A DNA stretch of 64,000 bases from an uncultured delta proteobacterium (lineage in GTDB: Bacteria; Desulfobacterota; Deferrimicrobia; Deferrimicrobiales; Deferrimicrobiaceae), in contig CAWEPX010000033.1 in NCBI GenBank assembly GCA_963811025.1, forward strand, positions 216,414 through 280,413, given 5' to 3'. The position numbers and the translations under genes were made by a program. Position 1 is the first letter of the stretch. Every line of letters begins with the position of its first letter. The notes below the pieces were generated by a model. The model saw nothing but the letters and a program-made list of their open reading frames with translations, was not told where the DNA came from and ran no database searches. Shown here in pieces: positions 1 to 64,000 of the stretch.

Positions 1-363
1 CACGGAGGTGACCCTCGCGCTCAAGGGAGGCGAATCGATCTGCTCCGTGATCACGAACGAGAGCGCAGAGGCCCTTGGGCTTGCGAAGGGGAAGGAGGCG
101 TACGCCCTGTTCAAGGCGAGCGTCGTAATCCTCGGCAGGGACCTCCACAACGCCAGGGTCAGCGCCCGGAACATTCTGTGCGGGACGGTGGCCCGGATCG
201 AGCCCGGGGCGGTGAACTCGGAGGTCCGGGTGGCCCTGCCGGGGGGAGCATCCTGACGGCTATCATCACCAAGGAGAGCGCGGAGCGGCTCTTCCTGGCC
301 GAGGGCGAACACGTCTGCGCCCTCGTCAAGGCGTCCAGCGTGATCCTGGGCGTCGACGCCTGA
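1..363 (+). CDS. TOBE/molbindin-repeat protein (ModE/Mop-like), 5' end outside window, frameshift in G-run near 241-250
   Basis: Two TOBE repeats (SVITNESAEALGL..YALFKASVVIL; SARNILCGTV..GAVNSEV..ILTAIITKESAERL..ALVKASSVIL) split over ORFs 8-256 and 178-363. Confidence 0.8.
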   Translation, partial: HGGDPRAQGRRIDLLRDHERERRGPWACEGEGGVRPVQGERRNPRQGPPQRQGQRPEHSVRDGGPDRARGGELGGPGGPAGGSILTAIITKESAERLFLAEGEHVCALVKASSVILGVDA

Positions 364-385
364 ACGCGGGACAGGGAGATTTCGG

Positions 386-1078
386 TTGGACTTCCTCTTC
401 TCCTCGTTCGTCGCCGCCCTCGCGATGATCGGCGACTTCTCCCCGGACGTCGCCGATGCGGTCCGGACGTCCCTCTCCGTCGCCGCGGGGGCGACCGTCT
501 TCGCCTCCCTCCTCGGCGTTCCCCTGGGCCTGTTCGTGGGCCTCGTCGACTTTCCGCTGAAGCCGGCCGTCGTCACGGTCCTCAACACCCTGATGGCCGT
601 CCCGACCGTCGTGGTGGGGCTGGTGGTCTACGGATTCCTGAGCCGCCAGGGTCCGCTGGGGGCGCTCGGACTCCTGTTCACGCCGTCCGCCATCGTGATC
701 GGCGGAGTGCTCCTCACCGCGCCGATCTCGGCGAACTTCGCGATGTCCTCGGCGAAGGGGGCCGATCCCCGCGTCCTGCCGACCGCCCTCACTCTGGGGG
801 CAGGGCGCTTCCGGGCCGTCGCTACGCTGGTCGGCGAGATCCGGTTCGGCATCCTCGCGGGAGTGATCGCCGGTTTCGGCCGGGTCGTCTCGGAAGTCGG
901 CGTTGCGATGATGCTCGGCGGGAACATCCGGGGATACACGCGGACGATGACGACCGCAATCGCGCTGGAGACGAGCAAGGGGGAGTTCGCGTTCGGCCTG
1001 GCGCTCGGGATCGTGCTCATGTCGGTCGCCCTGTTCGTGAACCTCTTCCTTGGATTCCTCCAGCGGAGCAGCCGTTGA
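386..1078 (+). CDS. tupB: Tungstate ABC transporter permease
   Basis: PTVVVGL..LSRQGPLG and GRVVSEVG..GGNIRGYTRTMTTAIALETSKGEF, typical of TupB. Confidence 0.85.
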   Translation: MDFLFSSFVAALAMIGDFSPDVADAVRTSLSVAAGATVFASLLGVPLGLFVGLVDFPLKPAVVTVLNTLMAVPTVVVGLVVYGFLSRQGPLGALGLLFTPSAIVIGGVLLTAPISANFAMSSAKGADPRVLPTALTLGAGRFRAVATLVGEIRFGILAGVIAGFGRVVSEVGVAMMLGGNIRGYTRTMTTAIALETSKGEFAFGLALGIVLMSVALFVNLFLGFLQRSSR

Positions 1079-1743
1079 AGTCCGTCTACCGCCTGCGATC
1101 GGTCCGCAAGGAGTACGGCGCGAAGACCGTGCTCGACATCGATCGCCTGGAGATCTTCGGAGGCCGCCTCTACACGCTGATCGGGGCGAACGGTGCGGGG
1201 AAGAGCACCCTGCTGGGGATCCTGGCGTTTCTCCTTCCCCCGACGGCGGGGGAGATCCTCTACGACGGGGAGCGGATCGACTGGAACGGCGCCTCCCTGG
1301 AGGAGCGGCGCAGGAAGGTCACCCTGCTTCACCAGTCTCCCTATCTCTTTGGCGGGACGGTCTTCGCGAACGTCGCCTACGGCCTGAAGATCCGGGGGAT
1401 CCACGGGGAAGAGCAGCGCCGGATCGTCGAAGAGGCGCTCGACATCGTCGATATGCGGGGATTCCGGGACCGGAAGGCCCGACAGCTGTCCGGCGGTGAA
1501 ACGCAGCGCGTGGCGATGGCCAGAGCGCTGGCGCCCGCTCCCGAAGTTCTCCTGCTCGACGAGCCCCTGGCCAACATCGACCGCGCGACGACCGGCCTGC
1601 TCGAGCCCGTGATCGCATCGCTGCCGTCGCGGGGGACCACCGTCGTCATGACCACGCACAATCCGGAACACCCGAAGCGGCTCAACGGTGAAACGATCTT
1701 CCTGGAAGGGGGGAGGCTCGCTCGTCCGGACCCGCCTGTCTGA
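1075..1743 (+). CDS. tupC: Tungstate ABC transporter ATP-binding subunit
   Basis: Walker A GANGAGKST, LSGGE, LLLDEP; overlaps tupB stop. Confidence 0.8.
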   Translation: MKSVYRLRSVRKEYGAKTVLDIDRLEIFGGRLYTLIGANGAGKSTLLGILAFLLPPTAGEILYDGERIDWNGASLEERRRKVTLLHQSPYLFGGTVFANVAYGLKIRGIHGEEQRRIVEEALDIVDMRGFRDRKARQLSGGETQRVAMARALAPAPEVLLLDEPLANIDRATTGLLEPVIASLPSRGTTVVMTTHNPEHPKRLNGETIFLEGGRLARPDPPV

Positions 1744-1762
1744 AAGGGGAGACGAGGGCGGA

Positions 1763-2113
1763 TCACCCTTTTCGGATGATCGTCCCCACCGGCTCGCCGT
1801 TCAGGGCCTTCGACAGGTTTCCTTCCTCGAGGCCGTTGACGATCTGGATCTTGTCGATGACCTCGCTGTTCCCGAGAATGTCGAGGCACGGCCGTTCGAT
1901 GACGAGATCGTCGAAATCCTTCTCCTGGAGCTCGCTGGCGCGGATCTCGGGAATGAACACGGCGTTCTTCCTTTTTTTCGGGTCGTCGGTGTAGAGGCCC
2001 TTCTCGTCCTTGACCAGGATGCAGTTTTTCGCGCCGATCAGGTCCGCCAGGATCATCGTGCCGAAGTCCGAGTCCTTGTTGTCCGTATCGTCCAGGCCGA
2101 TGTACGCACGCAT
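1763..2113 (-). pseudogene. Chimeric relic: C-terminal ~100 aa of a molybdenum storage protein (MosB-like, amino-acid-kinase fold) behind an unrelated 19-aa N-terminus
   Basis: VKDEKGLYTDDPKK..FIPEI..IQIVNGLEEGNLSKALNGEPVGTII resembles the MoSto beta C-terminus; the N-terminal part of the fold is missing. Confidence 0.6.
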
Positions 2114-2249
2114 GATGAGGTAGATGATAGCACGTCGGCGACCGGCGCAGGAATCCCGGACGACATGAGGATTTCCGGGACGTTATCGGGCTCGTATGGG
2201 GTATACTGGGCGGACCCGGTGCGGACAGTTCTCCCGAAGAGGACCTGCC

Positions 2250-3464
2250 ATGCCCACGTTCGAGGAAGCGCGAAAGATCATTCTTGCCGAGGTCGCCCCG
2301 CTCGGAGCGGAGCGGGTCGAGCTCCTGTCGGCGCTGGGCAGGGTTCTTGCCGAGGACGCGACGGCTCCCTGGGATCTGCCGCTGTGCGACAATTCCGCCA
2401 TGGACGGGTTCGCGGTACGCGCGGCAGACTGCCGGGAAGGGGTTTCGTTGCGGGTCATCGGCAACATCCCCGCCGGCGAGACGCCGACCCTTTCCCTGGA
2501 GCCCGGGTGCGCCGTCCGGATCATGACCGGCGCCCCCGTTCCGGCCGGCTGCGACGCGGTCGTGCCGATCGAGGAGACCGACGGAGGGGACGGAGTCGTG
2601 ACGCTCCGGGCGAAGGTGAAACCCCGCCAGCACGTCCGCTTCCGGGGGGAGGACGTCCGCAGCGGCGACGCGGTCCTTGCGGCGGGCACCGCCATCGGCC
2701 CTCCGGAGATCAGCCTGCTCGCCTCCCTGAACCAGGCGGTCGTTCCGGTGGTGCGCAGGGCCAGGGTGGCGATCGTCTCCACGGGAGACGAGCTGATCGA
2801 GATGGGAGTGCAGCCGTCGGGCGGCAAGATCGTCAACAGCAATTCCCTATCACTGGCGGCATCGGTCCGCGGCGCGGGGGCGGAGCCGGTGAACCTCGGC
2901 ATCGTCCCCGACGACCGGAAAAGCCACCTGGAGAGGCTCTCGGAGGGGCTTACGGCCGACGTCCTGATCACCTCCGCCGGGGTGTCGGCGGGCGACCGCG
3001 ACCTGGTGCGCGACTGCCTCGCCGAGCTCGGCGTGCGGCAGCTCTTCTGGAGGGTGGACATCAAGCCGGGCGGGCCCCTGGCCTTCGGGGTCAAGGAGGG
3101 GAAGCCGGTCTTCTCCCTTCCCGGCAACCCGGTCTCCGCGATGATCACGTTCGAGGAGTTCGTCCGGCCGGCGCTCCTCCGCATGATGGGACACAAGAGG
3201 GTGATCAAGCCGACCGTGCGGGCGGTCCTTCGTGGGGAGGTGCGGAAGAAGCCGGGGAAAGTGCAGTTCCTGCGAGTCCGGGTCGAGGTGGAGGACGGAG
3301 TCTACCGGGCGGCCTCTGCCGGCGATCAGAACACCGCTATCCTTACGACCATGGTCCGGGCGAACGGCATCGCGGTGCTGGCGAAGGAGAAGACCGTGTT
3401 CTCCGCCGGGGAGGAGGTTCCGGTGCACTTCTTCCGCGATGGCGCGGAGATGACGGAGGAGTAG
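2250..3464 (+). CDS. moeA: Molybdopterin molybdotransferase
   Basis: NSAMDGFA, RIMTGAPVP, STGDEL, GVSAGDRD, LPGNPVSA. Confidence 0.95.
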   Translation: MPTFEEARKIILAEVAPLGAERVELLSALGRVLAEDATAPWDLPLCDNSAMDGFAVRAADCREGVSLRVIGNIPAGETPTLSLEPGCAVRIMTGAPVPAGCDAVVPIEETDGGDGVVTLRAKVKPRQHVRFRGEDVRSGDAVLAAGTAIGPPEISLLASLNQAVVPVVRRARVAIVSTGDELIEMGVQPSGGKIVNSNSLSLAASVRGAGAEPVNLGIVPDDRKSHLERLSEGLTADVLITSAGVSAGDRDLVRDCLAELGVRQLFWRVDIKPGGPLAFGVKEGKPVFSLPGNPVSAMITFEEFVRPALLRMMGHKRVIKPTVRAVLRGEVRKKPGKVQFLRVRVEVEDGVYRAASAGDQNTAILTTMVRANGIAVLAKEKTVFSAGEEVPVHFFRDGAEMTEE

Positions 3465-3467
3465 CGC

Positions 3468-3956
3468 ATGGCGTTCAGCCATTTCGACGCGAAGGGCCGC
3501 GCGGTCATGGTAGACGTGAGCGACAAGGGACCGACGCTGCGGACCGCCGTGGCCGAGGCCTTGGTCGTCATGCGCCCGGAGACGCTTTCCGCCGTCCTCG
3601 AGGGCCGGATGACGAAAGGGGACGTGCTCGGCGTGGCCCGGATCGCGGGAATCGCCGCCGCGAAGCGGACGCCGGAGCTGATCCCCCTGTCCCATCCCAT
3701 CGCCGTCCACCATGCCGGGATCGATTTCTCCCCCGATCCGGAGAGCGGGACGATCGCCGTCGTCGCGACGATCCGCGCATTCGAGCGGACCGGCGTGGAG
3801 ATGGAGGCGATGATGGCCGTGTCGGTCGCCGCCCTGGCGATCTACGACATGTGCAAGGGAACGGACCGGTCGATCGTCGTCCGCGAGATCTCCCTCCTCT
3901 CGAAGGAGGGGGGGAAGAGCGGAACGTACCGGAAGGCGGGCAGGGAAGGCGGCTGA
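3468..3956 (+). CDS. moaC: Cyclic pyranopterin monophosphate synthase
   Basis: MVDVSDK, KGDVL..ARIAGIAAAKRT.ELIPL.H, TGVEMEA, YDMCK. Confidence 0.95.
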   Translation: MAFSHFDAKGRAVMVDVSDKGPTLRTAVAEALVVMRPETLSAVLEGRMTKGDVLGVARIAGIAAAKRTPELIPLSHPIAVHHAGIDFSPDPESGTIAVVATIRAFERTGVEMEAMMAVSVAALAIYDMCKGTDRSIVVREISLLSKEGGKSGTYRKAGREGG

Positions 3957-4059
3957 AGCAGCCGGCGGCCCCTCCTCGTCGGGAGCGACGACGAGCGTCG
4001 TTCCGTCCAGGTCCGGACCGCAACGAATTCGCCCCGGTCGATCGCGCGGCCGCCGTCCC

Positions 4060-4369
4060 CGCGCCCGGGGACAACGCGGTCGTGACGCTCACGTTCCCCT
4101 CCCAGTCTTCCGGCACCGCGCACTACAAGGTCGGTCCCGGCGGTTTCGCCGAGTTCGCGGGGGCGACGATCAACACTGACAATGTCGTCCTGTTCCTTAC
4201 GGACGGCGGGAGCGGAGACAACGACAACACGGCCGACTCCGTGATCACCGACCCGGGAGGGCTTGCCTCGCCGGTTCCCTCCTCTTCCGGCGGAGGGGGC
4301 GGAGGATGTTCCGCCACGGGATCGGGAACGGCATGGCACGGCGGGAACAAAAACCACTACAAGCGCTAG
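4060..4369 (+). pseudogene. Orphan C-terminal fragment of a surface protein (choice-of-anchor U-like end plus GGGGGC sorting-signal start)
   Basis: LFLTDGGSGDND..ITDPGG..SSSGGGGGGCS; no start codon or RBS and no following TM helix. Confidence 0.5.
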
Positions 4370-4534
4370 AAGACCAGCAGGCGGAGGAATTAGCACGGCG
4401 GACAGCGCGTCGTCGATCTGGACGTCCGCCCGGGGGACGGAGCGGGGAGGAAAGATCCCCTCCATATCGCCGGAAACGGTGTAATATAGCCAATTGTCGA
4501 TCCGTTCATCTGGAGACAAGGGGGAACCAGGAAC

Positions 4535-5473
4535 ATGCCGGGGATCCGTCAGGACGTCCGAATCCACGACCTTCGAAGCGCCATCGGCAACACGCCTCTC
4601 GTCGAGCTTCGATCCGTCAATCCCAATCCGCGTGTCCGTATCCTCGCCAAGCTCGAGGGGAACAACCCCGGCGGGTCGGTCAAGGATCGACCCGCGTGCT
4701 TCATGCTCCTGGGGGCCGAGGAACGGGGGGACCTGACCTCGGGAAGAACGATCCTCGAGCCGACGTCGGGGAACACCGGCATCGCCCTTGCCATGCTCGG
4801 TGCGGCGCGGGGCTACCGTGTTCGCCTCGTCATGCCTGCCTGCGTGAGCCTCGAGCGGCGGTCGGTCCTTGCGGCCTTCGGCGCGGAACTCGTGCTCTCG
4901 CCCGCCGAGGAAGGGACCGACGGCGCGATCCACCTCGCCTACCGGATCCTCGAGGAGGAGCCGGACCGCTACTACATGCCGAACCAGTATGCCAATCCGG
5001 ACAACGTCCGGGCGCACCGGGAGACGACGGGCCCGGAGATCTTCTCCCAGACCGCCGGGGACATCGACTGTTTCGTGGCCGGCATGGGGACGGGAGGGAC
5101 GCTCATGGGAGTCGCCGGGTATCTCCGGGAGACGAAGCCCTCCGTGAAGGTCGTCGGCGTGGAACCCACGCTCGGGCACAGGATCCAGGGGCTCAAGAAC
5201 ATGAAGGAGGCGATCGTCCCCTCGATCTACCGGGAGGAGAACCTGGACGGGAAAATAGTCGTCGACGACGAGTCTGCCTTCGAGACGGCCCGAAGACTGG
5301 CGGTCGCGGAAGGGCTCTTCGTGGGCATGTCGAGCGGCGCCGCGGTGGCGGGCGCCATCGAGATGGCGAAGCAGATCACGGGTGGAACGATCGTGACGCT
5401 GCTCCCCGACCGCGGGGACAGGTACCTGAGCACGAACCTGTTCCGGTCCACGTGCGCGAGCTGCCCTCCGTAG
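4535..5473 (+). CDS. cysM: Cysteine synthase B family (PLP)
   Basis: IGNTPLV, KLEGNNPGGSVKDR, EPTSGNTG, GMGTGGT, GMSSGA. Confidence 0.9.
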   Translation: MPGIRQDVRIHDLRSAIGNTPLVELRSVNPNPRVRILAKLEGNNPGGSVKDRPACFMLLGAEERGDLTSGRTILEPTSGNTGIALAMLGAARGYRVRLVMPACVSLERRSVLAAFGAELVLSPAEEGTDGAIHLAYRILEEEPDRYYMPNQYANPDNVRAHRETTGPEIFSQTAGDIDCFVAGMGTGGTLMGVAGYLRETKPSVKVVGVEPTLGHRIQGLKNMKEAIVPSIYREENLDGKIVVDDESAFETARRLAVAEGLFVGMSSGAAVAGAIEMAKQITGGTIVTLLPDRGDRYLSTNLFRSTCASCPP

Positions 5474-5600
5474 ACCGGTTCGAGTGTTTGCCCGCGTTTC
5501 CTCCACCGCGTCTCGTCGATTCCCGCGAAACTGACCGCCGATCCGGCCGTTCCGACCGGATATTTCCGGTAGTTGGCAGTATGCCGCGTTCGCAAACCGC

Positions 5601-5642
5601 TTGATCCCGGTCAAGGACGCGCCGCGCGTCCTCGGGGACAAT
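5601..5642 (+). promoter_or_regulatory. CRP/FNR-family (FNR/DNR/HcpR-like) box with class II promoter geometry
   Basis: TTGAT-CCCG-GTCAA at 5601-5614; -10-like GACAAT at 5637-5642 puts the box centre at about -41.5. Confidence 0.6.
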
Positions 5643-5667
5643 GGGGCCAAACGAAGAAGGAGGCCCC

Positions 5668-6471
5668 ATGGAGCGGTTCCTGCAAAGCCCCATCAAGGAG
5701 TTGATCGGACGGTTCCCGGCGCTCGGGAAGATCCTCGAGGACTACGCCATCGGATGCGTCCCGTGCAGCGTGGGCACCTGCCTGTTGCGCGACATCGTCG
5801 AGATCCACAACCTCTGCCCCGGGGACGAGGAGGAGCTGATGGGCAGGATCGCTGGCGTAGTGGCCCCCGGCCAGGAGGTGGCGATCCCGCGGTCGGGAAG
5901 AGACCGGGCGGCAGGCCCTCGGAAGGTCTCCTATTCGCCGCCGATGAAGATGCTGGTGGAGGAACACCGGCGGATCCTGCGCTTCGTCGCCCTCGTCCCG
6001 GCGCTTGCCGCGGGGCTCGATGTGGAGTCCGGCGAAGGACGCGGGCGTATCCTCGACGCGGTGGACTTCATACGCTCCTACGCGGACCGGTTCCACCACG
6101 CGAAGGAGGAAGAACTCCTCTTCGCCCGTTTCGACGAGGAGCTGGATATCCTCAAGGCGATGCACGAGGACCACCGCAGGGGCAGGGCCTGCGTGCAGGG
6201 CGTTCTCGACGCGCTCGGGCGCCGCGACGCGGAGGGAGTCTCGAGGAACCTGGCGGAGTACGGGGAGATCCTGACGGAGCACATCCGGAAGGAGGACGAG
6301 ATCCTGTACCCCTGGATGGACCGGAACCTGACCACCCGCCAGGTGGGCGAGCTCTATGCGCGGTTCCGGGAGGTGGACGAAGCATTTCTCGAGGCGGGGG
6401 AGCGGTACGAGGCGTTCGTAAGCGATCTGGAGGGACAATATCTCGATACAGGTGCGGAGGTGGTACGATGA
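5668..6471 (+). CDS. Hemerythrin-domain protein with N-terminal Cys-containing (DUF1858/ScdA_N-like) domain
   Basis: IGCVPC..C N-domain; EEH, FHHAKEEELLF, HEDH, EHIRKEDEILYP. Confidence 0.8.
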   Translation: MERFLQSPIKELIGRFPALGKILEDYAIGCVPCSVGTCLLRDIVEIHNLCPGDEEELMGRIAGVVAPGQEVAIPRSGRDRAAGPRKVSYSPPMKMLVEEHRRILRFVALVPALAAGLDVESGEGRGRILDAVDFIRSYADRFHHAKEEELLFARFDEELDILKAMHEDHRRGRACVQGVLDALGRRDAEGVSRNLAEYGEILTEHIRKEDEILYPWMDRNLTTRQVGELYARFREVDEAFLEAGERYEAFVSDLEGQYLDTGAEVVR

Positions 6472-6938
6472 GCGGATTTTCCGGTTGTCCGGGTTCCCGG
6501 ATGTTCGAGTTCAAGAAGGAGGACGCCCCCGAGGGAGCGGCGGATGTGAAGGTCGCCTCGCAGCTGCGGCAGTGGCCGATCCAGCTGCACCTGGTCTCCC
6601 CGGCGGCGCCGTACTACCAGGAAGCGGACGTTCTCCTGGCGGCCGACTGCGCGGCGTTCGCCATGGGCAATTTCCACAACGAGCACCTCAAGGGGAAGGC
6701 CCTGGCGATCGCCTGTCCGAAGCTGGACGGGGGACAGGAGACCTACGTCGCCAAGATCAAGGCCTTGTTCGAGGAGGCCCGGATCAACACGTTGACGATC
6801 CTGATCATGCAGGTCCCGTGCTGTCACGGTCTGGTCGCGCTGGTGAGCGAGGCCCTTCAGGCGAGCAGCCGCAAGGTGCCCGTGCGCTACGTGGTGGCGA
6901 GCCTCCAGGGCGAGGTACTGCAGGAGGAATGGCTCTAG
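6468..6938 (+). CDS. Cys-rich Fe-S-binding protein of the type usually found beside hcp, lacking the N-terminal ferredoxin
   Basis: GCPGS, SQLRQWPIQLHLV, AADC, IACPKLD, MQVPCC; ATGA overlap with upstream gene. Confidence 0.7.
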   Translation: MSGFSGCPGSRMFEFKKEDAPEGAADVKVASQLRQWPIQLHLVSPAAPYYQEADVLLAADCAAFAMGNFHNEHLKGKALAIACPKLDGGQETYVAKIKALFEEARINTLTILIMQVPCCHGLVALVSEALQASSRKVPVRYVVASLQGEVLQEEWL

Positions 6939-6955
6939 CCCGGCCGGCCGGGCAG

Positions 6956-7900
6956 TCAGCGGGGCCCGGGCGATGACGCCGTAGACGCGCCGCGACCGCT
7001 TCGGACCGTTTCCCGGACCGGCTGCCGCTTCGAGACGTCCACGACGAGACCGCTTCGCTCCCGGTTCGCCTTCTTCACCTTGCCGGGATCGATGCGATCC
7101 GCCAGGCCCTTCGCGTTCAGCAGCTTCTGCGCGTCCCGGTAGAGGTCCCGGCCGTCCCCGTAATCGTGGACTTCCAGAAAGACGCGGTCTCCCTCGGCGG
7201 CGACCTTCACGGGCTGGTTGACCACCACGACCGGCGTTCCGTTGTCCACCATTCCGAACAGGCGAGCAATGTCTTCCTCGTACAGCCTGATGCAACCGTG
7301 GGTGTTGCGAGTCCCGATGCCCCACGGCCGGTTGGTACCATGGATCAGCACCGTCCCGTTCGAAAGGCGCAATGCGCGGCTTCCCATCGGGTTGTCCGGG
7401 CCGGGGGGGACCACGGCGGGAAGGTCGGGCCGTTCCTTGCGTATGCTTTCCGGGACGTGCCACGGCGGGTCTTTGATCTTGTCTACGACGGAAAACTTCC
7501 CGACCGGCGTCTCCGTACCCTGGTCGCCGACGCTGATCGGGAAGGAGGAGATCGTTCCCCAGTCGCGGGGAGGAATAAGAAAAAGCCGCATTTCCGCAAT
7601 GTTGATGACGATTCCCCTCCGGATCGGTACGTCCGGGAGAATCCATTCGGTGGGGAGCACGATCCTTCTGCCCGGATCGGGGACGAACGGATCGACGCCG
7701 GGATTGGCGGCGGTAATCGCCGTGTAACCGAGATCGAATTCCCTGGCGACCTCGAAAAGGGAATCATCGGCCCTGACCGCGTAGGCCTGTCGCGCGCCGA
7801 CCAGGGCCCCGTCCCGCCGATATTCCCCGGCAGCGGAGCGCGTCGGCGTCGACGTTGCGGTCAGGATCGCCAGCGAAGCCACGAACAGTACTTTTCTCAA
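6956..7900 (-). CDS. L,D-transpeptidase (ErfK/YbiS/YcfS/YnhG family) with LysM
   Basis: Signal peptide, LysM (AANPGVDP), INIAEMRLF, catalytic IHGTN..THGCIRL; TTG start inferred. Confidence 0.9.
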   Translation of the reverse strand: MRKVLFVASLAILTATSTPTRSAAGEYRRDGALVGARQAYAVRADDSLFEVAREFDLGYTAITAANPGVDPFVPDPGRRIVLPTEWILPDVPIRRGIVINIAEMRLFLIPPRDWGTISSFPISVGDQGTETPVGKFSVVDKIKDPPWHVPESIRKERPDLPAVVPPGPDNPMGSRALRLSNGTVLIHGTNRPWGIGTRNTHGCIRLYEEDIARLFGMVDNGTPVVVVNQPVKVAAEGDRVFLEVHDYGDGRDLYRDAQKLLNAKGLADRIDPGKVKKANRERSGLVVDVSKRQPVRETVRSGRGASTASSPGPR

Positions 7901-7936
7901 GAGACAGGCCCTTCTTCTCTTGCGACGGCAATCTAA

Positions 7937-8105
7937 GTACTCCGTTTCACAAATACGGTTGCATTCGAGCGCCGCTGCATCCGCTCCAGCTTCGTTGCGC
8001 TCCTTGCGCCGCGTACTGCTACGAGTACGGCTCATTCGACGCGCCGTAGCAAGACGCGGCGCATCGACGCTCTCGGTGCGACACCGTATTTATGAAGCGG
8101 AGTAC
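7937..8105. mobile_element. 169-bp MITE-like element with terminal inverted repeats and TAA target duplication
   Basis: Left GTACTCCGTTTCACAAATACGGT, right ACCGTATTTATGAAGCGGAGTAC (23 bp, 2 mismatches); TAA at 7934-7936 and 8106-8108; no coding capacity. Confidence 0.7.
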
Positions 8106-8107
8106 TA

Positions 8108-8138
8108 AGGAGGGACCGGGCGCATCCCGGCCCCTCCT
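8108..8138 (-). terminator. GC-rich hairpin after lipoprotein gene
   Basis: AGGAGGGACCGGG-CGCAT-CCCGGCCCCTCCT; U-tract weak. Confidence 0.45.
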
Positions 8139-8154
8139 CGTCCTGTCCCGCTCC

Positions 8155-8544
8155 CTACTTTTTCTGCTGCAGCCGGAACATCTTTTCGGTCTTCGCGGCG
8201 GCTTTTTCGGCTGCCTTGGCCGCCTGCTCGGCCCTCTCGGCCGCAGCCTGGGCACTGGCCGTGTTCTCGCCGGCGCGCATCGCTTCGGCTTCCGCCTTGT
8301 TCGCCATGTCCATGGCCTTTTGCGCCATGCCCTTCGCTTCCTCGAGCGCCGCGCGATCGGTCTTGGCCATCTCGGCGTCCTTCGACATCTGGACGAGTTT
8401 CGCGTCGATCGCATCCAGTCTCGTCTCGATCCGCCCGATCCGTTCGGAGAGCGGGTCCACCTGTGACTTGACGTACGCCTTCGTCGCGCACCCGGTCGCG
8501 AACGCCAGAGCGACCGATACGACCACAACCGCAAGCTTCCTCAT
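8155..8544 (-). CDS. Alanine-zipper outer-membrane lipoprotein (Lpp/OprI-like)
   Basis: Lipobox ATGC, Ala-rich coiled coil, C-terminal ..MFRLQQKK. Confidence 0.8.
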   Translation of the reverse strand: MRKLAVVVVSVALAFATGCATKAYVKSQVDPLSERIGRIETRLDAIDAKLVQMSKDAEMAKTDRAALEEAKGMAQKAMDMANKAEAEAMRAGENTASAQAAAERAEQAAKAAEKAAAKTEKMFRLQQKK

Positions 8545-8589
8545 ACGTTTTTCCCTCCTGCAGCGGATGAATTTGGCCTCGATACCGCC

Positions 8590-8618
8590 ATCATGACGCA
8601 GCCGATTCCCGGGTGCAA
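8590..8618 (-). promoter_or_regulatory. Putative sigma70 promoter of lipoprotein gene
   Basis: Minus strand TTGCAC-N17-CATGAT. Confidence 0.35.
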
Positions 8619-8805
8619 TCCCGTTTTTCGCGGGAATCGACGAAGCGCGAAACGAAAGCCGACCGTCAAGGGAAAATGCCGTCGTCCGGAACGAACCGAA
8701 CGCATCACCCAGATAAAAAAGGCCCGAGTGAGAAACGATGCCAGGGTCTGGCTGCATCGTATAAGAAGATAACGATCACGATCGGTGAGAAAGGAGATAC
8801 CAATA

Positions 8806-9417
8806 ATGAGCCACAGCCTGCCTTCCCTCCCGTACTCCTTCGATGCGCTGGAGCCGTACATCGACGCGAGGACGATGGAGATCCATCACGACAAGCACCA
8901 TGCGGGTTACGTCAACAATCTCAACAAGGCCCTCGAGGGCCATCCCGAGCTTCAAAAGCTTCCGGTCGAGGAACTGCTCGCGCAGATCGGCAAGGTTCCG
9001 GAAAACATTCGCACGGCCGTTCGCAACAACGGCGGCGGCCACCTGAATCACTCCATGTTCTGGAAGATCATGAAGAAAGGCGGCGGCGGCGAGCCGTCTG
9101 GGGATATTGCCGGCGCCATAAAGAGCACCTTTGGCGGTTTCGCGGAATTCAAGGCGAAGTTCTCCCAGGCTGCGACGACGCGGTTCGGGTCGGGATGGGC
9201 GTGGCTGCTGATCCGCGGCGGGAAGCTCGTCGTCGAGTCGACCGCGAACCAGGACAATCCCGTCCTGGACGGCGGCAAGGCGGTCTTCGGCATCGACGTC
9301 TGGGAGCACGCCTACTACCTGAAATATCAGAACCGGCGCCCCGAGTACATCGAGGCATGGTGGAGCACGATCAACTGGGCGCAGGTAGCGGAAAACTTCG
9401 CGCAGGCAAAGAAGTAG
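8806..9417 (+). CDS. sodA: Superoxide dismutase, Mn-type signature
   Basis: [30 protein letters not shown]; RBS AAGGAG. Confidence 0.92.
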
Positions 9418-9516
9418 CACGCGCCCGGCGAAAGGTTGAGACCTTCGCCCGGCCCCGTTTCGCCGGTGTGCCCGGGGGGCCGCGAACGGATTCCCCCGGG
9501 AAGCAACCGTAGAAAC

Positions 9517-10493
9517 ATGGAAACCGGCAGGAAGATCACCCCGGACCAGCTGATCGCGGAAATGCACCGTACGGTGGACCGGCTCGCCGAGGACGGGGCG
9601 GACCGGGGGGACATCAAGATTCTCGCGCGGGCCCTTCGGGAATTACGGCACTCCTTCCGACTGCTGTCGGAACACAGGGCCCTGCGGAAAGTCACGGTGT
9701 TCGGTTCCGCCCGGTGCCTCCCCGGATCGCCATCCTACCGGCAGGCAGAGGCGTTCGGCCGGGAAATGGCCGGGAAGGGATGGATGGTCGTAACGGGAGG
9801 CGGGGCGGGGATCATGGAAGCCGCCCATGTCGGCGCCGGCAAAGGCCGGGCGATGGGGATCAACATCCTTCTTCCCTTCGAGCAGGGGGCCAACCGGATC
9901 ATCTCCGGCGATTCGAAGCTGATTCACGTGAAATATTTCTTTACCCGGAAGCTGCTGTTCGTCAAGGAGTCCGACGGCGTGGCGCTCTTCCCCGGCGGGT
10001 TCGGCACGATGGACGAAGCGTTTGAAGTGCTGACCCTCCTGCAGACCGGGAAGAGCAGGATGTTCCCGGTCGTTCTTCTGGACGATCCCGGGGGCGACTA
10101 CTGGCGTATCTGGCGGGAGTTCGTCGAGGGGCACCTGCTCCGCCGCGGGCTGATCTCCTCCGAGGACCTCTCCCTTTTCCGCGTCACGGACAGCGTGGCG
10201 GCGGCCGCCGACGAGATTTCGGGTTTCTACCGGGTCTTTCACAGCATGCGGTACGTCGGAAAGGAGCTCGTGTTCCGGTTGAGCCGTCCCCCGTCACCGG
10301 ATCTTCCCGCCCGGATCGGGGCCGGCTTCTCCGACATCCTCGCCTCGGGGAAGTTCCGGCTGGGGAAGAGCCTGCCCGATGAGGAAAACGAGCCCCACCT
10401 GGCCGACCTTCCCGGCTCATCTTTCCCTTCAACAGGAGGAACTTCGGGAGACTCCGGATGCTCATCGACTTCCTCAACCGGGATTCCGCCTAG
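9517..10493 (+). CDS. LOG family (TIGR00730-like) nucleotide monophosphate nucleosidase, frameshift near 10411
   Basis: VTVFGSAR, TGGGAGIMEA, YFFTRK, PGGFGTMDE; C-terminus RLIFPFNRRNFGRLRMLIDFLN continues in another frame to TAG 10491-10493. Confidence 0.8.
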
Positions 10494-11732
10494 GCGGAGA
10501 GGAGATTGACCGGGTTCTCCAGCAGCCTCTTGAGTTCCTGCAGGAAGCGCGCGGCCTGCGCGCCGTCGGCCACCCGATGGTCCACCGACAGCGTGGCTTT
10601 CATCATCCGGGCGATCCGGACCTCCCCTTCGACCGCGATCGGCCGGGGAGTAACCGCTCCCACCGCGAGAATGGCGGCTTCCGGCGGGTTGATGATCGCT
10701 ATGAATTCCTCCACGTCGAACATCCCCAGGTTGGATATCGTAAACGTCCCGGAGCCCAGGTCCTCGGCGCGCAGCCTGCCGGCGCGCGCGCGCTCGCCAA
10801 GCTCCCTGGACCGGCCGCAATCTCCCGCAGCGATTTCCTGTCCGCATTGCGCATCACGGGGGGGATCAGCCCGTCCGGGAGCGCTACCGCGATGCCGATG
10901 TCGACCCGGGAATGCTTTTCGATGCTGTCGTCGCGATACGTCGCGTTCATCTCCGGAAACCGCGCCAGGGTCCGGGCGGCCGCCGCCACGATCAGGTCGT
11001 TTACCGAAATCTTGTCGGACTCGGAGGCGTCGCGGTTCAGCTGTTCCCGCATCTTCATCGCCTCCTCCATGTGGATGTCGGCCGTGAGGTAGAAATGCGG
11101 CGCTTTCGCCTTGCTCTCGGCCATCCTTCGGGCGATCGCCTTTCGCATCCGGCTCATCGGTACGGGCTCGGCGGCGGAAGGGCCTGTCTTGGCTTCCGGC
11201 TTGGCCGAAGCCGGTTTTTCGTCCATCGCCTCCCGCACATCGCGTTCCAGGATCCTCCCTCCGGGGCCGCTCCCCTCGATCCGGGACAGGTCGATCCCGG
11301 CTTCCTCCGCCATCCTGCGCGCCACGGGAGAAACCTTGATTCTGCGTCCGGGCGGTTCGGTTTTCCCGGGCTCCTCCTTCCGTTCCTCCGTCGGCCGTTG
11401 CACCTTCCCGGGGGCCTTCTCTGGTTCTCCGCGACCGGCGCGGAAGGAGGGGGCTTAGGTTCCCGCCGCTTCGGCTTTTCCACGGGCTTCTCCTCCGGGG
11501 CGGCGATCGTTCCGATCACCGTTCCGACCTTGACCGTCTCGCCCGCGGGAACGAGGATCTCTTTCAGGTTGCCCGAGGCGGTCGCCTCGACCTCGACGGT
11601 CGCCTTCTCCGTCTCGATCTCTACGATCGGCTCTCCCTTTCCCACCGGATCCCCTTCCTTCTTCAACCAGCGGGCCACGGTTCCCTCGACCATGTCGAAT
11701 CCCAGGGAGGGCATGATCACCTCGGTCGCCAT
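10490..11732 (-). CDS. pdhC: Pyruvate dehydrogenase E2 dihydrolipoamide acetyltransferase, two frameshifts (~11420, ~10811)
   Basis: Lipoyl EIETEKAT, E3-binding SPVARRMA..GSGPGGRI, catalytic DHRVADGA over three frames. Confidence 0.85.
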
Positions 11733-11818
11733 GAATACCTCCTTTTCGCTGCCGGAATGAGAATCGCTCCAAGCGTGACCGGATCCCTGCCGCGCAGGTG
11801 CGATGCCGGCGGAGAGGT

Positions 11819-12788
11819 TTACGAGAGCATTTTCCGGATTTTTTCGATGAGCAGCGCCTCGTCGGGAAACATCAGCTCCTCGAGATTCTTCGCATACGGC
11901 ACCGGCGCCTCCACCTGGCCGAGGCGCTCCACCGGGGAGTCGAGCCAGTCGAACCGGTCGCGACCGATGCGCGCGGCGATCTCGGCCCCCATCCCGCACG
12001 TCGTCCAATCCTCCTCGAGAACGACCGCGCGGTGGGTCTTCTTCACCGACTCGTACACCGACGACAGGTTCAGCGGCCGAAGCGTCCTCAGGTCGACCAC
12101 CTCGCATTCGATGCCGTCCTTCGCGAGAATCTCCGCCGCCCCCAGGGCCACGTGCACCATCCTCGAATACGTCACGATCGTCACGTCCCCCCCCGTCCGT
12201 TTGAGGTCCGGGACGCCCATCGGCAGGGTGTGCTCTCCTTCCGGAACCTCGCCCTTGAGGCCGTACAGGCGCGCGTGTTCGAGGAACATCACCGGGTTCT
12301 CGGACCGGATCGCGGTCTTCAGCAGCCCTTTTGCATCGGCAGGAGTCGACGGGACGACCACGGTCAACGGGGATGTGGGCGGACCAGGCTTAGAAGGACT
12401 GCGAATGGGTCGCCGCCAGCTGCCCCCAGCCGGAGGGGGCGCGGAGGACCATGGGAATGGTCATCTGCCCCCCGAACATGAAGCGGATCTTCGCCATGTT
12501 GTTGACGATCTGGTCCATCGCCACCAGGCTGAAATTGATCGTCATCAGCTCCGCGACCGGGCGCAATCCCCCCATCGCCGCCCCGACCGCCGCCCCGACG
12601 ATCGCATCTTCGGCGATCGGCGTGTCGACGACCCGCTTTTCCCCGAATTCGTCCAGGAGGTCTCGGGTGACCGCGTACGTTCCCCCCCAGACGCCGACCT
12701 CCTCTCCCAGGACCAGCACGCTTTCGTCCCGGAGCATCTCCTCGCGCAGCGCTTCGCGGAGGGCATCACGGTAGGTCATCAGGGCCAT
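11819..12788 (-). CDS. pdhB: Pyruvate dehydrogenase E1 beta, in-frame TAA at 12390-12392 plus frameshift near 12368
   Basis: TYRDALREAL, DTPIAE, ATHSQSF*AW.AHIP, DAKGLLK, VVDLRTLRPL. Confidence 0.8.
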
Positions 12789-13762
12789 GGGACCGCTCCG
12801 ATCCTCGACCACGACGTCGAAGCAGAGTTCGGACGCCTCGGGTGCGGGGCTTTCCTCCGCAAACCGGACGGCCTCTCCCAGTTCGGCCTCGATCTCGCCG
12901 GCGATCCGTTCCAATTCATCCTCCTTCGCCAGATCCCGTTCCAGGAGGAAGCGCCGCCACCGATCGATCGGATCGGCCGCCTTCGCCGCTTCCACCTCCT
13001 CCCGGTCCCGGTATCGCTGCGGGTCTCCCATCGAGTGGCCGCGGAACCGGTACGTGATCGCCTCGATCATCTGCGGCCCGCCGCCGGAGCGCGCCGTGCG
13101 GGCCATGTCGCGCACGGCGTCCCGCACGGCGAGGACGTCGTTCCCGTCGATCCGGACCGCCGGGATGTCGAACGCGCTTGCTTTCCGGTACATGTCCTCG
13201 ACCGCGGAGGCGCGCCGCACCGCCGTGCCCATCCCGTACGGTTTTTCCCGACGATGATGACCAGCGGCAGTCTCCACACCGCCGCCATGTTCAAGCTGGA
13301 GAAGAAGGTGCCGATGTTGGTCGCCCCGTCCCCCAGGAAACAGGCGACGACGCTCGGCAGGTTCCGGTACCGGTGCGCAAGCGCCATTCCCGCGGCGACC
13401 GGGACGTGCCCTCCGACGATGGCGTAGCCGCCCCAGACGTGGCGCGTGACGTCCGCCAGGTGCATCGAGCCGCCCTTGCCCTTGGAGAGCCCGGTCGACT
13501 TGCCGTACAGTTCCGCCATCACCCTCCTGGGATCGACCCCGCGGGCCAGAACGTACCCGTGGTCCCGGTAATGCGTGATCACGTCGTCTTCCGGCTCCAG
13601 CCCCGCGATGGACCCCACCGCGACCGCTTCCTCCCCGATGTAGAGGTGGAGAAATCCTCCGATCCTGCCCCGTCCATACGCCTCTTCGGCGAGCTCCTCG
13701 AACCGCCGGATCAGGGTCATCTTGCGGAACAGGGTCAGCGCTTCCTCCCGGGTCACGCGCAT
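12781..13762 (-). CDS. pdhA: Pyruvate dehydrogenase E1 alpha, frameshift near 13245; 3' end uncertain
   Basis: GGFLHLYIGEEA, GKGGSMH, TPP motif GDGA, TYRFRGHSMGDP. Confidence 0.85.
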
Positions 13763-14114
13763 CCGGTCCCCTTCCTCCCTGGAGAGAATTGTCGGCCTCG
13801 CATCGTTCATCTGCCGTCTCCGCCGTCCTTCCGCGGTGTGGGCAGGGGAAGATCCTCCTGCCGGGTCATGTCGTGACTCGTTTCCTTTCTCCGGGTTTTC
13901 CATGATCTACCATAAGGATTCCTAATTACCTGAAAAAGTTTCCTTTTCCGGTATACCCCGGGAGATCCGGCGGGGTCTCAGGATCCATTCGGGGTCAGTT
14001 CTCCACTCTCCATCCGCATTTTCGAGAAATCAACCATGGAGATGCCGGGAATCCTGCAGCGGGTTCGGGAATATCGCCGCGGACCGGTCGAGCAGGGGTT
14101 CTCCGGGCGGCGGG

Positions 14115-15056
14115 TCACCGTACCTGCAGGACGATCTTGCCGCGGACGTGGCCCGCCTGGCTCCGTTCCTGCGCGGACCGCGCTTCCGGCAACGGCAGGA
14201 CCGTCTCGACGACGCCCCGGACCTTCCCCGCGTCGATCAGCGTTGCGATCTCGGAAAGCTGCTCCGCATTCGGCTGCACGAAGGTGTATCCCAGGCGCTT
14301 CCCCGGCGGGACCGCCTCTTCCGGCGGCGGCGTGAGAATCGTGGACAGGATTCCGCCTTCCCGGAGCGTCTTCCAGGAGCGCTGCTGCGTGTCTCCGCCC
14401 ATCGTGTCGAGCACGACGTCGGCGTCGCGGACGGCCTCCTCGAAGCGCGTCGTCGTGTAGTCGATCGTATCGTCGGCGCCCAGCGTCCGCAGGAAGGCCT
14501 GGTTGCCCCCCGACGCCGTGCCGATCACCCGCGCGCCCTTCCATTTCGCGAGCTGGACCGCGAAGTGCCCGACGCCGCCTGCCGCGGCATGGATGAGCAC
14601 CGTCTGCCCCCGGCCGAGTCCCGCGGCGTCGAAAAGCGCCTGCCACGCGGTAAGCGCAGCGAGCGGAACGGCCGCGGCCTGAAGGTGGTCCAGGGACCGC
14701 GGCTTGCGGGCGGCCTCCGACTCCCGGACCACGAGGAATTCGGCATATGCTCCGTCCCTCGCGATGTCCGGGCGGCTATACAGCTCGTCGCCCGGCTTCC
14801 ATCGGGTCGCGCCGGGGCCAGCCGCCTCGACGACCCCGGATACGTCCCATCCGGGGACCAGGGGAAGCGCGTGTTTCAGAAAATCCCTGGCGTACCCTTC
14901 GCGGACCTTCCAGTCCACCGGGTTCACGCCGGCTCCGTGGACCCGGATCAGAACCTCCCCCGTCCCGGGTTCCGGGCGCGGGGCCTCCTCGTACCGCAGC
15001 ACCTCTGGTCCTCCATACCGGTGGATTCGAACCGCGTTCATCGTCGACATTCCCAT
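14115..15056 (-). CDS. NADP-dependent oxidoreductase (MDR/quinone reductase family)
   Basis: GVNPVDWK, GWDVSGVV, HAAAGGVG, GHVRGKIVL. Confidence 0.9.
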   Translation of the reverse strand: MGMSTMNAVRIHRYGGPEVLRYEEAPRPEPGTGEVLIRVHGAGVNPVDWKVREGYARDFLKHALPLVPGWDVSGVVEAAGPGATRWKPGDELYSRPDIARDGAYAEFLVVRESEAARKPRSLDHLQAAAVPLAALTAWQALFDAAGLGRGQTVLIHAAAGGVGHFAVQLAKWKGARVIGTASGGNQAFLRTLGADDTIDYTTTRFEEAVRDADVVLDTMGGDTQQRSWKTLREGGILSTILTPPPEEAVPPGKRLGYTFVQPNAEQLSEIATLIDAGKVRGVVETVLPLPEARSAQERSQAGHVRGKIVLQVR

Positions 15057-15207
15057 GTCCTCCCACCCGAAATCCGGCCGACCGGGCCGTCCGACGTTCC
15101 AGATCCCGGCTTCGGCGCATGCCGGGGTCGCCCGCCATGTTCGTTCTTTTTAGATGGGAGTTCGGCCGCGCGAGGTGCGCGGGAAATCCGAAGCGGCCGG
15201 GAGACGC

Positions 15208-16350
15208 CTAGTCCAGCGTCCGGCGATAGCGCTTCACGCCGACGAACAGGGCGACTGCGGCGAACAAGGCGATGGGGCCAACCTGCGGAGCGACCTCGTG
15301 GATCCCGTTTCCCTTGAGGAGGATCCCGCGGACGATCCGCAGGAAATGGGTGAGCGGAAAGACTTCGCCGAGCACCTGTGCCCAGCGCGGCATGCCGCGA
15401 AACGGGAACATGAATCCCGAGAGCATCAGCGACGGAAGGAAGAAGAAAAACGACATCTGCATGGCCTGGAGCTGGTTCGTCGCCACGGTCGAGAAGGTGA
15501 TCCCCATCGCCAGGTTTGCGACGATGAACACGAGCGTCGTCCCCAGCAACAGCATCAGGCCGCCGGCCATGGGCACGTCGAAAAGGTAGCGCGCGGCGAC
15601 GAGAATCAGCCCGGCCTGCACGTACCCCACGAGGATGTAGGGGACGATCTTGCCGGCCATCACTTCCAGGGGACGCACGGGCATGGAAAGGAGGTTTTCC
15701 ATGGTGCCCCGCTCCCGCTCGCGGGTGATCGCCAGCCCGGTGATGATGACCATGGTCATCGTGAGGACGACGCCCATCAGCCCGGGCACGATGTTGTACC
15801 GGGTGGCGCCTTCGGGGTTGTACAGCGCGTGGATGCGCAGGTCGATGGGGACTTCGCCGCCGGCGAGCCAGGCGAGCGGTCCCCGGAGGTCGTTCCGCAG
15901 GGCGGTGTCCGCCAGGACGCGCAGGGCCCCGAGGGCGTTGCCGGTGGCGGCGGGATCGGTCGCGTCCGCCTCGAGAAGGACGGCAGGATGCTCTCCGCGC
16001 AACAGGGACCGGGTGAAGTCCACCGGGATGTTGACCACAAACTGGACTTCGCCGCGCGCGAGCGCCTCGCGCCCCTCCTCCTCGGTGTCCACTTGCCGGA
16101 CGAAGTCGAAGTAGCCGCTGTTCCGGATCGCCGAAAGCAACGTGCGCCCCTGGGGACCGTTGTCCGCCAGGAGCACGGCGGCGGGCAGATGCTTCGGGTC
16201 CGTGTTGATGGCGTAACCGAACAGGACGAGCTGGAGCAGCGGGATGCCGATCATCATCGCGAAGGTCAGCCGGTCCCGCCGCATCTGGATGAACTCCTTG
16301 ACGACCACCGCTCCGAACCGCCCAGGTGAAAGGACGCGCTCCCGTGTCAA
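15208..16350 (-). CDS. ABC-2 type exporter permease (YbhR/S-like)
   Basis: KEFIQMRRDR, ITRERERGTMENLL, LSGFMFP; TTG start overlapping upstream stop. Confidence 0.9.
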   Translation of the reverse strand: MTRERVLSPGRFGAVVVKEFIQMRRDRLTFAMMIGIPLLQLVLFGYAINTDPKHLPAAVLLADNGPQGRTLLSAIRNSGYFDFVRQVDTEEEGREALARGEVQFVVNIPVDFTRSLLRGEHPAVLLEADATDPAATGNALGALRVLADTALRNDLRGPLAWLAGGEVPIDLRIHALYNPEGATRYNIVPGLMGVVLTMTMVIITGLAITRERERGTMENLLSMPVRPLEVMAGKIVPYILVGYVQAGLILVAARYLFDVPMAGGLMLLLGTTLVFIVANLAMGITFSTVATNQLQAMQMSFFFFLPSLMLSGFMFPFRGMPRWAQVLGEVFPLTHFLRIVRGILLKGNGIHEVAPQVGPIALFAAVALFVGVKRYRRTLD

Positions 16351-17273
16351 GAAGACGTCCCTCCGCCTGAACGCTCCATGAGGTGAATGAAGACGTCCTC
16401 GATGCCGGCCTGGATCCGCCGCCACCGGTGGTGTTCCGTGCGGAACGTGGCGATGGCCCGTTCCAGGGCGTCCGCGTCGTCCCCGCTGACGTGGAGCACG
16501 TTGCCGAAAACCACGACATGGTTCACGCCGGGGTGGCCGCGCAGGCGTTCGGCGAGCGCGGGCAGGTCCGGGCCATCGACCGCCCAGGTCGAAAGGTGTG
16601 CCTCCTCGACGACCTCGGCCACCGTGCCGCGAGCGAGCATCCGGCCGCGGAATATGTAGGCGAGCCGGTGGCAGCGCTCGGCCTCGTCCATGTAATGCGT
16701 GGTGATGAGGAACGTAAGCCCCTGTCCCGCGAGCCGGTGGATCTCTTCCCAGAAATCGCGGCGCGCCTTCGGGTCCACGCCGGCCGTGGGCTCGTCGAGC
16801 AGGAGCAGCTTCGGGTCGTGGATCATGCACGCCGCCAGGGCGAGGCGCTGCTTCCAGCCGCCGGAGAGCTGCCCGGCGAGCTGGTCCCGCCGGTCCGCGA
16901 GTCCCATCCGTTCGAGGGTCTCGCGGACCGCACGCCGGCGGTTCTTCAGGGAATAGACGCGGGCGACGAAATCGAGGTTCTCGGAGACGCTCAGGTCCTC
17001 GTAGAAGCTGAACCGCTGGGTCATGTAGCCGACCTGGCGCTTGACCGCCTCGCTGTCCCGGATGATGTCGCGGCCGAGACACGTGCCGCTGCCCGCGTCG
17101 GGGCGGAGCAGCCCGCAGAGCATGCGGAGGAAGGTCGTCTTTCCGCTGCCGTTGGGGCCCAGGAACCCGCAGACTTCCCCCGTCCGGACCCGCAGGTCGA
17201 CCCGGTCGACGGCCGTCAGGTTTCCGAACCGCTTGGTCATCCCCGCGACGTCGATGGCGGTGTCCCCGGCCAT
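16347..17273 (-). CDS. ABC transporter ATP-binding protein
   Basis: GPNGSGKTT, LSGGWKQR, LLLDEPT. Confidence 0.92.
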   Translation of the reverse strand: MAGDTAIDVAGMTKRFGNLTAVDRVDLRVRTGEVCGFLGPNGSGKTTFLRMLCGLLRPDAGSGTCLGRDIIRDSEAVKRQVGYMTQRFSFYEDLSVSENLDFVARVYSLKNRRRAVRETLERMGLADRRDQLAGQLSGGWKQRLALAACMIHDPKLLLLDEPTAGVDPKARRDFWEEIHRLAGQGLTFLITTHYMDEAERCHRLAYIFRGRMLARGTVAEVVEEAHLSTWAVDGPDLPALAERLRGHPGVNHVVVFGNVLHVSGDDADALERAIATFRTEHHRWRRIQAGIEDVFIHLMERSGGGTSS

Positions 17274-17276
17274 CGG

Positions 17277-18263
17277 TCAGGATCCGAACCGGACGTCCAC
17301 CGGCTGGCCCGGATGGAGGCGGGCCGCCGTTTCGGGATCGAATACCGCCTCGACCAGGAAGACGAGCTTCGCCCGGCTTTCCCGGCTGTAGATGACCGGC
17401 GGCGTGAATTCCGCCCGGGGCGAGATGAAGCTCACCCGGCCCCGGAACGGTTCCCGGACGCCGTCCACTTCGACCAGCACGGGATCGCCCGGGTGAATCG
17501 TGCCGATCCGCGCCTGGGGCACGAAGACGCGCAACTTGATGTTCTGCGGCGGCAGCAGGACGACGACCGGCCGGCCGGCCGGGACCCACTCCCCCGGACG
17601 GTACAGCGTGTCGAATACCCGCCCGGCCCGGGGCGCGGCCTGGCGCTTCTGCGAGAGGTCCCATTCCGCCCGGGAAAGCGCCGCCTCCTGCGCCTTCACG
17701 TTGGCCTCCGCAGCGCCGACCTGGTCGGGTCGGGCGCCAAGCCTGGCGGTCTGGAGGTCGGATTCGAGCTGGGCCGCCCGATGAAGGTCCTGGTCGTGCG
17801 CGGAACGGGCGCGGTCGACGGCCTGCTGGGGAACGGCCCCGGTGCGGAACAGGTTTTCCTGTCGGGAAAGCTCCTTTTCCGACAGGGCGAGCGAGGCACG
17901 GGCCCGCGCGACCTGCGCCCCGATGGAGGCGAGCTCCGTGGGGCGCCGGCCTTTCTTCAGGTCCGCCAGGCTCGCGCGGGCCTGCGCAAGCCGACGGGCC
18001 GCCTCGTCCCGGACCGTTCTCTCCGGTACGCTATCCAGCGCGAACAGGGGATCGCCCGCCTTGACCTGCGCTCCCCGTTCCACGTAAAGGGAAGAAAGCT
18101 GCCCCGCAAGCGGAGACGAAAGGTAGAGAAACTCCCCCTCGATGTACCCCTGCACCCGATCGGAGGCCGGGCGGCCGCACCCCGCCGGCAGCGCCAGCAG
18201 GCAGAGCGCGGCGAGCGTGACAGCGATGAAACGGGCCCTTATCGGAAGAGCCGGAACGGTCAT
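17277..18263 (-). CDS. HlyD-family membrane fusion lipoprotein (YbhG-like)
   Basis: Lipobox PAGC, QGYIEGE, coiled coil, ISPRAEFTPPVIYS. Confidence 0.88.
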   Translation of the reverse strand: MTVPALPIRARFIAVTLAALCLLALPAGCGRPASDRVQGYIEGEFLYLSSPLAGQLSSLYVERGAQVKAGDPLFALDSVPERTVRDEAARRLAQARASLADLKKGRRPTELASIGAQVARARASLALSEKELSRQENLFRTGAVPQQAVDRARSAHDQDLHRAAQLESDLQTARLGARPDQVGAAEANVKAQEAALSRAEWDLSQKRQAAPRAGRVFDTLYRPGEWVPAGRPVVVLLPPQNIKLRVFVPQARIGTIHPGDPVLVEVDGVREPFRGRVSFISPRAEFTPPVIYSRESRAKLVFLVEAVFDPETAARLHPGQPVDVRFGS

Positions 18264-18407
18264 GGTCCCACCAGCATATCGATGAACATCGGTGCTCCAG
18301 ACTATAATCCATAATGACCCCGGAAGGTATCCGCCTGGCCCCGGCCTTCGAGCCGGACCGGATCCTCCGAAGCGGGGGCAGAGAATATCCCGGGCAACCG
18401 GCGGGAC

Positions 18408-18782
18408 CTAACCGGCCCTCTCCACCTTGATCGTTGCGCCTGATCTGACCGATCCGAGCTGCTTCACGTCGCCCTGGGCCTTGCCCCAGATATTGGTCCG
18501 GGCCGCGAGACGGATCTCATCGCCGCGGGATACGGGCGTGCGGCCGAAGCCGATCGCGATGGAATCGCCTTCCACCCAGAAAGCAAGCTCGCCGGGCTCG
18601 ACGACATCCCGCGCGTCGGACTCCCGTTTCACCTTGACCGGGGTGGAGAAATACACTTCCTCGCCCCAGGTGTTCGCCCTGGAGGTGAACGGCAAGGCAT
18701 TCCAGATTGCCTCCGCCGTGGGCGTCTCGAGGAGTTTCGCCTCGAGCACCACGGAACCGATGGTCATCTTGACTATTCGCAT
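18408..18782 (-). CDS. Cyclophilin-like fold protein (DUF369/TM1367-like)
   Basis: [34 protein letters not shown]. Confidence 0.75.
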
Positions 18783-18921
18783 GGGTAACCCCCCTGATTC
18801 TCCTCAGGCATTAGGAAAATACCACAACTGTTCGAAGGTCGGCACGAGAAGAAACCGGAGCATGGGAAGCGCGATGGATCCCGGGATCCAGGGGATACCT
18901 GGCCGCAGGCGGATTCCGCCG

Positions 18922-18957
18922 TTGACACCATGCATTGAACCAGATAAATATAGTCCG
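18922..18957 (+). promoter_or_regulatory. sigma70 promoter with overlapping candidate Rrf2 operator; rrf2 may be leaderless
   Basis: TTGACA(18922)-N17-TAAATA; imperfect dyad CAGATAAATATAGTCCG 18941-18957; ATG at 18960 without SD. Confidence 0.4.
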
Positions 18958-18959
18958 AA

Positions 18960-19406
18960 ATGAAGATCTCCCGGGAAACGGACTACGCGATCCGTTGTCT
19001 TCTCTTCATGGCGAGGGATCCGCTCCAGGTCTTCTCCGTGGGGAAAATTTCCGGTCCCCAAAAGATGCCGCCGAGCTTCCTGGCGAAGATCCTGCAGAAA
19101 CTCACCCGGGCCGGGATCACGACGTCCACCCGGGGGGCCGGCGGAGGATTCCGTCTTACCGAAAGCCCGGACCGCATCACCCTCCTGTCGGTCATCGAAG
19201 CCCTGGAAGGGCCCCTGAAACTGAACGATTGCCTCGTGGACGGAACGACCTGCGTTCGGGCGAACGGGTGCTCCGCGCACTCCGCGTGGATGGAAGTCCG
19301 CGGGGAGATCGTCCGCACCATGAGGAGATACACCCTCCGGCGGCTGCTGGACCGGGAAGAGGGACAGCGGGCCGGGGAAATCCATCCGACGGGGGAAGGA
19401 ACATGA
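18960..19406 (+). CDS. Rrf2-family transcriptional regulator with three Cys (Fe-S)
   Basis: DYAIRCL, FLAKILQKL, STRGAGGGF, C-x6-C-x5-C..H. Confidence 0.9.
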   Translation: MKISRETDYAIRCLLFMARDPLQVFSVGKISGPQKMPPSFLAKILQKLTRAGITTSTRGAGGGFRLTESPDRITLLSVIEALEGPLKLNDCLVDGTTCVRANGCSAHSAWMEVRGEIVRTMRRYTLRRLLDREEGQRAGEIHPTGEGT

Positions 19407-20791
19407 GGAACGGAGAGAATGGGGACGCCGTCGTCAGGGGATTCGCTCTCTCGGCGGTCTTCTGGCTGATCATCGGCCTGGTCGTCGGCCTGTGGATCGC
19501 CGCCGAGATGGTCTACCCCGGGTTGAACATGGCGCCCTGGCTCGCCTTCGGGCGCCTCCGCGTCGTGCATACGAACGCGCTCATCTTCGGGTTCACCCTG
19601 GCGGGGATCTTTTCCTTAAGCTACTACATGCTTGAAAAACTGACCCGTTCCCCCCTGGCGTTTCCGCGGCTGGGAAAGGTCCACCTTGTCCTGTTCAACG
19701 TCGCCATCGTCCTCGCGGCCCTCTCCCTGTTCGCCGGCATGAACACGTCGAAGGAATACGCGGAGCTCGAGTGGCCCCTCGACGTGGTCGTCGTGATCCT
19801 CTGGGTGATGTTCGCGGTCAACGTCTTCGGCACGCTCGTGAAGCGCAGGGAGAAGCAGATGTACGTCTCCCTCTGGTTTATCATCGCCACCGTCGTGACC
19901 GTGGCGGTGGTCTACATCCTCAACAACCTGGAATTCCCGGTGAACCTCGTGAAGTCCTACTCCGCCTACGCGGGAACGAACGACGCGAACGTCCAGTGGT
20001 GGTTCGGGCACAACGCGGTGGCGTCCGTCTTCACCTTCCCGATCCTGGCGATGTTCTACTACTTCCTTCCCCGGTCGACCGGCCTGCCCATCTACAGCCA
20101 CCGGCTGTCGATCGTCGCCTTCTGGTCCCTGGTCTTCGGATACCTGTGGACGGGCGCGCACCACCTGATGTTCACCCCCCTCCCGGAGTGGATCCAGACG
20201 GTGGCCCTCGCGTTCAGCATCTTCCTGATCGCCCCCTCCTGGGCCTCCGTCGTGAACGGGTACTACACGATGAACGGGAACTGGGACCAGATGCGGTCGA
20301 ACTACCTCGCGAAGTTCTTCATCCTCGGGATCACCTTCTACGGCTTCCAGACGATCCAGGGCCCCACCCAGGCCCTGCGGACACTGACCGGGTACTTCCA
20401 TTACACCGAGTGGGTCGTGGGCCACGTCCACATGGGGACGATGGGTTGGGTGACGATGATCATCTCCGCCTCCATGTACTACGTCGCCTCCCGGCTGTCC
20501 GGCAGGGAGGTCTACAGCGTGACGCTGGCGAACACGCATTTCTGGCTCATCCTGGTCGGACAGCTCGTGTTCACCGTGACGCTGTGGATCGCGGGCATCA
20601 TGCAGGGGGCGATGTGGAAGGCGACCAACGCGGACGGGTCGCTCACGTACACCTTTCTCGACTCGGTGACCGCCCTGTACCCCTTCTGGAAGATCCGCCT
20701 CGCGGGGGGCGTCCTCTACTTCGCGGGAATCGTCGTGTTCGCGTACAACCTTCTCATGACCTTCGGCAGAAAAAAACCTGCGGCCGCCTGA
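19403..20791 (+). CDS. ccoN: cbb3-type cytochrome c oxidase subunit I
   Basis: FGRLRVVHTN, KEYAELEWP, QWWFGHNAV, WTGAHH, GHVH. Confidence 0.95.
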   Translation: MRNGENGDAVVRGFALSAVFWLIIGLVVGLWIAAEMVYPGLNMAPWLAFGRLRVVHTNALIFGFTLAGIFSLSYYMLEKLTRSPLAFPRLGKVHLVLFNVAIVLAALSLFAGMNTSKEYAELEWPLDVVVVILWVMFAVNVFGTLVKRREKQMYVSLWFIIATVVTVAVVYILNNLEFPVNLVKSYSAYAGTNDANVQWWFGHNAVASVFTFPILAMFYYFLPRSTGLPIYSHRLSIVAFWSLVFGYLWTGAHHLMFTPLPEWIQTVALAFSIFLIAPSWASVVNGYYTMNGNWDQMRSNYLAKFFILGITFYGFQTIQGPTQALRTLTGYFHYTEWVVGHVHMGTMGWVTMIISASMYYVASRLSGREVYSVTLANTHFWLILVGQLVFTVTLWIAGIMQGAMWKATNADGSLTYTFLDSVTALYPFWKIRLAGGVLYFAGIVVFAYNLLMTFGRKKPAAA

Positions 20792-20804
20792 CCAGGGGGA
20801 ACCG

Positions 20805-21779
20805 ATGAACATCTACGAAAAACCGATCCTGTTCGCGATCCTGTCGGTCGTCGTCATCTCGGTCGGCACCCTCGTCACGACCTTCATCCCGCTCTTTCTC
20901 CCGTCCACCCAGCCGACCAGCCGGTACATTACCCCCTACTCGGCGATCGAGGTCGAGGGGAGGGACATCTACCTGCGGGAGGGGTGCAACAACTGCCACT
21001 CCCAGACGGTACGCCCCCTCCGTACGGAGGTTGCCCGCTACGGGGAATACTCCAAGCCGGAGGAATTCGCCTACGACAGGCCGTTCCTGTGGGGGTCGAG
21101 GAGGACGGGGCCGGACCTGGCAAGGATCGGCGGGAAGTACCCGGACTCCTGGCACTACCAGCATACGGCGGATCCGCGAAGCATGTTCGGGAAGTCGAAC
21201 ATGCCCGCCTACGGATGGCTCGCGGCAAGGAGGCTCGACACGACCTGGACGCGGAAGAAGGTGGCCGTCCTCGGCTATGGGTACGGGGATGAAGAGGTGG
21301 ACCGGCAGATCGATGCATTCCGCGGCAAAGTGACTTCCGTGGACTACGCCTTCGGCCCTGTGCGGGGGACGGTGACCCCCGAGCCCCTCCGTGGGGAGAT
21401 CACGGAGATGGACGCCCTCGTCGCCTATCTTCAGAAGGTGGGCAGCGACGTGAAGGCCATCACAACGAAGGAGATGGGCCTGGTGGCGCAGGCGGAAGCG
21501 GCCGGGGCGAGCAACCCGCATGCGGGCAGCCGTGAGGCCGCGGAGGAGGGGAAGGCCATTTTCGAGGCGAATTGCCGGTCGTGCCACGGCGAGACGGCAA
21601 AGGGAGGGTTCGGCCCGAACCTCGTCGACAAGGAGTGGATCTTCGGCGGGGGAGACAAGGACGTGTTCGCGTCGATCTCCAAGGGAAGGCCTGGAGGGAT
21701 GCCCGCCTTCGGGGGAACGCTCGGGAAGGACAGGATCTGGAAGGTGATCGCCTACTTGAGGAGCATCGGAAACGGATGA
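20805..21779 (+). CDS. ccoO: cbb3 subunit II with extra C-terminal cytochrome c domain
   Basis: EGCNNCHSQ, WGSRRTGPDLAR, second heme CRSCH..GPNL..GRPGGMP. Confidence 0.9.
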   Translation: MNIYEKPILFAILSVVVISVGTLVTTFIPLFLPSTQPTSRYITPYSAIEVEGRDIYLREGCNNCHSQTVRPLRTEVARYGEYSKPEEFAYDRPFLWGSRRTGPDLARIGGKYPDSWHYQHTADPRSMFGKSNMPAYGWLAARRLDTTWTRKKVAVLGYGYGDEEVDRQIDAFRGKVTSVDYAFGPVRGTVTPEPLRGEITEMDALVAYLQKVGSDVKAITTKEMGLVAQAEAAGASNPHAGSREAAEEGKAIFEANCRSCHGETAKGGFGPNLVDKEWIFGGGDKDVFASISKGRPGGMPAFGGTLGKDRIWKVIAYLRSIGNG

Positions 21780-21961
21780 GTACCTCCGCCTGGGCCTATT
21801 TCGCTTTCACCGTTCTGCTCGTTGCCGTGTTCGCCGGGATCATCGCCCACTACTACTCCCGGAACCGGCGCGATACCGTGGAAGCACCCAAGTACCGGAT
21901 GCTCACCGAGGAAGGGGAGTCGTCCGATGCCCCTGAAAAGGACCGGAGGGAACGACGATGA
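21776..21961 (+). CDS. ccoQ: cbb3 small subunit
   Basis: MSTSAWAYFAFT.. single TM, VEAPKYRML; ATGA overlaps on both sides. Confidence 0.75.
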   Translation: MSTSAWAYFAFTVLLVAVFAGIIAHYYSRNRRDTVEAPKYRMLTEEGESSDAPEKDRRERR

Positions 21962-22434
21962 GCGAAACGTTCAAGGACATGGAACGCCACAACAGGATCC
22001 CCCGCTTCTTCCTGGTATTCCTTTTCGCCCTCATCGCATGGGGCGTCTATTACATCGCCGCGTACACCCCGCAGATCAGCGGATGGTCGCAATACGCGGT
22101 GCTGCAGAAAGAGCTCGAGGCGGAAAAGAGCGCCGCGTCGGCCGTCTCCGTAACCGAGAACCCGTACGAGTCCGATCCGAAGGCGGTCGCGGAGGGAAAA
22201 GGGATCTATGCCGAACACTGCGCGGGATGCCACGGCGACACCCTCAAGGGAGAAGTGGGGCCCGATCTGACGGCCCACCTGAAGTATGGGGAGACGGACA
22301 ACCTCAAGTTCGAATCGATCGCCAAGGGAAGGCCCGGCGGGATGCCGTCCTTCGGGGACCCGCTGGGGCGCGACCGGATCTGGAAGGTGCTCGCCTACAT
22401 CGACTCCGTCCGGGAGTACGGGAAACAGCCATAG
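21958..22434 (+). CDS. ccoP: Short monoheme cbb3 subunit III
   Basis: N..P..F-TM CcoP N-terminus, one CAGCH, GRPGGMP. Confidence 0.8.
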   Translation: MSETFKDMERHNRIPRFFLVFLFALIAWGVYYIAAYTPQISGWSQYAVLQKELEAEKSAASAVSVTENPYESDPKAVAEGKGIYAEHCAGCHGDTLKGEVGPDLTAHLKYGETDNLKFESIAKGRPGGMPSFGDPLGRDRIWKVLAYIDSVREYGKQP

Positions 22435-22451
22435 GAAAGGCGCGGGGGGCG

Positions 22452-23558
22452 ATGTGGAAGAACCGGCGAAGAATGGCCGCCCTCGCGCAGGCCGTCGTGA
22501 TCCTCGGCCTGCCGTTCCTCCGGGTGGACGGGGAAAGCGCGCTGCGATTCGACATCCCGGGGCTGAAACTCCATATCTTCGGCGCCGTGCTGTGGATCGA
22601 CCAGTTTCCCCTGGTTCTGCTGGGGACGCTTTTCGCGCTCCTGTTCGCCGCGGGCGCCACGGTCCTCTTCGGGAGAATCTGGTGCGGCTATGCCTGCCCC
22701 CAGACCGTGATCCCGGAACTTGCCGCGTGGGGCGCCTCTTTTCTTCCCGCGCGGTGGAAGGCCGCAGGGAAAACCTGCCTCCTCCTTCCCCTCTCGGCCG
22801 TCGCCTCCCTCTCGCTTCTCTGGTACTTCATTCCCCCCGCCGAGGCCGTGAACGCCCTGTTCCGCTCGAAGATCGTCCTTTCGTTCTTTCTCGTGCAGGG
22901 CGCGGTGATCTTCGGCATGCTGGCCTTCGCCGGCGCGGGTTTCTGCCGCACCGTTTGCCCGTACTCGATGCTCCAGAACGCCCTGTTCGACAGGGACACG
23001 CTGACGATCGCCTTCGACGAAGACCGGAAGGACGAGTGCCTGCGGTGCGACCTGTGCGTATACGTCTGCCCGGTGGCGATCGACATAAAAAGGGGGCTTG
23101 CGAGGGAGTGCATCGCCTGCGCGGAATGCATCGACGCCTGCCTCCGGATGACGGGGCCGATCGGGATCCGGCCGTTCATCGGATACCGAGGGAAGGTCGT
23201 GCGGGGAAAAGCGCTGCTGTTTTCCGCCCTTACCGCCCTGGCCTGTCTCGCCTTCGTCGGCATATGGTTTCTGCAGCCCCCCGTCGCGTTTTCCGTGCAG
23301 TGGACGGGAAAGGAGTCCGGCGTCAATGCGAACGTCTACCGCTACCTGGCCAGGAACAACCGGGGGAATCCTCTCGACCTCGCCCTGGGCGTCGAAGGGG
23401 GCCGCATCATGACAGGTGAGCGCACCATCCGCCTCGGACCGCACGCCCGCTCCTCGGGGGTAGTGGCGGTCCGGAAGGGAAGGGAACCCGGAGGGCCGGT
23501 CACGTTCGTCGTCACGGGCTCCGGCGTTCACCTGCGGCAGGAGGCGGGATTCCCATGA
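22452..23558 (+). CDS. ccoG: cbb3 accessory polyferredoxin
   Basis: GRIWCGYACPQT, FCRTVCPY, CLRCDLCVYVCP, CIACAECIDAC. Confidence 0.88.
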   Translation: MWKNRRRMAALAQAVVILGLPFLRVDGESALRFDIPGLKLHIFGAVLWIDQFPLVLLGTLFALLFAAGATVLFGRIWCGYACPQTVIPELAAWGASFLPARWKAAGKTCLLLPLSAVASLSLLWYFIPPAEAVNALFRSKIVLSFFLVQGAVIFGMLAFAGAGFCRTVCPYSMLQNALFDRDTLTIAFDEDRKDECLRCDLCVYVCPVAIDIKRGLARECIACAECIDACLRMTGPIGIRPFIGYRGKVVRGKALLFSALTALACLAFVGIWFLQPPVAFSVQWTGKESGVNANVYRYLARNNRGNPLDLALGVEGGRIMTGERTIRLGPHARSSGVVAVRKGREPGGPVTFVVTGSGVHLRQEAGFP

Positions 23559-24343
23559 AAACCCTTCTCGCCGGCTTGTACGTTCTTTTCGCCGCCCTGC
23601 TCGGGGTGACCTTCTACGTCGCCGTGCGCGCGAACGACGGGCTCGTCGAGGAGGATTACTACCGGAAAGCGAACGACTATCTGTCCCTGAAGGAGACGGA
23701 GGAGAACCTCGGGCTCACCATCCGCGTGCCCGGACGCCTCGAGACGGGGCGCAGCCGCCTGTCGGCGGAGGTCGCAACCGCGAAGGGCCCTTTGCAGGGC
23801 GCTCGGGCCACCCTTCGGGCGATGCGGCTGTCGGGCCCGGGGCAGGACCGGACCTTCCCCCTTCGCGAGGAGGCGGCGGGCACATATGCGGCGAATATCG
23901 AAATTCCTTCGGGGGGGAGCTGGATGCTTCTCCTCGCGGTGGAAGGCAGCGGTGTCCGAACGGAGAGGAGATGGATCGCCACCGCGGACGGCCGGGATGC
24001 GAGGGGGATCGGGGAGGACATCCACGCGGGACCGGTCTCGGGACGCGCGGGAGGGCAGATCGTCGTCCTCGACATCTCCCCCAAGCCGGTGGCGGCCATG
24101 AAGGAACTTTCGTTCACCGTCGAGCTTCCGGGCTACGAGGGGCCCGAAGCTCCCGTAATCGACCTCGATATGCCGGGGATGCGCATGCCCCCGAACCGGG
24201 TGCGCCTCGTCCGGGACGGGCCGGGACGGTATCGCGGCAAGGGAGTCATCGTCCGGTGCCGCAGCGGGAAGCGGCGATGGACGGCAACGGTGACCCTCCC
24301 CGGGGGGGATAGCGCGGTGTTTCCTTTTGACGTCGTTTCCTGA
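23555..24343 (+). CDS. ccoH: FixH/CcoH-like protein with two Ig/YtkA-like domains
   Basis: TM then DGLVEEDYY; position between ccoG and ccoI; C-terminal MPGMRM..VRC. Confidence 0.65.
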   Translation: MKTLLAGLYVLFAALLGVTFYVAVRANDGLVEEDYYRKANDYLSLKETEENLGLTIRVPGRLETGRSRLSAEVATAKGPLQGARATLRAMRLSGPGQDRTFPLREEAAGTYAANIEIPSGGSWMLLLAVEGSGVRTERRWIATADGRDARGIGEDIHAGPVSGRAGGQIVVLDISPKPVAAMKELSFTVELPGYEGPEAPVIDLDMPGMRMPPNRVRLVRDGPGRYRGKGVIVRCRSGKRRWTATVTLPGGDSAVFPFDVVS

Positions 24344-25022
24344 CTCCACCTACCTGCTCGTCTTCGCCGCCGGAGCGCTGGGGTCCTTCGGTCATTGCAT
24401 CGGCATGTGCGGTCCCCTGGTCGCCGCCTTCTCCCTGCCCCTCGGGGAGAGGCGGATTCTGCCCGCCAACCTCCTCTACCATCTCGGCCGGGTCACCACC
24501 TACAGCATGATCGGCGGGGTGACGGGGCTCACCGGGTCGTTCGTGGGGGTCGCGTCGCACATCGAGTCGTTCCAGAAGGTCGTCATGACGGGCACGGGAC
24601 TCCTTATCGTCCTCATGGGACTGGTTCTCGGGGGATGGGTGCCGGCCCTGCGCCTTCCGGAAAAAGAGCCCGGGCGGCATCGCCTGGTGGGACGAATCTT
24701 CCGTCTCGTCTCGGAGGGCGGAAGCCCCGGCGCCTTTTTCCCCCTGGGACTGGCTCTTGGCTTCCTCCCGTGCGGCCTCGTGTACGGCGCCCTGCTCTCC
24801 TCGGCAAGAGTGGGGATGGAGGCGGGAAGTCTTCCCGAAGGATTTCTCAAGGGGTTTCTCATGATGGCGCTGTTCGGGGCGGGCACGGTTCCGGGGCTTC
24901 TGATCGTCGCGAAAACCGCAGGTCTCCTGGGAGGAAAGCTCCGGGCGCGTCTCTACCGGGCCGCCGCCGTCCTCATGATCATCGTCGGGGCGGTGTTCGC
25001 GGTGCGGGGGGCAATGCTTTGA
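24327..25022 (+). CDS. DsbD_2/TauE-SafE-like membrane protein of cbb3 assembly clusters
   Basis: HCIGMCGP, YHLGR, GFLPCGLVY, FGAGT. Confidence 0.85.
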   Translation: MTSFPDSTYLLVFAAGALGSFGHCIGMCGPLVAAFSLPLGERRILPANLLYHLGRVTTYSMIGGVTGLTGSFVGVASHIESFQKVVMTGTGLLIVLMGLVLGGWVPALRLPEKEPGRHRLVGRIFRLVSEGGSPGAFFPLGLALGFLPCGLVYGALLSSARVGMEAGSLPEGFLKGFLMMALFGAGTVPGLLIVAKTAGLLGGKLRARLYRAAAVLMIIVGAVFAVRGAML

Positions 25023-25034
25023 TGGAGGGGGAAG

Positions 25035-27457
25035 ATGCCTGCCTGTGATCACTGTCTTCTGGAGATCGCTCCCGGAGACGCCATGGTCGAGGATGTCGGG
25101 GGGAAAGAGGCCGTATTCTGCTGCCCCGGCTGCAGGAATATCCATGCCCTGCTCCGCAGCGAAGGGCTGGAAGGATTCTATGCGCGGCGGCGGGGATGGA
25201 CTCCCGGGCCGTTCTCCGTTCCCCCCGTCGACCCGGAAATCTTCGCGGCGAACGCCCGGCAGTCCGGGCCCGGTGGCGACCTCGAGATGGACATCGCGAT
25301 CTCCGGGATCCGGTGCGCATCCTGCGTCTGGGTCATCGAGAGATACCTCGCGAAAAAACCGGGGGTCCTGTCCGCTCGTGTCCATTACGCCACCCATCGC
25401 GGAACGGTCCGCTGGGATCCGGCGCGGACCGACGCAGGGACGATCGCCGGCTGGATCGCGGATCTCGGATACGCTCCCTTCCCCGGGGAAACCACGGAGA
25501 TGGAGGAATCCCGGGCGAGGGAGAAGAAAGACCTCCTGCTTCGCCTGGGGACCGCCGCCTTCCTCTCCACGCAGATCATGATGATCACGGCCGGTCTCTA
25601 CGCGGGATACTTCCAGGGGATCGAGCCGTCCACCAGGACGCTGTTCCACGTGGTCGCCCTTTTCCTTGCCACCCCCGTGCTCTTCTACTCGGGGTATCCG
25701 TTCCTTGCGAACACCCTGGCCGCAATCCGGCGCCGGGCGCCGGGGATGGACACTCTCGTATTCCTGGGATCCTTCTCCGCCTATGCCTACAGCGTCGCGA
25801 TGATCTTCACGGGGGGGAGGTCTATTTCGACACAACGGCGATGATCATCACCCTGATCCTCCTGGGAAGGTACCTCGAGGCCTCCGCGAAAGGCAGGGCT
25901 TCGGAAACGATCGCGAGGCTCTTCCGGCTTGCTCCCGTTCGGGCAAGAAGGATCCCGCCGGGAGAAGGTGCGGCGCCGTCGGGGCAGGTCGTCCCCGTCT
26001 CCGCGATCCGGGCCGGAGACATCGTCGAGGTCATTCCCGGGGAGCGCGTTCCGGCCGACGGCGTCGTTTCCGAAGGCGAGTCCGAAGTCGATGAATCGAT
26101 GCTTTCCGGGGAGGCCCGTCCCGTCGACAAGGGCCCGGGGAGCCGGGTCTTCACCGGTACGGTGAACGGCAACGGCCGCCTTCGGATCGAGGTGACGGGG
26201 ACGGGCAGGGACACCGCGCTCTCGCGGATCATCCGGGCCGTCGAAGAGGCGCAGGCGAGGAAGTCCCCGGTGCAGGGGATTGCGGACCGGGTCGTAGGCG
26301 TATTCGTCCCGGCAATCCTTCTTGTCTCCCTGATCGCGCTCGGCGGGCGCATCCTCGCGGGGAGTCCCGCCGTGCCCGCCTTTCTCGCCTCGATCTCCGT
26401 TCTGGTGGTCGCGTGCCCCTGTGCCCTGGGTCTTGCCACTCCGCTTGCCGCCTTCCTGGGTTCGACGGAAGCGCAATCGCTCGGCATCCTGGTCAAGGGC
26501 GCCGACGTTCTCGAGAAGGGGAGCAAGGTGGACACCGTGTTTCTCGACAAGACGGGCACGCTGACGCAAGGGAGCCCTCGCCTCACGGACGTCGTCGGCT
26601 TCTCCCTGCCGCGCCGCGAAGTCCTGGAAATCGCGGCATCCCTGGAAGCGTCTTCGGAACACGCGATGGCGAACGCGATCCGGCGGGAGGTTCCGAGGAA
26701 CGAATGGAGAGACATCACGGGATTCCGCGCCTACCCCGGAATGGGAGTGGAGGGAACCGCGGCGGGGAAGCGGTATCTTCTCGGGCGAAGGAAATTTCAC
26801 GTGTCCCGGGATGTGACCGCGGCCGAGGAGCAGCGGGAGATCGCACGGTCACTGGCCAGGGAGGGAAAGACGGTCGCCTGGCTCTCGGAAGGCAGGTCGG
26901 TATCGGGCCTTCTGGCCGCCGAAGACACGCTTCGACCCGAATCGCCCGAATGCGTCCGGCGGCTCACGGAGAAGGGGTACACCGTCTGGATGGTAACGGG
27001 GGACGGCGAGGCGGTGTCCGCGAGAATCGCCGGGGAGGCGGGGATCGTGCGGGTCCTCTCCCCGTTGACTCCCCCGGAAAAGGCGGAGGCCGTGCGAAAG
27101 GCGCGATCCGAAGGATCCGTCCTGCTCATGGTCGGCGACGGGATCAATGACGCGCCGGCGCTCATTGAGGCCGACGTCGGGCTGGCGATGGGCAGGGGGA
27201 CCGACATCGCTCTCGAAAGCGCGGACGCCGTCCTCATGAACGACGACCTGCTGCTCGTACCGCGCTTCCTCGCGATCTCGCGAAACACCATGCGCATCAT
27301 CCGGCAGAACCTGTTCTGGGCGTTTTCCTACAATGCGGTCGCGATTCCCCTGGCGGTGGCGGGCAAGCTGCATCCCATCGTTTCCGCCGGGCTCATGGCG
27401 ATCAGTTCCCTGGTGGTGGTGGGAAACTCCCTGCGGCTGCGAAGGGGGAACTCCTGA
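25035..27457 (+). CDS. ccoI: Cu-transporting P1B ATPase, frameshift in G-run near 25815
   Basis: CDHC/CCPGC, CASC, CPCALG, DKTGTLT, GDGINDAP across ORFs 25035-25844 and ..27457. Confidence 0.9.
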
Positions 27458-27598
27458 ATGTGGACGACCATCCTCCTCCTGTTCCTGTCGATCGTCCTGG
27501 GGCTGGGGGCGTGGCTTCTGTTCGTCTGGGCGGTCAAAAGTGACCAGTTCGACGACCCGGAAGGCGTGAAGCACAGGATATTGGACGACGACGAGTAG
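27458..27598 (+). CDS. ccoS: cbb3 maturation protein (46 aa, not in ORF track)
   Basis: Hand translation MWTTILLLFLSIVLGLGAWLLFVWAVKSDQFDDPEGVKHRILDDDE*. Confidence 0.9.
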   Translation: MWTTILLLFLSIVLGLGAWLLFVWAVKSDQFDDPEGVKHRILDDDE

Positions 27599-27602
27599 GC
27601 CA

Positions 27603-27628
27603 AGGCCGGTCCTTCGGGGTTCCGGCCT
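27603..27628 (+). terminator. Hairpin ending cco operon
   Basis: AGGCCGG..CCTTCGGG..CCGGCCT immediately after ccoS stop. Confidence 0.4.
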
Positions 27629-27649
27629 CAATCCGTATCTCCTTTCAAG

Positions 27650-27817
27650 TGTAAGATTTCTTTATAGTTCATAATTCCCTTTTTATCTTGAGTGGTTGGG
27701 GAATAACTGTAAGGTTTGCTTACAGTTGTAGCGTCCGGCAAAGCATTGGCGGCCGAGATATTTTCTGATTAAAAATCATTATGTTACAGGATAAAAGGGG
27801 GGCGGCATGATGTTTGC
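27650..27817 (+). promoter_or_regulatory. sigma54 promoter with two upstream activator sites and IHF-like site
   Basis: CGGCATGATGTTTGC (GG 27804-5, GC 27816-7); TGTAAG-N5-CTTACA 27708-27724 and TGTAAG-N5-TTTATA 27650-27666; AATCATTATGTTA ~27774-27786. Confidence 0.7.
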
Positions 27818-27887
27818 CCTATAAAGGAGGCGTGGGCGACAAAGAGGGTAACAGGCAACAACCGGACTTCGGGTGCGGGAGGTCGCC

Positions 27888-28892
27888 ATGAAAGAGAATC
27901 CGAGAGTGCTGGTAGTGGACGACGAGGCATCGATCCGTCGCAATCTCGCGGTCGGCATGGCCCAGCGAGGATACGAGGTCGACGCCTGCGAATTGGGATT
28001 GTCCGCGCTGGAGAAGATCGAGGCGGCGAGGCGGTCCGGGGTTCCCCACAACTACGTGGTCCTCGATATCCGGCTGCCGGACATCGACGGGCTTCATCTC
28101 CTGAAGATGATCAAAGACGTGTATCCGGACCTGCCCGTGGTGGTGATCTCCGGCTACGGCGACGAGCAGACCGGGGAGCGGGTGAAGGAACGCTGCGGCA
28201 GCGCCTACCTTGACAAGCCGTTCGAGATCGAGGCGCTGGAAGCCGAGATCCTGAGGATCGGACCGTCGGAGGAGGAGAAGTCCGTCCCACGGCCGGAAGG
28301 CAGAATCGAGGAGTTGCGCAGCCAGAGCGCGTACGTCTTCCTCCGTGGCAGGCCGGACGCCGATCTGTCCGGGTGCTTCAACGCACTCTACTTCGCCGAA
28401 GGGGTCTTTTACTGCGACGCCGTGACGGGCGACTGGGATATCGTTCTTCTCGTCCAGGCGCCGGACCAGCGGGGAATCCGGGAATGGGTCGAACGGACCG
28501 TCAAGCCTCTCCCGGAGATCGAGGAGTACGAGATCCACCATTCCGGGCGCCCGTTGCTGGGGAAGGACATCGAGTCGTTCCTCCGGCATTACGAGCTTAT
28601 GCAGGCGGCCGAGGGCCTTGACGAAGAGGCGGGCGACAGGCGAAAAAGACAGCTCCTCTCGGCCTATGTTCTGCTGGAGATCGACAGGTTTTGCGTGCCC
28701 TCCCTGTACGCCACGTACTACTTCGACGAGGACGTGGTCTATTGCGACATGACCGACGACTGCGCGATGGCCATCCTCCTCGTGCAGGGCCGTACGTGCG
28801 ACGCGATCCGGCAGGCCGTCTCCCGGCTCCGGTCCAGGCCGGGAGTGCTTCGGGCCAGAACCTTGAACATCGTAAAATTCCAGGGCGTTTAG
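27888..28892 (+). CDS. Response regulator: receiver plus two tandem Lrp/AsnC-like ligand-binding domains, no HTH
   Basis: VLVVDDE, LDIRLP, KPF; repeat SAYV.L..YF.E.V.YCD..LLVQ twice. Confidence 0.7.
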   Translation: MKENPRVLVVDDEASIRRNLAVGMAQRGYEVDACELGLSALEKIEAARRSGVPHNYVVLDIRLPDIDGLHLLKMIKDVYPDLPVVVISGYGDEQTGERVKERCGSAYLDKPFEIEALEAEILRIGPSEEEKSVPRPEGRIEELRSQSAYVFLRGRPDADLSGCFNALYFAEGVFYCDAVTGDWDIVLLVQAPDQRGIREWVERTVKPLPEIEEYEIHHSGRPLLGKDIESFLRHYELMQAAEGLDEEAGDRRKRQLLSAYVLLEIDRFCVPSLYATYYFDEDVVYCDMTDDCAMAILLVQGRTCDAIRQAVSRLRSRPGVLRARTLNIVKFQGV

Positions 28893-28907
28893 CGTGGTGG
28901 GGAGACG

Positions 28908-29412
28908 ATGGCAACGGAGGAGGAACGCGTAAAGGGCGTCGTGATGCCGGCGTTCGGCCGGATGCTGTGGCGCCACGGCGGCGAGCCGGGCATGCTGATC
29001 CCGCTGCTCCAGGCGGCCCAGGATTCCTACGGCTACATCCCGCCGCTGGCGATCGAGCAGATCGCCATGGCGACCGGCATTCCGGCCAGCGAGATCTACG
29101 GGGTCATCACATTTTACAGGCAGTTTCGCCTGCAGCCGCTGGGCCGGTACGTGATCCGCATCTGCAAGGGGACCGCCTGCCACGTCCAGGGGGCGGAAAT
29201 GATCGGCAGGACCCTGGAGGAGGAGCTCGGAATCCACGAGGGAGAGACCAGCGAGGACGGACTGTTCACGTTCCTGTACGGTGGCCTGCCTCGGATGCTG
29301 CAGTCTCGCTCCCGTGGTGATGATCGGCGAACAGGCATACGGCAGACTTACTCCCCAGACGCTCCGAAGCGTTCTCCGAAGGTTCCGACGGAAAGCGGTC
29401 GGGGGCGCATGA
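28908..29412 (+). CDS. NuoE/HydC/StnA-like [2Fe-2S] subunit, +1 frameshift near 29277
   Basis: LIPLLQAAQ..GYIP, ICKGTACH; VACLGCCSLAPV in shifted frame ending TGA 29410-29412. Confidence 0.85.
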
Positions 29413-29443
29413 CGTTTCTTCCGGCTTCTTCAAGGAGGACCCG

Positions 29444-31193
29444 ATGCAGGCGGTGATGGTCGGACTGGGATCGTGCGGCATTGCCACGGGGGGGCTGGCC
29501 GTACAGCGGCGGTTCCAGGAGTTGCTGGGACCCGAAGACGAGGGGGTGACGCTCAAGGAGACCGGGTGCATCGGGCTGTGTCATCGCGAGGTGCTGGTCG
29601 AGATCGTCGAAGATGGCAGGCGGAGGACTCTCTACGGCGAGGTGACACCCGACCGGGTGGACCGCATCGTCGCGGACCATCTGCGCGGGGGGAGGGCGAT
29701 CACGGAATGGGTCGTGGACCGGGAAGCTATGCTCGCCGGGCAGAAGCGGATCGTGCTGCGCAACTGCGGCGAAATCGACCCATCCAGCATCGAGGAGTAT
29801 CGCGCCCGGGGAGGCTACCTGGCTCTTCGTCGGGCCGTCACCGAGATGACTCCCGGGGAAGTCATCGCAATGGTCGCCGATTCCGGCCTGCGCGGAAGAG
29901 GCGGGGCCGGTTTTCCCGCCGGGACCAAGTGGAGACTTGCCCGGGCTGCGCAGGCGACGCGCAAGATCGTCATCTGCAACGCCGATGAAGGGGATCCTGG
30001 CGCCTTCATGGATCGCAGCGTGCTCGAGGGAGATCCGCACTCCGTGCTGGAAGGGATGGCGATCGCGGGTTATGCCATCGGCGCCAAGGAGGGCATCGTC
30101 TACGTCCGGGCGGAGTACCCCCTCGCGATCCGCCGGCTGCTCGAGGCCATAGCCGGCGCCCGGGAAAGGGGACTCCTGGGCCCCAACCTGTTCGACAGCG
30201 GTTTTTCCTTTTCCATCCGCCTGAAGGAAGGGGCCGGTGCGTTCGTATGCGGGGAGGAGACCGCGCTGATCGCTTCCATCGAGGGCAGACGGGGAATGCC
30301 GCGCGTGCGCCCGCCGTTTCCCACGGAAGCCGGCCTGTGGGGGCATCCCACCTGCATCAACAACGTGGAGACGCTTGCCAACGTGCCCTGGATCCTTTCC
30401 CACGGGGCCCGGGCCTTCCGATCCTGCGGGACCGCCGACTCCAAGGGGACCAAGGTGTTCGCCCTGGCGGGAAAAGTGAAACGGGGAGGCCTCGTGGAGG
30501 TTCCCATGGGCACCACCATCGACGAGATCGTCTACGGGATCGGCGGCGGCACCGTCTCGGGGGGTCCGTACAAGGCGGTCCAGATGGGGGGTCCGTCGGG
30601 CGGATGCATCCCCGCCTCCCTGGGGAGCACGCCCGTCGACTACGAACAGATCACCGCCACCGGCGCGATCATGGGCTCGGGCGGAATGGTGGTCATGGAC
30701 GATTCCACCTGCATGGTGGACGTCGCCCGGTTTTTCCTGCACTTCACCCAGAACGAATCGTGCGGGAAGTGCACCTTCTGCCGGATCGGCACGAAGCGGA
30801 TGCTCGAGATCCTGGAGAGGATCTGCGCGGGGGGCGGGAATCCGGAAGACGTGCACACGCTCGCGGAGATGGGCGAGCAGATCCGGACGAGTTCCCTGTG
30901 CGGACTCGGCCAGAGCGCTCCCAACCCGGTGCTGACGACCCTGCGGTATTTCCAGGACGAGTATGAAGGGCACATACGCGACGGGAAATGCGCGGCAAGG
31001 GTCTGCCTGGCCCTGGTGGAATTTTCGATCGATCCGGACAAGTGCACGGGCTGCGGTCTGTGCGTCAAGGCCTGCGACGCCGGGGCGATCAGCGGCGCAG
31101 AGCAAGGAGGTCCACCGGATCGACGGGAGCCGCTGCGTACGATGCGGGAACTGCCTTACGGTCTGCCGTTCCGAAGCGGTCCGGAAAGGATAG
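29444..31193 (+). CDS. NuoF/HydB/StnB-like NADH/FMN subunit with C-terminal 2[4Fe-4S], frameshift near 31100
   Basis: GRGGAGFP, CNADEGDPGAFMDR, FVCGEET, ESCGKCTFC, CTGCGLC; second CVRCGNCLTVC in frame ending 31193; RBS AGGAGG. Confidence 0.88.
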
Positions 31194-31198
31194 CGAAA

Positions 31199-34100
31199 AT
31201 GCAACGGAAAACGGACGAGGACCGGTCGTACCTGCCGGTGGAACTCACGATCAACGGGCGGGCGGTCGTGGCGCGCCCCGGACAGACCATCCTCGAACTG
31301 GTCCGGGAGCAGCATCTGGACACGATCCCGACACTTTGCCACGAGCCCGGACTTCCGCCGTTCGGCTCCTGCTTCCTTTGCGTGATCGAGGTCAAGGATG
31401 CGCGCGGGCTCCTGCCTTCCTGCACGACCCTGGTCCGGGACGGGATGGAGGTCATAACCCGCAGCGACCGGATCACGCGCGCCCGGAAGACCGCGCTCGC
31501 GCTGCTCCTTTCCGATCACTATGCCGACTGTGCGTGTCCCGGACAGCTGGCCTGTCCGGCCGGCGTCGACGTCCAGGGATATCTGGGCCTGGCGAGGCTC
31601 GGCCACTACCGGGAGGCCCTGCGCCTGATCCGGGAGCGAAACCCCCTGCCCGTCGTCTGCGGAAGGGTGTGCGTGCGAAAGTGCGAGGCGGCGTGCCGCC
31701 GCAGCCTGGTGGACGAGTCCGTCGGGATCAACCACGTGAAGCGTTTCGTGTCCGGTCACGCGAGTGTACACCCGGAACGGCTGCCCCCCACGGGGAAGCG
31801 TGCCGCGGTCGTGGGGGGCGGTCCGGCGGGCCTGACCTGCGCGTACTACCTGTCCCTGCGGGGTCATTCGGTCACGATCTACGAGGCGATGCCTCGTCTG
31901 GGGGGGATGCTCCGGTACGGGATTCCCGCGTTCCGTCTTCCCCGGGAGGAGCTGGACGCGGACATCGACGTCATCCTTTCGCTCGGCGTAAAAATCGTCT
32001 GCAACCACAAGCTCGGCAGGGAGTTCACGCTGCTGGGGCTGCGGGAGGAGGGATTCCACGCGATCTTCCTGGCTCCGGGCGCGCCCCTTGGCAAGAAACT
32101 GGGCATACCGGGCGAGGAAGCCTTGGGGGTGGAATCGGCCCTGGATTTCCTGAGGGACACCGAACTGTACAGGCCCCGGGATCTGTACGGAAGAGTTGTG
32201 GTGGTGGGGGGAGGCAACTCCGCCGTGGACGCCGCACGGACCGCCATCCGCTGCGGCGCGGAAGAGGTCATACTCCTGTATCGCCGGTCCCGCAAGGAGA
32301 TGCCGGCCTTCCACGAGGAAGTGGAAGCTGCGGAGCAGGAAGGAGTGCGTCTCACGACGCTCGTCGCGCCGGTGGAGGTGATCCGGGAGGGGGTGACCGG
32401 CAGGTTGATGGGCATCCGGTGCGTCCGCATGGAGCTCGGCGAGCCCGATCAAAGCGGGCGGCGCAGGCCCCTGCCCGTCGAGGGATCCGAGTTCGATGTC
32501 CCGTGCTCCTTCGTCTTCCCCGCGCTCGGCCAGGATACCGATCCGGATCTCTTCTCCCGGGAACCGGAAGGCGGCCGTCCCGCCGTCGCCCCCCCGGGCA
32601 CCATCGAAACGGACGCGGCAACGATGGCGTGCCGCCTTCCCGGCGTGTTCGCCGGCGGCGACGCGGTAAGCGGCCCGGCCGCGGTGATCGACGCCGTTGC
32701 CCAGGGGCGGCTGGCCGCCGAGGCGATCGACGGGTACCTGCGGACCGGGGAGGTGAACCGGTCCGACCCCGCTTTCGTCTGCCGGCGCGACGATTTCGGC
32801 CCCGTCCCGGATACGCTGTACGAGGATGTGAAGCGGGTTCCGCGCCGAGCGATGCCGCAGCGCCCGGCCGGGGAACGGAGGACCGACTTCCGGGAGGTGG
32901 AGCAGGGCTATTCCGAGGAGGCAATGAGGGAGGAGGCCGTCCGGTGCATGGAGTGCGGCTGCAAGGCCCTGCACACGTGCGACCTCCGCAGGTATGCGGT
33001 CGAATACGGCGTGGATGTCGGGGGCGTGGCCGGCCAGGTCCGGCGTCACAAGGTGGACGACAGCCATCCGCTGATCGCCTACGACGCCAACAAGTGCATC
33101 CTCTGCGGCCGGTGCGTCCGCGTCTGCGAGGATGTCCTCGACCAGCCGGTACTCGGATTCGTGGGAAGGGGATTCGACACGACGGTAAAGCCTGCCATGG
33201 GGCGGCCTCTCGCCGAGAGCGCGTGCATCGCCTGCGGCGCGTGCGTCGAGTCGTGTCCCACGGGGGCTCTCACGGCCAAGCTTCCCTACGGGCGGCAGGG
33301 GCCGTGGCGGACGACCCGAATTCCTTCGGCGTGCGGCTTCTGCTCCCTGGCGTGTCCGCTGGACCTGCACGTGGTGACGGACGGCCTGCTGTGGGCGGCT
33401 TCCCCCGTGGATGCCCTCGGAAGGAAGGGGGACCTGTGCGCCAAGGGCAGGTTCGGAATCGGCCTGCTCCATTCCGGAGACCGGATCCGCGCTCCCCTGG
33501 TCCGGAAAAACGGCGGGCTGGAGCAGACCCGTTGGGAGGAGGCGCTGCGGGAAGCGGGGCGACTCCTCTCGGACTGCCGCCGCCGGTACGGCGCCGGATC
33601 GATCGCCGTCCTGGCCGCCGACCGGATGACATGGGAAGAGAGCTACCTCGTCGGGCGATTCGCCCGGGAGGGCCTGGGCACCGATCACGTCGGCAGCTTC
33701 GGCACGTTACGCCGCGGCGGCATCCGGCGAGACCTGGACGATTTTCTCGGCCGGACCGCTTCCACTTGCCTTGTCGAAGACCTGGACGACGCGGACGTGA
33801 TCGTCGTGGTCGGGGCCGATCCCGGCACGTCCCATCCGGTGCTCGGCATGAGGCTGCGGCGGGTGGCCCGGAAGGGCGCCGCCATCGTGGTGGTGCATTC
33901 GAGCGAGATCGACCTGGTCCGCCCGTCGACCCTTTGGCTTAATCCCCGAAGGGGAACGTCGGGAATCCTGCTGGCGGACGTCCTGCGGCGGATCCTTGCG
34001 AGCGACGGGGTCGACGAGCGGTGGACGGGCGCCGGTGGCGACGAACGGGAGGCGCTCCGGGATCTGCTGGAAGGCGCCGCCCCTGGCGGAGCGCAAGAAG

Positions 34101-34864
34101 CGTGCGGTGTCGACTCCGGGAAGTCGAGGGCGCTTGCGCAAGCCGTAACCGGCGGGAAAAAGGTGGTCGTCGTATACGACCTGGAGGAAACGGCCGAACG
34201 ATCGGAGGGCGATCTGGCTCTCCTGGCCCGTATCCAGGCGGCGACCGGGCACCTGGTTCCGCCCGCAGGCGGTCTCCTGCTCCTCGGGAGCGGCTGCGAC
34301 ACGGAAGCGGCCAGGCCGGCGACCCTGGGGGAGACGAACCTTCTGGATGCCTTGTCTGCGAAGCGGATCCGGGGAGCCGTGGTCCTGCTCGAGGACCCGC
34401 TTTCCGACCCGGAAGGAGAGGCCCTCCTGGGCGGCCTGGAGACGCTTATCGTTGCGGACCATTCCTGGACGCGCACCGCGAAGGCCGCGCAGGTCGTGCT
34501 CCCGGCATCGACCCTCGCCGAAACGGAAGGGACCGTAGTGCGCTTCGACGGGACGCTTCGCCCGGTGGAGAAGGCGTGCGCGCCCCCCGGCGGCCGCACG
34601 ACAGCCGGGATGATCCGCGATCTCGCGGAGGAGTTCGGGTGCAAGATCCCGCCGGCCCGCCCCGACGCGATCCGCGCGGACCTTTTCCGACCGCGGGGGA
34701 GTTCACCCGACGACGCGGGAAGGAACCTCGTCCCGCGAACGCTCGACATCCGGAAGATCCGCCTGTCCGGAAAAGCCATGTTGCCGGGCAGGCGTTCCTA
34801 TGCCACGATGAACGAGGCGGTGCGCGGCAGGCTGGCGGGCCGGGAAATACGGGGGGCGTTCTAG
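31199..34864 (+). CDS. StnC-like large subunit: [2Fe-2S] + GltD/NfnB-like FAD/NADPH domain + ferredoxins + Fdh/NuoG-like domain without Mo ligand
   Basis: IPTLCH..GSCFLC, CGRVC..CEAACRR, GGGPAG, GGGNSAVD, YRR, CILCGRC, CIACGAC, CGFCSLAC..LCAKG; no Cys/Sec at TDHVGSFG. Confidence 0.8.
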   Translation: MQRKTDEDRSYLPVELTINGRAVVARPGQTILELVREQHLDTIPTLCHEPGLPPFGSCFLCVIEVKDARGLLPSCTTLVRDGMEVITRSDRITRARKTALALLLSDHYADCACPGQLACPAGVDVQGYLGLARLGHYREALRLIRERNPLPVVCGRVCVRKCEAACRRSLVDESVGINHVKRFVSGHASVHPERLPPTGKRAAVVGGGPAGLTCAYYLSLRGHSVTIYEAMPRLGGMLRYGIPAFRLPREELDADIDVILSLGVKIVCNHKLGREFTLLGLREEGFHAIFLAPGAPLGKKLGIPGEEALGVESALDFLRDTELYRPRDLYGRVVVVGGGNSAVDAARTAIRCGAEEVILLYRRSRKEMPAFHEEVEAAEQEGVRLTTLVAPVEVIREGVTGRLMGIRCVRMELGEPDQSGRRRPLPVEGSEFDVPCSFVFPALGQDTDPDLFSREPEGGRPAVAPPGTIETDAATMACRLPGVFAGGDAVSGPAAVIDAVAQGRLAAEAIDGYLRTGEVNRSDPAFVCRRDDFGPVPDTLYEDVKRVPRRAMPQRPAGERRTDFREVEQGYSEEAMREEAVRCMECGCKALHTCDLRRYAVEYGVDVGGVAGQVRRHKVDDSHPLIAYDANKCILCGRCVRVCEDVLDQPVLGFVGRGFDTTVKPAMGRPLAESACIACGACVESCPTGALTAKLPYGRQGPWRTTRIPSACGFCSLACPLDLHVVTDGLLWAASPVDALGRKGDLCAKGRFGIGLLHSGDRIRAPLVRKNGGLEQTRWEEALREAGRLLSDCRRRYGAGSIAVLAADRMTWEESYLVGRFAREGLGTDHVGSFGTLRRGGIRRDLDDFLGRTASTCLVEDLDDADVIVVVGADPGTSHPVLGMRLRRVARKGAAIVVVHSSEIDLVRPSTLWLNPRRGTSGILLADVLRRILASDGVDERWTGAGGDEREALRDLLEGAAPGGAQEACGVDSGKSRALAQAVTGGKKVVVVYDLEETAERSEGDLALLARIQAATGHLVPPAGGLLLLGSGCDTEAARPATLGETNLLDALSAKRIRGAVVLLEDPLSDPEGEALLGGLETLIVADHSWTRTAKAAQVVLPASTLAETEGTVVRFDGTLRPVEKACAPPGGRTTAGMIRDLAEEFGCKIPPARPDAIRADLFRPRGSSPDDAGRNLVPRTLDIRKIRLSGKAMLPGRRSYATMNEAVRGRLAGREIRGAF

Positions 34865-34887
34865 CTCTAGGGAAAGGAGCTGTCCGG

Positions 34888-36354
34888 TTGCCGGATCGTT
34901 CCCTGCGGGAAGAAGAGCTTCTCGTTCGCGTCGGGTGGATCGTCAAGGTCCGGTGGCTGTTCCTGGCGGTCCTGGCCGTCACCATCGTGACCGGTCGCTA
35001 CGCTTTCGGGATCCGGTTCCCCGTCGGCAGGGTCCTCCTCGTATGGGCCGTCATCCTCCTGTACAACCTTGGCTTTGAGCTGTATTACCGGTTCCGGAAA
35101 AGCGAGTCGGCCCCGGATCTCACCGTCAGCCGGATCGAAACGTATCTGCAGATCGGAATGGATCTTCTGGCCCTGACGTTCCTCATCCATTTTACCGGGG
35201 GGGCCGAGAACCCGTTCATCTCCTTCTACCTGTTTCATGCGATCCTGGCCAGCATGCTTCTCCCGCGAGCGGAGGCATGGCTCCTGGGTCTTGTCTCCTA
35301 CTGCATGTTTCTCTCGGTCGTCGCCCTGGAATACCTCGAGATTGTCCCCCACTATCAGCTGGAAGGACTGTTCCTCCACTCCCGTCACGGGAACCTCCTG
35401 TTCCTTTCGGTGGTGAGCCTGGGCCTGTTGATCACGCTGGTCATCACCATCTACCTGTCCTGTACGATCGTGGGCAGCCTGAGGCTCCGCGAGAAGAATC
35501 TGGTACTGACGCGGAACATGCTGGAGAAGAAGTCGGGAGAGCTGACGGAGGCGAACGCGAAGCTGGTGGAACGGCAGAAACAGCTCGTCCAGGCCGAGAA
35601 GCTTGCCTCGATGGGGCAACTGGTGTCTGGCATCGCGCACGAGATCAACAATCCCGTCCAGTTCATCCAGGGGAACATGCAGATTCTCCGGGAGGCGATC
35701 CGGGACATCCTGCCCGTCCTGGACGCGGAGGCGAAGGAGGACCGCGGCATGAAGATCGCACGGCTCCCGTACCCGTTCTTCCGGGAGCAGGTCCAGGTCC
35801 TTCTCAAGGACATGGCGGACGGCGCGGGGCGCATCGGTAACATCGTCCGGGACCTGAAGACGTTCGCCCGGCGGGACGAGGGCCGTCTCGACGAGAAGGT
35901 GGATGTGAACCGGGTGGTCGAAGCCGCGACCCGGCTGGTGCACAACAAGATCAAGCGCTTCCGGCTGGAGCAAAGCCTGGCGGAGGGGCTGCCCGCGCTC
36001 AAGGGGAGCCTGGTCCAGCTGGAGCAGGTGGTGGTCAATACGCTCATCAACGCGGCCGAGTCGTTGGAAGATCGTCCCGACGCCTGCATCCGGATCGCCA
36101 CCCGGCTGGAGAACGCCGGCCGGCAGGTGCGATTGTCCATCGCCGACAACGGCCCGGGGATGACCGACGAAGTCAAGGACCGGCTGTTCGATCCGTTCTT
36201 CACGACCAAGCAGCGCATCGGCGGCACCGGGCTTGGCATGTCGATCACCTACGGAATCATCGAGGAGCACGGAGGGTCGATCGAAGTCGACACCCGACTC
36301 GGAGGGGGGACAACGTTCCATTACCTCCTGCCGGTGGCCCGGAGCGCGTCGTGA
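34888..36354 (+). CDS. Integral-membrane sensor histidine kinase (RegB/PilS-like N-terminus, NtrB-like core)
   Basis: About 6 TM, TGGAENPF, AHEINNP, DNGPG, FFTTK..GTGLG; TTG start after AAGGAG. Confidence 0.88.
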   Translation: MPDRSLREEELLVRVGWIVKVRWLFLAVLAVTIVTGRYAFGIRFPVGRVLLVWAVILLYNLGFELYYRFRKSESAPDLTVSRIETYLQIGMDLLALTFLIHFTGGAENPFISFYLFHAILASMLLPRAEAWLLGLVSYCMFLSVVALEYLEIVPHYQLEGLFLHSRHGNLLFLSVVSLGLLITLVITIYLSCTIVGSLRLREKNLVLTRNMLEKKSGELTEANAKLVERQKQLVQAEKLASMGQLVSGIAHEINNPVQFIQGNMQILREAIRDILPVLDAEAKEDRGMKIARLPYPFFREQVQVLLKDMADGAGRIGNIVRDLKTFARRDEGRLDEKVDVNRVVEAATRLVHNKIKRFRLEQSLAEGLPALKGSLVQLEQVVVNTLINAAESLEDRPDACIRIATRLENAGRQVRLSIADNGPGMTDEVKDRLFDPFFTTKQRIGGTGLGMSITYGIIEEHGGSIEVDTRLGGGTTFHYLLPVARSAS

Positions 36355-37793
36355 ACCGCATCCTGATCATCGACGACGACAAGGCCGTGCTGAACTATTT
36401 CCTGGTGCTGCTCCTCCAGGCGGAGCGCTTCGAGGTCGAGGCGCTCGCCGACAGCACGAAAGCGTTCGACACGATCGATTCGGGGAAATTCGATCTTTTG
36501 CTCCTGGACATGGACATGCCCGGAGTGTCGGGAAAAGAGGTGCTGCAGTACGTGCGACGGGACCATCCCGAGATGGAAGTGGTGATCATCACCGGGGTGG
36601 AAGACGTGGAGCTTGCCGTCGAGTCGATGAAGATGGGGGCCTACGACTATCTCTGCAAGCCGGTGGACGACAGACGTCTGCTTACCACGCTGGACCGCGC
36701 GCTGGAACGGTCTCGCCTGCGGGGGGAGATCGACAAGCTGCGTGACCGGATCAGCCTGGAGGGACTCCGGCACAAGGAGGAGTTCCGTGGGATCCTGACG
36801 CAGGACGGGAAGTTCCTGCGAACGCTCCGGAAGGTCGAGCAGATCGCGGAGAGCGACAACAACGTGCTGATCTGGGGGGAAAGCGGCACCGGGAAGGAGC
36901 TGGTGGCGAGGGCCATCCACCGGATCAGCAAGCGCCGTGACAAGTCGTTCGTCGCCGTGAACGCCGGGACGTTCGCCTCCGAACTGTTCGCCTCGGAATT
37001 CTTCGGCCACGACCGGGGATCGTTCACCGGAGCGGCCAGGGACAAGGCAGGGTTGTTCGAAGAGGCGGACGGCGGAATCCTGTTTCTCGATGAGATCGGT
37101 GCGCTCGAGCTGCCGGTCCAGTCGAAACTCCTGAGGGTCCTGCAGAGCGGCGAATACTTCCGGCTGGGCTCCACCCGGGAACGGGGGTCGGACGTCCGGG
37201 TCATCGCCGCGACGAACAAGAACCTGGAAGCGGAAATCGAGCACGGCCGATTCCGCAGGGACCTGTATTATCGCCTCAACATCAGCTCGATCTACCTGTC
37301 GCCGCTGCGGGAGCGGAAGGGGGACGCGGAGCTGCTCGCCCACCATTTCCTCGAGAAGCACAGCAAGCTGAACGACAAGTCGATCGCCGGGATATCCGAC
37401 GACGTGTTGAGCCTGCTGGAGGCGTACGACTATCCGGGCAATGTCCGGGAGCTGGAAAACATCATCGCCAGCGCGGTGGTGCTGGAGAACGGCCGCACGC
37501 TGACCCGGCGCAGCCTTCCGCCGTATCTTGTCAAGGCGGTCACCCGTGCGGGGCTGTCCGTTCCCCGGGAGGTTCGGAAGACCCTGGCAGAGCTCGAGGC
37601 GGAACACGTCCGGATTGTCCTGGAACACACGGGCGGGAACCGGACGGCGGCGGCGGCCATCCTGGGCATCTCGCGGGTCGGTCTTCTCGCGAAGATGAGG
37701 AAGTACGGCATCGACGTGGAACCGCCGGGAAGAGGGGGTGGCCGGCGGCCGGCCCGGGACGATCCCGCCGGGGACGAACCATCGCAAAGCTAG
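36351..37793 (+). CDS. sigma54-dependent NtrC-family response regulator
   Basis: REC, GESGTGKE, GSFTGA, LFLDEI, YPGNVRELEN, Fis-type HTH; GTGA overlap with kinase. Confidence 0.93.
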   Translation: MNRILIIDDDKAVLNYFLVLLLQAERFEVEALADSTKAFDTIDSGKFDLLLLDMDMPGVSGKEVLQYVRRDHPEMEVVIITGVEDVELAVESMKMGAYDYLCKPVDDRRLLTTLDRALERSRLRGEIDKLRDRISLEGLRHKEEFRGILTQDGKFLRTLRKVEQIAESDNNVLIWGESGTGKELVARAIHRISKRRDKSFVAVNAGTFASELFASEFFGHDRGSFTGAARDKAGLFEEADGGILFLDEIGALELPVQSKLLRVLQSGEYFRLGSTRERGSDVRVIAATNKNLEAEIEHGRFRRDLYYRLNISSIYLSPLRERKGDAELLAHHFLEKHSKLNDKSIAGISDDVLSLLEAYDYPGNVRELENIIASAVVLENGRTLTRRSLPPYLVKAVTRAGLSVPREVRKTLAELEAEHVRIVLEHTGGNRTAAAAILGISRVGLLAKMRKYGIDVEPPGRGGGRRPARDDPAGDEPSQS

Positions 37794-37971
37794 AACAGGA
37801 ACCGGCCCATCGACTCAGCCGTTCCAGCGGTACCCGACCTCAGGGATGGAGATATCGCTGTCGCGGTTATGATCGGTCATGAACCGGAAAAGCATCCCCT
37901 TTCAAATAAATGAGAGTTGAGGGGGATCTCCCTTGCTGTGGAGGCGGGACGTCCCCGATGGAGCAGGTAGA

Positions 37972-38123
37972 GTTGCATGCTCGCAACCATTGATTGAATA
38001 GATAGTCGCGATGATGCGACTGTCTTGGTCTGAGGCGAACTCCCTGTCGTAAAGTAACATATTGGTTCTATTCATTGTATAGATCCGCCATCCCTCGTTT
38101 CCCAACATGGCACGTCTGATGCA
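37972..38123 (+). promoter_or_regulatory. sigma54 promoter of TTT operon with two dyad upstream sites
   Basis: TGGCACGTCTGATGCA 38108-38123; GTTGC-N6-GCAAC 37972-37987 and GTCGC-N6-GCGAC 38005-38020. Confidence 0.65.
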
Positions 38124-38247
38124 CAAATATATGATGCCGACTAGGGGAGTGGTCCTTCACAGATTGTCCTTGCAGTCCCGAGAGGGGAACCCGGGACCTG
38201 AACCGTCAACACGTTTCGACCCTTTTTCAGCGGAAGGGAGGGGAACC

Positions 38248-39246
38248 ATGAGTTTTCTACACGGGAGAAAGTCCTTGGTGTGGATGTTTGTCATCGTCCT
38301 CTGTCTCGTTCCCATGATGCTTGGGTCCGCCGGGGCATGGGAACCGACCAAACCGATCACGGTGGTAATCCCCTATTCCCGCGGGGGAGCGGACATCATC
38401 GGCCGGTTCATCCAGAGCGTCGTGGGAAAATACGGGTTCTGCAAGCAACCCCTTGTCGTCGTCAACAAGGCAGGCGGGTCCGGAACGGTAGGGATGAAAT
38501 ATCTCCTGGATCAGAGGGGAGACCCTCACTTCTTCATGGTCAGCCTGTCAAGCATCGTGACGACTCCTCTTCACACCAACGTCGGTTTTACCTGGAGAGA
38601 CCTGACCCCGTTTTGCCGGTTGGCCCTGGACAGGCATGCCCTCTGCATATCCACGAAAAAATACCCCGACATGTATACGCTCGATCAATTCGTCAAACTT
38701 GCCAAGGAAGCGGAGAAACGAGGTGACCTGCTGCAGTGCGGCGGGACCGGAGTCAAGCAGGAAGACCAGATCGTCATGATCATGCTGGAGAAAGCTACCG
38801 GGATCCACCTGAAATACATACCCATCAAGAGCGGGGGGGAGGTGGCCAAAAACCTGGTCGGGGGGCACATCGACCTTTCGGTGAACAACCCCTCCGAGTT
38901 CCTGGGCTACACCTTGTCCGGGGACATGAGGCAGATCGTCGCCTTTGACAAAAAAAGGGTCATCGGCTACATCAACGTTCCGACCATGCCGGAACTGGGA
39001 TACCCGGATGCCACCTACCAGATGTTGCGAGGGCTCTTCATGCCACCGGATATCAAACCCGAGCAGGTCGAATACATGACCGGCCTGATCAAAAAGGTGA
39101 TCGCAACCTGCGAATGGCAGACCTTCCTGAACAGGGTCATGCTCGACGGCTCCGAGCCTATCTTCGGAGAGGAATTCCGGAAGTGGATGGAAGAGTATGA
39201 CGCCCTGCACGTGAAGTACATGAAGGAGGGAGGCCTTATTCCATAG
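38248..39246 (+). CDS. tctC: Tripartite tricarboxylate transporter substrate-binding protein
   Basis: Signal peptide, WEPTKPITVVIP..GGAD, VNKAGGSG, GGHID. Confidence 0.85.
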   Translation: MSFLHGRKSLVWMFVIVLCLVPMMLGSAGAWEPTKPITVVIPYSRGGADIIGRFIQSVVGKYGFCKQPLVVVNKAGGSGTVGMKYLLDQRGDPHFFMVSLSSIVTTPLHTNVGFTWRDLTPFCRLALDRHALCISTKKYPDMYTLDQFVKLAKEAEKRGDLLQCGGTGVKQEDQIVMIMLEKATGIHLKYIPIKSGGEVAKNLVGGHIDLSVNNPSEFLGYTLSGDMRQIVAFDKKRVIGYINVPTMPELGYPDATYQMLRGLFMPPDIKPEQVEYMTGLIKKVIATCEWQTFLNRVMLDGSEPIFGEEFRKWMEEYDALHVKYMKEGGLIP

Positions 39247-39327
39247 ATTATTGGGTTCCCCCGGCTCCCGATCACGGGAGCCGGGGGAACTGCCATGCAG
39301 GAATGCTTACACGCAAGGACGGTTCCC

Positions 39328-39828
39328 ATGAAGAAAGCGGAAATCTACATGGCTACTTTCTGGGCAGGGCTGTCCATTGCCATCATGATGGAGATCCAGG
39401 TAATTCCCGGCACGAAGCAGCCTATCGGCTGGGCAAGGGGCGTGGGTCCCCAGTCCGGTTGGTTCCCGTTCTATCTCGCCTTGATCATGTTGCTCTGCAG
39501 CCTGGTCGTCCTGATCCCGAAGCTTGTTCAAGCGGCAAGGGAAGGCCTGGCGGACAAGCCCTTTGTCAGCATGGATGGTCTGAAGGCTGTTCTCCGGGCA
39601 TTCGGCCCCATGCTCGCCTACGTTTGCACCCTGCCGTGGCTCGGGTTTTACCTCGGGTCCACGCTCTATCTCGTCTATGCACTCCGGTTTGTGGGAAAGC
39701 ATTCCTGGACGCTGTCGCTGGCGACCGGAATCCTTTTCAGTGCGGCGATCTTCACAATCTTTGAAAAGTATCTCCTGCTTACGCTGGCCAAGGGAGTTTT
39801 GGAACCGATTTTAAATAAGCTCCTTTAG
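39328..39828 (+). CDS. tctB: TTT small membrane subunit
   Basis: GW..GPQSGWFPF, 4-5 TM, LGFY; start may be 39295. Confidence 0.8.
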   Translation: MKKAEIYMATFWAGLSIAIMMEIQVIPGTKQPIGWARGVGPQSGWFPFYLALIMLLCSLVVLIPKLVQAAREGLADKPFVSMDGLKAVLRAFGPMLAYVCTLPWLGFYLGSTLYLVYALRFVGKHSWTLSLATGILFSAAIFTIFEKYLLLTLAKGVLEPILNKLL

Positions 39829-39844
39829 AAAAGGAGTCGATGTC

Positions 39845-41356
39845 ATGGCAGACATCCTGTCAGGTCTTGCGACCGGGATCGCTGTTACGTTCACTCCTTT
39901 CAATATGATGATTGGCTTTCTGGGGGTCGTTCTGGGAATGCTCTTCGGAATCCTTCCCGGACTGGGGCCCCTCAACGGCGTGGCGATCCTCCTTCCCGTG
40001 ACCTTCGTTCTGCCCCCCGAGTCCTCCATGATCTTCATCGCCGCCATTTATTATGCCGGAACCGCCGGAGGCGCCATTACCTCCATCAGTCTCAACATCC
40101 CGGGAACCCCCATGGCGGCGGCCACCTGTCTGGACGGGCACCCCATGGCCAAGAAAGGCGAGGGGGCCCTCGCCATTTTTACGGCCGCGACGGCCTCCTT
40201 GATCGGAGGGCTGCTGGCCTGCGTCGGATTCGTCTTCCTGGCTCCGCCCCTTGCCCGATACGCCCTTTTCTTCGGTCCGCCGGAGTTCTTTTCCCTGATG
40301 ATCGTCGCCTATGCCTGCTTCGCGGGACTGGGCGGAAAATCGGTGGTCAAGACCGTCATCATGACCGTCTTCGGCCTGATTTTAAGTTGCGTGGGAATGG
40401 ATTGCATGACGGGGAATGTCCGATTAACCTTCGGTTACATGGGATTTTACAATTCCATCACGTTTCTCACGGCTGTCGTGGGAATGTTCGGAATAGGCGA
40501 GGTTCTAACCACCGTGGAAAAAGGGATAAGAGGACAGGTCATCCATCCGAATGTAACGTGGAAGGATTACACCCTGTCCTTGAAATTGATCTGGAAGCAT
40601 AAAATCCTGGTATTGACCGATACCGTTCTGGGATTTCTGGTGGGGGTTCTCCCCGCGGCGGGTGCCACGCCAGCTTCTTTCATGGCCTACGGGTTCTCCA
40701 AATCGATGTCAAAACGACCCAAGGAATGGGGCACGGGCATACCGGAAGGCGTCATGGCCACGGAGTCGTCCAATCACGCTGCCAGCACCGGCGCTTTTGT
40801 TCCCATGGTGACACTGGGAATTCCCGGCTCGCCGCTGGCAGCCATCGTGCTGGGCGGGATGCTGATCTGGGGGCTTGTTCCGGGTCCCCGCCTGTTCATC
40901 GAACAACCGAAATTCGTATGGGGGCTTATCGTCTGCGGATTTGTCGTGAACATCCTGACCTACGTATTCGAGATTTCCCTGGTTCCCTTTCTCATGAAGG
41001 TCCTGAAAACCCCGTTTACCATCATGACCCCGATTATCGCCATTTTTTGCCTGATCACCGGCTACGTCCAGAATTTCGGCATGGTCGAGGTGTGGGAGGT
41101 TCTGGTGTTCGGCGTGCTGGGATATTTCTGCAAGAAGCTGGATTATCCCGTCGCCCCGCTCATCCTGGCCCTGGTTCTCGGCCCCATGACAGAGGAGTCT
41201 TTGCGTCAAAGTCTCCTCCAGTCCGGTGGGTCCCTGATGATCTTCGTTACGCATCCGATCTCTTGCGCTCTTCTGCTGATCTCGGCTGTTCTCTATGCGG
41301 TGCCGATCACGAAGAGCGTGCTGGATGCGAGGAGAAAAAAGCAGGAAGCCGCATAG
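39845..41356 (+). CDS. tctA: TTT large membrane subunit
   Basis: GILPGLG, NIPGTP, LDGHPMAK, TLGIPG, LVLGP. Confidence 0.9.
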   Translation: MADILSGLATGIAVTFTPFNMMIGFLGVVLGMLFGILPGLGPLNGVAILLPVTFVLPPESSMIFIAAIYYAGTAGGAITSISLNIPGTPMAAATCLDGHPMAKKGEGALAIFTAATASLIGGLLACVGFVFLAPPLARYALFFGPPEFFSLMIVAYACFAGLGGKSVVKTVIMTVFGLILSCVGMDCMTGNVRLTFGYMGFYNSITFLTAVVGMFGIGEVLTTVEKGIRGQVIHPNVTWKDYTLSLKLIWKHKILVLTDTVLGFLVGVLPAAGATPASFMAYGFSKSMSKRPKEWGTGIPEGVMATESSNHAASTGAFVPMVTLGIPGSPLAAIVLGGMLIWGLVPGPRLFIEQPKFVWGLIVCGFVVNILTYVFEISLVPFLMKVLKTPFTIMTPIIAIFCLITGYVQNFGMVEVWEVLVFGVLGYFCKKLDYPVAPLILALVLGPMTEESLRQSLLQSGGSLMIFVTHPISCALLLISAVLYAVPITKSVLDARRKKQEAA

Positions 41357-41404
41357 ATTTTTAGAGATTTCGGATTACCATTGGTATTGAGGAGGAGAGT
41401 GTTC

Positions 41405-42490
41405 GTGGAACCGATCAAAACGTTTGCCATCGAGCCTGTCGACGAGGTCAGGATTTACGACCTCCTGGGAGATTATGCCGGCGTTCAGGGGAGCCGGATC
41501 GAGGACAGGCACGGCAATGCGATTGTGAGATCCTTCGGGAACTACGATCTCTTTGGCCCGGAGAAAAGCTTCCTGGGGGCCCATGCGTTTGCGACGTATA
41601 TCCGGGTCACCAGGAACGGGAAATCCCGGTATCTTCTCTTCGACGTCGGCCAGAACGAAATTGCCTTTGCGTGGAACGTGAAGATGTTCTCCGCTCTCGA
41701 CGGGGATTTCGACCCGCAAAAAGCGGAGATGATCCTTATGAGTCACGGTCATTCGGATCATTTCCATAATCTGAACAAGGCCCTGGAAATCGTGAATCCC
41801 GGCGCGAAAAAAGAGATCCCGATATACGTCAGCGGGGAGAGCTTCTTTCGACCAAGAGCCAAAGTGTCCAAGGAATCCTTTCTGAACACGAAAGAATACA
41901 TCGTTCTCGCTCCCGATAAAAAAGAGGCGGAAAGGCGCGGGGGGAAATGGATCACCTCGGACGGCCCCGTTCTTCTCATGGACAATTCGGTGCTCTATCT
42001 CGGGAGCATTAGGCCCGCAGCCAAGAGGATGGGGATCGCGAAGGAGTACGAGATGAAACCCCGTCCCTGGCCGAAGTTCTTTGCATGCGATGAAAACGGC
42101 GATGTGATCGACCGAAGCACCGAAGATGACGCCGACGAGGACACCTCCATCGTCTTCCGCGTGAAAAACAAGGGGCTGGTTGTCGTCACCGCATGTTCCC
42201 ATGGCGGGGTGAACACCTCTCTTCTCTATGCCAAAACCGTGGCCGGTACGGACGACGTCTACTGTTACTACGGAGGGTTTCATCCCAATTCCGACGGGAA
42301 CGCGACGGGAAAAGACCTGCTCTCCCAGGGGATCCGCTACATCATCCCGACCCACTGCACTCCGTGGCCCCTTGTCAATTTTCTCTGGCAGGAGAACCGG
42401 AAATCGGAGGTCCCGTTCATGTTAACGAAGAACCACCTGGCCCCTGTCGGGAATGTGTATACGTTTTCCAGTTCCTATGAGGATCCCTGA
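41405..42490 (+). CDS. MBL-fold metallo-hydrolase (COG1237-like)
   Basis: LFDVG, SHGHSDH, TACSHGG, GGFH, PTHCT; GTG start inferred. Confidence 0.75.
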   Translation: MEPIKTFAIEPVDEVRIYDLLGDYAGVQGSRIEDRHGNAIVRSFGNYDLFGPEKSFLGAHAFATYIRVTRNGKSRYLLFDVGQNEIAFAWNVKMFSALDGDFDPQKAEMILMSHGHSDHFHNLNKALEIVNPGAKKEIPIYVSGESFFRPRAKVSKESFLNTKEYIVLAPDKKEAERRGGKWITSDGPVLLMDNSVLYLGSIRPAAKRMGIAKEYEMKPRPWPKFFACDENGDVIDRSTEDDADEDTSIVFRVKNKGLVVVTACSHGGVNTSLLYAKTVAGTDDVYCYYGGFHPNSDGNATGKDLLSQGIRYIIPTHCTPWPLVNFLWQENRKSEVPFMLTKNHLAPVGNVYTFSSSYEDP

Positions 42491-42585
42491 AGGATTTTCA
42501 TCTTTTCTCCCCAATTCCATTTCCCCCGTAGCGGATGCGGGAGATCGATACACGCCACTATGAATATTTTAGGAGCAAAGCGGAT

Positions 42586-43290
42586 ATGCAGAAAAAGCCA
42601 TTCGACGAACATGCGGAACAATACGATTCATGGTTTCTCCAGAATCGAAATGTCCTCGAATCGGAAGTTCTTCTGCTGAAACACTTCCTGAAATCTCCGG
42701 GAAGGAGCCTGGACGTCGGATGCGGAAGTGGACTGTTCGAGCATCTCCTGCGTACCGAACACGATATCGATATCCGCTTTGGGGTCGAACCGTCGGAGGA
42801 AATGGCACGCATTGCGGAAAAACGGGGGATGGAGGTAAAGCCCGGCGTCGCGGAGGAGCTGCCTTACGGAGATGGGGAATTCGACACGGTCCTTCTGAAT
42901 GGCACCCCGAGCTACATTACCGATCTGGGGAGAGCCTTTCGGGAAGCGTACCGTGTGCTGAAGCCGGGAGGCCATATTCTGGTGGCGGATGTGCCGGCCG
43001 AAAGTTCCTACGGACTCCTGTATCAGGTTGCTAAATCCTCGGATTCGTGGGAGGAACCGTATCTCAAAAAGGTTGCTCCGGAACACCCCTACCCGGTGGA
43101 ATTCACGAAGGCGGCGAATTGGAGAACCACGGAAGAGAAGGCCGGCATGCTCACGCATGCAGGGTTCGTGGATCTAGAACATGCACAGACGTTGACCCGC
43201 CACCCAAAATACTCGAACGATCTGGCGGAAGAACCGGTAGCCGGCTTTGATCGCGGCGATTATGTGGCAATTTATGCCCGGAAACCGTAA
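42586..43290 (+). CDS. Class I SAM-dependent methyltransferase
   Basis: YDSWF, LDVGCGSG, EAYRVLKPGG. Confidence 0.88.
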   Translation: MQKKPFDEHAEQYDSWFLQNRNVLESEVLLLKHFLKSPGRSLDVGCGSGLFEHLLRTEHDIDIRFGVEPSEEMARIAEKRGMEVKPGVAEELPYGDGEFDTVLLNGTPSYITDLGRAFREAYRVLKPGGHILVADVPAESSYGLLYQVAKSSDSWEEPYLKKVAPEHPYPVEFTKAANWRTTEEKAGMLTHAGFVDLEHAQTLTRHPKYSNDLAEEPVAGFDRGDYVAIYARKP

Positions 43291-43556
43291 CGGCTGGGCT
43301 TGGACCGATCCGGCCGGGGACGAACCGCCGCGAGACGAGTGCATCGTCTCGGAGTTCCCGTGTGCCCACGCGATCGACATCGCAGGAAACATTCTGACGT
43401 CAGAATCAAAATCGGCCCGATATTCGATTCCTTCCTTTTCCGGTATCTTTAAGGCGTGGAAACATGACAGCCGAAGCTTCCCGCAGTGAGGTTTTTTGAC
43501 CCATTGACCGGGCACTTTGCCAAGAGCCCCTGATATCCCAGGAAAGGAGGGATCTC

Positions 43557-45200
43557 ATGTCTGCCCAGGTTTCTCTCCATGGTAAACGCGGGGTTGATCT
43601 GCTGCACGATCCGGCATTGAACAAAGGAACAGCCTTCACCGAGGCGGAGCGTGACGGGTTGGGCCTGCGCGGCCTTCTTCCGGCACGCGTGTTCACGCAA
43701 GAGGGGCAAGTGGCGCGTGTTCTGGAGAACATCCGCCGAAAGACCAGCGACATCGAGAAGTACATCTTCCTGGTCTCGCTGCAGGACCGCAACGAGACCC
43801 TGTTCTACCGCGTGGTCATGGAAAACGTCGAGGAGATGGTACCTCTCATCTACACTCCGACGGTAGGGCAGGGCTGCCAGGAGTTCGGACACATTTTCCG
43901 CCGTCCGCGCGGGATGTTTATTACACACAAAGATCGGGGGCACGTCCGAGACCTTTTGAGGAATTGGCCCTACAGCGATATCCGCATGATCGTCGTCACC
44001 GACGGTGAACGTATCCTCGGCCTCGGCGATCTCGGCGCGAACGGCATGGGAATCCCGGGAGGAAAGCTCTCGTTGTACACCGCCTGCGCGGGCATCCATC
44101 CCGCGCAATGTCTGCCGGTAACGCTGGACGTCGGCACGAACAACGAGTCCCTGCTCAAGGATCCGCTTTACATCGGCCTGCCGGAGCGGCGCCTGCGCGG
44201 CGAGGCGTACGACGAATTGGTGGACGAGTTTGTCACCGGCGTGCAGGAGATTTTCCCGAAAGCCTGCATTCAGTTCGAAGACTTCGGCAATGCGAACGCC
44301 TTCCGGCTGTTGCATTGCTACCGGGACCGCGTCTGCACGTTCAATGACGACATTCAGGGTACGGCAAGCGTCTCGATGGCGGGGGTGTACTCGGCCCTGC
44401 GCATCATCGGAAACAAGTTGTCCGATCACAAATTCCTGTTCCTCGGCGCGGGTGAGGCCGGCATCGGCATCGGCGACCTGATCGTGATCGGTATGATGAG
44501 GGAGGGGATGTCGGAGCCCGAAGCCAGGCGCAAGTGCTGGTATGTGGACTCTAAGGGCCTCGTCATCAAGAGCCGGAAGGACCTTGTCGAGCACAAACGG
44601 CCTTACGCGCACGACCATGCGCCCGTCACCGATTTCCTGGCGGCCGTCGAATCGCTCGAGCCGACCGTCCTCATCGGCGTCTCCGGCATGCCGCGCACGT
44701 TCACGAAGCAGGTCGTCGAGGCGATGGCGCGCTTGAACCGGCGCCCGATCCTCTTCGCCCTCTCGAACCCCACCTCGAAATCGGAGTGCACGGCGGAGGA
44801 AGCCTATTCGTGGTCGGAGGGCCGCGCGATTTTCGCGAGCGGAAGCCCGTTTCCGCCGGTCACGGTCAAAGGCAAGACGTTCGTGCCCGGGCAGGGAAAC
44901 AACGCCTACATCTTCCCCGGCGTAGGGCTTGGCGCGGTAGCCAGCGAAGCTACGCGAGTGACCGACGATATGTTCTTCGCGGCCGCGAAAACGCTGGCGG
45001 ACCTGGTCTCGGAAGACGATCTCGCGGAAGGCCGCATCTATCCCGGCCTCGGCCGTATCCGGGAGGTGTCCGCCGCCATCGCCACGGCCGTTGCGGACGT
45101 CGCCTTCCAGCGCGGCTTGACAACGATGAGACGGCCGGCCGATCTGGCCGCGCATGTCAAGGCGAAGATGTACGACCCGACATACGTGGAGTACGTGTAG
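43557..45200 (+). CDS. maeA: Large-subunit NAD(P)-dependent malic enzyme
   Basis: NKGTAFT, IYTPTVG, VTDGERILGLGDLG, FNDDIQGT, GAGEAG, LSNPT. Confidence 0.92.
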   Translation: MSAQVSLHGKRGVDLLHDPALNKGTAFTEAERDGLGLRGLLPARVFTQEGQVARVLENIRRKTSDIEKYIFLVSLQDRNETLFYRVVMENVEEMVPLIYTPTVGQGCQEFGHIFRRPRGMFITHKDRGHVRDLLRNWPYSDIRMIVVTDGERILGLGDLGANGMGIPGGKLSLYTACAGIHPAQCLPVTLDVGTNNESLLKDPLYIGLPERRLRGEAYDELVDEFVTGVQEIFPKACIQFEDFGNANAFRLLHCYRDRVCTFNDDIQGTASVSMAGVYSALRIIGNKLSDHKFLFLGAGEAGIGIGDLIVIGMMREGMSEPEARRKCWYVDSKGLVIKSRKDLVEHKRPYAHDHAPVTDFLAAVESLEPTVLIGVSGMPRTFTKQVVEAMARLNRRPILFALSNPTSKSECTAEEAYSWSEGRAIFASGSPFPPVTVKGKTFVPGQGNNAYIFPGVGLGAVASEATRVTDDMFFAAAKTLADLVSEDDLAEGRIYPGLGRIREVSAAIATAVADVAFQRGLTTMRRPADLAAHVKAKMYDPTYVEYV

Positions 45201-45282
45201 CGAGGCGACAGGATCGCAGCGAAGCGGATGATACGGCATCGGCCGTCGTGTATCGGGGGGTCGAGGTCCCAGGGGGGTTGGG

Positions 45283-45317
45283 AAAAGGGGGTGCAAGTCG
45301 TCCGCCCTTGCACCCCC
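45283..45317 (-). terminator. Intrinsic terminator between convergent genes
   Basis: GGGGGTGCAAG-N9-CTTGCACCCCC 11-bp stem, preceded by AAAA (U-tract on minus strand). Confidence 0.6.
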
Positions 45318-45337
45318 GTGGGAAATTCCCAAGAAAG

Positions 45338-46312
45338 CTACTTTATCCAGCCTTGCGCCTTCATGATCTCGGTGTGCTTTTTCTCGTAATCCTCGCAGAA
45401 CTTCATCAGTGCGTCGCCGGTGATGAACTCCCTCTGCAGACCGGTTTTCTTTGCGAATGCTACCCAGTCCTTGTCCTCGGAGATCTTCCTGAACAGCCCC
45501 ACCATTCCGTCCTGGGCCTCCTTGGAGATGCCCGGGGGAGCGAAGATGGCCCGCATCATGTTGTAGCTGAAATCGATCCCTTCCTCCTTGGCGGTGGGGA
45601 CATTCTCGTAGCCCGGAATATCCAGTCGCTTATCCTGGAAGACGACCAGGGGGCGCAGGTAATCCGGGTAGAAGGAGCCCGCCTCGCTGACCTGGTTCAC
45701 GGTAGCCTCACACTGTTTGCCCACAAGATTCATGGCCACTTCGCCGCCGCCTTTGAAGGGGACGAACTTGAAGGGCTTTGTCTTGCCGATCTTCTCAATG
45801 GCACGGAAGACGATCTCATCCTCCTGCTTGGATCCCGTCCCGCAGACATTGATGCTCCTCTGCCTGGCTTCCTTTAAAAAATCGGCAAAGGTTTTGTACG
45901 GGCTGTCCTTGTGGACCCAAAGGGGGAAGTTATCCAGAGCCAGGAGTGCGATAGGGGTAAAATCACGGAACGTGAAGTGCAGATTCTGGAACAGGGGAGT
46001 GGTGATGAAGCTGTTCAGGGTGATCATCATCTGATAATCGTTTCCCTTGTTTCTCAGCACCGACTGCATGGCCACGGCCCCGGCCCCGCCGTCGAGGTTG
46101 ACGGGGAGAATCGGCTGGGGAATATATTTGTTTTTTATGTTAAGACCGATCAGGAACCGGGCGTATTGGTCTGCTCCTCCTCCCACGCCCGCGGGGATCA
46201 CGAATTCCACCGGTTTTTTCGGCCAGGCAGCCTCTGCTACCCCACCGAAAACAAAAAGAGATGCAACGAGAACCAGCAGCAGAACAGAACAGCGGGATCT
46301 TAGCGCTTCCAT
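45338..46312 (-). CDS. tctC: Second, orphan TTT substrate-binding protein
   Basis: Signal peptide, WPKKPVEFVIPAGVGGGAD, GTGSKQED, VPFKGGGEV. Confidence 0.85.
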   Translation of the reverse strand: MEALRSRCSVLLLVLVASLFVFGGVAEAAWPKKPVEFVIPAGVGGGADQYARFLIGLNIKNKYIPQPILPVNLDGGAGAVAMQSVLRNKGNDYQMMITLNSFITTPLFQNLHFTFRDFTPIALLALDNFPLWVHKDSPYKTFADFLKEARQRSINVCGTGSKQEDEIVFRAIEKIGKTKPFKFVPFKGGGEVAMNLVGKQCEATVNQVSEAGSFYPDYLRPLVVFQDKRLDIPGYENVPTAKEEGIDFSYNMMRAIFAPPGISKEAQDGMVGLFRKISEDKDWVAFAKKTGLQREFITGDALMKFCEDYEKKHTEIMKAQGWIK

Positions 46313-46612
46313 CTTCCCCGACCTCCCCTTACATAATGTGTGGAGCATGGACGAGAGTATTCAAGAATGCTGCAAGGGAATCAAGTTATATTTTTTCTTT
46401 AAATTCGGGAGTTTGAAGCGGATTCAGGGCCGGCCGTCCTGACCATGTATTTCGCGTACTTGCAACGTTTTCTCCTGTTTTATTCCTTGATCCGCAGCAT
46501 ATTCCCTTTGATTCCGGGCGGATTTCGGAAGGATGCGGATGGTGCAGGGTCCAAGGCGTAGCGCATGGGCCCGGTGTTGCCACAAGGCCGGAATGAAGGG
46601 AAAATCGATCCT

Positions 46613-47363
46613 ATGGACCCCCGGCGTATCCCGAAGAGGAAGAAACTCCTCGTATTGAGCGATATCCACGCCAATTACCCTGCGCTGAAGGCGATCGAAA
46701 AGCATGTCGACCCGGACCGGTTCGACCGGATCGTCTGCGCGGGCGACCTGACCGTGTACAGCACGTTTCCGAACGAGACGATCGAGTGGTTTCGCAGGAG
46801 AACGACACCTGTCTGCATCGCGGGGAATACCGATAAACGGGTGCTGTCGATTTTGAAGGGGAACCCCCCGGGGAAACCCAGGAAGGAAGAGAAGCGCGTA
46901 ATGTATTACTGGACATGCGAAAAGCTTCTTCCGGATAATAGGGAGTACCTGAAGTCCCTGCCGGAGGAAGCCGTTGTCACGATGGAGGGTCTCCGCATCC
47001 GAATCATCCACGGTGACTTCGACGGGGAAGAGGAAAACGCCTCGTCCCCGGGCAATCCGGAAAGCCGTTTCCGGACCCTGGCGAAAGAGTCGCCGTTCCA
47101 GGCGTATATCCTGGGGCACACCCACATCCCGTTCCATTCCATCGTCGACGGCGTTCACTTCATCAACCCGGGTAGCGTGGGGCGCCCGTTCGACGGGGAC
47201 CCGCGTTCGTCGTTCGCCGTACTGACGGTTTCCTCGGGGAAGATAACGGTGGAGCATTTCCGCATACCGTACTCCGTGGAAGAGGTGGTCAGAGGGTTGA
47301 AAAATAACGGGCTTCCGGAGAATATATGGGAAAATGTACCGGACAGGAAGAAAATTGAATTAG
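46613..47363 (+). CDS. Metallophosphoesterase (YfcE/MJ0936 family), +1 frameshift near 47321
   Basis: SDIHAN, AGD, AGNTD, GHTHIP, NPGSVG; removing one A gives LPEIYGKMYRTGRKLN* at TAG 47361-47363. Confidence 0.8.
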
Positions 47364-47380
47364 CCGGTACCGGAGTGGCC

Positions 47381-48328
47381 ATGAAAATCGCAAAAGGACA
47401 GGGTGGCCAGTCGGCGCAGATCATGGATGCGGTCAGGAAATCGGCGCCGAAAACAAAATCCGCCGATTCGAAAAAAAAGATTCAGAACATCCAGGATCTC
47501 TTAAAAAAGAAGGAAAAAGAGGAAATCGTCAAGCAGGCATTGAAATTCCATCACGAAACGGAGGAGTTGAAGCCGTATCAGGCGGAATTGATCAAGCTGC
47601 AGCGCCATCTGGAAAAAAGCGGAAAAAAAATGGTCATCCTGTTCGACGGGCGGGACGCATCCGGGAAAGGCGGAACGATCCGGCGGATCACCCGGTACAT
47701 GAACGAGAAACGATACCGCGTGGTCGCGCTGGGGAAGCCGACCGAGGACCAGAAAACGGAACTCCACATCAAGCGGTATATCGAGCACTTCCCGCGTGCG
47801 GGGGAGATCGTTCTGTTCGACAGGAGCTGGTACAACCGGGCCCTGGTGGAGCCGGTCATGGGATTTTGCACCGAGGATCAATACCGGAGATTCCTCAAGA
47901 AGGTCGTCACCTATGAGCAGAATTTCCTCGAGGATGCCGGCAGGACGATATTGCTGAAACTCTATTTTTCGGTCACCAGGGAGGAACAGAAGAAGCGTTT
48001 CGAAAGGAGAAAGAACGATCCCCTCCGGCAGTGGAAACTATCGGAAGTCGACCTGCAGGCGCAGAATCTCTGGGATGAATTCACCGAAAAGAAATTCATG
48101 CTGCTGAAAAAGACCCACACGAAACAGTCTCCCTGGTGGATCATCCGGTCCGACAACAAGCATCTGGCCAGGCGGGAGACGATGAAGCTGATCCTCAATT
48201 CGGTGCCGTACAAGGGAAGAAGCAGGGAACTCGATTTTACCCTGAATCCGGCGATCGTGATCCCGGGGGACAAGGAGCTGCGGATCATGAAGAAACAGCT
48301 GAAAAAACATGGGAAATTACTGGCATGA
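47381..48328 (+). CDS. ppk2: Polyphosphate kinase 2, copy 1
   Basis: FDGRDASGKGG, LFDRSWYNR, PLRQWKLS; own RBS GGAG. Confidence 0.92.
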   Translation: MKIAKGQGGQSAQIMDAVRKSAPKTKSADSKKKIQNIQDLLKKKEKEEIVKQALKFHHETEELKPYQAELIKLQRHLEKSGKKMVILFDGRDASGKGGTIRRITRYMNEKRYRVVALGKPTEDQKTELHIKRYIEHFPRAGEIVLFDRSWYNRALVEPVMGFCTEDQYRRFLKKVVTYEQNFLEDAGRTILLKLYFSVTREEQKKRFERRKNDPLRQWKLSEVDLQAQNLWDEFTEKKFMLLKKTHTKQSPWWIIRSDNKHLARRETMKLILNSVPYKGRSRELDFTLNPAIVIPGDKELRIMKKQLKKHGKLLA

Positions 48329-48382
48329 TTTCGAGCCGTTTCGGGCCGTCGAAGAGGATTGCGTTGTAAAAAGGGGGGCAAG

Positions 48383-49414
48383 ATGGCAAAGGGAAAAGCA
48401 GGGAAAGACAAAAAGAGGCACAAAGACGGGAAGGCGAAAAACCCGGGGAAAATTGCAGAGGTTATCGGGATAGAAGAGAAAAAGGCTGCGAAAGGGGAAG
48501 AGGGAAAAAAGAAAGAAGGGAAAAAAGGGGAGACAAAAGGGAAAAAGCGGAAGAAGGCATTAAAGGAACACACCGCGATAAGCTTCATCGACAAGAAAAA
48601 AGGAAAAAACCGCAAGGCTGTCTGGGTGAGTAAATTCACCCTCAAATACGAAGAGGAACTGCAAAAGTTGCAGATCGAGCTGTTGAAATGGCAGAAACAT
48701 GTCATCGCGAAAGAGCAGAAGGTCCTGTTGATTTTCGAGGGGCGCGATGCCGCCGGAAAGGGCGGGACGATCAAGAGAATCGTGGAGCATCTGAATCCAC
48801 GGGGCGCCCGGGTCGTCGCACTGCTGACGCCGAGCGACAGGGAACGGACGCAATGGTATTTTCAGCGATATTTCCAGCAGCTTCCCTCCGGTGGAGAAAT
48901 CGTGCTGTTCGACCGCAGCTGGTACAACCGGGCCATGGTGGAGCCGACGATGGGATTCTGTACGGATGAGGAACATAAACGGTTCTTGAAAGACGTGCCG
49001 TTGATCGAGGAGATTCTGGTCAAGAACGGGATCATCTTGTTCAAATTCTTTTTCTCCGTTTCCAAGGAAGAACAGATTCGCCGGTTCCAATCGAGGATGA
49101 AGGACCCCCTCAAGCAGTACAAGATCTCCCCGGTGGACAGGGAAGCCCAGGAAAAGTGGGATGATTACACCATAAGGAAGTTCCAGATGCTCAATGAAAC
49201 GAACCGGACCATTTCCCCCTGGACCATCATCCGTTCCGACAACAAGAAAAAGGCGAGGCTCAACTGCATCAAGCACATCCTTTCCAAAGTCGAGTATGAC
49301 AACAAGATCCCGCAGGAAGAACTCGAGATCGATCCCGAGGTCGTGGTGTCCGGCATCGAGGAGATCAAATACATGGAAGATCACCTCATGACGGGAATGG
49401 AATTGCCGGGATAA
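48383..49414 (+). CDS. ppk2: Polyphosphate kinase 2, copy 2, Lys-rich N-terminus
   Basis: FEGRDAAGKGG, LFDRSWYNR, PLKQYKISP. Confidence 0.92.
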   Translation: MAKGKAGKDKKRHKDGKAKNPGKIAEVIGIEEKKAAKGEEGKKKEGKKGETKGKKRKKALKEHTAISFIDKKKGKNRKAVWVSKFTLKYEEELQKLQIELLKWQKHVIAKEQKVLLIFEGRDAAGKGGTIKRIVEHLNPRGARVVALLTPSDRERTQWYFQRYFQQLPSGGEIVLFDRSWYNRAMVEPTMGFCTDEEHKRFLKDVPLIEEILVKNGIILFKFFFSVSKEEQIRRFQSRMKDPLKQYKISPVDREAQEKWDDYTIRKFQMLNETNRTISPWTIIRSDNKKKARLNCIKHILSKVEYDNKIPQEELEIDPEVVVSGIEEIKYMEDHLMTGMELPG

Positions 49415-49462
49415 TCCCGGGACGACAGAGCGGGTTTCAGGAGCCGACGGGATGATCGCCCG

Positions 49463-49972
49463 ATGAAAACCGTCTTCCTGGTGAGACACGCCAAATCGAG
49501 CTGGAAGGACAGCAGCCTGAAGGATTTCGACAGGCCCCTGAACAAACGGGGAAAACGGGATGCCCCCTTCATGGGGAAAAAGTTGAAGGAAAGGCAAGTG
49601 ATGCCGGACCTGATCCTGTCGAGCCCCGCGAAGAGGGCGAAGAAGACCGCCACTTCCATTGCCGCAGAGATCGGGTATCCCAGGAAGAGGATTCGATACG
49701 ACGACAGGATGTATCATTCCGGTGCAAGGGCACTGCTCGAAATCGTGAGAAACCAGGATGACGGTCATGGCACCATCATGCTGTTCGGGCACAATCCGGA
49801 TCTGGGTGACCTGGCGAAAATGTTGCTTGAAAAATGCCCGGTATATACTATCCCCACCACCGGCGTGTACGGCATCCGGTTTGCGGTATCCAGTTGGAAG
49901 AACGTACGCGAAGGAAAAGGGGAAACCGTCTTTTTTGATTATCCGAAACGCCACCTGGTGGATTCCGTTTGA
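49463..49972 (+). CDS. sixA: SixA-type histidine phosphatase
   Basis: LVRHAKS, DFDRPLN.RG, SSPAKRA, GHNP. Confidence 0.85.
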   Translation: MKTVFLVRHAKSSWKDSSLKDFDRPLNKRGKRDAPFMGKKLKERQVMPDLILSSPAKRAKKTATSIAAEIGYPRKRIRYDDRMYHSGARALLEIVRNQDDGHGTIMLFGHNPDLGDLAKMLLEKCPVYTIPTTGVYGIRFAVSSWKNVREGKGETVFFDYPKRHLVDSV

Positions 49973-50044
49973 CCCGGTCGTTTCCCCTCAGTCCCCGCAG
50001 GAACGCGACAAGAACCCTCTCTTCGACGAACAGAGGTCCCCGGA

Positions 50045-51613
50045 ATGCTCCTTCCCCTGAAATGCCGTTTTCCGGACGGGTATGATATCGGGCGATTGAT
50101 CCGTGAACTGGCCGACCGGTATCCGGTTCGAACGGAGCAACCCCGATCGGAGACCATTTCGTTCTACGATACGTTTGACTGGCGCCTGTATCATCGGTCG
50201 CTGGTATTGTGTACGGCCGGATCCAGGCTGTTCCTGCGCAGACTGTTCGAAGACGCACCCATCCACCATGCGGAAGTCACCGCTCCTCCCGTCTTCCTCC
50301 GGGATATTCCCGACGGTGTTCTCAAAAAAAAGCTGGCACCGATCGTAACTGTCCGGGCACTCCGGAAACTTGCGGAACTGCATTCCCGGTCGACGCCGTA
50401 TCGTATAACGAACCACGAGGGGAAAACCGTGGCTCGTATCCTCCATGAGGAAATTCGAATCCCGCCGGACACGGACGCCCCGGTGCTGGCGGAAACCCTT
50501 TGGTGGAAACCGGCGAGAGGAAACATGGGGGAATCCCGGGAAGTTCGCAAGCGGTTGGAGAAAGCCGGATTCACCGCACACGAAAGGGAAGATGTCTTCT
50601 CCGCTGCGATGAAAGAAAGCGGGGAAGAGCCGGGAGGATATTCCACGAAACCGGACATACCGCTCGATCCCGGGATGCGCTCGGACGAGGCCGTAAAGAC
50701 CGTGCTGCGTTTCCTGCTGCGGGTAATGCGAGTCAACGAGGAAAACCTGGAAAAAGACCTGGATACGGAATTTCTCCATGATTATCGGGTGGCTCTGCGT
50801 CGCACCCGTTCGGTCTTGAGCCAGATGAAGCGCGTGTTCCCGGCAGAGACGGCCCGACGGTTCCGGAAAGAACTGTCTTCCGTGGGGAAGATCTCCAACC
50901 CGCTGCGGGATCTGGACGTCTATCTCCTGAACGAAGACGCCTGCAAGGAAATGCTTCCCGCATCCCTGCGGGACGACATCGATCCGTTGTTCGATTATCT
51001 GCGAAAGAAACGATCCCGGGAATTCCGCGAGTTCATCCGGCGGAGCAAGTCGGGAACATTCCGGAAACTGTTTCGGGAATGGGGCGAGTTTCTGCAGAAA
51101 CCGGGAACGGATGTTCCGACAGCCCCCGATGCCGCGCTTCCCATACGCGACGTGGTGCAAATAAGGATCCGCAAGAAATACGAGCGTGTTCTCAGAGAAG
51201 GGAACCGGGTCCTCGACGACCCGGAAGGCGAGGGGCTGCATCTTCTTCGGATCGAATGCAAGGAGCTGCGATACCTTCTGGAATTCTTCTCCCGCCTGTT
51301 TCCCCCCCGGAAGATCCGTGTCCAGATCGGACAATTGAAGAAACTGCAGGACCTGTTGGGATCCTGTAATGATCTTCGTGTCCAGGAACGATATCTCCTG
51401 GATGTCGCCCGGGAACTCCGGGAAACCGGCAGGCAGGCGAAAAAAACATCGTTGGCCGTCGGCAGCCTGGTGGGAACGCTGAACCGGGAAAAGCAGACGT
51501 TGCAAGGTGCCTTCGCAAAAACGTTCGCCGAATTCGCATCGCCCGCAAACCGCAAGTCTTTCCGGGATCTTTTCCCTACGGTTTCAGAACCATCCAGGAA
51601 GGGGGCAGGCTGA
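50045..51613 (+). CDS. CHAD-domain protein with CYTH-like N-terminus
   Basis: FYDTFDWRL; EFLHDYRVALRRTRS, RDLDV, LHLLRIECKELRYLLE, LQDLLG. Confidence 0.85.
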   Translation: MLLPLKCRFPDGYDIGRLIRELADRYPVRTEQPRSETISFYDTFDWRLYHRSLVLCTAGSRLFLRRLFEDAPIHHAEVTAPPVFLRDIPDGVLKKKLAPIVTVRALRKLAELHSRSTPYRITNHEGKTVARILHEEIRIPPDTDAPVLAETLWWKPARGNMGESREVRKRLEKAGFTAHEREDVFSAAMKESGEEPGGYSTKPDIPLDPGMRSDEAVKTVLRFLLRVMRVNEENLEKDLDTEFLHDYRVALRRTRSVLSQMKRVFPAETARRFRKELSSVGKISNPLRDLDVYLLNEDACKEMLPASLRDDIDPLFDYLRKKRSREFREFIRRSKSGTFRKLFREWGEFLQKPGTDVPTAPDAALPIRDVVQIRIRKKYERVLREGNRVLDDPEGEGLHLLRIECKELRYLLEFFSRLFPPRKIRVQIGQLKKLQDLLGSCNDLRVQERYLLDVARELRETGRQAKKTSLAVGSLVGTLNREKQTLQGAFAKTFAEFASPANRKSFRDLFPTVSEPSRKGAG

Positions 51614-51616
51614 CCG

Positions 51617-53047
51617 TCATTGCGGCGGCGGCACCGTTCCCGCGTAGAACACCTTGCACTCCCCGCCCGGGGCGGCCTCCGTCGCCTCTCCCGCAGGTGT
51701 CTCCCCGGTGGGTTCTTCTCCCTTCGCGGCGATTGTCTTCGCGATTCGGGGAAGGCGGAAAGCTCCCTGTATGGTCTGCCCGGCGCGGGCGCAGCCCCTG
51801 TCGTCCACGAGCGCGACCGTGATGTTGTCGAACTGCCCGCCCGGGAGGTCGATCCTGCCCGTGAGCGCGACCCGGTGCTCTTTCGTGGCGAGGGCTACGT
51901 CCTCCGCCTCGAACCTGCCATTCTTTACGGTCCAGTTCGACACAAGCGTATCGACCAGGCCTCCTTCCCCCTCTTTCCCTACCCTGGCGTCCGGTCCGAA
52001 AAGTCCCTCGGCGGCCGCCGTGAAGAGCGGGCCGGGCAGGAGGAGGGCACCCATCCGCGCGAGAGGGGCCGGTTTCCCTTCACGTATTGCCGACAGGAGC
52101 GCATCAGGATCGAAGTCCCGGACCTTGAGATCGCTCCCTTTCCAGGAGATGTCGCCCGTCATCGTCCCGGCCAACGCGCCCGGATCCGCCCCTTTCATGA
52201 ACAGGTTCCAGGAGAGATCCGCCTTTCCCGCAAGAAGACCTTGCTTCCCGCCGGCGGCCATGGACAGCTGCTCGATGTCGGAACCCGTTTGCACAAACCG
52301 GATATTGACAAGGGGAGTCGACACCGCGAGATTGATCCACAGGCTTCCCTCCCCGGTCCCGCCGAACGCTTGCAGGGTAATCGGGTGAATCTCGAAGTTC
52401 CCGTTCTTCGCCGTCAATGCGAACGCAAGAGTCGAAGCCTCCCAGGTTCCGACGGCCGTTCTCGCCGCCTTCACGTTCCCCGAGAGGGAGACGGTACGGA
52501 ACGGGTCCTCCACGGGCGGTTCCCCGAACGTGATGTCCCGCACGACCAGTTCGAGCCCGTCCACTTCGGCCCGGATCGAGGAATCCTTGCTTTCGTAGGA
52601 GACTATCCCCCCGGATACCGAGAACCGATCGACGCTGTCTAGGGTACCGGGCAGGGTCTCCCTGGCGATTCGAAACGGCCGGGTAAGATAACGCTCGAAG
52701 TCGAACGGACCGCTTCCGGTCCGCAGGAGGAAAAGCTGCGGCCGGACAAGTTCCACTTGCCGGATGCGGACCTGCCCCCACAGCAGGGGGAGGATTTTCA
52801 GGCCGACCCGCATCCTTTCCGCGCGGACGACGGTTGCCCCGCGACGTGCGACATCGATATCGCCCAGCGAAACCCCGAACGGGGGGAAGTACTCGATCTT
52901 CATCTCCCCGCGGATTTTGACATCCAGCCCGAGGATCCGGGACGCCTCGGTTTCGAGCCTTGGCCGGTACTTGCCGATGTCGACAAAAAGGACGAGAGCG
53001 AGGATGGCAAGCGCCAGGACCGCAAGAAGGCCGGCGATCACGCGCAA
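51617..53047 (-). CDS. AsmA-family protein
   Basis: N-terminal TM, YRPRLE..LGLDVKI.G, beta-rich body, ending QGAFRLP. Confidence 0.75.
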   Translation of the reverse strand: MRVIAGLLAVLALAILALVLFVDIGKYRPRLETEASRILGLDVKIRGEMKIEYFPPFGVSLGDIDVARRGATVVRAERMRVGLKILPLLWGQVRIRQVELVRPQLFLLRTGSGPFDFERYLTRPFRIARETLPGTLDSVDRFSVSGGIVSYESKDSSIRAEVDGLELVVRDITFGEPPVEDPFRTVSLSGNVKAARTAVGTWEASTLAFALTAKNGNFEIHPITLQAFGGTGEGSLWINLAVSTPLVNIRFVQTGSDIEQLSMAAGGKQGLLAGKADLSWNLFMKGADPGALAGTMTGDISWKGSDLKVRDFDPDALLSAIREGKPAPLARMGALLLPGPLFTAAAEGLFGPDARVGKEGEGGLVDTLVSNWTVKNGRFEAEDVALATKEHRVALTGRIDLPGGQFDNITVALVDDRGCARAGQTIQGAFRLPRIAKTIAAKGEEPTGETPAGEATEAAPGGECKVFYAGTVPPPQ

Positions 53048-53259
53048 CGCACGGTTTTTGCCTTTTCCCTTCCTTCCGGAAACCAGTTTACCCGTCTCTC
53101 TCCTCCGTTTCCACTATCACCAGGCGCCCGCGCGCGGTATCACCTCATGGTTCGTGTCGTGATTTCGTCCAGGAGGAATGGATAGAAAAAAAATTCTCCC
53201 CGTAAAAAAGGAGGACGGGAGTACTGGATGCGCTCATCTTTTCCTTGTCGAACAGTGGG

Positions 53260-54852
53260 CTATTCTTCCAGGATCTTTTCGGCCTCTTCCCGGTAGGCGC
53301 TCATCACGTACGGGATGCCGGATATGCGCTCCGCCTCCTCCGTGAGCGACATCAGGTCCCTGCGGGAAAGGGCGGAGACCCGGAATTTCCGGCTCCCCGC
53401 CATCAACTGCTGGAGCCCGACCTCCAGTTTCTTGCTGAAGGTGTAGATTCCCAGGGCGCCCAAGGGGATGTTTTTCGCCTCCTTCCCGTATTTCTCCACG
53501 AGGTCTTCGTACAGGATGAAGATCTCGTCTATTTTCTGCCCGTATTTGGAGACGGTCTTCGGCAGGTTCCTCTCCTTGACCCACGTGCCGATGTTCTTCC
53601 CCACCATCCCGGGGATCATGAGGCCCCTGCCCATGCAGACCGCCCTGAAGTAGGGGCTCCCCATGGCGAGGACCTTGTAGATGCCGTCCTCCGTGGAGAA
53701 TCCGCCGGCCATGGCAAGATCCGGGACCCTTACCCCCCGGCTCCGCAGTTTTTCGCAGAACTCGTAGGCAAGGGCCTGCAGGTAGAACGTCGGGATCCCC
53801 CACTCGTTCATCATGGGCCACGGGCTCATCCCGGTGCCGCCGGGCGCCCCGTCGATCGTGAGCAGGTCGATTTTCGCCTCGGCGGCGTACCGGATCGCCA
53901 TGGCGAGCTCCACCATGGAATAGGCGCCGGTCTTCAGCGTGACCCGCTGGAACCCGAGGTCCCGAAGCCGCTGGACCTCGGCGAGAAACGCCTCCTTCGT
54001 CACGAAGCCCAGGCGCGAGTGGCGCTCGAACTCCTTGAGGGCGCCGTCTTCGAACGCCCTCTGGATCTCGGGATGGGTCGGGTCGGGCAGAACCAGGTAA
54101 CCCCGTTTCTTGAGTTCCTTCGCGCGCTTGAGCGTGTTGACCTTGATCTCGCCGCCGATGCACTTCGCCCCCTGTCCCCACTTGAGCTCGATGGTGTCGA
54201 GCTTGTGCTTGTCGAGCACGTATTCGGCGACCCCGAGCCTCGTGTCCTCCACGTTCAGCTGAATGAGGATCTCCCCGTATCCCTCGTGGTACTTCCTGTA
54301 CGTTTCGATCCTCCTGTCCATCTCGGGGGATTTCTTCACCTTCCCTTTCCCCGTGCGCTCCAGCCCGGGATCGATGCCGCAGACGTTCTCCCCGCATACC
54401 AGGGTGACCCCGGAGATGGCGGCCCCGACGGCGAAATGCTCCCAGTTGATCCGGGCGATGTCCGTCGAGCCCAGCGCACCGGTGAAGACCGGAACCCGCA
54501 TCCGGACCTTCTTGTCCCAGCCGTATTCCGTTTCGGTGTCGACATGAGAGAAGATCGCCGTATCCGGCCCCAGCTCGGTCCCCTCGGGGAGCCCATGTGC
54601 CCCGGCGGCGTATCCCTGGATGTTGAGGTGAGAGTAATCGACGGGATAGTTCTTGTCCGCGCCGGCCGTGATCTCCCCGAACGGGCCCGGGTAGATGACC
54701 TCCCGGCCACGGAAGGAGGCCAGCCATATTTCGCATCCCCCCTTGCAGCCGTCCAGGCAATCGCTGCAGATTCCCGACATGGGGACGACGCTTCGGGAAC
54801 GGTTAAATGTTCCTGTGGCGCTGTTTGCGTTCGGTCTGCGCAGGTTTCCCAT
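53260..54852 (-). CDS. Stand-alone FMN-binding glutamate synthase family protein
   Basis: CSDCLDGCKGGC, IELKWGQGAK, DGAPGGTG, MAGG, MGR; RBS AGGAGG. Confidence 0.85.
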   Translation of the reverse strand: MGNLRRPNANSATGTFNRSRSVVPMSGICSDCLDGCKGGCEIWLASFRGREVIYPGPFGEITAGADKNYPVDYSHLNIQGYAAGAHGLPEGTELGPDTAIFSHVDTETEYGWDKKVRMRVPVFTGALGSTDIARINWEHFAVGAAISGVTLVCGENVCGIDPGLERTGKGKVKKSPEMDRRIETYRKYHEGYGEILIQLNVEDTRLGVAEYVLDKHKLDTIELKWGQGAKCIGGEIKVNTLKRAKELKKRGYLVLPDPTHPEIQRAFEDGALKEFERHSRLGFVTKEAFLAEVQRLRDLGFQRVTLKTGAYSMVELAMAIRYAAEAKIDLLTIDGAPGGTGMSPWPMMNEWGIPTFYLQALAYEFCEKLRSRGVRVPDLAMAGGFSTEDGIYKVLAMGSPYFRAVCMGRGLMIPGMVGKNIGTWVKERNLPKTVSKYGQKIDEIFILYEDLVEKYGKEAKNIPLGALGIYTFSKKLEVGLQQLMAGSRKFRVSALSRRDLMSLTEEAERISGIPYVMSAYREEAEKILEE

Positions 54853-54992
54853 AGTTGCGCCTCCTGTTGTTGAAAATCGGGTGCGGGTGCTGTGCATCGA
54901 AGAAAACCGGCAACCGTTCCCAAACCAGTGAAGATTTTCAAGGTAGCAAAATACTTACGGATAGACAAATGCGGGTTTTCCCGGTCTTCGCC

Positions 54993-56744
54993 CTACGCTT
55001 TCCGGTTCATCGAGGACGCGACAGGATTCCTCCCCGATCGAAGTCTTTTGAGCAGGCTCCGGCAGGGCAGCGTGTTGAGGACGTCGCCCGCAACCGCCCA
55101 CCCCCTCCGCGCGGTCGCCACGCCGTATTCCATGTAGTCGAAATGGGTGTTGACGTGGGCGTCCGTGCTGATGACGAGAGGGACGCCGTACCGTTTTGCC
55201 ATCCTCACGTGGTAGTCGGATAGGTCCAGCCGGGCGGGATGGGCGTTGACCTCCATCGCCACGCCCCGGGCGGCGGCTTCCCGGAGGACCGCTTCCATGT
55301 CTGCGTCGTACGGGTCCCGCTTCCCGAGGAGCCGTCCGGTGGGGTGGGCGATGACGCCGACGAGGGGATTCCGGACGGCCGACAGGAGCCTGGCCGTGAT
55401 CCGCTCCCGGGATTGACGGAACCCCGAGTGGATGGATGCCACGACGATGTCGAGTTCCCCGAGGATGCCGTCGGGAAGATCGAGCGTTCCGTCCCCCCGG
55501 ATATCCACCTCGATTCCCTTCAGGATCCGGAAGTCCCGTAGGGACCGGTTGGCATCGTCGATCCGGGTCATCTGATCGCGCAGCCTCTTCTCGTCCAGGC
55601 CGCGGGCGATCCCGAGTCCTTTCGAATGGTCGGTGATCGCGATGTACCGGTATCCCTTCCGTTTCGCGGCACGGACCACCGCGTCGAGGTCGTGGGCGCC
55701 GTCCGACCAGTTCGTGTGGACGTGGAGGTCTCCCCGGATCTCCCCGACGGTCAGCGCCCGGGGAAGTTCGCCTTCCGCCGCAGCCTCGAACTCCCCTCCG
55801 TCCTCGCGCAGTTCGGGCGGGATGAAGGGGAGCCCGACCGCCGTGTAGATCTCTCCCTCCCGCCGGCCCCCGACCCTTTTCCCGTCGGCTTCCCGGAATA
55901 TGCCGTATTCGTTGCACAGGAGGCCGGCGCGCGAGGCCATCTCCCGGAGGCGGATGTTGTGCTCCTTGCTGCCCGTGAAATACTGGAGCGCCGCGCCGAA
56001 CGAGATTTCCTTCACGACGCGCAGGTCGACCTGGATTCCGTCCGTCGTGCGGATGGATGCCTTCGTCGTACCGTGAGAAAGGACCTCCGCGACGACCGAA
56101 AGGCCGGAAAAAACCTCGATGACCTTCGCCGGTTTCACCGACGTGGCGACGATGTCGATGTCCTTGACCGTTTCCTTCCACCGACGGATGCTGCCCGCCA
56201 GGGAAATCCTGCCCAGGGGGGCTTTGGCCCGCAGTTTTCGGACGATGTCGTCCGCGACGGGCAAGGCCACGCCCAGGGGGTGACGTTCCCTTCCCCTGCG
56301 CAGGGTGTCGATCCCCTTCCGGATGTTCTCCTCGGTCTTCTTCTGGATCCCCGGGAGCCCGGCCAGCTTCCCCTCCCGGCTCTGCGCCTCGAGGTCGTCC
56401 AGGTCCCGGATCCCCGCCTTCTCGTAAAGGATCTTTGCCGTCTTCGGCCCGATTCCGGGAACGTGGAGAATGTCGAGGACGCCCGCCGGGATCTCCCGCT
56501 TCAACTCCTCGTGGAGGTCGATGTGACCCGTTTGGAGAAACTGCCGGATCTTTCCGACGAGGTCCGGCCCGATCCCGGCGATGGACCGCAGCGCATCGTC
56601 GGCCATCCCGGCCACGTCCTGCGTGTGTCCCCCGATGTTTTGCGCCGCCCGCAGATACGACCGGATCCGGAACGGGTTCTCCCCCTTAAGCTCCAGAAGA
56701 GAGGCGATTTCGTTGAAAACGTTGGCGATCTGCGGGTTTTTCAT
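54993..56744 (-). CDS. polX: DNA polymerase X / PHP-domain 3'-5' exonuclease
   Basis: GENPFR, AGSIRR.KETVKDIDI, FTGSKEHN, GDLHVHT.WSDG, TDHS, TDAH. Confidence 0.93.
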   Translation of the reverse strand: MKNPQIANVFNEIASLLELKGENPFRIRSYLRAAQNIGGHTQDVAGMADDALRSIAGIGPDLVGKIRQFLQTGHIDLHEELKREIPAGVLDILHVPGIGPKTAKILYEKAGIRDLDDLEAQSREGKLAGLPGIQKKTEENIRKGIDTLRRGRERHPLGVALPVADDIVRKLRAKAPLGRISLAGSIRRWKETVKDIDIVATSVKPAKVIEVFSGLSVVAEVLSHGTTKASIRTTDGIQVDLRVVKEISFGAALQYFTGSKEHNIRLREMASRAGLLCNEYGIFREADGKRVGGRREGEIYTAVGLPFIPPELREDGGEFEAAAEGELPRALTVGEIRGDLHVHTNWSDGAHDLDAVVRAAKRKGYRYIAITDHSKGLGIARGLDEKRLRDQMTRIDDANRSLRDFRILKGIEVDIRGDGTLDLPDGILGELDIVVASIHSGFRQSRERITARLLSAVRNPLVGVIAHPTGRLLGKRDPYDADMEAVLREAAARGVAMEVNAHPARLDLSDYHVRMAKRYGVPLVISTDAHVNTHFDYMEYGVATARRGWAVAGDVLNTLPCRSLLKRLRSGRNPVASSMNRKA

Positions 56745-58049
56745 CTTTCTTCCCCGGGATTGGTTCTTCCTTCCATTTCTCCGGAAGATGGCGATGCGTC
56801 GGCAAGGGATTCCGCGGGGGAGTCTGAGGGTAAACGCCACGGCTGCGAAGCTCACGGCGGACCGGGTAGGCTCCTCGTGCCAGACGTCGTAGTCCAGCAC
56901 CGTCCCGCGTATTCCGGGCAGAACGGCCAGCAGGGTCCACAGCGTGGAGAATCCGCAGATCCGGTATCGGTTCCGGGAGCGGGCTCCCGCCAGGAAGAAG
57001 GCGGAGGCGTCTCCCGCCGTGAGCGCTCCCAGAATCTCCCGGTCGAAGGCCGTGAATTCGGGCTCGATCGAGCGGCCCGTATGGGGGTCCCCGAACTTCT
57101 GCCCGACGTGGGAGAGGTCGACGCCCGCAACGACGAGCTTCCTCCCCGGCGGTTCGGAAATCCAGGCGGAAACCGCCTCGACGAAGGAAGCGATGCCCGG
57201 GGCCTCGAGAGGGGAACGAACCGTTCCGAAGAGGTCTTCCATCTGTCCGCAAAGGACGGGAAGGATCGGGACCTGTTCCATCGGAAAAAGCCGCTGGAGG
57301 AACAGAAGCTGGAACTCGAGTGAATGCTCGTTGCGGTGGGCGAAGTCATCCGGGCAGAGCGCCCCGCCCGCCGCGGCCCGGATCCGCGCAGTCCCCTCCC
57401 GGTCCGCCGGGACACGGCCCAGGGGAGTCGTGAATGTCTTGTCGGAGATGCTGTAGCGGGTCCTCCCGAGGGCGTGGCCGGTCCCGAGAAGAAGGATCGC
57501 GGAAGGAGCGAGGTCCCGGATCGAGCGGTACGCCGCCGCGTAGGTCCGCTCCGCCACCCGGAGGTCGATGTGGGGGGCCGCCAGCGCACAGGGGGGGCCG
57601 GGGAGGCGGTCGGCGGGGGTCGCCGGGAGGGAGAGGATCCGGTCGAGCACGGAGGCGGCCTCTCCGGGTTCCGAAGGGTAGGAATTTCCGGCAAGAAACG
57701 CCTCCCTCTCCGGGCTGTTCGCGAACTCTTTTATGATCCGGTCCTTTGCCGCCCGGTACGAATCCGTCTGGAGGATGCCCAGCCGGGAGAGATCCTCGAC
57801 GATCCGCTCCGCCGCGGAACGGAAGACGAGGGAGCCGCCCTGGTGGCGCATCATGATGATCTGCAGGTTGCCGATAGAGGTGGAACCGTCGAAGAGCGGG
57901 AGGTACGGGGCAATTTCGGCAGAAAGGGCGGCGTTCGGGGAGACGATCCCCAGCGGGTCCCGGACGAGGATCATGTCTCGCCCCTCGTGGCGCACGGTAA
58001 GGAAGTCGATGTCCGTGCGAAGCGCGGGCAGCGTGTCCATGGACTCCAT
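56741..58049 (-). CDS. amrB: AmmeMemoRadiSam protein B (MEMO1 family) with N-terminal extension; probable frameshift near 56830
   Basis: APHID, LGTGH, EHSLEFQL, DLSHVG, ICG, VSFA; shifted tail ends at TGA overlapping polX ATG. Confidence 0.78.
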
Positions 58050-58106
58050 TGTACCCCGTGGAACCGGTCCGCGGCGGGCAGCGGTTCGGTCTCGGCTCCC
58101 CTCCGG

Positions 58107-58562
58107 TTACGCCGCCTTGAGATCGGACGTGCAGTGCCCGCACCGCGTCGCCTTGATCGGAATGGTGGACAGGCACAGCGGGCATTCCTTCGTCGTCGGC
58201 ACGGCAGGCGGTGCCTCTTCCTTCATCTTGAGGTTGTTGATCCCCCTGATCAGGAAGAAGAGGGCGATGGCGATGATGAGAAAGTTCACGATCGTGTTCG
58301 TGAAAACCCCGTAGTTCAACGTGACCGCACCCGCCTCTTTGGCCGCGGCTACCGTTTCGTAGGGACCGAGCGACTGTCCTTCCTTGAGCACAAGGAACAG
58401 GTTGGAAAAATCGACGTTGCCCACCAACAGACCGACTGCCGGCATCAGGACGTCGGCAACCAGCGAACTGATGATTCCCCCGAAGGCCGCGCCGATGATG
58501 ATTCCCACCGCCATGTCGACCATGTTGCCCTTCATCGCGAACTTCTTGAACTCCTGGAGCAT
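58107..58562 (-). CDS. mscL: Large-conductance mechanosensitive channel with C-terminal zinc ribbon
   Basis: EFKKFAMKGNMVDMAVGIIIGAAF, NYG.F..NFLI, CPLC..CGHC. Confidence 0.95.
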   Translation of the reverse strand: MLQEFKKFAMKGNMVDMAVGIIIGAAFGGIISSLVADVLMPAVGLLVGNVDFSNLFLVLKEGQSLGPYETVAAAKEAGAVTLNYGVFTNTIVNFLIIAIALFFLIRGINNLKMKEEAPPAVPTTKECPLCLSTIPIKATRCGHCTSDLKAA

Positions 58563-58655
58563 GTGCGAGTCCTCCTTTTTTCTCTACCGCGTGAAATGCC
58601 ACAGGTTCCCGGCTTCCATTACCGAAATATATAACCCAGGCTGCGGGCCTGGTCG

Positions 58656-59384
58656 TCAGAAATTCGCCACCAGCGCCACTCCCAGAATCTTGTCCGCTTT
58701 CTTCAGGTTTCCGACCGGGTCGTTGTCGTATTTGATCTGGTAACTCGCCTTCAGCGAAAGCCAGCTGTTCAGGGCGGACAACACCGCCGTCTCCGAGTTC
58801 AGGTTCCAGTTGTCGAACTCGCTTGCGTCCAGAAGCCATTCGAGGGACTGGGTGAACCTGTTCTTCTCATTGAAATGGTATTCATACTTGCCGAAGAGCC
58901 GTCCCCCGAAGAAACCGTTGTCCGTGTTGTCCGTGTAATCCTCCTTCGTATAGGTGAGGCCCGCCTCGCCAAGCAGGAAGTGCTTCGGACCGGAGAAGAA
59001 CTTGTACCCTCCGCCCGCGCCGAGATAATACCGGGCGTCGATTCCCGCGAAATCGTCCTTGAACCATCCCCCGTAGCCGAACGAATAGAGCTGCTCGGTG
59101 TACGAATGGTCAACGCGGACCTCGGTGAAGTAGTTCTCCGCGTTCTTTGTGCCGTCGCTCTTGCCGTAAAGCATCCCCAGTTTCCACGTTGCCACCGTCT
59201 TGGCGGCGAACGGGACGGTCAGCGTGTTCTTCGCCGAAAGGGTGGTCACCTCCGTGTTGCCGCTGGTGTCGACGTACATGAGTTCCGCTTCATCGTGCCA
59301 CTTCGGCTCCTGCGCCGGCGCAACGGCATTCATCCCAAGGAGAAACGAACCCGCTGCCGCAAAGAGACAGAAGTATTTCATCAT
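58656..59384 (-). CDS. DUF481 (YdiY-like) outer-membrane beta-barrel
   Basis: Signal peptide, TSGNT, DDFAGID.R, GGGYKF, C-terminal F. Confidence 0.85.
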   Translation of the reverse strand: MMKYFCLFAAAGSFLLGMNAVAPAQEPKWHDEAELMYVDTSGNTEVTTLSAKNTLTVPFAAKTVATWKLGMLYGKSDGTKNAENYFTEVRVDHSYTEQLYSFGYGGWFKDDFAGIDARYYLGAGGGYKFFSGPKHFLLGEAGLTYTKEDYTDNTDNGFFGGRLFGKYEYHFNEKNRFTQSLEWLLDASEFDNWNLNSETAVLSALNSWLSLKASYQIKYDNDPVGNLKKADKILGVALVANF

Positions 59385-59649
59385 TCCCTCCTTCTCCGTT
59401 GTTTTTCCGCCTGGAAAGTAGAGGCTCCCTGTCCCCTGGGAGTTTGCTTTCCGGTGCAACGGAATCCTCCCCGGAAAAATTCCCTGATTTGCCTTGTGTT
59501 CCGGTTTGATGCGGGCTCCCGGGGTTGGTTTCCGTAAATGGTTCGCGGGACAGGATGCGGCAAGGCGCCGAACGGATTGATTCGTAAAGAAATCCCCCGG
59601 GTCGTCCGATACGGGAAATGTATTCGCTTTTAAGGGAGGGAAAGATCGG

Positions 59650-62445
59650 ATGGCATACTGCCCGGTCACCGGCGACTGGCGTCACATCCTGGACACCATT
59701 CAGGACATGGTCATGGTTCTCGACCTCCAGCAACAGGTTCTCTGGGCGAACCGGTCGTTCCTTACGTTCCTGGGCATTCCGGAAGGAGACGTCATAGGTC
59801 GTCCCTGCCGCCTTCTGCTGCATGCGGGAACAGGTCCAGGCGATGAGTGCCCCTGCGCGCGGATGGTGAAGAGCAAACAACGGGAGTCGTTCGATATGGA
59901 CCTCCCGGACCGGGACATGCGGGTACGGATCACTGTCGACCCGCTCCGGGACGGGGACGGGAACCTCGTGGGAGCGATTCACATACTCTCCGACGTCACG
60001 GCGGCCCGGCGTTCCGAGTTGCACGCCCAGCTCCAGTCACGGCGTCTTACGCTGCTGACCCGTATCGGCACGTCGCTTCTGGAGGACTTCGACATCAAGG
60101 CGGTGCTTACCGAAACGACACGCGATCTGGGCCGGTTTCTCGGGGTCACCCGTTGCGCAATCTTCCTTTCCGGATCCGCCGGGGAGACGGTCGAGTATCA
60201 CGCACCGGATTCCCCGTCCGCCCTCGCGTGTTCCGGGAGCTGTCGAATGCCGCCGAATACGAGGGAGGCGTTCGAGAGCGGACGTTCTCTCGTCGTCAAC
60301 GATATCCGCCTTTGGCCCTATCCCGAAGGAAAGGAGGGGTCCGAGACCATTCTCCCGCGGGCCTTCATCGCGGTCCCTCTCTGCGATCAGGAGAAACTCT
60401 TCGGGGTTCTGTTTCTCGATCGACCGGAATCCCACGAGTGGACGGAGAACGAGATCGAGACGGTGGAAACGGTCGCGCGACAGGTCTCCCTTGCCGTCCG
60501 GCAGACGGGGGCGCTCCGGGAGCAGCAGCAGCTTCCCGGCCGACTCCTTTCCCTCATGAACAACGTTCCCGGAGTCGTTTACCGGGGCCTTCCGGACTGG
60601 TCTCTCACCTTCGTGGGAGCCGAGGTGGAGCGGCTCACCGGTTACACCGCGGAAGAGGTCCTTCAGGTATCCGCCAGATGGCGGGAAATCATCCATCCGG
60701 ATGATCTGCCGTCCGTGAAGATGGCCTTCCGGAGCGCGGTGGGGGAGCAAAGAAAGGTCCTGTGCGTCGAATACCGCATAAGGCACCGCGACGGCGAATA
60801 TCGTTGGTTTGAGGACAGGCGCCAGCTCATATACAACCCGGACGGTTCGCTCGATCACGTGGACGGCCTCCTTCTCGACATCTCGGAACCGAAGCGGGTG
60901 GAAAAGGAACTGCGAGCGTCGAACGAGGCGCTTAATGTCCTCATCGAGTCATCGCCGCTTGCCATCATGGCCATCGACGAGCAGGGATACGTCACCCTGT
61001 GGAATCCCGCCTCGGAGAGGATGTTCGGTTGGACGAGGGAGGAGGCGATCGGCCGTCTCAACCCGGTCGTGCCCGAGGAGAATATCGCGGAGTTCCACAG
61101 TCTCCGCGAGCAGGTGTTGCGTGAAGGGGGATTCTCCGCGAGGGAGCTTCGACGGCAGAAAAAAGGAGGTATCCCGATCGAGATCAGCCTGTCCACTGCG
61201 CCGATGCGGGACGCCCGGGGAAACATCTCGGGGATCATGTCCGTCATGGAAGACATCACGGAGCGCAAGCAGATCGAGGAGGACTTTGCGCCAGAGCGAG
61301 GAGCAAATTCCGGCAGGCGCAGAAGATGGAGGCGGTCGGGAAGGCTGGCCGGCGGGGTCGCCCACGACTTCAATAACCTCCTGACGGCGATCCGGGGCTA
61401 CTCCGACCTGCTGCTGCACCGTCTCGACGCCTCCTCCCCGTACCGGAAGGACGTGGAGGAGATCCACAAGGCGGGGGAGCGCGCCTCGACGTTGACCCAG
61501 CAGCTGCTCGCATTCAGCCGGAAACAGGTATTGCAGCCGAAAGTACTGGACCTGAACCAGGTGGTGGCGGGTATGGAGGAGATGCTCGGACGCATGATCG
61601 GCGAGAACATCGATCTGATCACGGTGCTTCGGCCGGATTTGTGGAGCGTCAAGGTGGACAAGGGCCAGCTCGAACAGGTGATCATGAACCTCGTGGTGAA
61701 TGCCCAGGACGCCATCGATGGCGGGGGGAAGGTCACGGTCGAGACGGGCAACGTGTACCTGGACGATGATTACGTGTCCCTCCATTCGGTCGTGACGCCC
61801 GGCGCGTATGTCATGCTCGCGGTAAGCGACACGGGGAGCGGGATGGACGACGAGACCGCGGCGCGCCTTTTCGAGCCGTTTTTCACCACCAAGGAACAGG
61901 GAAAGGGTACGGGACTCGGCCTTTCCACCGTCTACGGCATCGTCAAGCAGAGCGACGGGTACATCTGGGTGTACAGCGAACCCAATCAGGGAACGGTGTT
62001 CAAGATCTACTTTCCCCGTCACGACTCTCCGTCCTCCGTGGAAAATCCGGAACGGTTGCCTGCCGACTCTCCCCGGGGGCATGAGACCATTCTGCTCGTG
62101 GAGGATGAGGTGCTGGTGCGGGTGCTGGTGCGCGATGTTCTTACGGGGCACGGGTACAGCGTGCTGGAGGCGAAGGACGGGGCCGATGCGATGGGAGTCG
62201 CCGTGTCCCACCGCGGCCCGATCCACCTGATGATCGCGGACGTGGTGATGCCCAACATGGGCGGCCCGGAAGTAGCGGTCTCCCTGGCGCCCCTGCTGCA
62301 CGACATGAAAGTTCTGTTCATGTCGGGGTACACCGACGAAGCCATCGCGCAGCGCGGCATTCTTCGCCCGGGGACCAGTTTCCTTCAGAAACCGTTCCGA
62401 CTCGACGCCCTGCTTCGCAAGGTCCGCGAGGTGCTGGACGGGTAG
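59650..62445 (+). CDS. Hybrid sensor kinase PAS-GAF-PAS-PAS-HisKA-HATPase-REC
   Basis: IHPDD, AHDFNNLL, FFTTK..GTGLGL, ILLVEDE, MSGY, KPF; short compensated frameshift at ~61285-61345. Confidence 0.9.
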   Translation: MAYCPVTGDWRHILDTIQDMVMVLDLQQQVLWANRSFLTFLGIPEGDVIGRPCRLLLHAGTGPGDECPCARMVKSKQRESFDMDLPDRDMRVRITVDPLRDGDGNLVGAIHILSDVTAARRSELHAQLQSRRLTLLTRIGTSLLEDFDIKAVLTETTRDLGRFLGVTRCAIFLSGSAGETVEYHAPDSPSALACSGSCRMPPNTREAFESGRSLVVNDIRLWPYPEGKEGSETILPRAFIAVPLCDQEKLFGVLFLDRPESHEWTENEIETVETVARQVSLAVRQTGALREQQQLPGRLLSLMNNVPGVVYRGLPDWSLTFVGAEVERLTGYTAEEVLQVSARWREIIHPDDLPSVKMAFRSAVGEQRKVLCVEYRIRHRDGEYRWFEDRRQLIYNPDGSLDHVDGLLLDISEPKRVEKELRASNEALNVLIESSPLAIMAIDEQGYVTLWNPASERMFGWTREEAIGRLNPVVPEENIAEFHSLREQVLREGGFSARELRRQKKGGIPIEISLSTAPMRDARGNISGIMSVMEDITERKQIEEDFAPERGANSGRRRRWRRSGRLAGGVAHDFNNLLTAIRGYSDLLLHRLDASSPYRKDVEEIHKAGERASTLTQQLLAFSRKQVLQPKVLDLNQVVAGMEEMLGRMIGENIDLITVLRPDLWSVKVDKGQLEQVIMNLVVNAQDAIDGGGKVTVETGNVYLDDDYVSLHSVVTPGAYVMLAVSDTGSGMDDETAARLFEPFFTTKEQGKGTGLGLSTVYGIVKQSDGYIWVYSEPNQGTVFKIYFPRHDSPSSVENPERLPADSPRGHETILLVEDEVLVRVLVRDVLTGHGYSVLEAKDGADAMGVAVSHRGPIHLMIADVVMPNMGGPEVAVSLAPLLHDMKVLFMSGYTDEAIAQRGILRPGTSFLQKPFRLDALLRKVREVLDG

Positions 62446-62470
62446 CGGCCGCGAAAAAATACGGTATGCT

Positions 62471-62507
62471 GGGAGTTGCGCCGCAAGGCGCGACTCCCGT
62501 TTTTATT
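62471..62507 (+). terminator. Intrinsic terminator
   Basis: GGGAGTTGCGCC-GCAA-GGCGCGACTCCC followed by GTTTTTATT. Confidence 0.75.
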
Positions 62508-62538
62508 CCCGGGGGGGGGTGTCAGGGGAGGCTTGCTT

Positions 62539-63045
62539 ATGCTGATCGGGTTCCACGGCGTCGTACCGGTATGTCACGACAGCGTGTTTTTGGCGGAAGG
62601 GGCGATGGTGATCGGAGACGTGGAGATCGGAGAGGAATCCAGCGTCTGGTATCATACCGTCATCCGGGGGGATATCCGCCGCATCCGGATCGGGCAACGG
62701 ACCAACGTACAGGACCACAGCACCCTGCACGTCACAAGGAAGGACCCGCTTGATGTGGGGGACGAGGTCACCATAGGCCACGGGGCCGTGGTGCACGGTT
62801 GCACGGTGGAAGACCTCTGTCTCATCGGGATCGGGGCGGTGGTGCTGGACGGAGCGGTCATCGGGAGGGGAAGCGTGATTGGAGCGGGGGCCGTCGTGCC
62901 CCCCGGGACCGCCGTCCCGCCGCACTCCCTAGTTCTGGGAGTCCCGGGGAAAGTGGTGAGGAATCTCGGCCCGGGCTCGGTGGACGGAAACCGGGTCACC
63001 GCGGGGAATTACGTGGAACTGGCCCGGGCCTACCGGAAAGGATGA
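62539..63045 (+). CDS. Gamma carbonic anhydrase family (YrdA-like)
   Basis: IGDVEIG, VIRGD, TNVQD..LH, VTIGHGAVVHGC hexapeptide repeats. Confidence 0.9.
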   Translation: MLIGFHGVVPVCHDSVFLAEGAMVIGDVEIGEESSVWYHTVIRGDIRRIRIGQRTNVQDHSTLHVTRKDPLDVGDEVTIGHGAVVHGCTVEDLCLIGIGAVVLDGAVIGRGSVIGAGAVVPPGTAVPPHSLVLGVPGKVVRNLGPGSVDGNRVTAGNYVELARAYRKG

Positions 63046-63056
63046 GGAGAGTGGGA

Positions 63057-63503
63057 ATGGGACGCATCGGCGAGATCTGGGAGGGGGACCGGCTGATCCA
63101 GGACTTCGGGATGAAGCTGCTCGATACCCGGGAAGGGTACGCGAAGGTGTCGGTGGAGGTGAAGGAGCGATTCCTGAACGCCCACGGGATCGGGCACGGA
63201 GTGCTCCTCTTCGCCGTCGCGGACGCGGCGTTCGCCCTCTCGGTAAACGCGGAGATCGACGCGGTGGGGGTCCAGTGGAGCATCAACGTCTTCCGCGCGG
63301 CGAAGCCGGGCGAGGAGGTGATCGGGGAGTCGAGGATCATCCACAGGGGCCGTCAGTCGATGGTCTGCGAGCTTACGGTCACCGCCGGGGACGGCCGTAT
63401 CCTCGCCCGGGGGCAATCCACCGCCCTTCCCGTCGGGCGCGGATCGCACAAGGGCTCGGCACCCCCGGACGTCGGGAAGGAGTCCCCCCCCGCGGCGGAA
63501 TAG
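63057..63503 (+). CDS. PaaI-family hotdog thioesterase
   Basis: LNAHGIGHG..FAVADAAF. Confidence 0.85.
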   Translation: MGRIGEIWEGDRLIQDFGMKLLDTREGYAKVSVEVKERFLNAHGIGHGVLLFAVADAAFALSVNAEIDAVGVQWSINVFRAAKPGEEVIGESRIIHRGRQSMVCELTVTAGDGRILARGQSTALPVGRGSHKGSAPPDVGKESPPAAE

Positions 63504-63533
63504 CGGCGAGGCGGGGCATGCCCCTGGTAGCTT

Positions 63534-64000
63534 TCAGGTCGTTCCCGCCAGGATCGCCTCGCGCTCGCAGACCTTGGGCTGTTCGGCGGCGAGATAGTCG
63601 CTCACCCGAATCTGCACGATCTCCCGGTGGGTCCCCGCGGTGAAAACGATCTCCTCGTTCCCCGTGAGTTCGTGGGACACGAGCACCGGGATGTTATAGA
63701 GGGACCCGAAGATCGGCATCGCCCCGATGTCGCAGTCGGTGAACAGGGGAGAGAACTCCGACTCGCTCGCGAGGCGGATCTTCTTCGCTCCGAGGCATTC
63801 CTGCATGCGCTTCAGGTCGACCCGCTCCGTCGCGGGGACGACCGCCATCCAGATCTTCCCGTCGACATTGACGATCACCGACTTGGCGAAGGAGTTCCCC
63901 GCCACGTGCGATGCCTGGGCAGCCTGCTGTGCGGTGAATGCCTCGGGGTGCGTCTTTGTCCGGAACGGGATCTTGCGGTCCTCGAGGAACCGGGCAAGAT
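63534..64000 (-). CDS. YbaK/EbsC aminoacyl-tRNA deacylase family, 5' end outside window
   Basis: HPEAFTAQ, AKSVIV, LASESE, GAMPIFG, AGTH. Confidence 0.85.
   Translation of the reverse strand, partial: LARFLEDRKIPFRTKTHPEAFTAQQAAQASHVAGNSFAKSVIVNVDGKIWMAVVPATERVDLKRMQECLGAKKIRLASESEFSPLFTDCDIGAMPIFGSLYNIPVLVSHELTGNEEIVFTAGTHREIVQIRVSDYLAAEQPKVCEREAILAGTT

Follow-up and report, generated by a model that had tools for sequence, protein, structure and literature searches.

A conserved gene block combines a Stn-type transhydrogenase with a dedicated membrane kinase and a pair of response regulators

Introduction

Why would the genes of a transhydrogenase be accompanied by a sensor kinase of the membrane and a pair of response regulators of their own? 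The question is raised by a block of DNA in a Candidatus Deferrimicrobium-like bacterium of the candidate phylum MBNT15. The genus is described as facultatively anaerobic, with oxidases of the aa3, cbb3 and bd types and with ferredoxin oxidoreductases for pyruvate, 2-oxoglutarate and indolepyruvate. The block occupies positions 27650-37793 of the window, by which we mean the whole 64,000-nucleotide stretch that was analyzed. Two palindromes and a sigma-54 promoter are followed there by six genes on one strand, in the order receiver-RAM, stnA, stnB, stnC, histidine kinase and NtrC-type activator. All the elements listed in an initial annotation of this DNA were recovered from the sequence and by Pfam:

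27650-27666, no strand: palindrome 1, TGTAAGATTTCTTTATA, putative activator site with one mismatch to TGTAA-N7-TTACA
27708-27724, no strand: palindrome 2, TGTAAGGTTTGCTTACA, a second putative activator site, lying about 100 bp before the -12 element
27803-27817, + strand: sigma-54-type element CGGCAT-N5-TTGC, with GG at 27804-27805 and GC at 27816-27817, 12 nt apart
27888-28892, + strand: receiver plus two RAM domains (Lrp/AsnC ligand-binding type), 334 aa (Pfam PF00072, PF01037)
28908-29412, + strand: stnA/nfnC, NuoE-like [2Fe-2S] subunit (Pfam PF01257), broken by a 1-bp insertion at 29276
29444-31193, + strand: stnB/nfnB, NuoF-like FMN/NAD subunit with an N-terminal [2Fe-2S] and two C-terminal [4Fe-4S] clusters (Pfam)
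31199-34864, + strand: stnC/nfnA, 1221 aa, [2Fe-2S], GltD-like FAD/NADPH and NuoG/FdhF-like parts (Pfam)
34888-36354, + strand: 488-aa membrane histidine kinase, starting at a TTG 8 nt past GGAG, GGAENPF encoded at 35197-35217
36351-37793, + strand: REC-AAA+-HTH_8 activator, 480 aa (Pfam, NCBIfam), its start overlapping the kinase stop

The Stn-type transhydrogenase, its sensor kinase and both response regulators are thus encoded together, and the receiver-RAM protein represents a rare, undescribed type of regulator. The combination of a Stn enzyme with a RegB-like kinase and receivers had been noted as one without a known description, and literature searches found none either.

We consider it fairly probable that this is a sigma-54 operon for a bifurcating transhydrogenase of the Bfu family (NADH, NADPH and ferredoxin) with dedicated signaling genes, working as follows. 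The kinase, homologous to RegB/PrrB, would read a redox signal in the membrane, most likely that of the menaquinone pool, since the genome appears to lack ubiquinone synthesis. Once active, it would phosphorylate the NtrC-type activator, which would bind the two palindromes, about 100 and about 160 bp before the -12 element, and so open the sigma-54 promoter. Transcription would cover the whole operon, kinase and activator included, resulting in positive autoregulation. Synthesis of the enzyme, which is oxygen-sensitive and rich in iron-sulfur clusters, would be confined to times of a reduced respiratory chain. The kinase would also phosphorylate the first gene product, the receiver-RAM protein with its tandem RAM pseudo-dimer, which would act after transcription, on the enzyme or on the signaling flow, with the RAM pair possibly gated by a small ligand. 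The interpretation first offered for the locus is borne out in part, as detailed below.

Gene linkage

The six genes form a unit whose order and strand recur in relatives and in many metagenome contigs. All six are present in two related genomes (G005 and G016); in a third (G021) the order is kept with a PAS-type kinase, and in a fourth (G011) it is kept up to the contig end within stnC. The gene-neighborhood comparison called for by the initial annotation covered 76 metagenome loci, in which the receiver-RAM gene is followed on the same strand by stnA in 57/57, stnB in 41/41 and stnC in 33/33 of the loci eligible for each. A kinase lies downstream in 18 of 21 eligible loci, and a full activator follows the kinase in 10 of 19. 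The other nine comprise four with a stand-alone receiver, two with nothing past the kinase, two without a kinase and one with a convergent PAS kinase and activator. By these counts, the conserved core is receiver-RAM plus stnABC, usually with the kinase, and the adjacent activator is a lineage-specific addition.

Promoter and activator

The palindrome pair is more than a chance occurrence, because such sites are rare genome-wide, the pair is the only close one and it is conserved. The exact TGTAA-N7-TTACA occurs twice in the whole 2.9-Mb assembly (0.5 expected from composition) and eight times when up to one mismatch is allowed; among these eight, only the two palindromes of the window lie less than 120 bp apart. 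Both palindromes and the -24/-12 element are kept in an alignment of seven related upstream regions (7/7), including the TGTAA and 3' arm of palindrome 1. CGG..A.G....TTG is invariant in all seven sequences, and the GC of the -12 element reads GA in G005 and in metagenome locus L017. At distant loci, elements of the TGGCAC-N5-xxGC type were seen by eye upstream of the homologous receiver-RAM gene in all 19 that were printed, and the genome encodes rpoN (440 bits).

The activator carries GESGTGKE (Walker A) and GSFTGA and scores 403 bits against the AtoC model, under its 714-bit cut-off. The proposed tie between activator and palindromes holds across loci: a palindrome-like site, loosely defined (up to two mismatches), occurs in 10 of 11 loci with the activator and in none of 8 without it, a contrast that rests on related sequences. 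Binding of the activator to these sites is putative. Since sigma-54-type promoters stand at 19/19 loci yet the activator adjoins only 10/19, the adjacent activator is not the universal regulator of these operons.

The layout resembles the NtrB/NtrC, AtoS/AtoC and ZraS/ZraR sigma-54 systems, which share the REC-AAA+-HTH_8 activator and paired palindromes about 100-170 bp upstream of a -24/-12 promoter. It differs from them in the RegB-like sensor domain and in the target, a bifurcating transhydrogenase operon that includes the regulators themselves.

The receiver-RAM protein

Neither Pfam nor an AlphaFold2 model (mean pLDDT 85) reveals a DNA-binding domain in the receiver-RAM protein. The model contains two beta-alpha-beta-beta-alpha-beta units, and a Foldseek search with it retrieves NirDL, stand-alone RAM modules and Lrp/AsnC proteins, with 4ch7 (TM 0.65 normalized to the query), 2djw and 2zbc as top matches. 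The predicted two-unit pseudo-dimer is shared with the Lrp/AsnC RAM domain, with the stand-alone modules TTHA0845, STS042 and FFRP-DM1, and with the siroheme decarboxylase NirDL, which has two RAM-like units in tandem. In contrast to Lrp/AsnC-type proteins, the HTH is missing and a receiver domain is fused to the RAM pair.

With 287 representatives at E ≤0.001 among 1.84 billion, this is a small family. The 63 full-length homologues form 38 clusters at 90% identity and eight at 70%, on contigs with a GC content of 0.44 to 0.71, and all 63 retain D60 and K110, leaving the phospho-acceptor pocket intact. Distant paralogues in one genome (G032; 33-35% identity) do not adjoin stn genes.

What does this receiver act on? 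It is possible that the protein regulates the enzyme. Alternatively, and rather less probably in our view, it could be a modulator of signaling, a ligand-gated phosphate sink or connector that tunes transcription by competing with the activator for phosphoryl groups of the kinase or by binding the activator. The intact pocket, the lack of a DNA-binding domain and the fold matches to the ligand-binding modules of Lrp/AsnC regulators are consistent with such a role. Branched phosphotransfer would also fit the extra stand-alone receiver found after the kinase at four loci (L135, L138, L139, L172). However, the receiver-RAM gene is linked more tightly to stnA (57/57) than to the kinase (18/21) or the activator (10/19), and it is retained at two loci (L158, L165) with neither kinase nor activator within 10 kb.

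The sensor kinase

The kinase consists of a RegB-like multi-helix sensor, a coiled coil, HisKA (H251) and HATPase_c. Its membrane region aligns with that of four true RegB/ActS proteins (NF033792 scores of 520-571 bits) over 132 columns (hhalign 97.1%, E 6.5e-11), which supports a RegB-homologous membrane domain around the GGxxNPF noted at the outset. No other of the 32 kinase matches in the genome aligns across the whole RegB model. Yet the full protein reaches only 68 bits with the curated RegB/PrrB/ActS model, whose cut-off is 350, and its catalytic core is AtoS/NtrB-like rather than RegB-like.

RegB itself binds ubiquinone. The genome holds an MqnA/D-type gene, no match to a Ubi hydroxylase and no UbiG above the cut-off; with ubiquinone synthesis apparently missing, any quinone sensed here must differ from that of RegB, and menaquinone is the likely one.

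RegB/RegA and its counterparts (PrrB/PrrA, ActS/ActR, RoxS/RoxR) share with this system the homologous sensor domain, GGxxNPF in the loop that follows the third helix, and R31, whose equivalent is found in 12/12 membrane-type kinases aligned. In these same kinases Q38 (0/12) and the redox-active Cys265 (0/12) are absent, and the core and coiled coil also depart from RegB. The partners differ as well, being an NtrC-type sigma-54 activator and the receiver-RAM protein instead of a RegA-type regulator. Given a palindrome pair unique in the genome, the system appears to serve a single operon locally rather than to act globally; its probable quinone would also be another.

Does the membrane domain sense a quinone at all? 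We regard it as a tentative alternative, less probable than quinone sensing, that it responds to membrane potential, a lipid or another hydrophobic ligand, GGxxNPF being a structural motif of the helix bundle and not a quinone site. Among the RegB membrane residues shown to matter (R31, Q38, N110 and F112), Q38 is lost, as is Cys265, and the likely quinone is not ubiquinone. The motif reads GGxxNPF in 18 of 20 kinase homologues and GGxxNPY in the other two; Wu and Bauer report that the F-to-Y change lowers ubiquinone binding by RegB, and the natural NPY variants are thus counted against quinone sensing of the RegB type. Against this alternative stand the significant homology to the RegB sensor domain and the near-invariance of the motif in the matching loop. 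Respiratory redox control of a ferredoxin-linked enzyme that is sensitive to oxygen would, moreover, be logical in a facultative aerobe.

The oxidoreductase

By its sequence, the enzyme is a clear member of the StnABC/NfnABC group (Nfn-Bfu), as the initial annotation had recognized. The StnC-like protein matches NfnA of Caldicellulosiruptor saccharolyticus with 818 bits (9bov_A, residues 14-1149), StnC of Sporomusa ovata with 701 (8oh5_C) and an archaeal NfnA with 605 (9n5u_A). An intact StnB orthologue gives 804 bits to 9bov_B, 780 to 8oh5_B and 775 to a third matching subunit. In 17 homologues, C86, C91, C127 and C131 of the stnA product and the eight C-terminal cysteines of the stnB product are invariant, and K181 of the StnC-like protein aligns to K170 of 9bov_A. 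The domain order of StnC in the accessible text of the Stn paper is the order found here.

With StnABC of S. ovata and NfnABC of C. saccharolyticus and Thermococcus sibiricus, the Nfn type of the Bfu family, the enzyme thus shares three subunits, identical domain order, full-length similarity (700-818 bits) and the conserved lysine by cluster C7. Two features set it apart. Its host, as far as the available description goes, is a facultative aerobe with three terminal oxidases from candidate phylum MBNT15 and not a strict anaerobe, and its genes are flanked, within a sigma-54 operon, by a receiver-RAM gene on one side and a two-component system on the other. The accessible text of the Stn and Bfu papers makes no mention of receiver-RAM or two-component regulators. 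The view that StnABC comes from strictly anaerobic acetogens proved too narrow: the parts of the literature available place Stn clusters in Firmicutes, Proteobacteria, Synergistetes and Euryarchaeota (Kremp 2020), with Bacteroidetes added later (Schut 2022).

It is unlikely that the enzyme is mainly an NADPH-dependent reductase of soluble Fe(III), sulfur/polysulfide or oxygen, on the model of SfrAB of Geobacter sulfurreducens and NsoABC of Thermococcus litoralis, and not a transhydrogenase. These proteins have the NADPH-using GltD-like and NuoG-like modules seen here, StnC shows homology with SfrA/SfrB and with NsoC, whose original description was that of a sulfur/oxygen oxidoreductase (Kremp 2020), and the genus is a predicted iron reducer. 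However, SfrAB has its modules on separate proteins and lacks the NuoE/NuoF bifurcating core, whereas here the core is complete, with its C-terminal ferredoxin-type clusters, and the modules share one protein as in StnC. The nearest full-length relatives of all subunits that have been solved and assayed are bifurcating NfnABC/Stn enzymes, and Nso itself is probably a transhydrogenase, according to the same accessible text (Kremp 2020). The bifurcating transhydrogenase remains the preferred reading.

The cbb3 oxidase neighborhood

In Rhodobacter, PrrB is coupled to the cbb3 oxidase. A complete ccoN, ccoOP, ccoG, ccoH, ccoI and ccoS cluster precedes the present block, and palindrome 1 begins 52 bp after the end of ccoS (Pfam FixS) at 27598. 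This adjacency had been taken as a functional clue, which comparison does not support: of 50 loci whose upstream DNA exceeds 600 nt, three have ccoS upstream, all at least 95% identical to the window, and none of the 47 below 95% does. Divergent ccoS copies could escape the 46-aa query used. The adjacency is absent from G005, where homology begins exactly at 27649, and from G016 and G021. In a 96%-identical contig, position 18906 of the window is joined to 27222, so that ccoN to most of ccoI is gone and the stn block is intact. Judged by this distribution, the cbb3 neighborhood is incidental, and it is very improbable that the block is functionally coupled to cbb3, for example by sensing its electron flux as PrrB does.

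Frameshifts in the assembly

In this assembly a 1-bp insertion at 29276 breaks nuoE, and another at about 31096 joins nuoF (stnB) in frame to stnC in an 1806-aa ORF; both were overlooked in the initial annotation. A 1-bp deletion affects a G run of ccoI (25811-25818). It is hardly credible that the frameshifts are real and that the operon and ccoI are decaying pseudogenes in this strain: three 1-bp indels do fall within 5.3 kb, two of them outside homopolymers, but none occurs in two related genomes (G011 and G005) or in a 99.5%-identical metagenome contig (L097), and all other frames are open with no further decay visible. In contigs from four public runs of four studies, the insertions are missing in 4/4 and the G of ccoI is present in the 3/3 that cover it. 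On these comparisons the three frameshifts are assembly errors, the insertions being private to this assembly.

Layout and neighbourhood of the block

Comparison with related genomes and metagenome contigs indicates that the block is a real, conserved operon, in which a known enzyme family is joined to an undescribed regulatory set. Compact and on the + strand, it sits between ccoS (27458-27598, Pfam FixS) and a TctCBA transporter (38107-41356), and each element that the initial annotation had read from the sequence was found in the window.

Features of the block
27650-27666, palindrome 1, TGTAAGATTTCTTTATA, within the 289-bp intergenic region after ccoS
27708-27724, palindrome 2, TGTAAGGTTTGCTTACA, within the same 289-bp region
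27803-27817, sigma-54-type promoter element, CGGCAT-GATGT-TTGC, GG to GC spacing 12 nt
27888-28892, + strand, receiver-RAM gene, receiver plus Lrp/AsnC-type domain
28908-29412, + strand, stnA, NuoE-like
29444-31193, + strand, stnB, NuoF-like
31199-34864, + strand, stnC, [2Fe-2S]+GltD+NuoG/Fdh-like
34888-36354, + strand, histidine kinase, GGAG 8 nt before a TTG start
36351-37793, + strand, activator, REC-AAA+-HTH_8, its start overlapping the kinase stop

The 12 nt between GG and GC is the spacing of sigma-54 promoters. No Rfam family reached its gathering score in 27400-38200, and a scan for sigma-70 promoters and terminators gave nothing beyond shuffled expectation. An upstream GTG start at 27873 for the receiver-RAM gene was rejected because of a 1-bp gap there in the related genome G016. 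The 28 nt before the ATG of this gene (27860-27887, ACTTCGGGTGCGGGAGGTCGCC...) have no Rfam match and are near-invariant in seven genomes, a conservation that exceeds the need of a ribosome-binding site. GC content falls from about 0.63-0.69 across the operon to 0.54-0.57 directly downstream, where the TctCBA transporter lies (window 38000-42000).

Upstream of the block lies a complete cbb3 oxidase cluster (ccoN, ccoO-P, ccoG, ccoH, a DsbD-like gene, ccoI and ccoS). Is this adjacency a functional clue, as had been proposed? Among the 50 loci whose upstream DNA exceeds 600 nt, ccoS precedes the operon in three, all at least 95% identical to the window, and in none of the 47 loci below 95% identity. 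In the related genome G005 homology to the window starts exactly at 27649. A 96%-identical contig (L098, 8901-8907) joins window position 18906 to 27222, so that ccoN through most of ccoI are missing and the ccoI 3' end, ccoS and the entire stn block are retained; this junction reflects either a natural cbb3 deletion or a chimeric contig. With the adjacency confined to loci at least 95% identical, with homology in G005 starting at 27649 and with most of the cbb3 cluster missing from the L098 locus, the proposed clue is not supported and the cbb3 neighbourhood is incidental.

Frameshifts in the assembly

The list of open reading frames contains a frame of 1806 aa (29444-34864) and a NuoE-like protein that ends in nonsense sequence. 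Three-frame translation places both true C-termini in the +1 frame, that of NuoE (VACLGCCSLAP...) and that of NuoF (...CVRCGNCLTVC..., stop at 31191-31193), and DNA alignment with two related genomes locates single-base insertions at 29276 and ~31096, which put the C-terminal ligands of stnA and stnB out of frame in this assembly. The same alignment finds the ccoI G run (25811-25818) one G short. A 99.5%-identical metagenome contig carries neither the ccoI nor the nuoE change and ends ahead of the third site; the insertions are absent from the contigs of all four public runs (four studies), and the extra ccoI G is carried by all three runs that cover the site. The indels, which break ccoI, stnA and stnB in this assembly alone, are judged to be assembly errors and the genes to be intact in nature, and a true NuoF-StnC fusion is dismissed on the +1-frame C-terminus and on the absence of the indel from relatives and public runs. 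The practical lesson is that the apparent giant NuoF-GltD-Fdh fusion and the broken nuoE are products of assembly. Since the 12.4 kb aligned to the 99.5%-identical contig hold three indels in total, false frameshifts may affect further genes of this genome. Inside stnB, a +1/-1 indel pair is present in runs X2 and X3, 7 nt apart at 29951 and 29958; because it restores the frame, with two codons changed, this pair is strain variation.

The transhydrogenase

In searches of all PDB chains, the large subunit scored 818 bits against NfnA of Caldicellulosiruptor saccharolyticus (9bov_A, residues 14-1149), 701 bits against StnC of Sporomusa ovata (8oh5_C) and 605 bits against an archaeal NfnA (9n5u_A), while the NuoF-like subunit, with an intact orthologue as query, scored 804, 780 and 775 bits against 9bov_B, 8oh5_B and 9n5u_B; the identities of these entries are those named in passages of their papers. 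The Pfam domain order of the large subunit is the one described for StnC, namely a [2Fe-2S] head followed by a GltD-like FAD/NADPH domain and by a FdhF-like NuoG domain that is inactive (Kumar, 2023). By Pfam the full set of three subunits is present: a NuoE-like [2Fe-2S] protein, a NuoF-like protein (defined by an FMN/NAD site, an N-terminal thioredoxin-like domain and C-terminal 2x[4Fe-4S]) and the large [2Fe-2S]+GltD-like FAD/NADPH+NuoG/FdhF-like protein. The Fe-S cysteine ligands of StnA and StnB are invariant across 17 homologues. K170 of StnC, at cluster C7, is described as strictly conserved (Kumar, 2023); its counterpart K181 lies opposite K170 of 9bov_A within an (L/V)KRF motif, 9bov_A and 8oh5_C sharing the alignment offset. 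Domain order, full-length bit scores, lysine and cysteines all fit the earlier description of the oxidoreductase as Stn-like, and the enzyme belongs to the Stn/NfnABC (Nfn-Bfu) family of electron-bifurcating NADH/NADPH/ferredoxin transhydrogenases. Its attribution to strictly anaerobic acetogens proved too narrow, as clusters are listed from Firmicutes, Proteobacteria, Synergistetes and Euryarchaeota (Kremp, 2020), to which Bacteroidetes have been added as hosts (Schut, 2022). In the only named full-length match, a Candidatus Deferrimicrobium MAG (L017, 13047-15087), the stnC region falls ~1.6 kb short of the window's length and the 5' side of stnB is truncated, either by deletion or through misassembly.

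Work on bifurcating enzymes of the Bfu type has treated them as a constitutive element of strictly anaerobic metabolism. Regulation of Bfu enzymes is not described in the portions of the Stn and Bfu papers considered here. Nor was a paper found in Creative Commons PMC and bioRxiv main texts that joins Stn/Nfn-Bfu genes to sigma-54, to a two-component system or to a receiver-RAM protein (PMC4641369 being searched by term), in keeping with the earlier remark that no description of the combination is known. Candidatus Deferrimicrobium (candidate phylum MBNT15) is portrayed as a facultative anaerobe that has several 2-oxoacid:ferredoxin oxidoreductases besides its aa3, cbb3 and bd oxidases, in a paper whose searched text makes no mention of Nfn or a transhydrogenase (Begmatov et al., 2022). 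Here, a Stn-type transhydrogenase sits in a facultative aerobe, wired to a sigma-54 promoter, a RegB-like membrane sensor and the receiver-RAM protein. If this proposed circuit holds, an oxygen-tolerant organism would thereby confine an oxygen-sensitive enzyme of ferredoxin/NAD(P)H balancing to reducing conditions, RegB-type sensing would reach past Proteobacteria and past ubiquinone, and an undescribed response-regulator architecture would gain a defined, testable function.

Distribution and linkage of the genes

The full-length receiver-RAM gene, which encodes a receiver fused to two RAM domains, was looked for in 41 related genomes. Within the genus 5 of 13 genomes have it (the window's own counted). 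In the rest of the family it occurs in 2 of 12 genera (at 72% and 35% identity), in the sister family in none of 7 genomes, and in 1 of 9 other families, where there are two paralogues with 33-35% identity; across a wider set of genomes from the phylum, 2 of 151 have the RAM pair. On this pattern the block is accessory. G005 and G016 share all six genes and their order, a third relative (G021) keeps the order with a PAS-type kinase, and in a fourth (G011) the contig stops inside stnC.

An earlier scan of genome contigs with an alignment of the full-length protein returned 80 loci, of which 79 were unrelated response regulators with patterns from the receiver domain and L017 was the single true match. 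Metagenomes were scanned with an alignment of the RAM part, which gave 76 loci. Eligibility for each downstream gene was set by the downstream DNA that each contig holds, and the resulting counts come from non-independent loci. Clustering of the 63 full-length receivers leaves 38 groups at 90% identity and 8 at 70%, on contigs with GC contents from 0.44 to 0.71.

Genes downstream of receiver-RAM, on the same strand, in eligible metagenome loci (loci not independent)
stnA, 57 of 57
stnB, 41 of 41
stnC, 33 of 33
kinase, 18 of 21
full-length activator, 10 of 19

These counts define a conserved core of receiver-RAM and stnABC, usually with the kinase: the rare receiver-RAM protein goes with stnABC in every eligible locus examined. 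The suggested co-occurrence of all six genes thus held for the first four and for most kinases, but not for the activator. Among the nine eligible loci that lack a same-strand activator, the kinase is followed by a stand-alone receiver in four and by nothing relevant in two, neither kinase nor activator lies within 10 kb in two more, and the last has a convergent PAS kinase and activator.

Promoter and activator

Both palindromes and the -24/-12 element are kept in seven related upstream regions, with GA for the -12 GC in two, and the palindrome pair is the sole one in the whole genome. The activator combines REC, AAA+ and HTH_8 domains (Pfam) with GESGTGKE and a GSFTGA loop, as do NtrC-type sigma-54 response regulators, and the sigma-54 gene (rpoN, 440 bits) and -24/-12 promoter of such systems are likewise present in the genome. 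No equivalog model reaches its cut-off for this protein, the best being AtoC at 403 of 714 bits.

In each of 19 distant loci inspected, TGGCAC-N5-xxGC-type elements were seen by eye upstream of the receiver gene, even where no activator is adjacent, and the operon seems to be sigma-54-dependent throughout. Palindrome-like sites (at most 2 mismatches) are found in 10 of 11 loci with the activator and in 0 of 8 without it; the TGTAA-N7-TTACA sites accompany this particular activator. The transcriptional arm has good support from comparative evidence.

In one lineage (L135, L138, L139 and L172) a stand-alone receiver of ~125 aa follows the kinase in place of the activator (~18000-18480 in L135), and a TGGCAC-N5-TCGCT element is still present upstream, preceded at a distance in L135, L138 and L172 by a GATTTC...GAAATC-type inverted repeat. 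A different, unlinked activator is implied for these loci.

The membrane kinase

Against the RegB/PrrB/ActS model NF033792 the kinase scores 64-68.4 bits, with a cut-off of 350, residues 1-449 falling on model positions 16-403; it alone among the genome's 32 kinase matches spans the whole model. When membrane regions alone were aligned with those of four bona fide RegB/ActS proteins (520-571 bits), hhalign gave 97.1% (E 6.5e-11, 132 columns). In RegB, GGXXNPF (with N110 and F112) occupies the loop that connects helix 3 to helix 4, R31 and Q38 of helix 1 are fully conserved, and the redox-active Cys265 sits between the H-box and the ATPase domain (Wu and Bauer, 2010). The window kinase carries GGAENPF, and GGxxNPF recurs in 18 of 20 homologues, with GGxxNPY in the other two. 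All 12 membrane-type kinases keep the R31 equivalent and have L in the Q38 column (Q in 0 of 12), and the Cys265 column is I in 12 of 12 Stn-linked kinases, where all four bona fide RegB/ActS proteins have C; the catalytic half resembles that of AtoS/NtrB. RegB/PrrB/ActS kinases bind ubiquinone and have a cognate RegA/PrrA-type regulator, whereas the neighbours here are the NtrC-type activator and the receiver-RAM protein. The kinase therefore looks RegB-like in sensor architecture and, by the curated test, lies outside RegB/PrrB/ActS: the homologous membrane domain, the motif and R31 bear out the earlier comparison of this GGxxNPF kinase with RegB, but Q38, Cys265 and the 350-bit cut-off do not.

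The genome (96% completeness) contains an MqnA/D-type gene, but no Ubi hydroxylase was matched and nothing reached the UbiG cut-off, so menaquinone is likely the pool of this organism, and the kinase may act as a quinone sensor. Two loci (L105 and L109) carry natural GGGENPY variants (kinase residue 90 of the aligned part); the equivalent change in RegB, F112Y, reduces ubiquinone binding (Wu and Bauer, 2010).

The receiver-RAM protein

In the AlphaFold2 model (mean pLDDT 85) a disordered linker joins the receiver to two beta-alpha-beta-beta-alpha-beta units. Foldseek with the whole model returned receiver domains only, and the RAM part was hence folded and searched alone (pLDDT 86), with NirDL tandem units (siroheme decarboxylase), stand-alone RAM modules and Lrp/AsnC proteins as best fold matches. 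PF01037 gives one match above cut-off (33.1 vs 25 bits), the second RAM unit being visible in the predicted model alone. All 63 full-length homologues retain the phospho-acceptor Asp and the conserved Lys. Lrp/AsnC regulators have an N-terminal HTH and one C-terminal RAM domain, whereas the receiver-RAM protein is without HTH; it has a domain in common with that regulator family and is not a member of it. The family is small, with 287 representatives at E <=0.001 and 35 at <=1e-30 among 1.84 billion; most are ~320-345 aa long, and some of ~190-220 aa have the RAM pair only. Among longer proteins (586-2000 aa) a fused RAM pair was not found at E <=1e-5, which is weak evidence.

What would such a protein do beside a bifurcating enzyme? 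One reading, which we consider rather improbable, is that the receiver with its tandem RAM domains would be a phosphorylation- and metabolite-gated regulatory subunit of Stn/NfnABC, through which a RegB-type kinase reading the menaquinone pool would act on the enzyme protein directly, turning it on or off, in addition to controlling its transcription. When the RAM pair was modelled in complex with StnA and StnB, the median score was 0.66; it is not specific, as a control with StnB replaced gave 0.52, and it counts neither for nor against binding. Were the receiver-RAM protein a Stn subunit, a two-component system would for the first time be seen to control a bifurcating enzyme, and response regulators would gain a new class of output.

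The related genome G032 has distant paralogues of the receiver-RAM gene among genes unrelated to stn (L016, 10492-14738; L014, 2921-6768). One adjoins a 2-oxoacid:ferredoxin oxidoreductase and an ACT-pair protein and the other lies near a PLP-dependent enzyme (Pfam PALP); the receiver-RAM family may have other ferredoxin- or amino-acid-linked partners.
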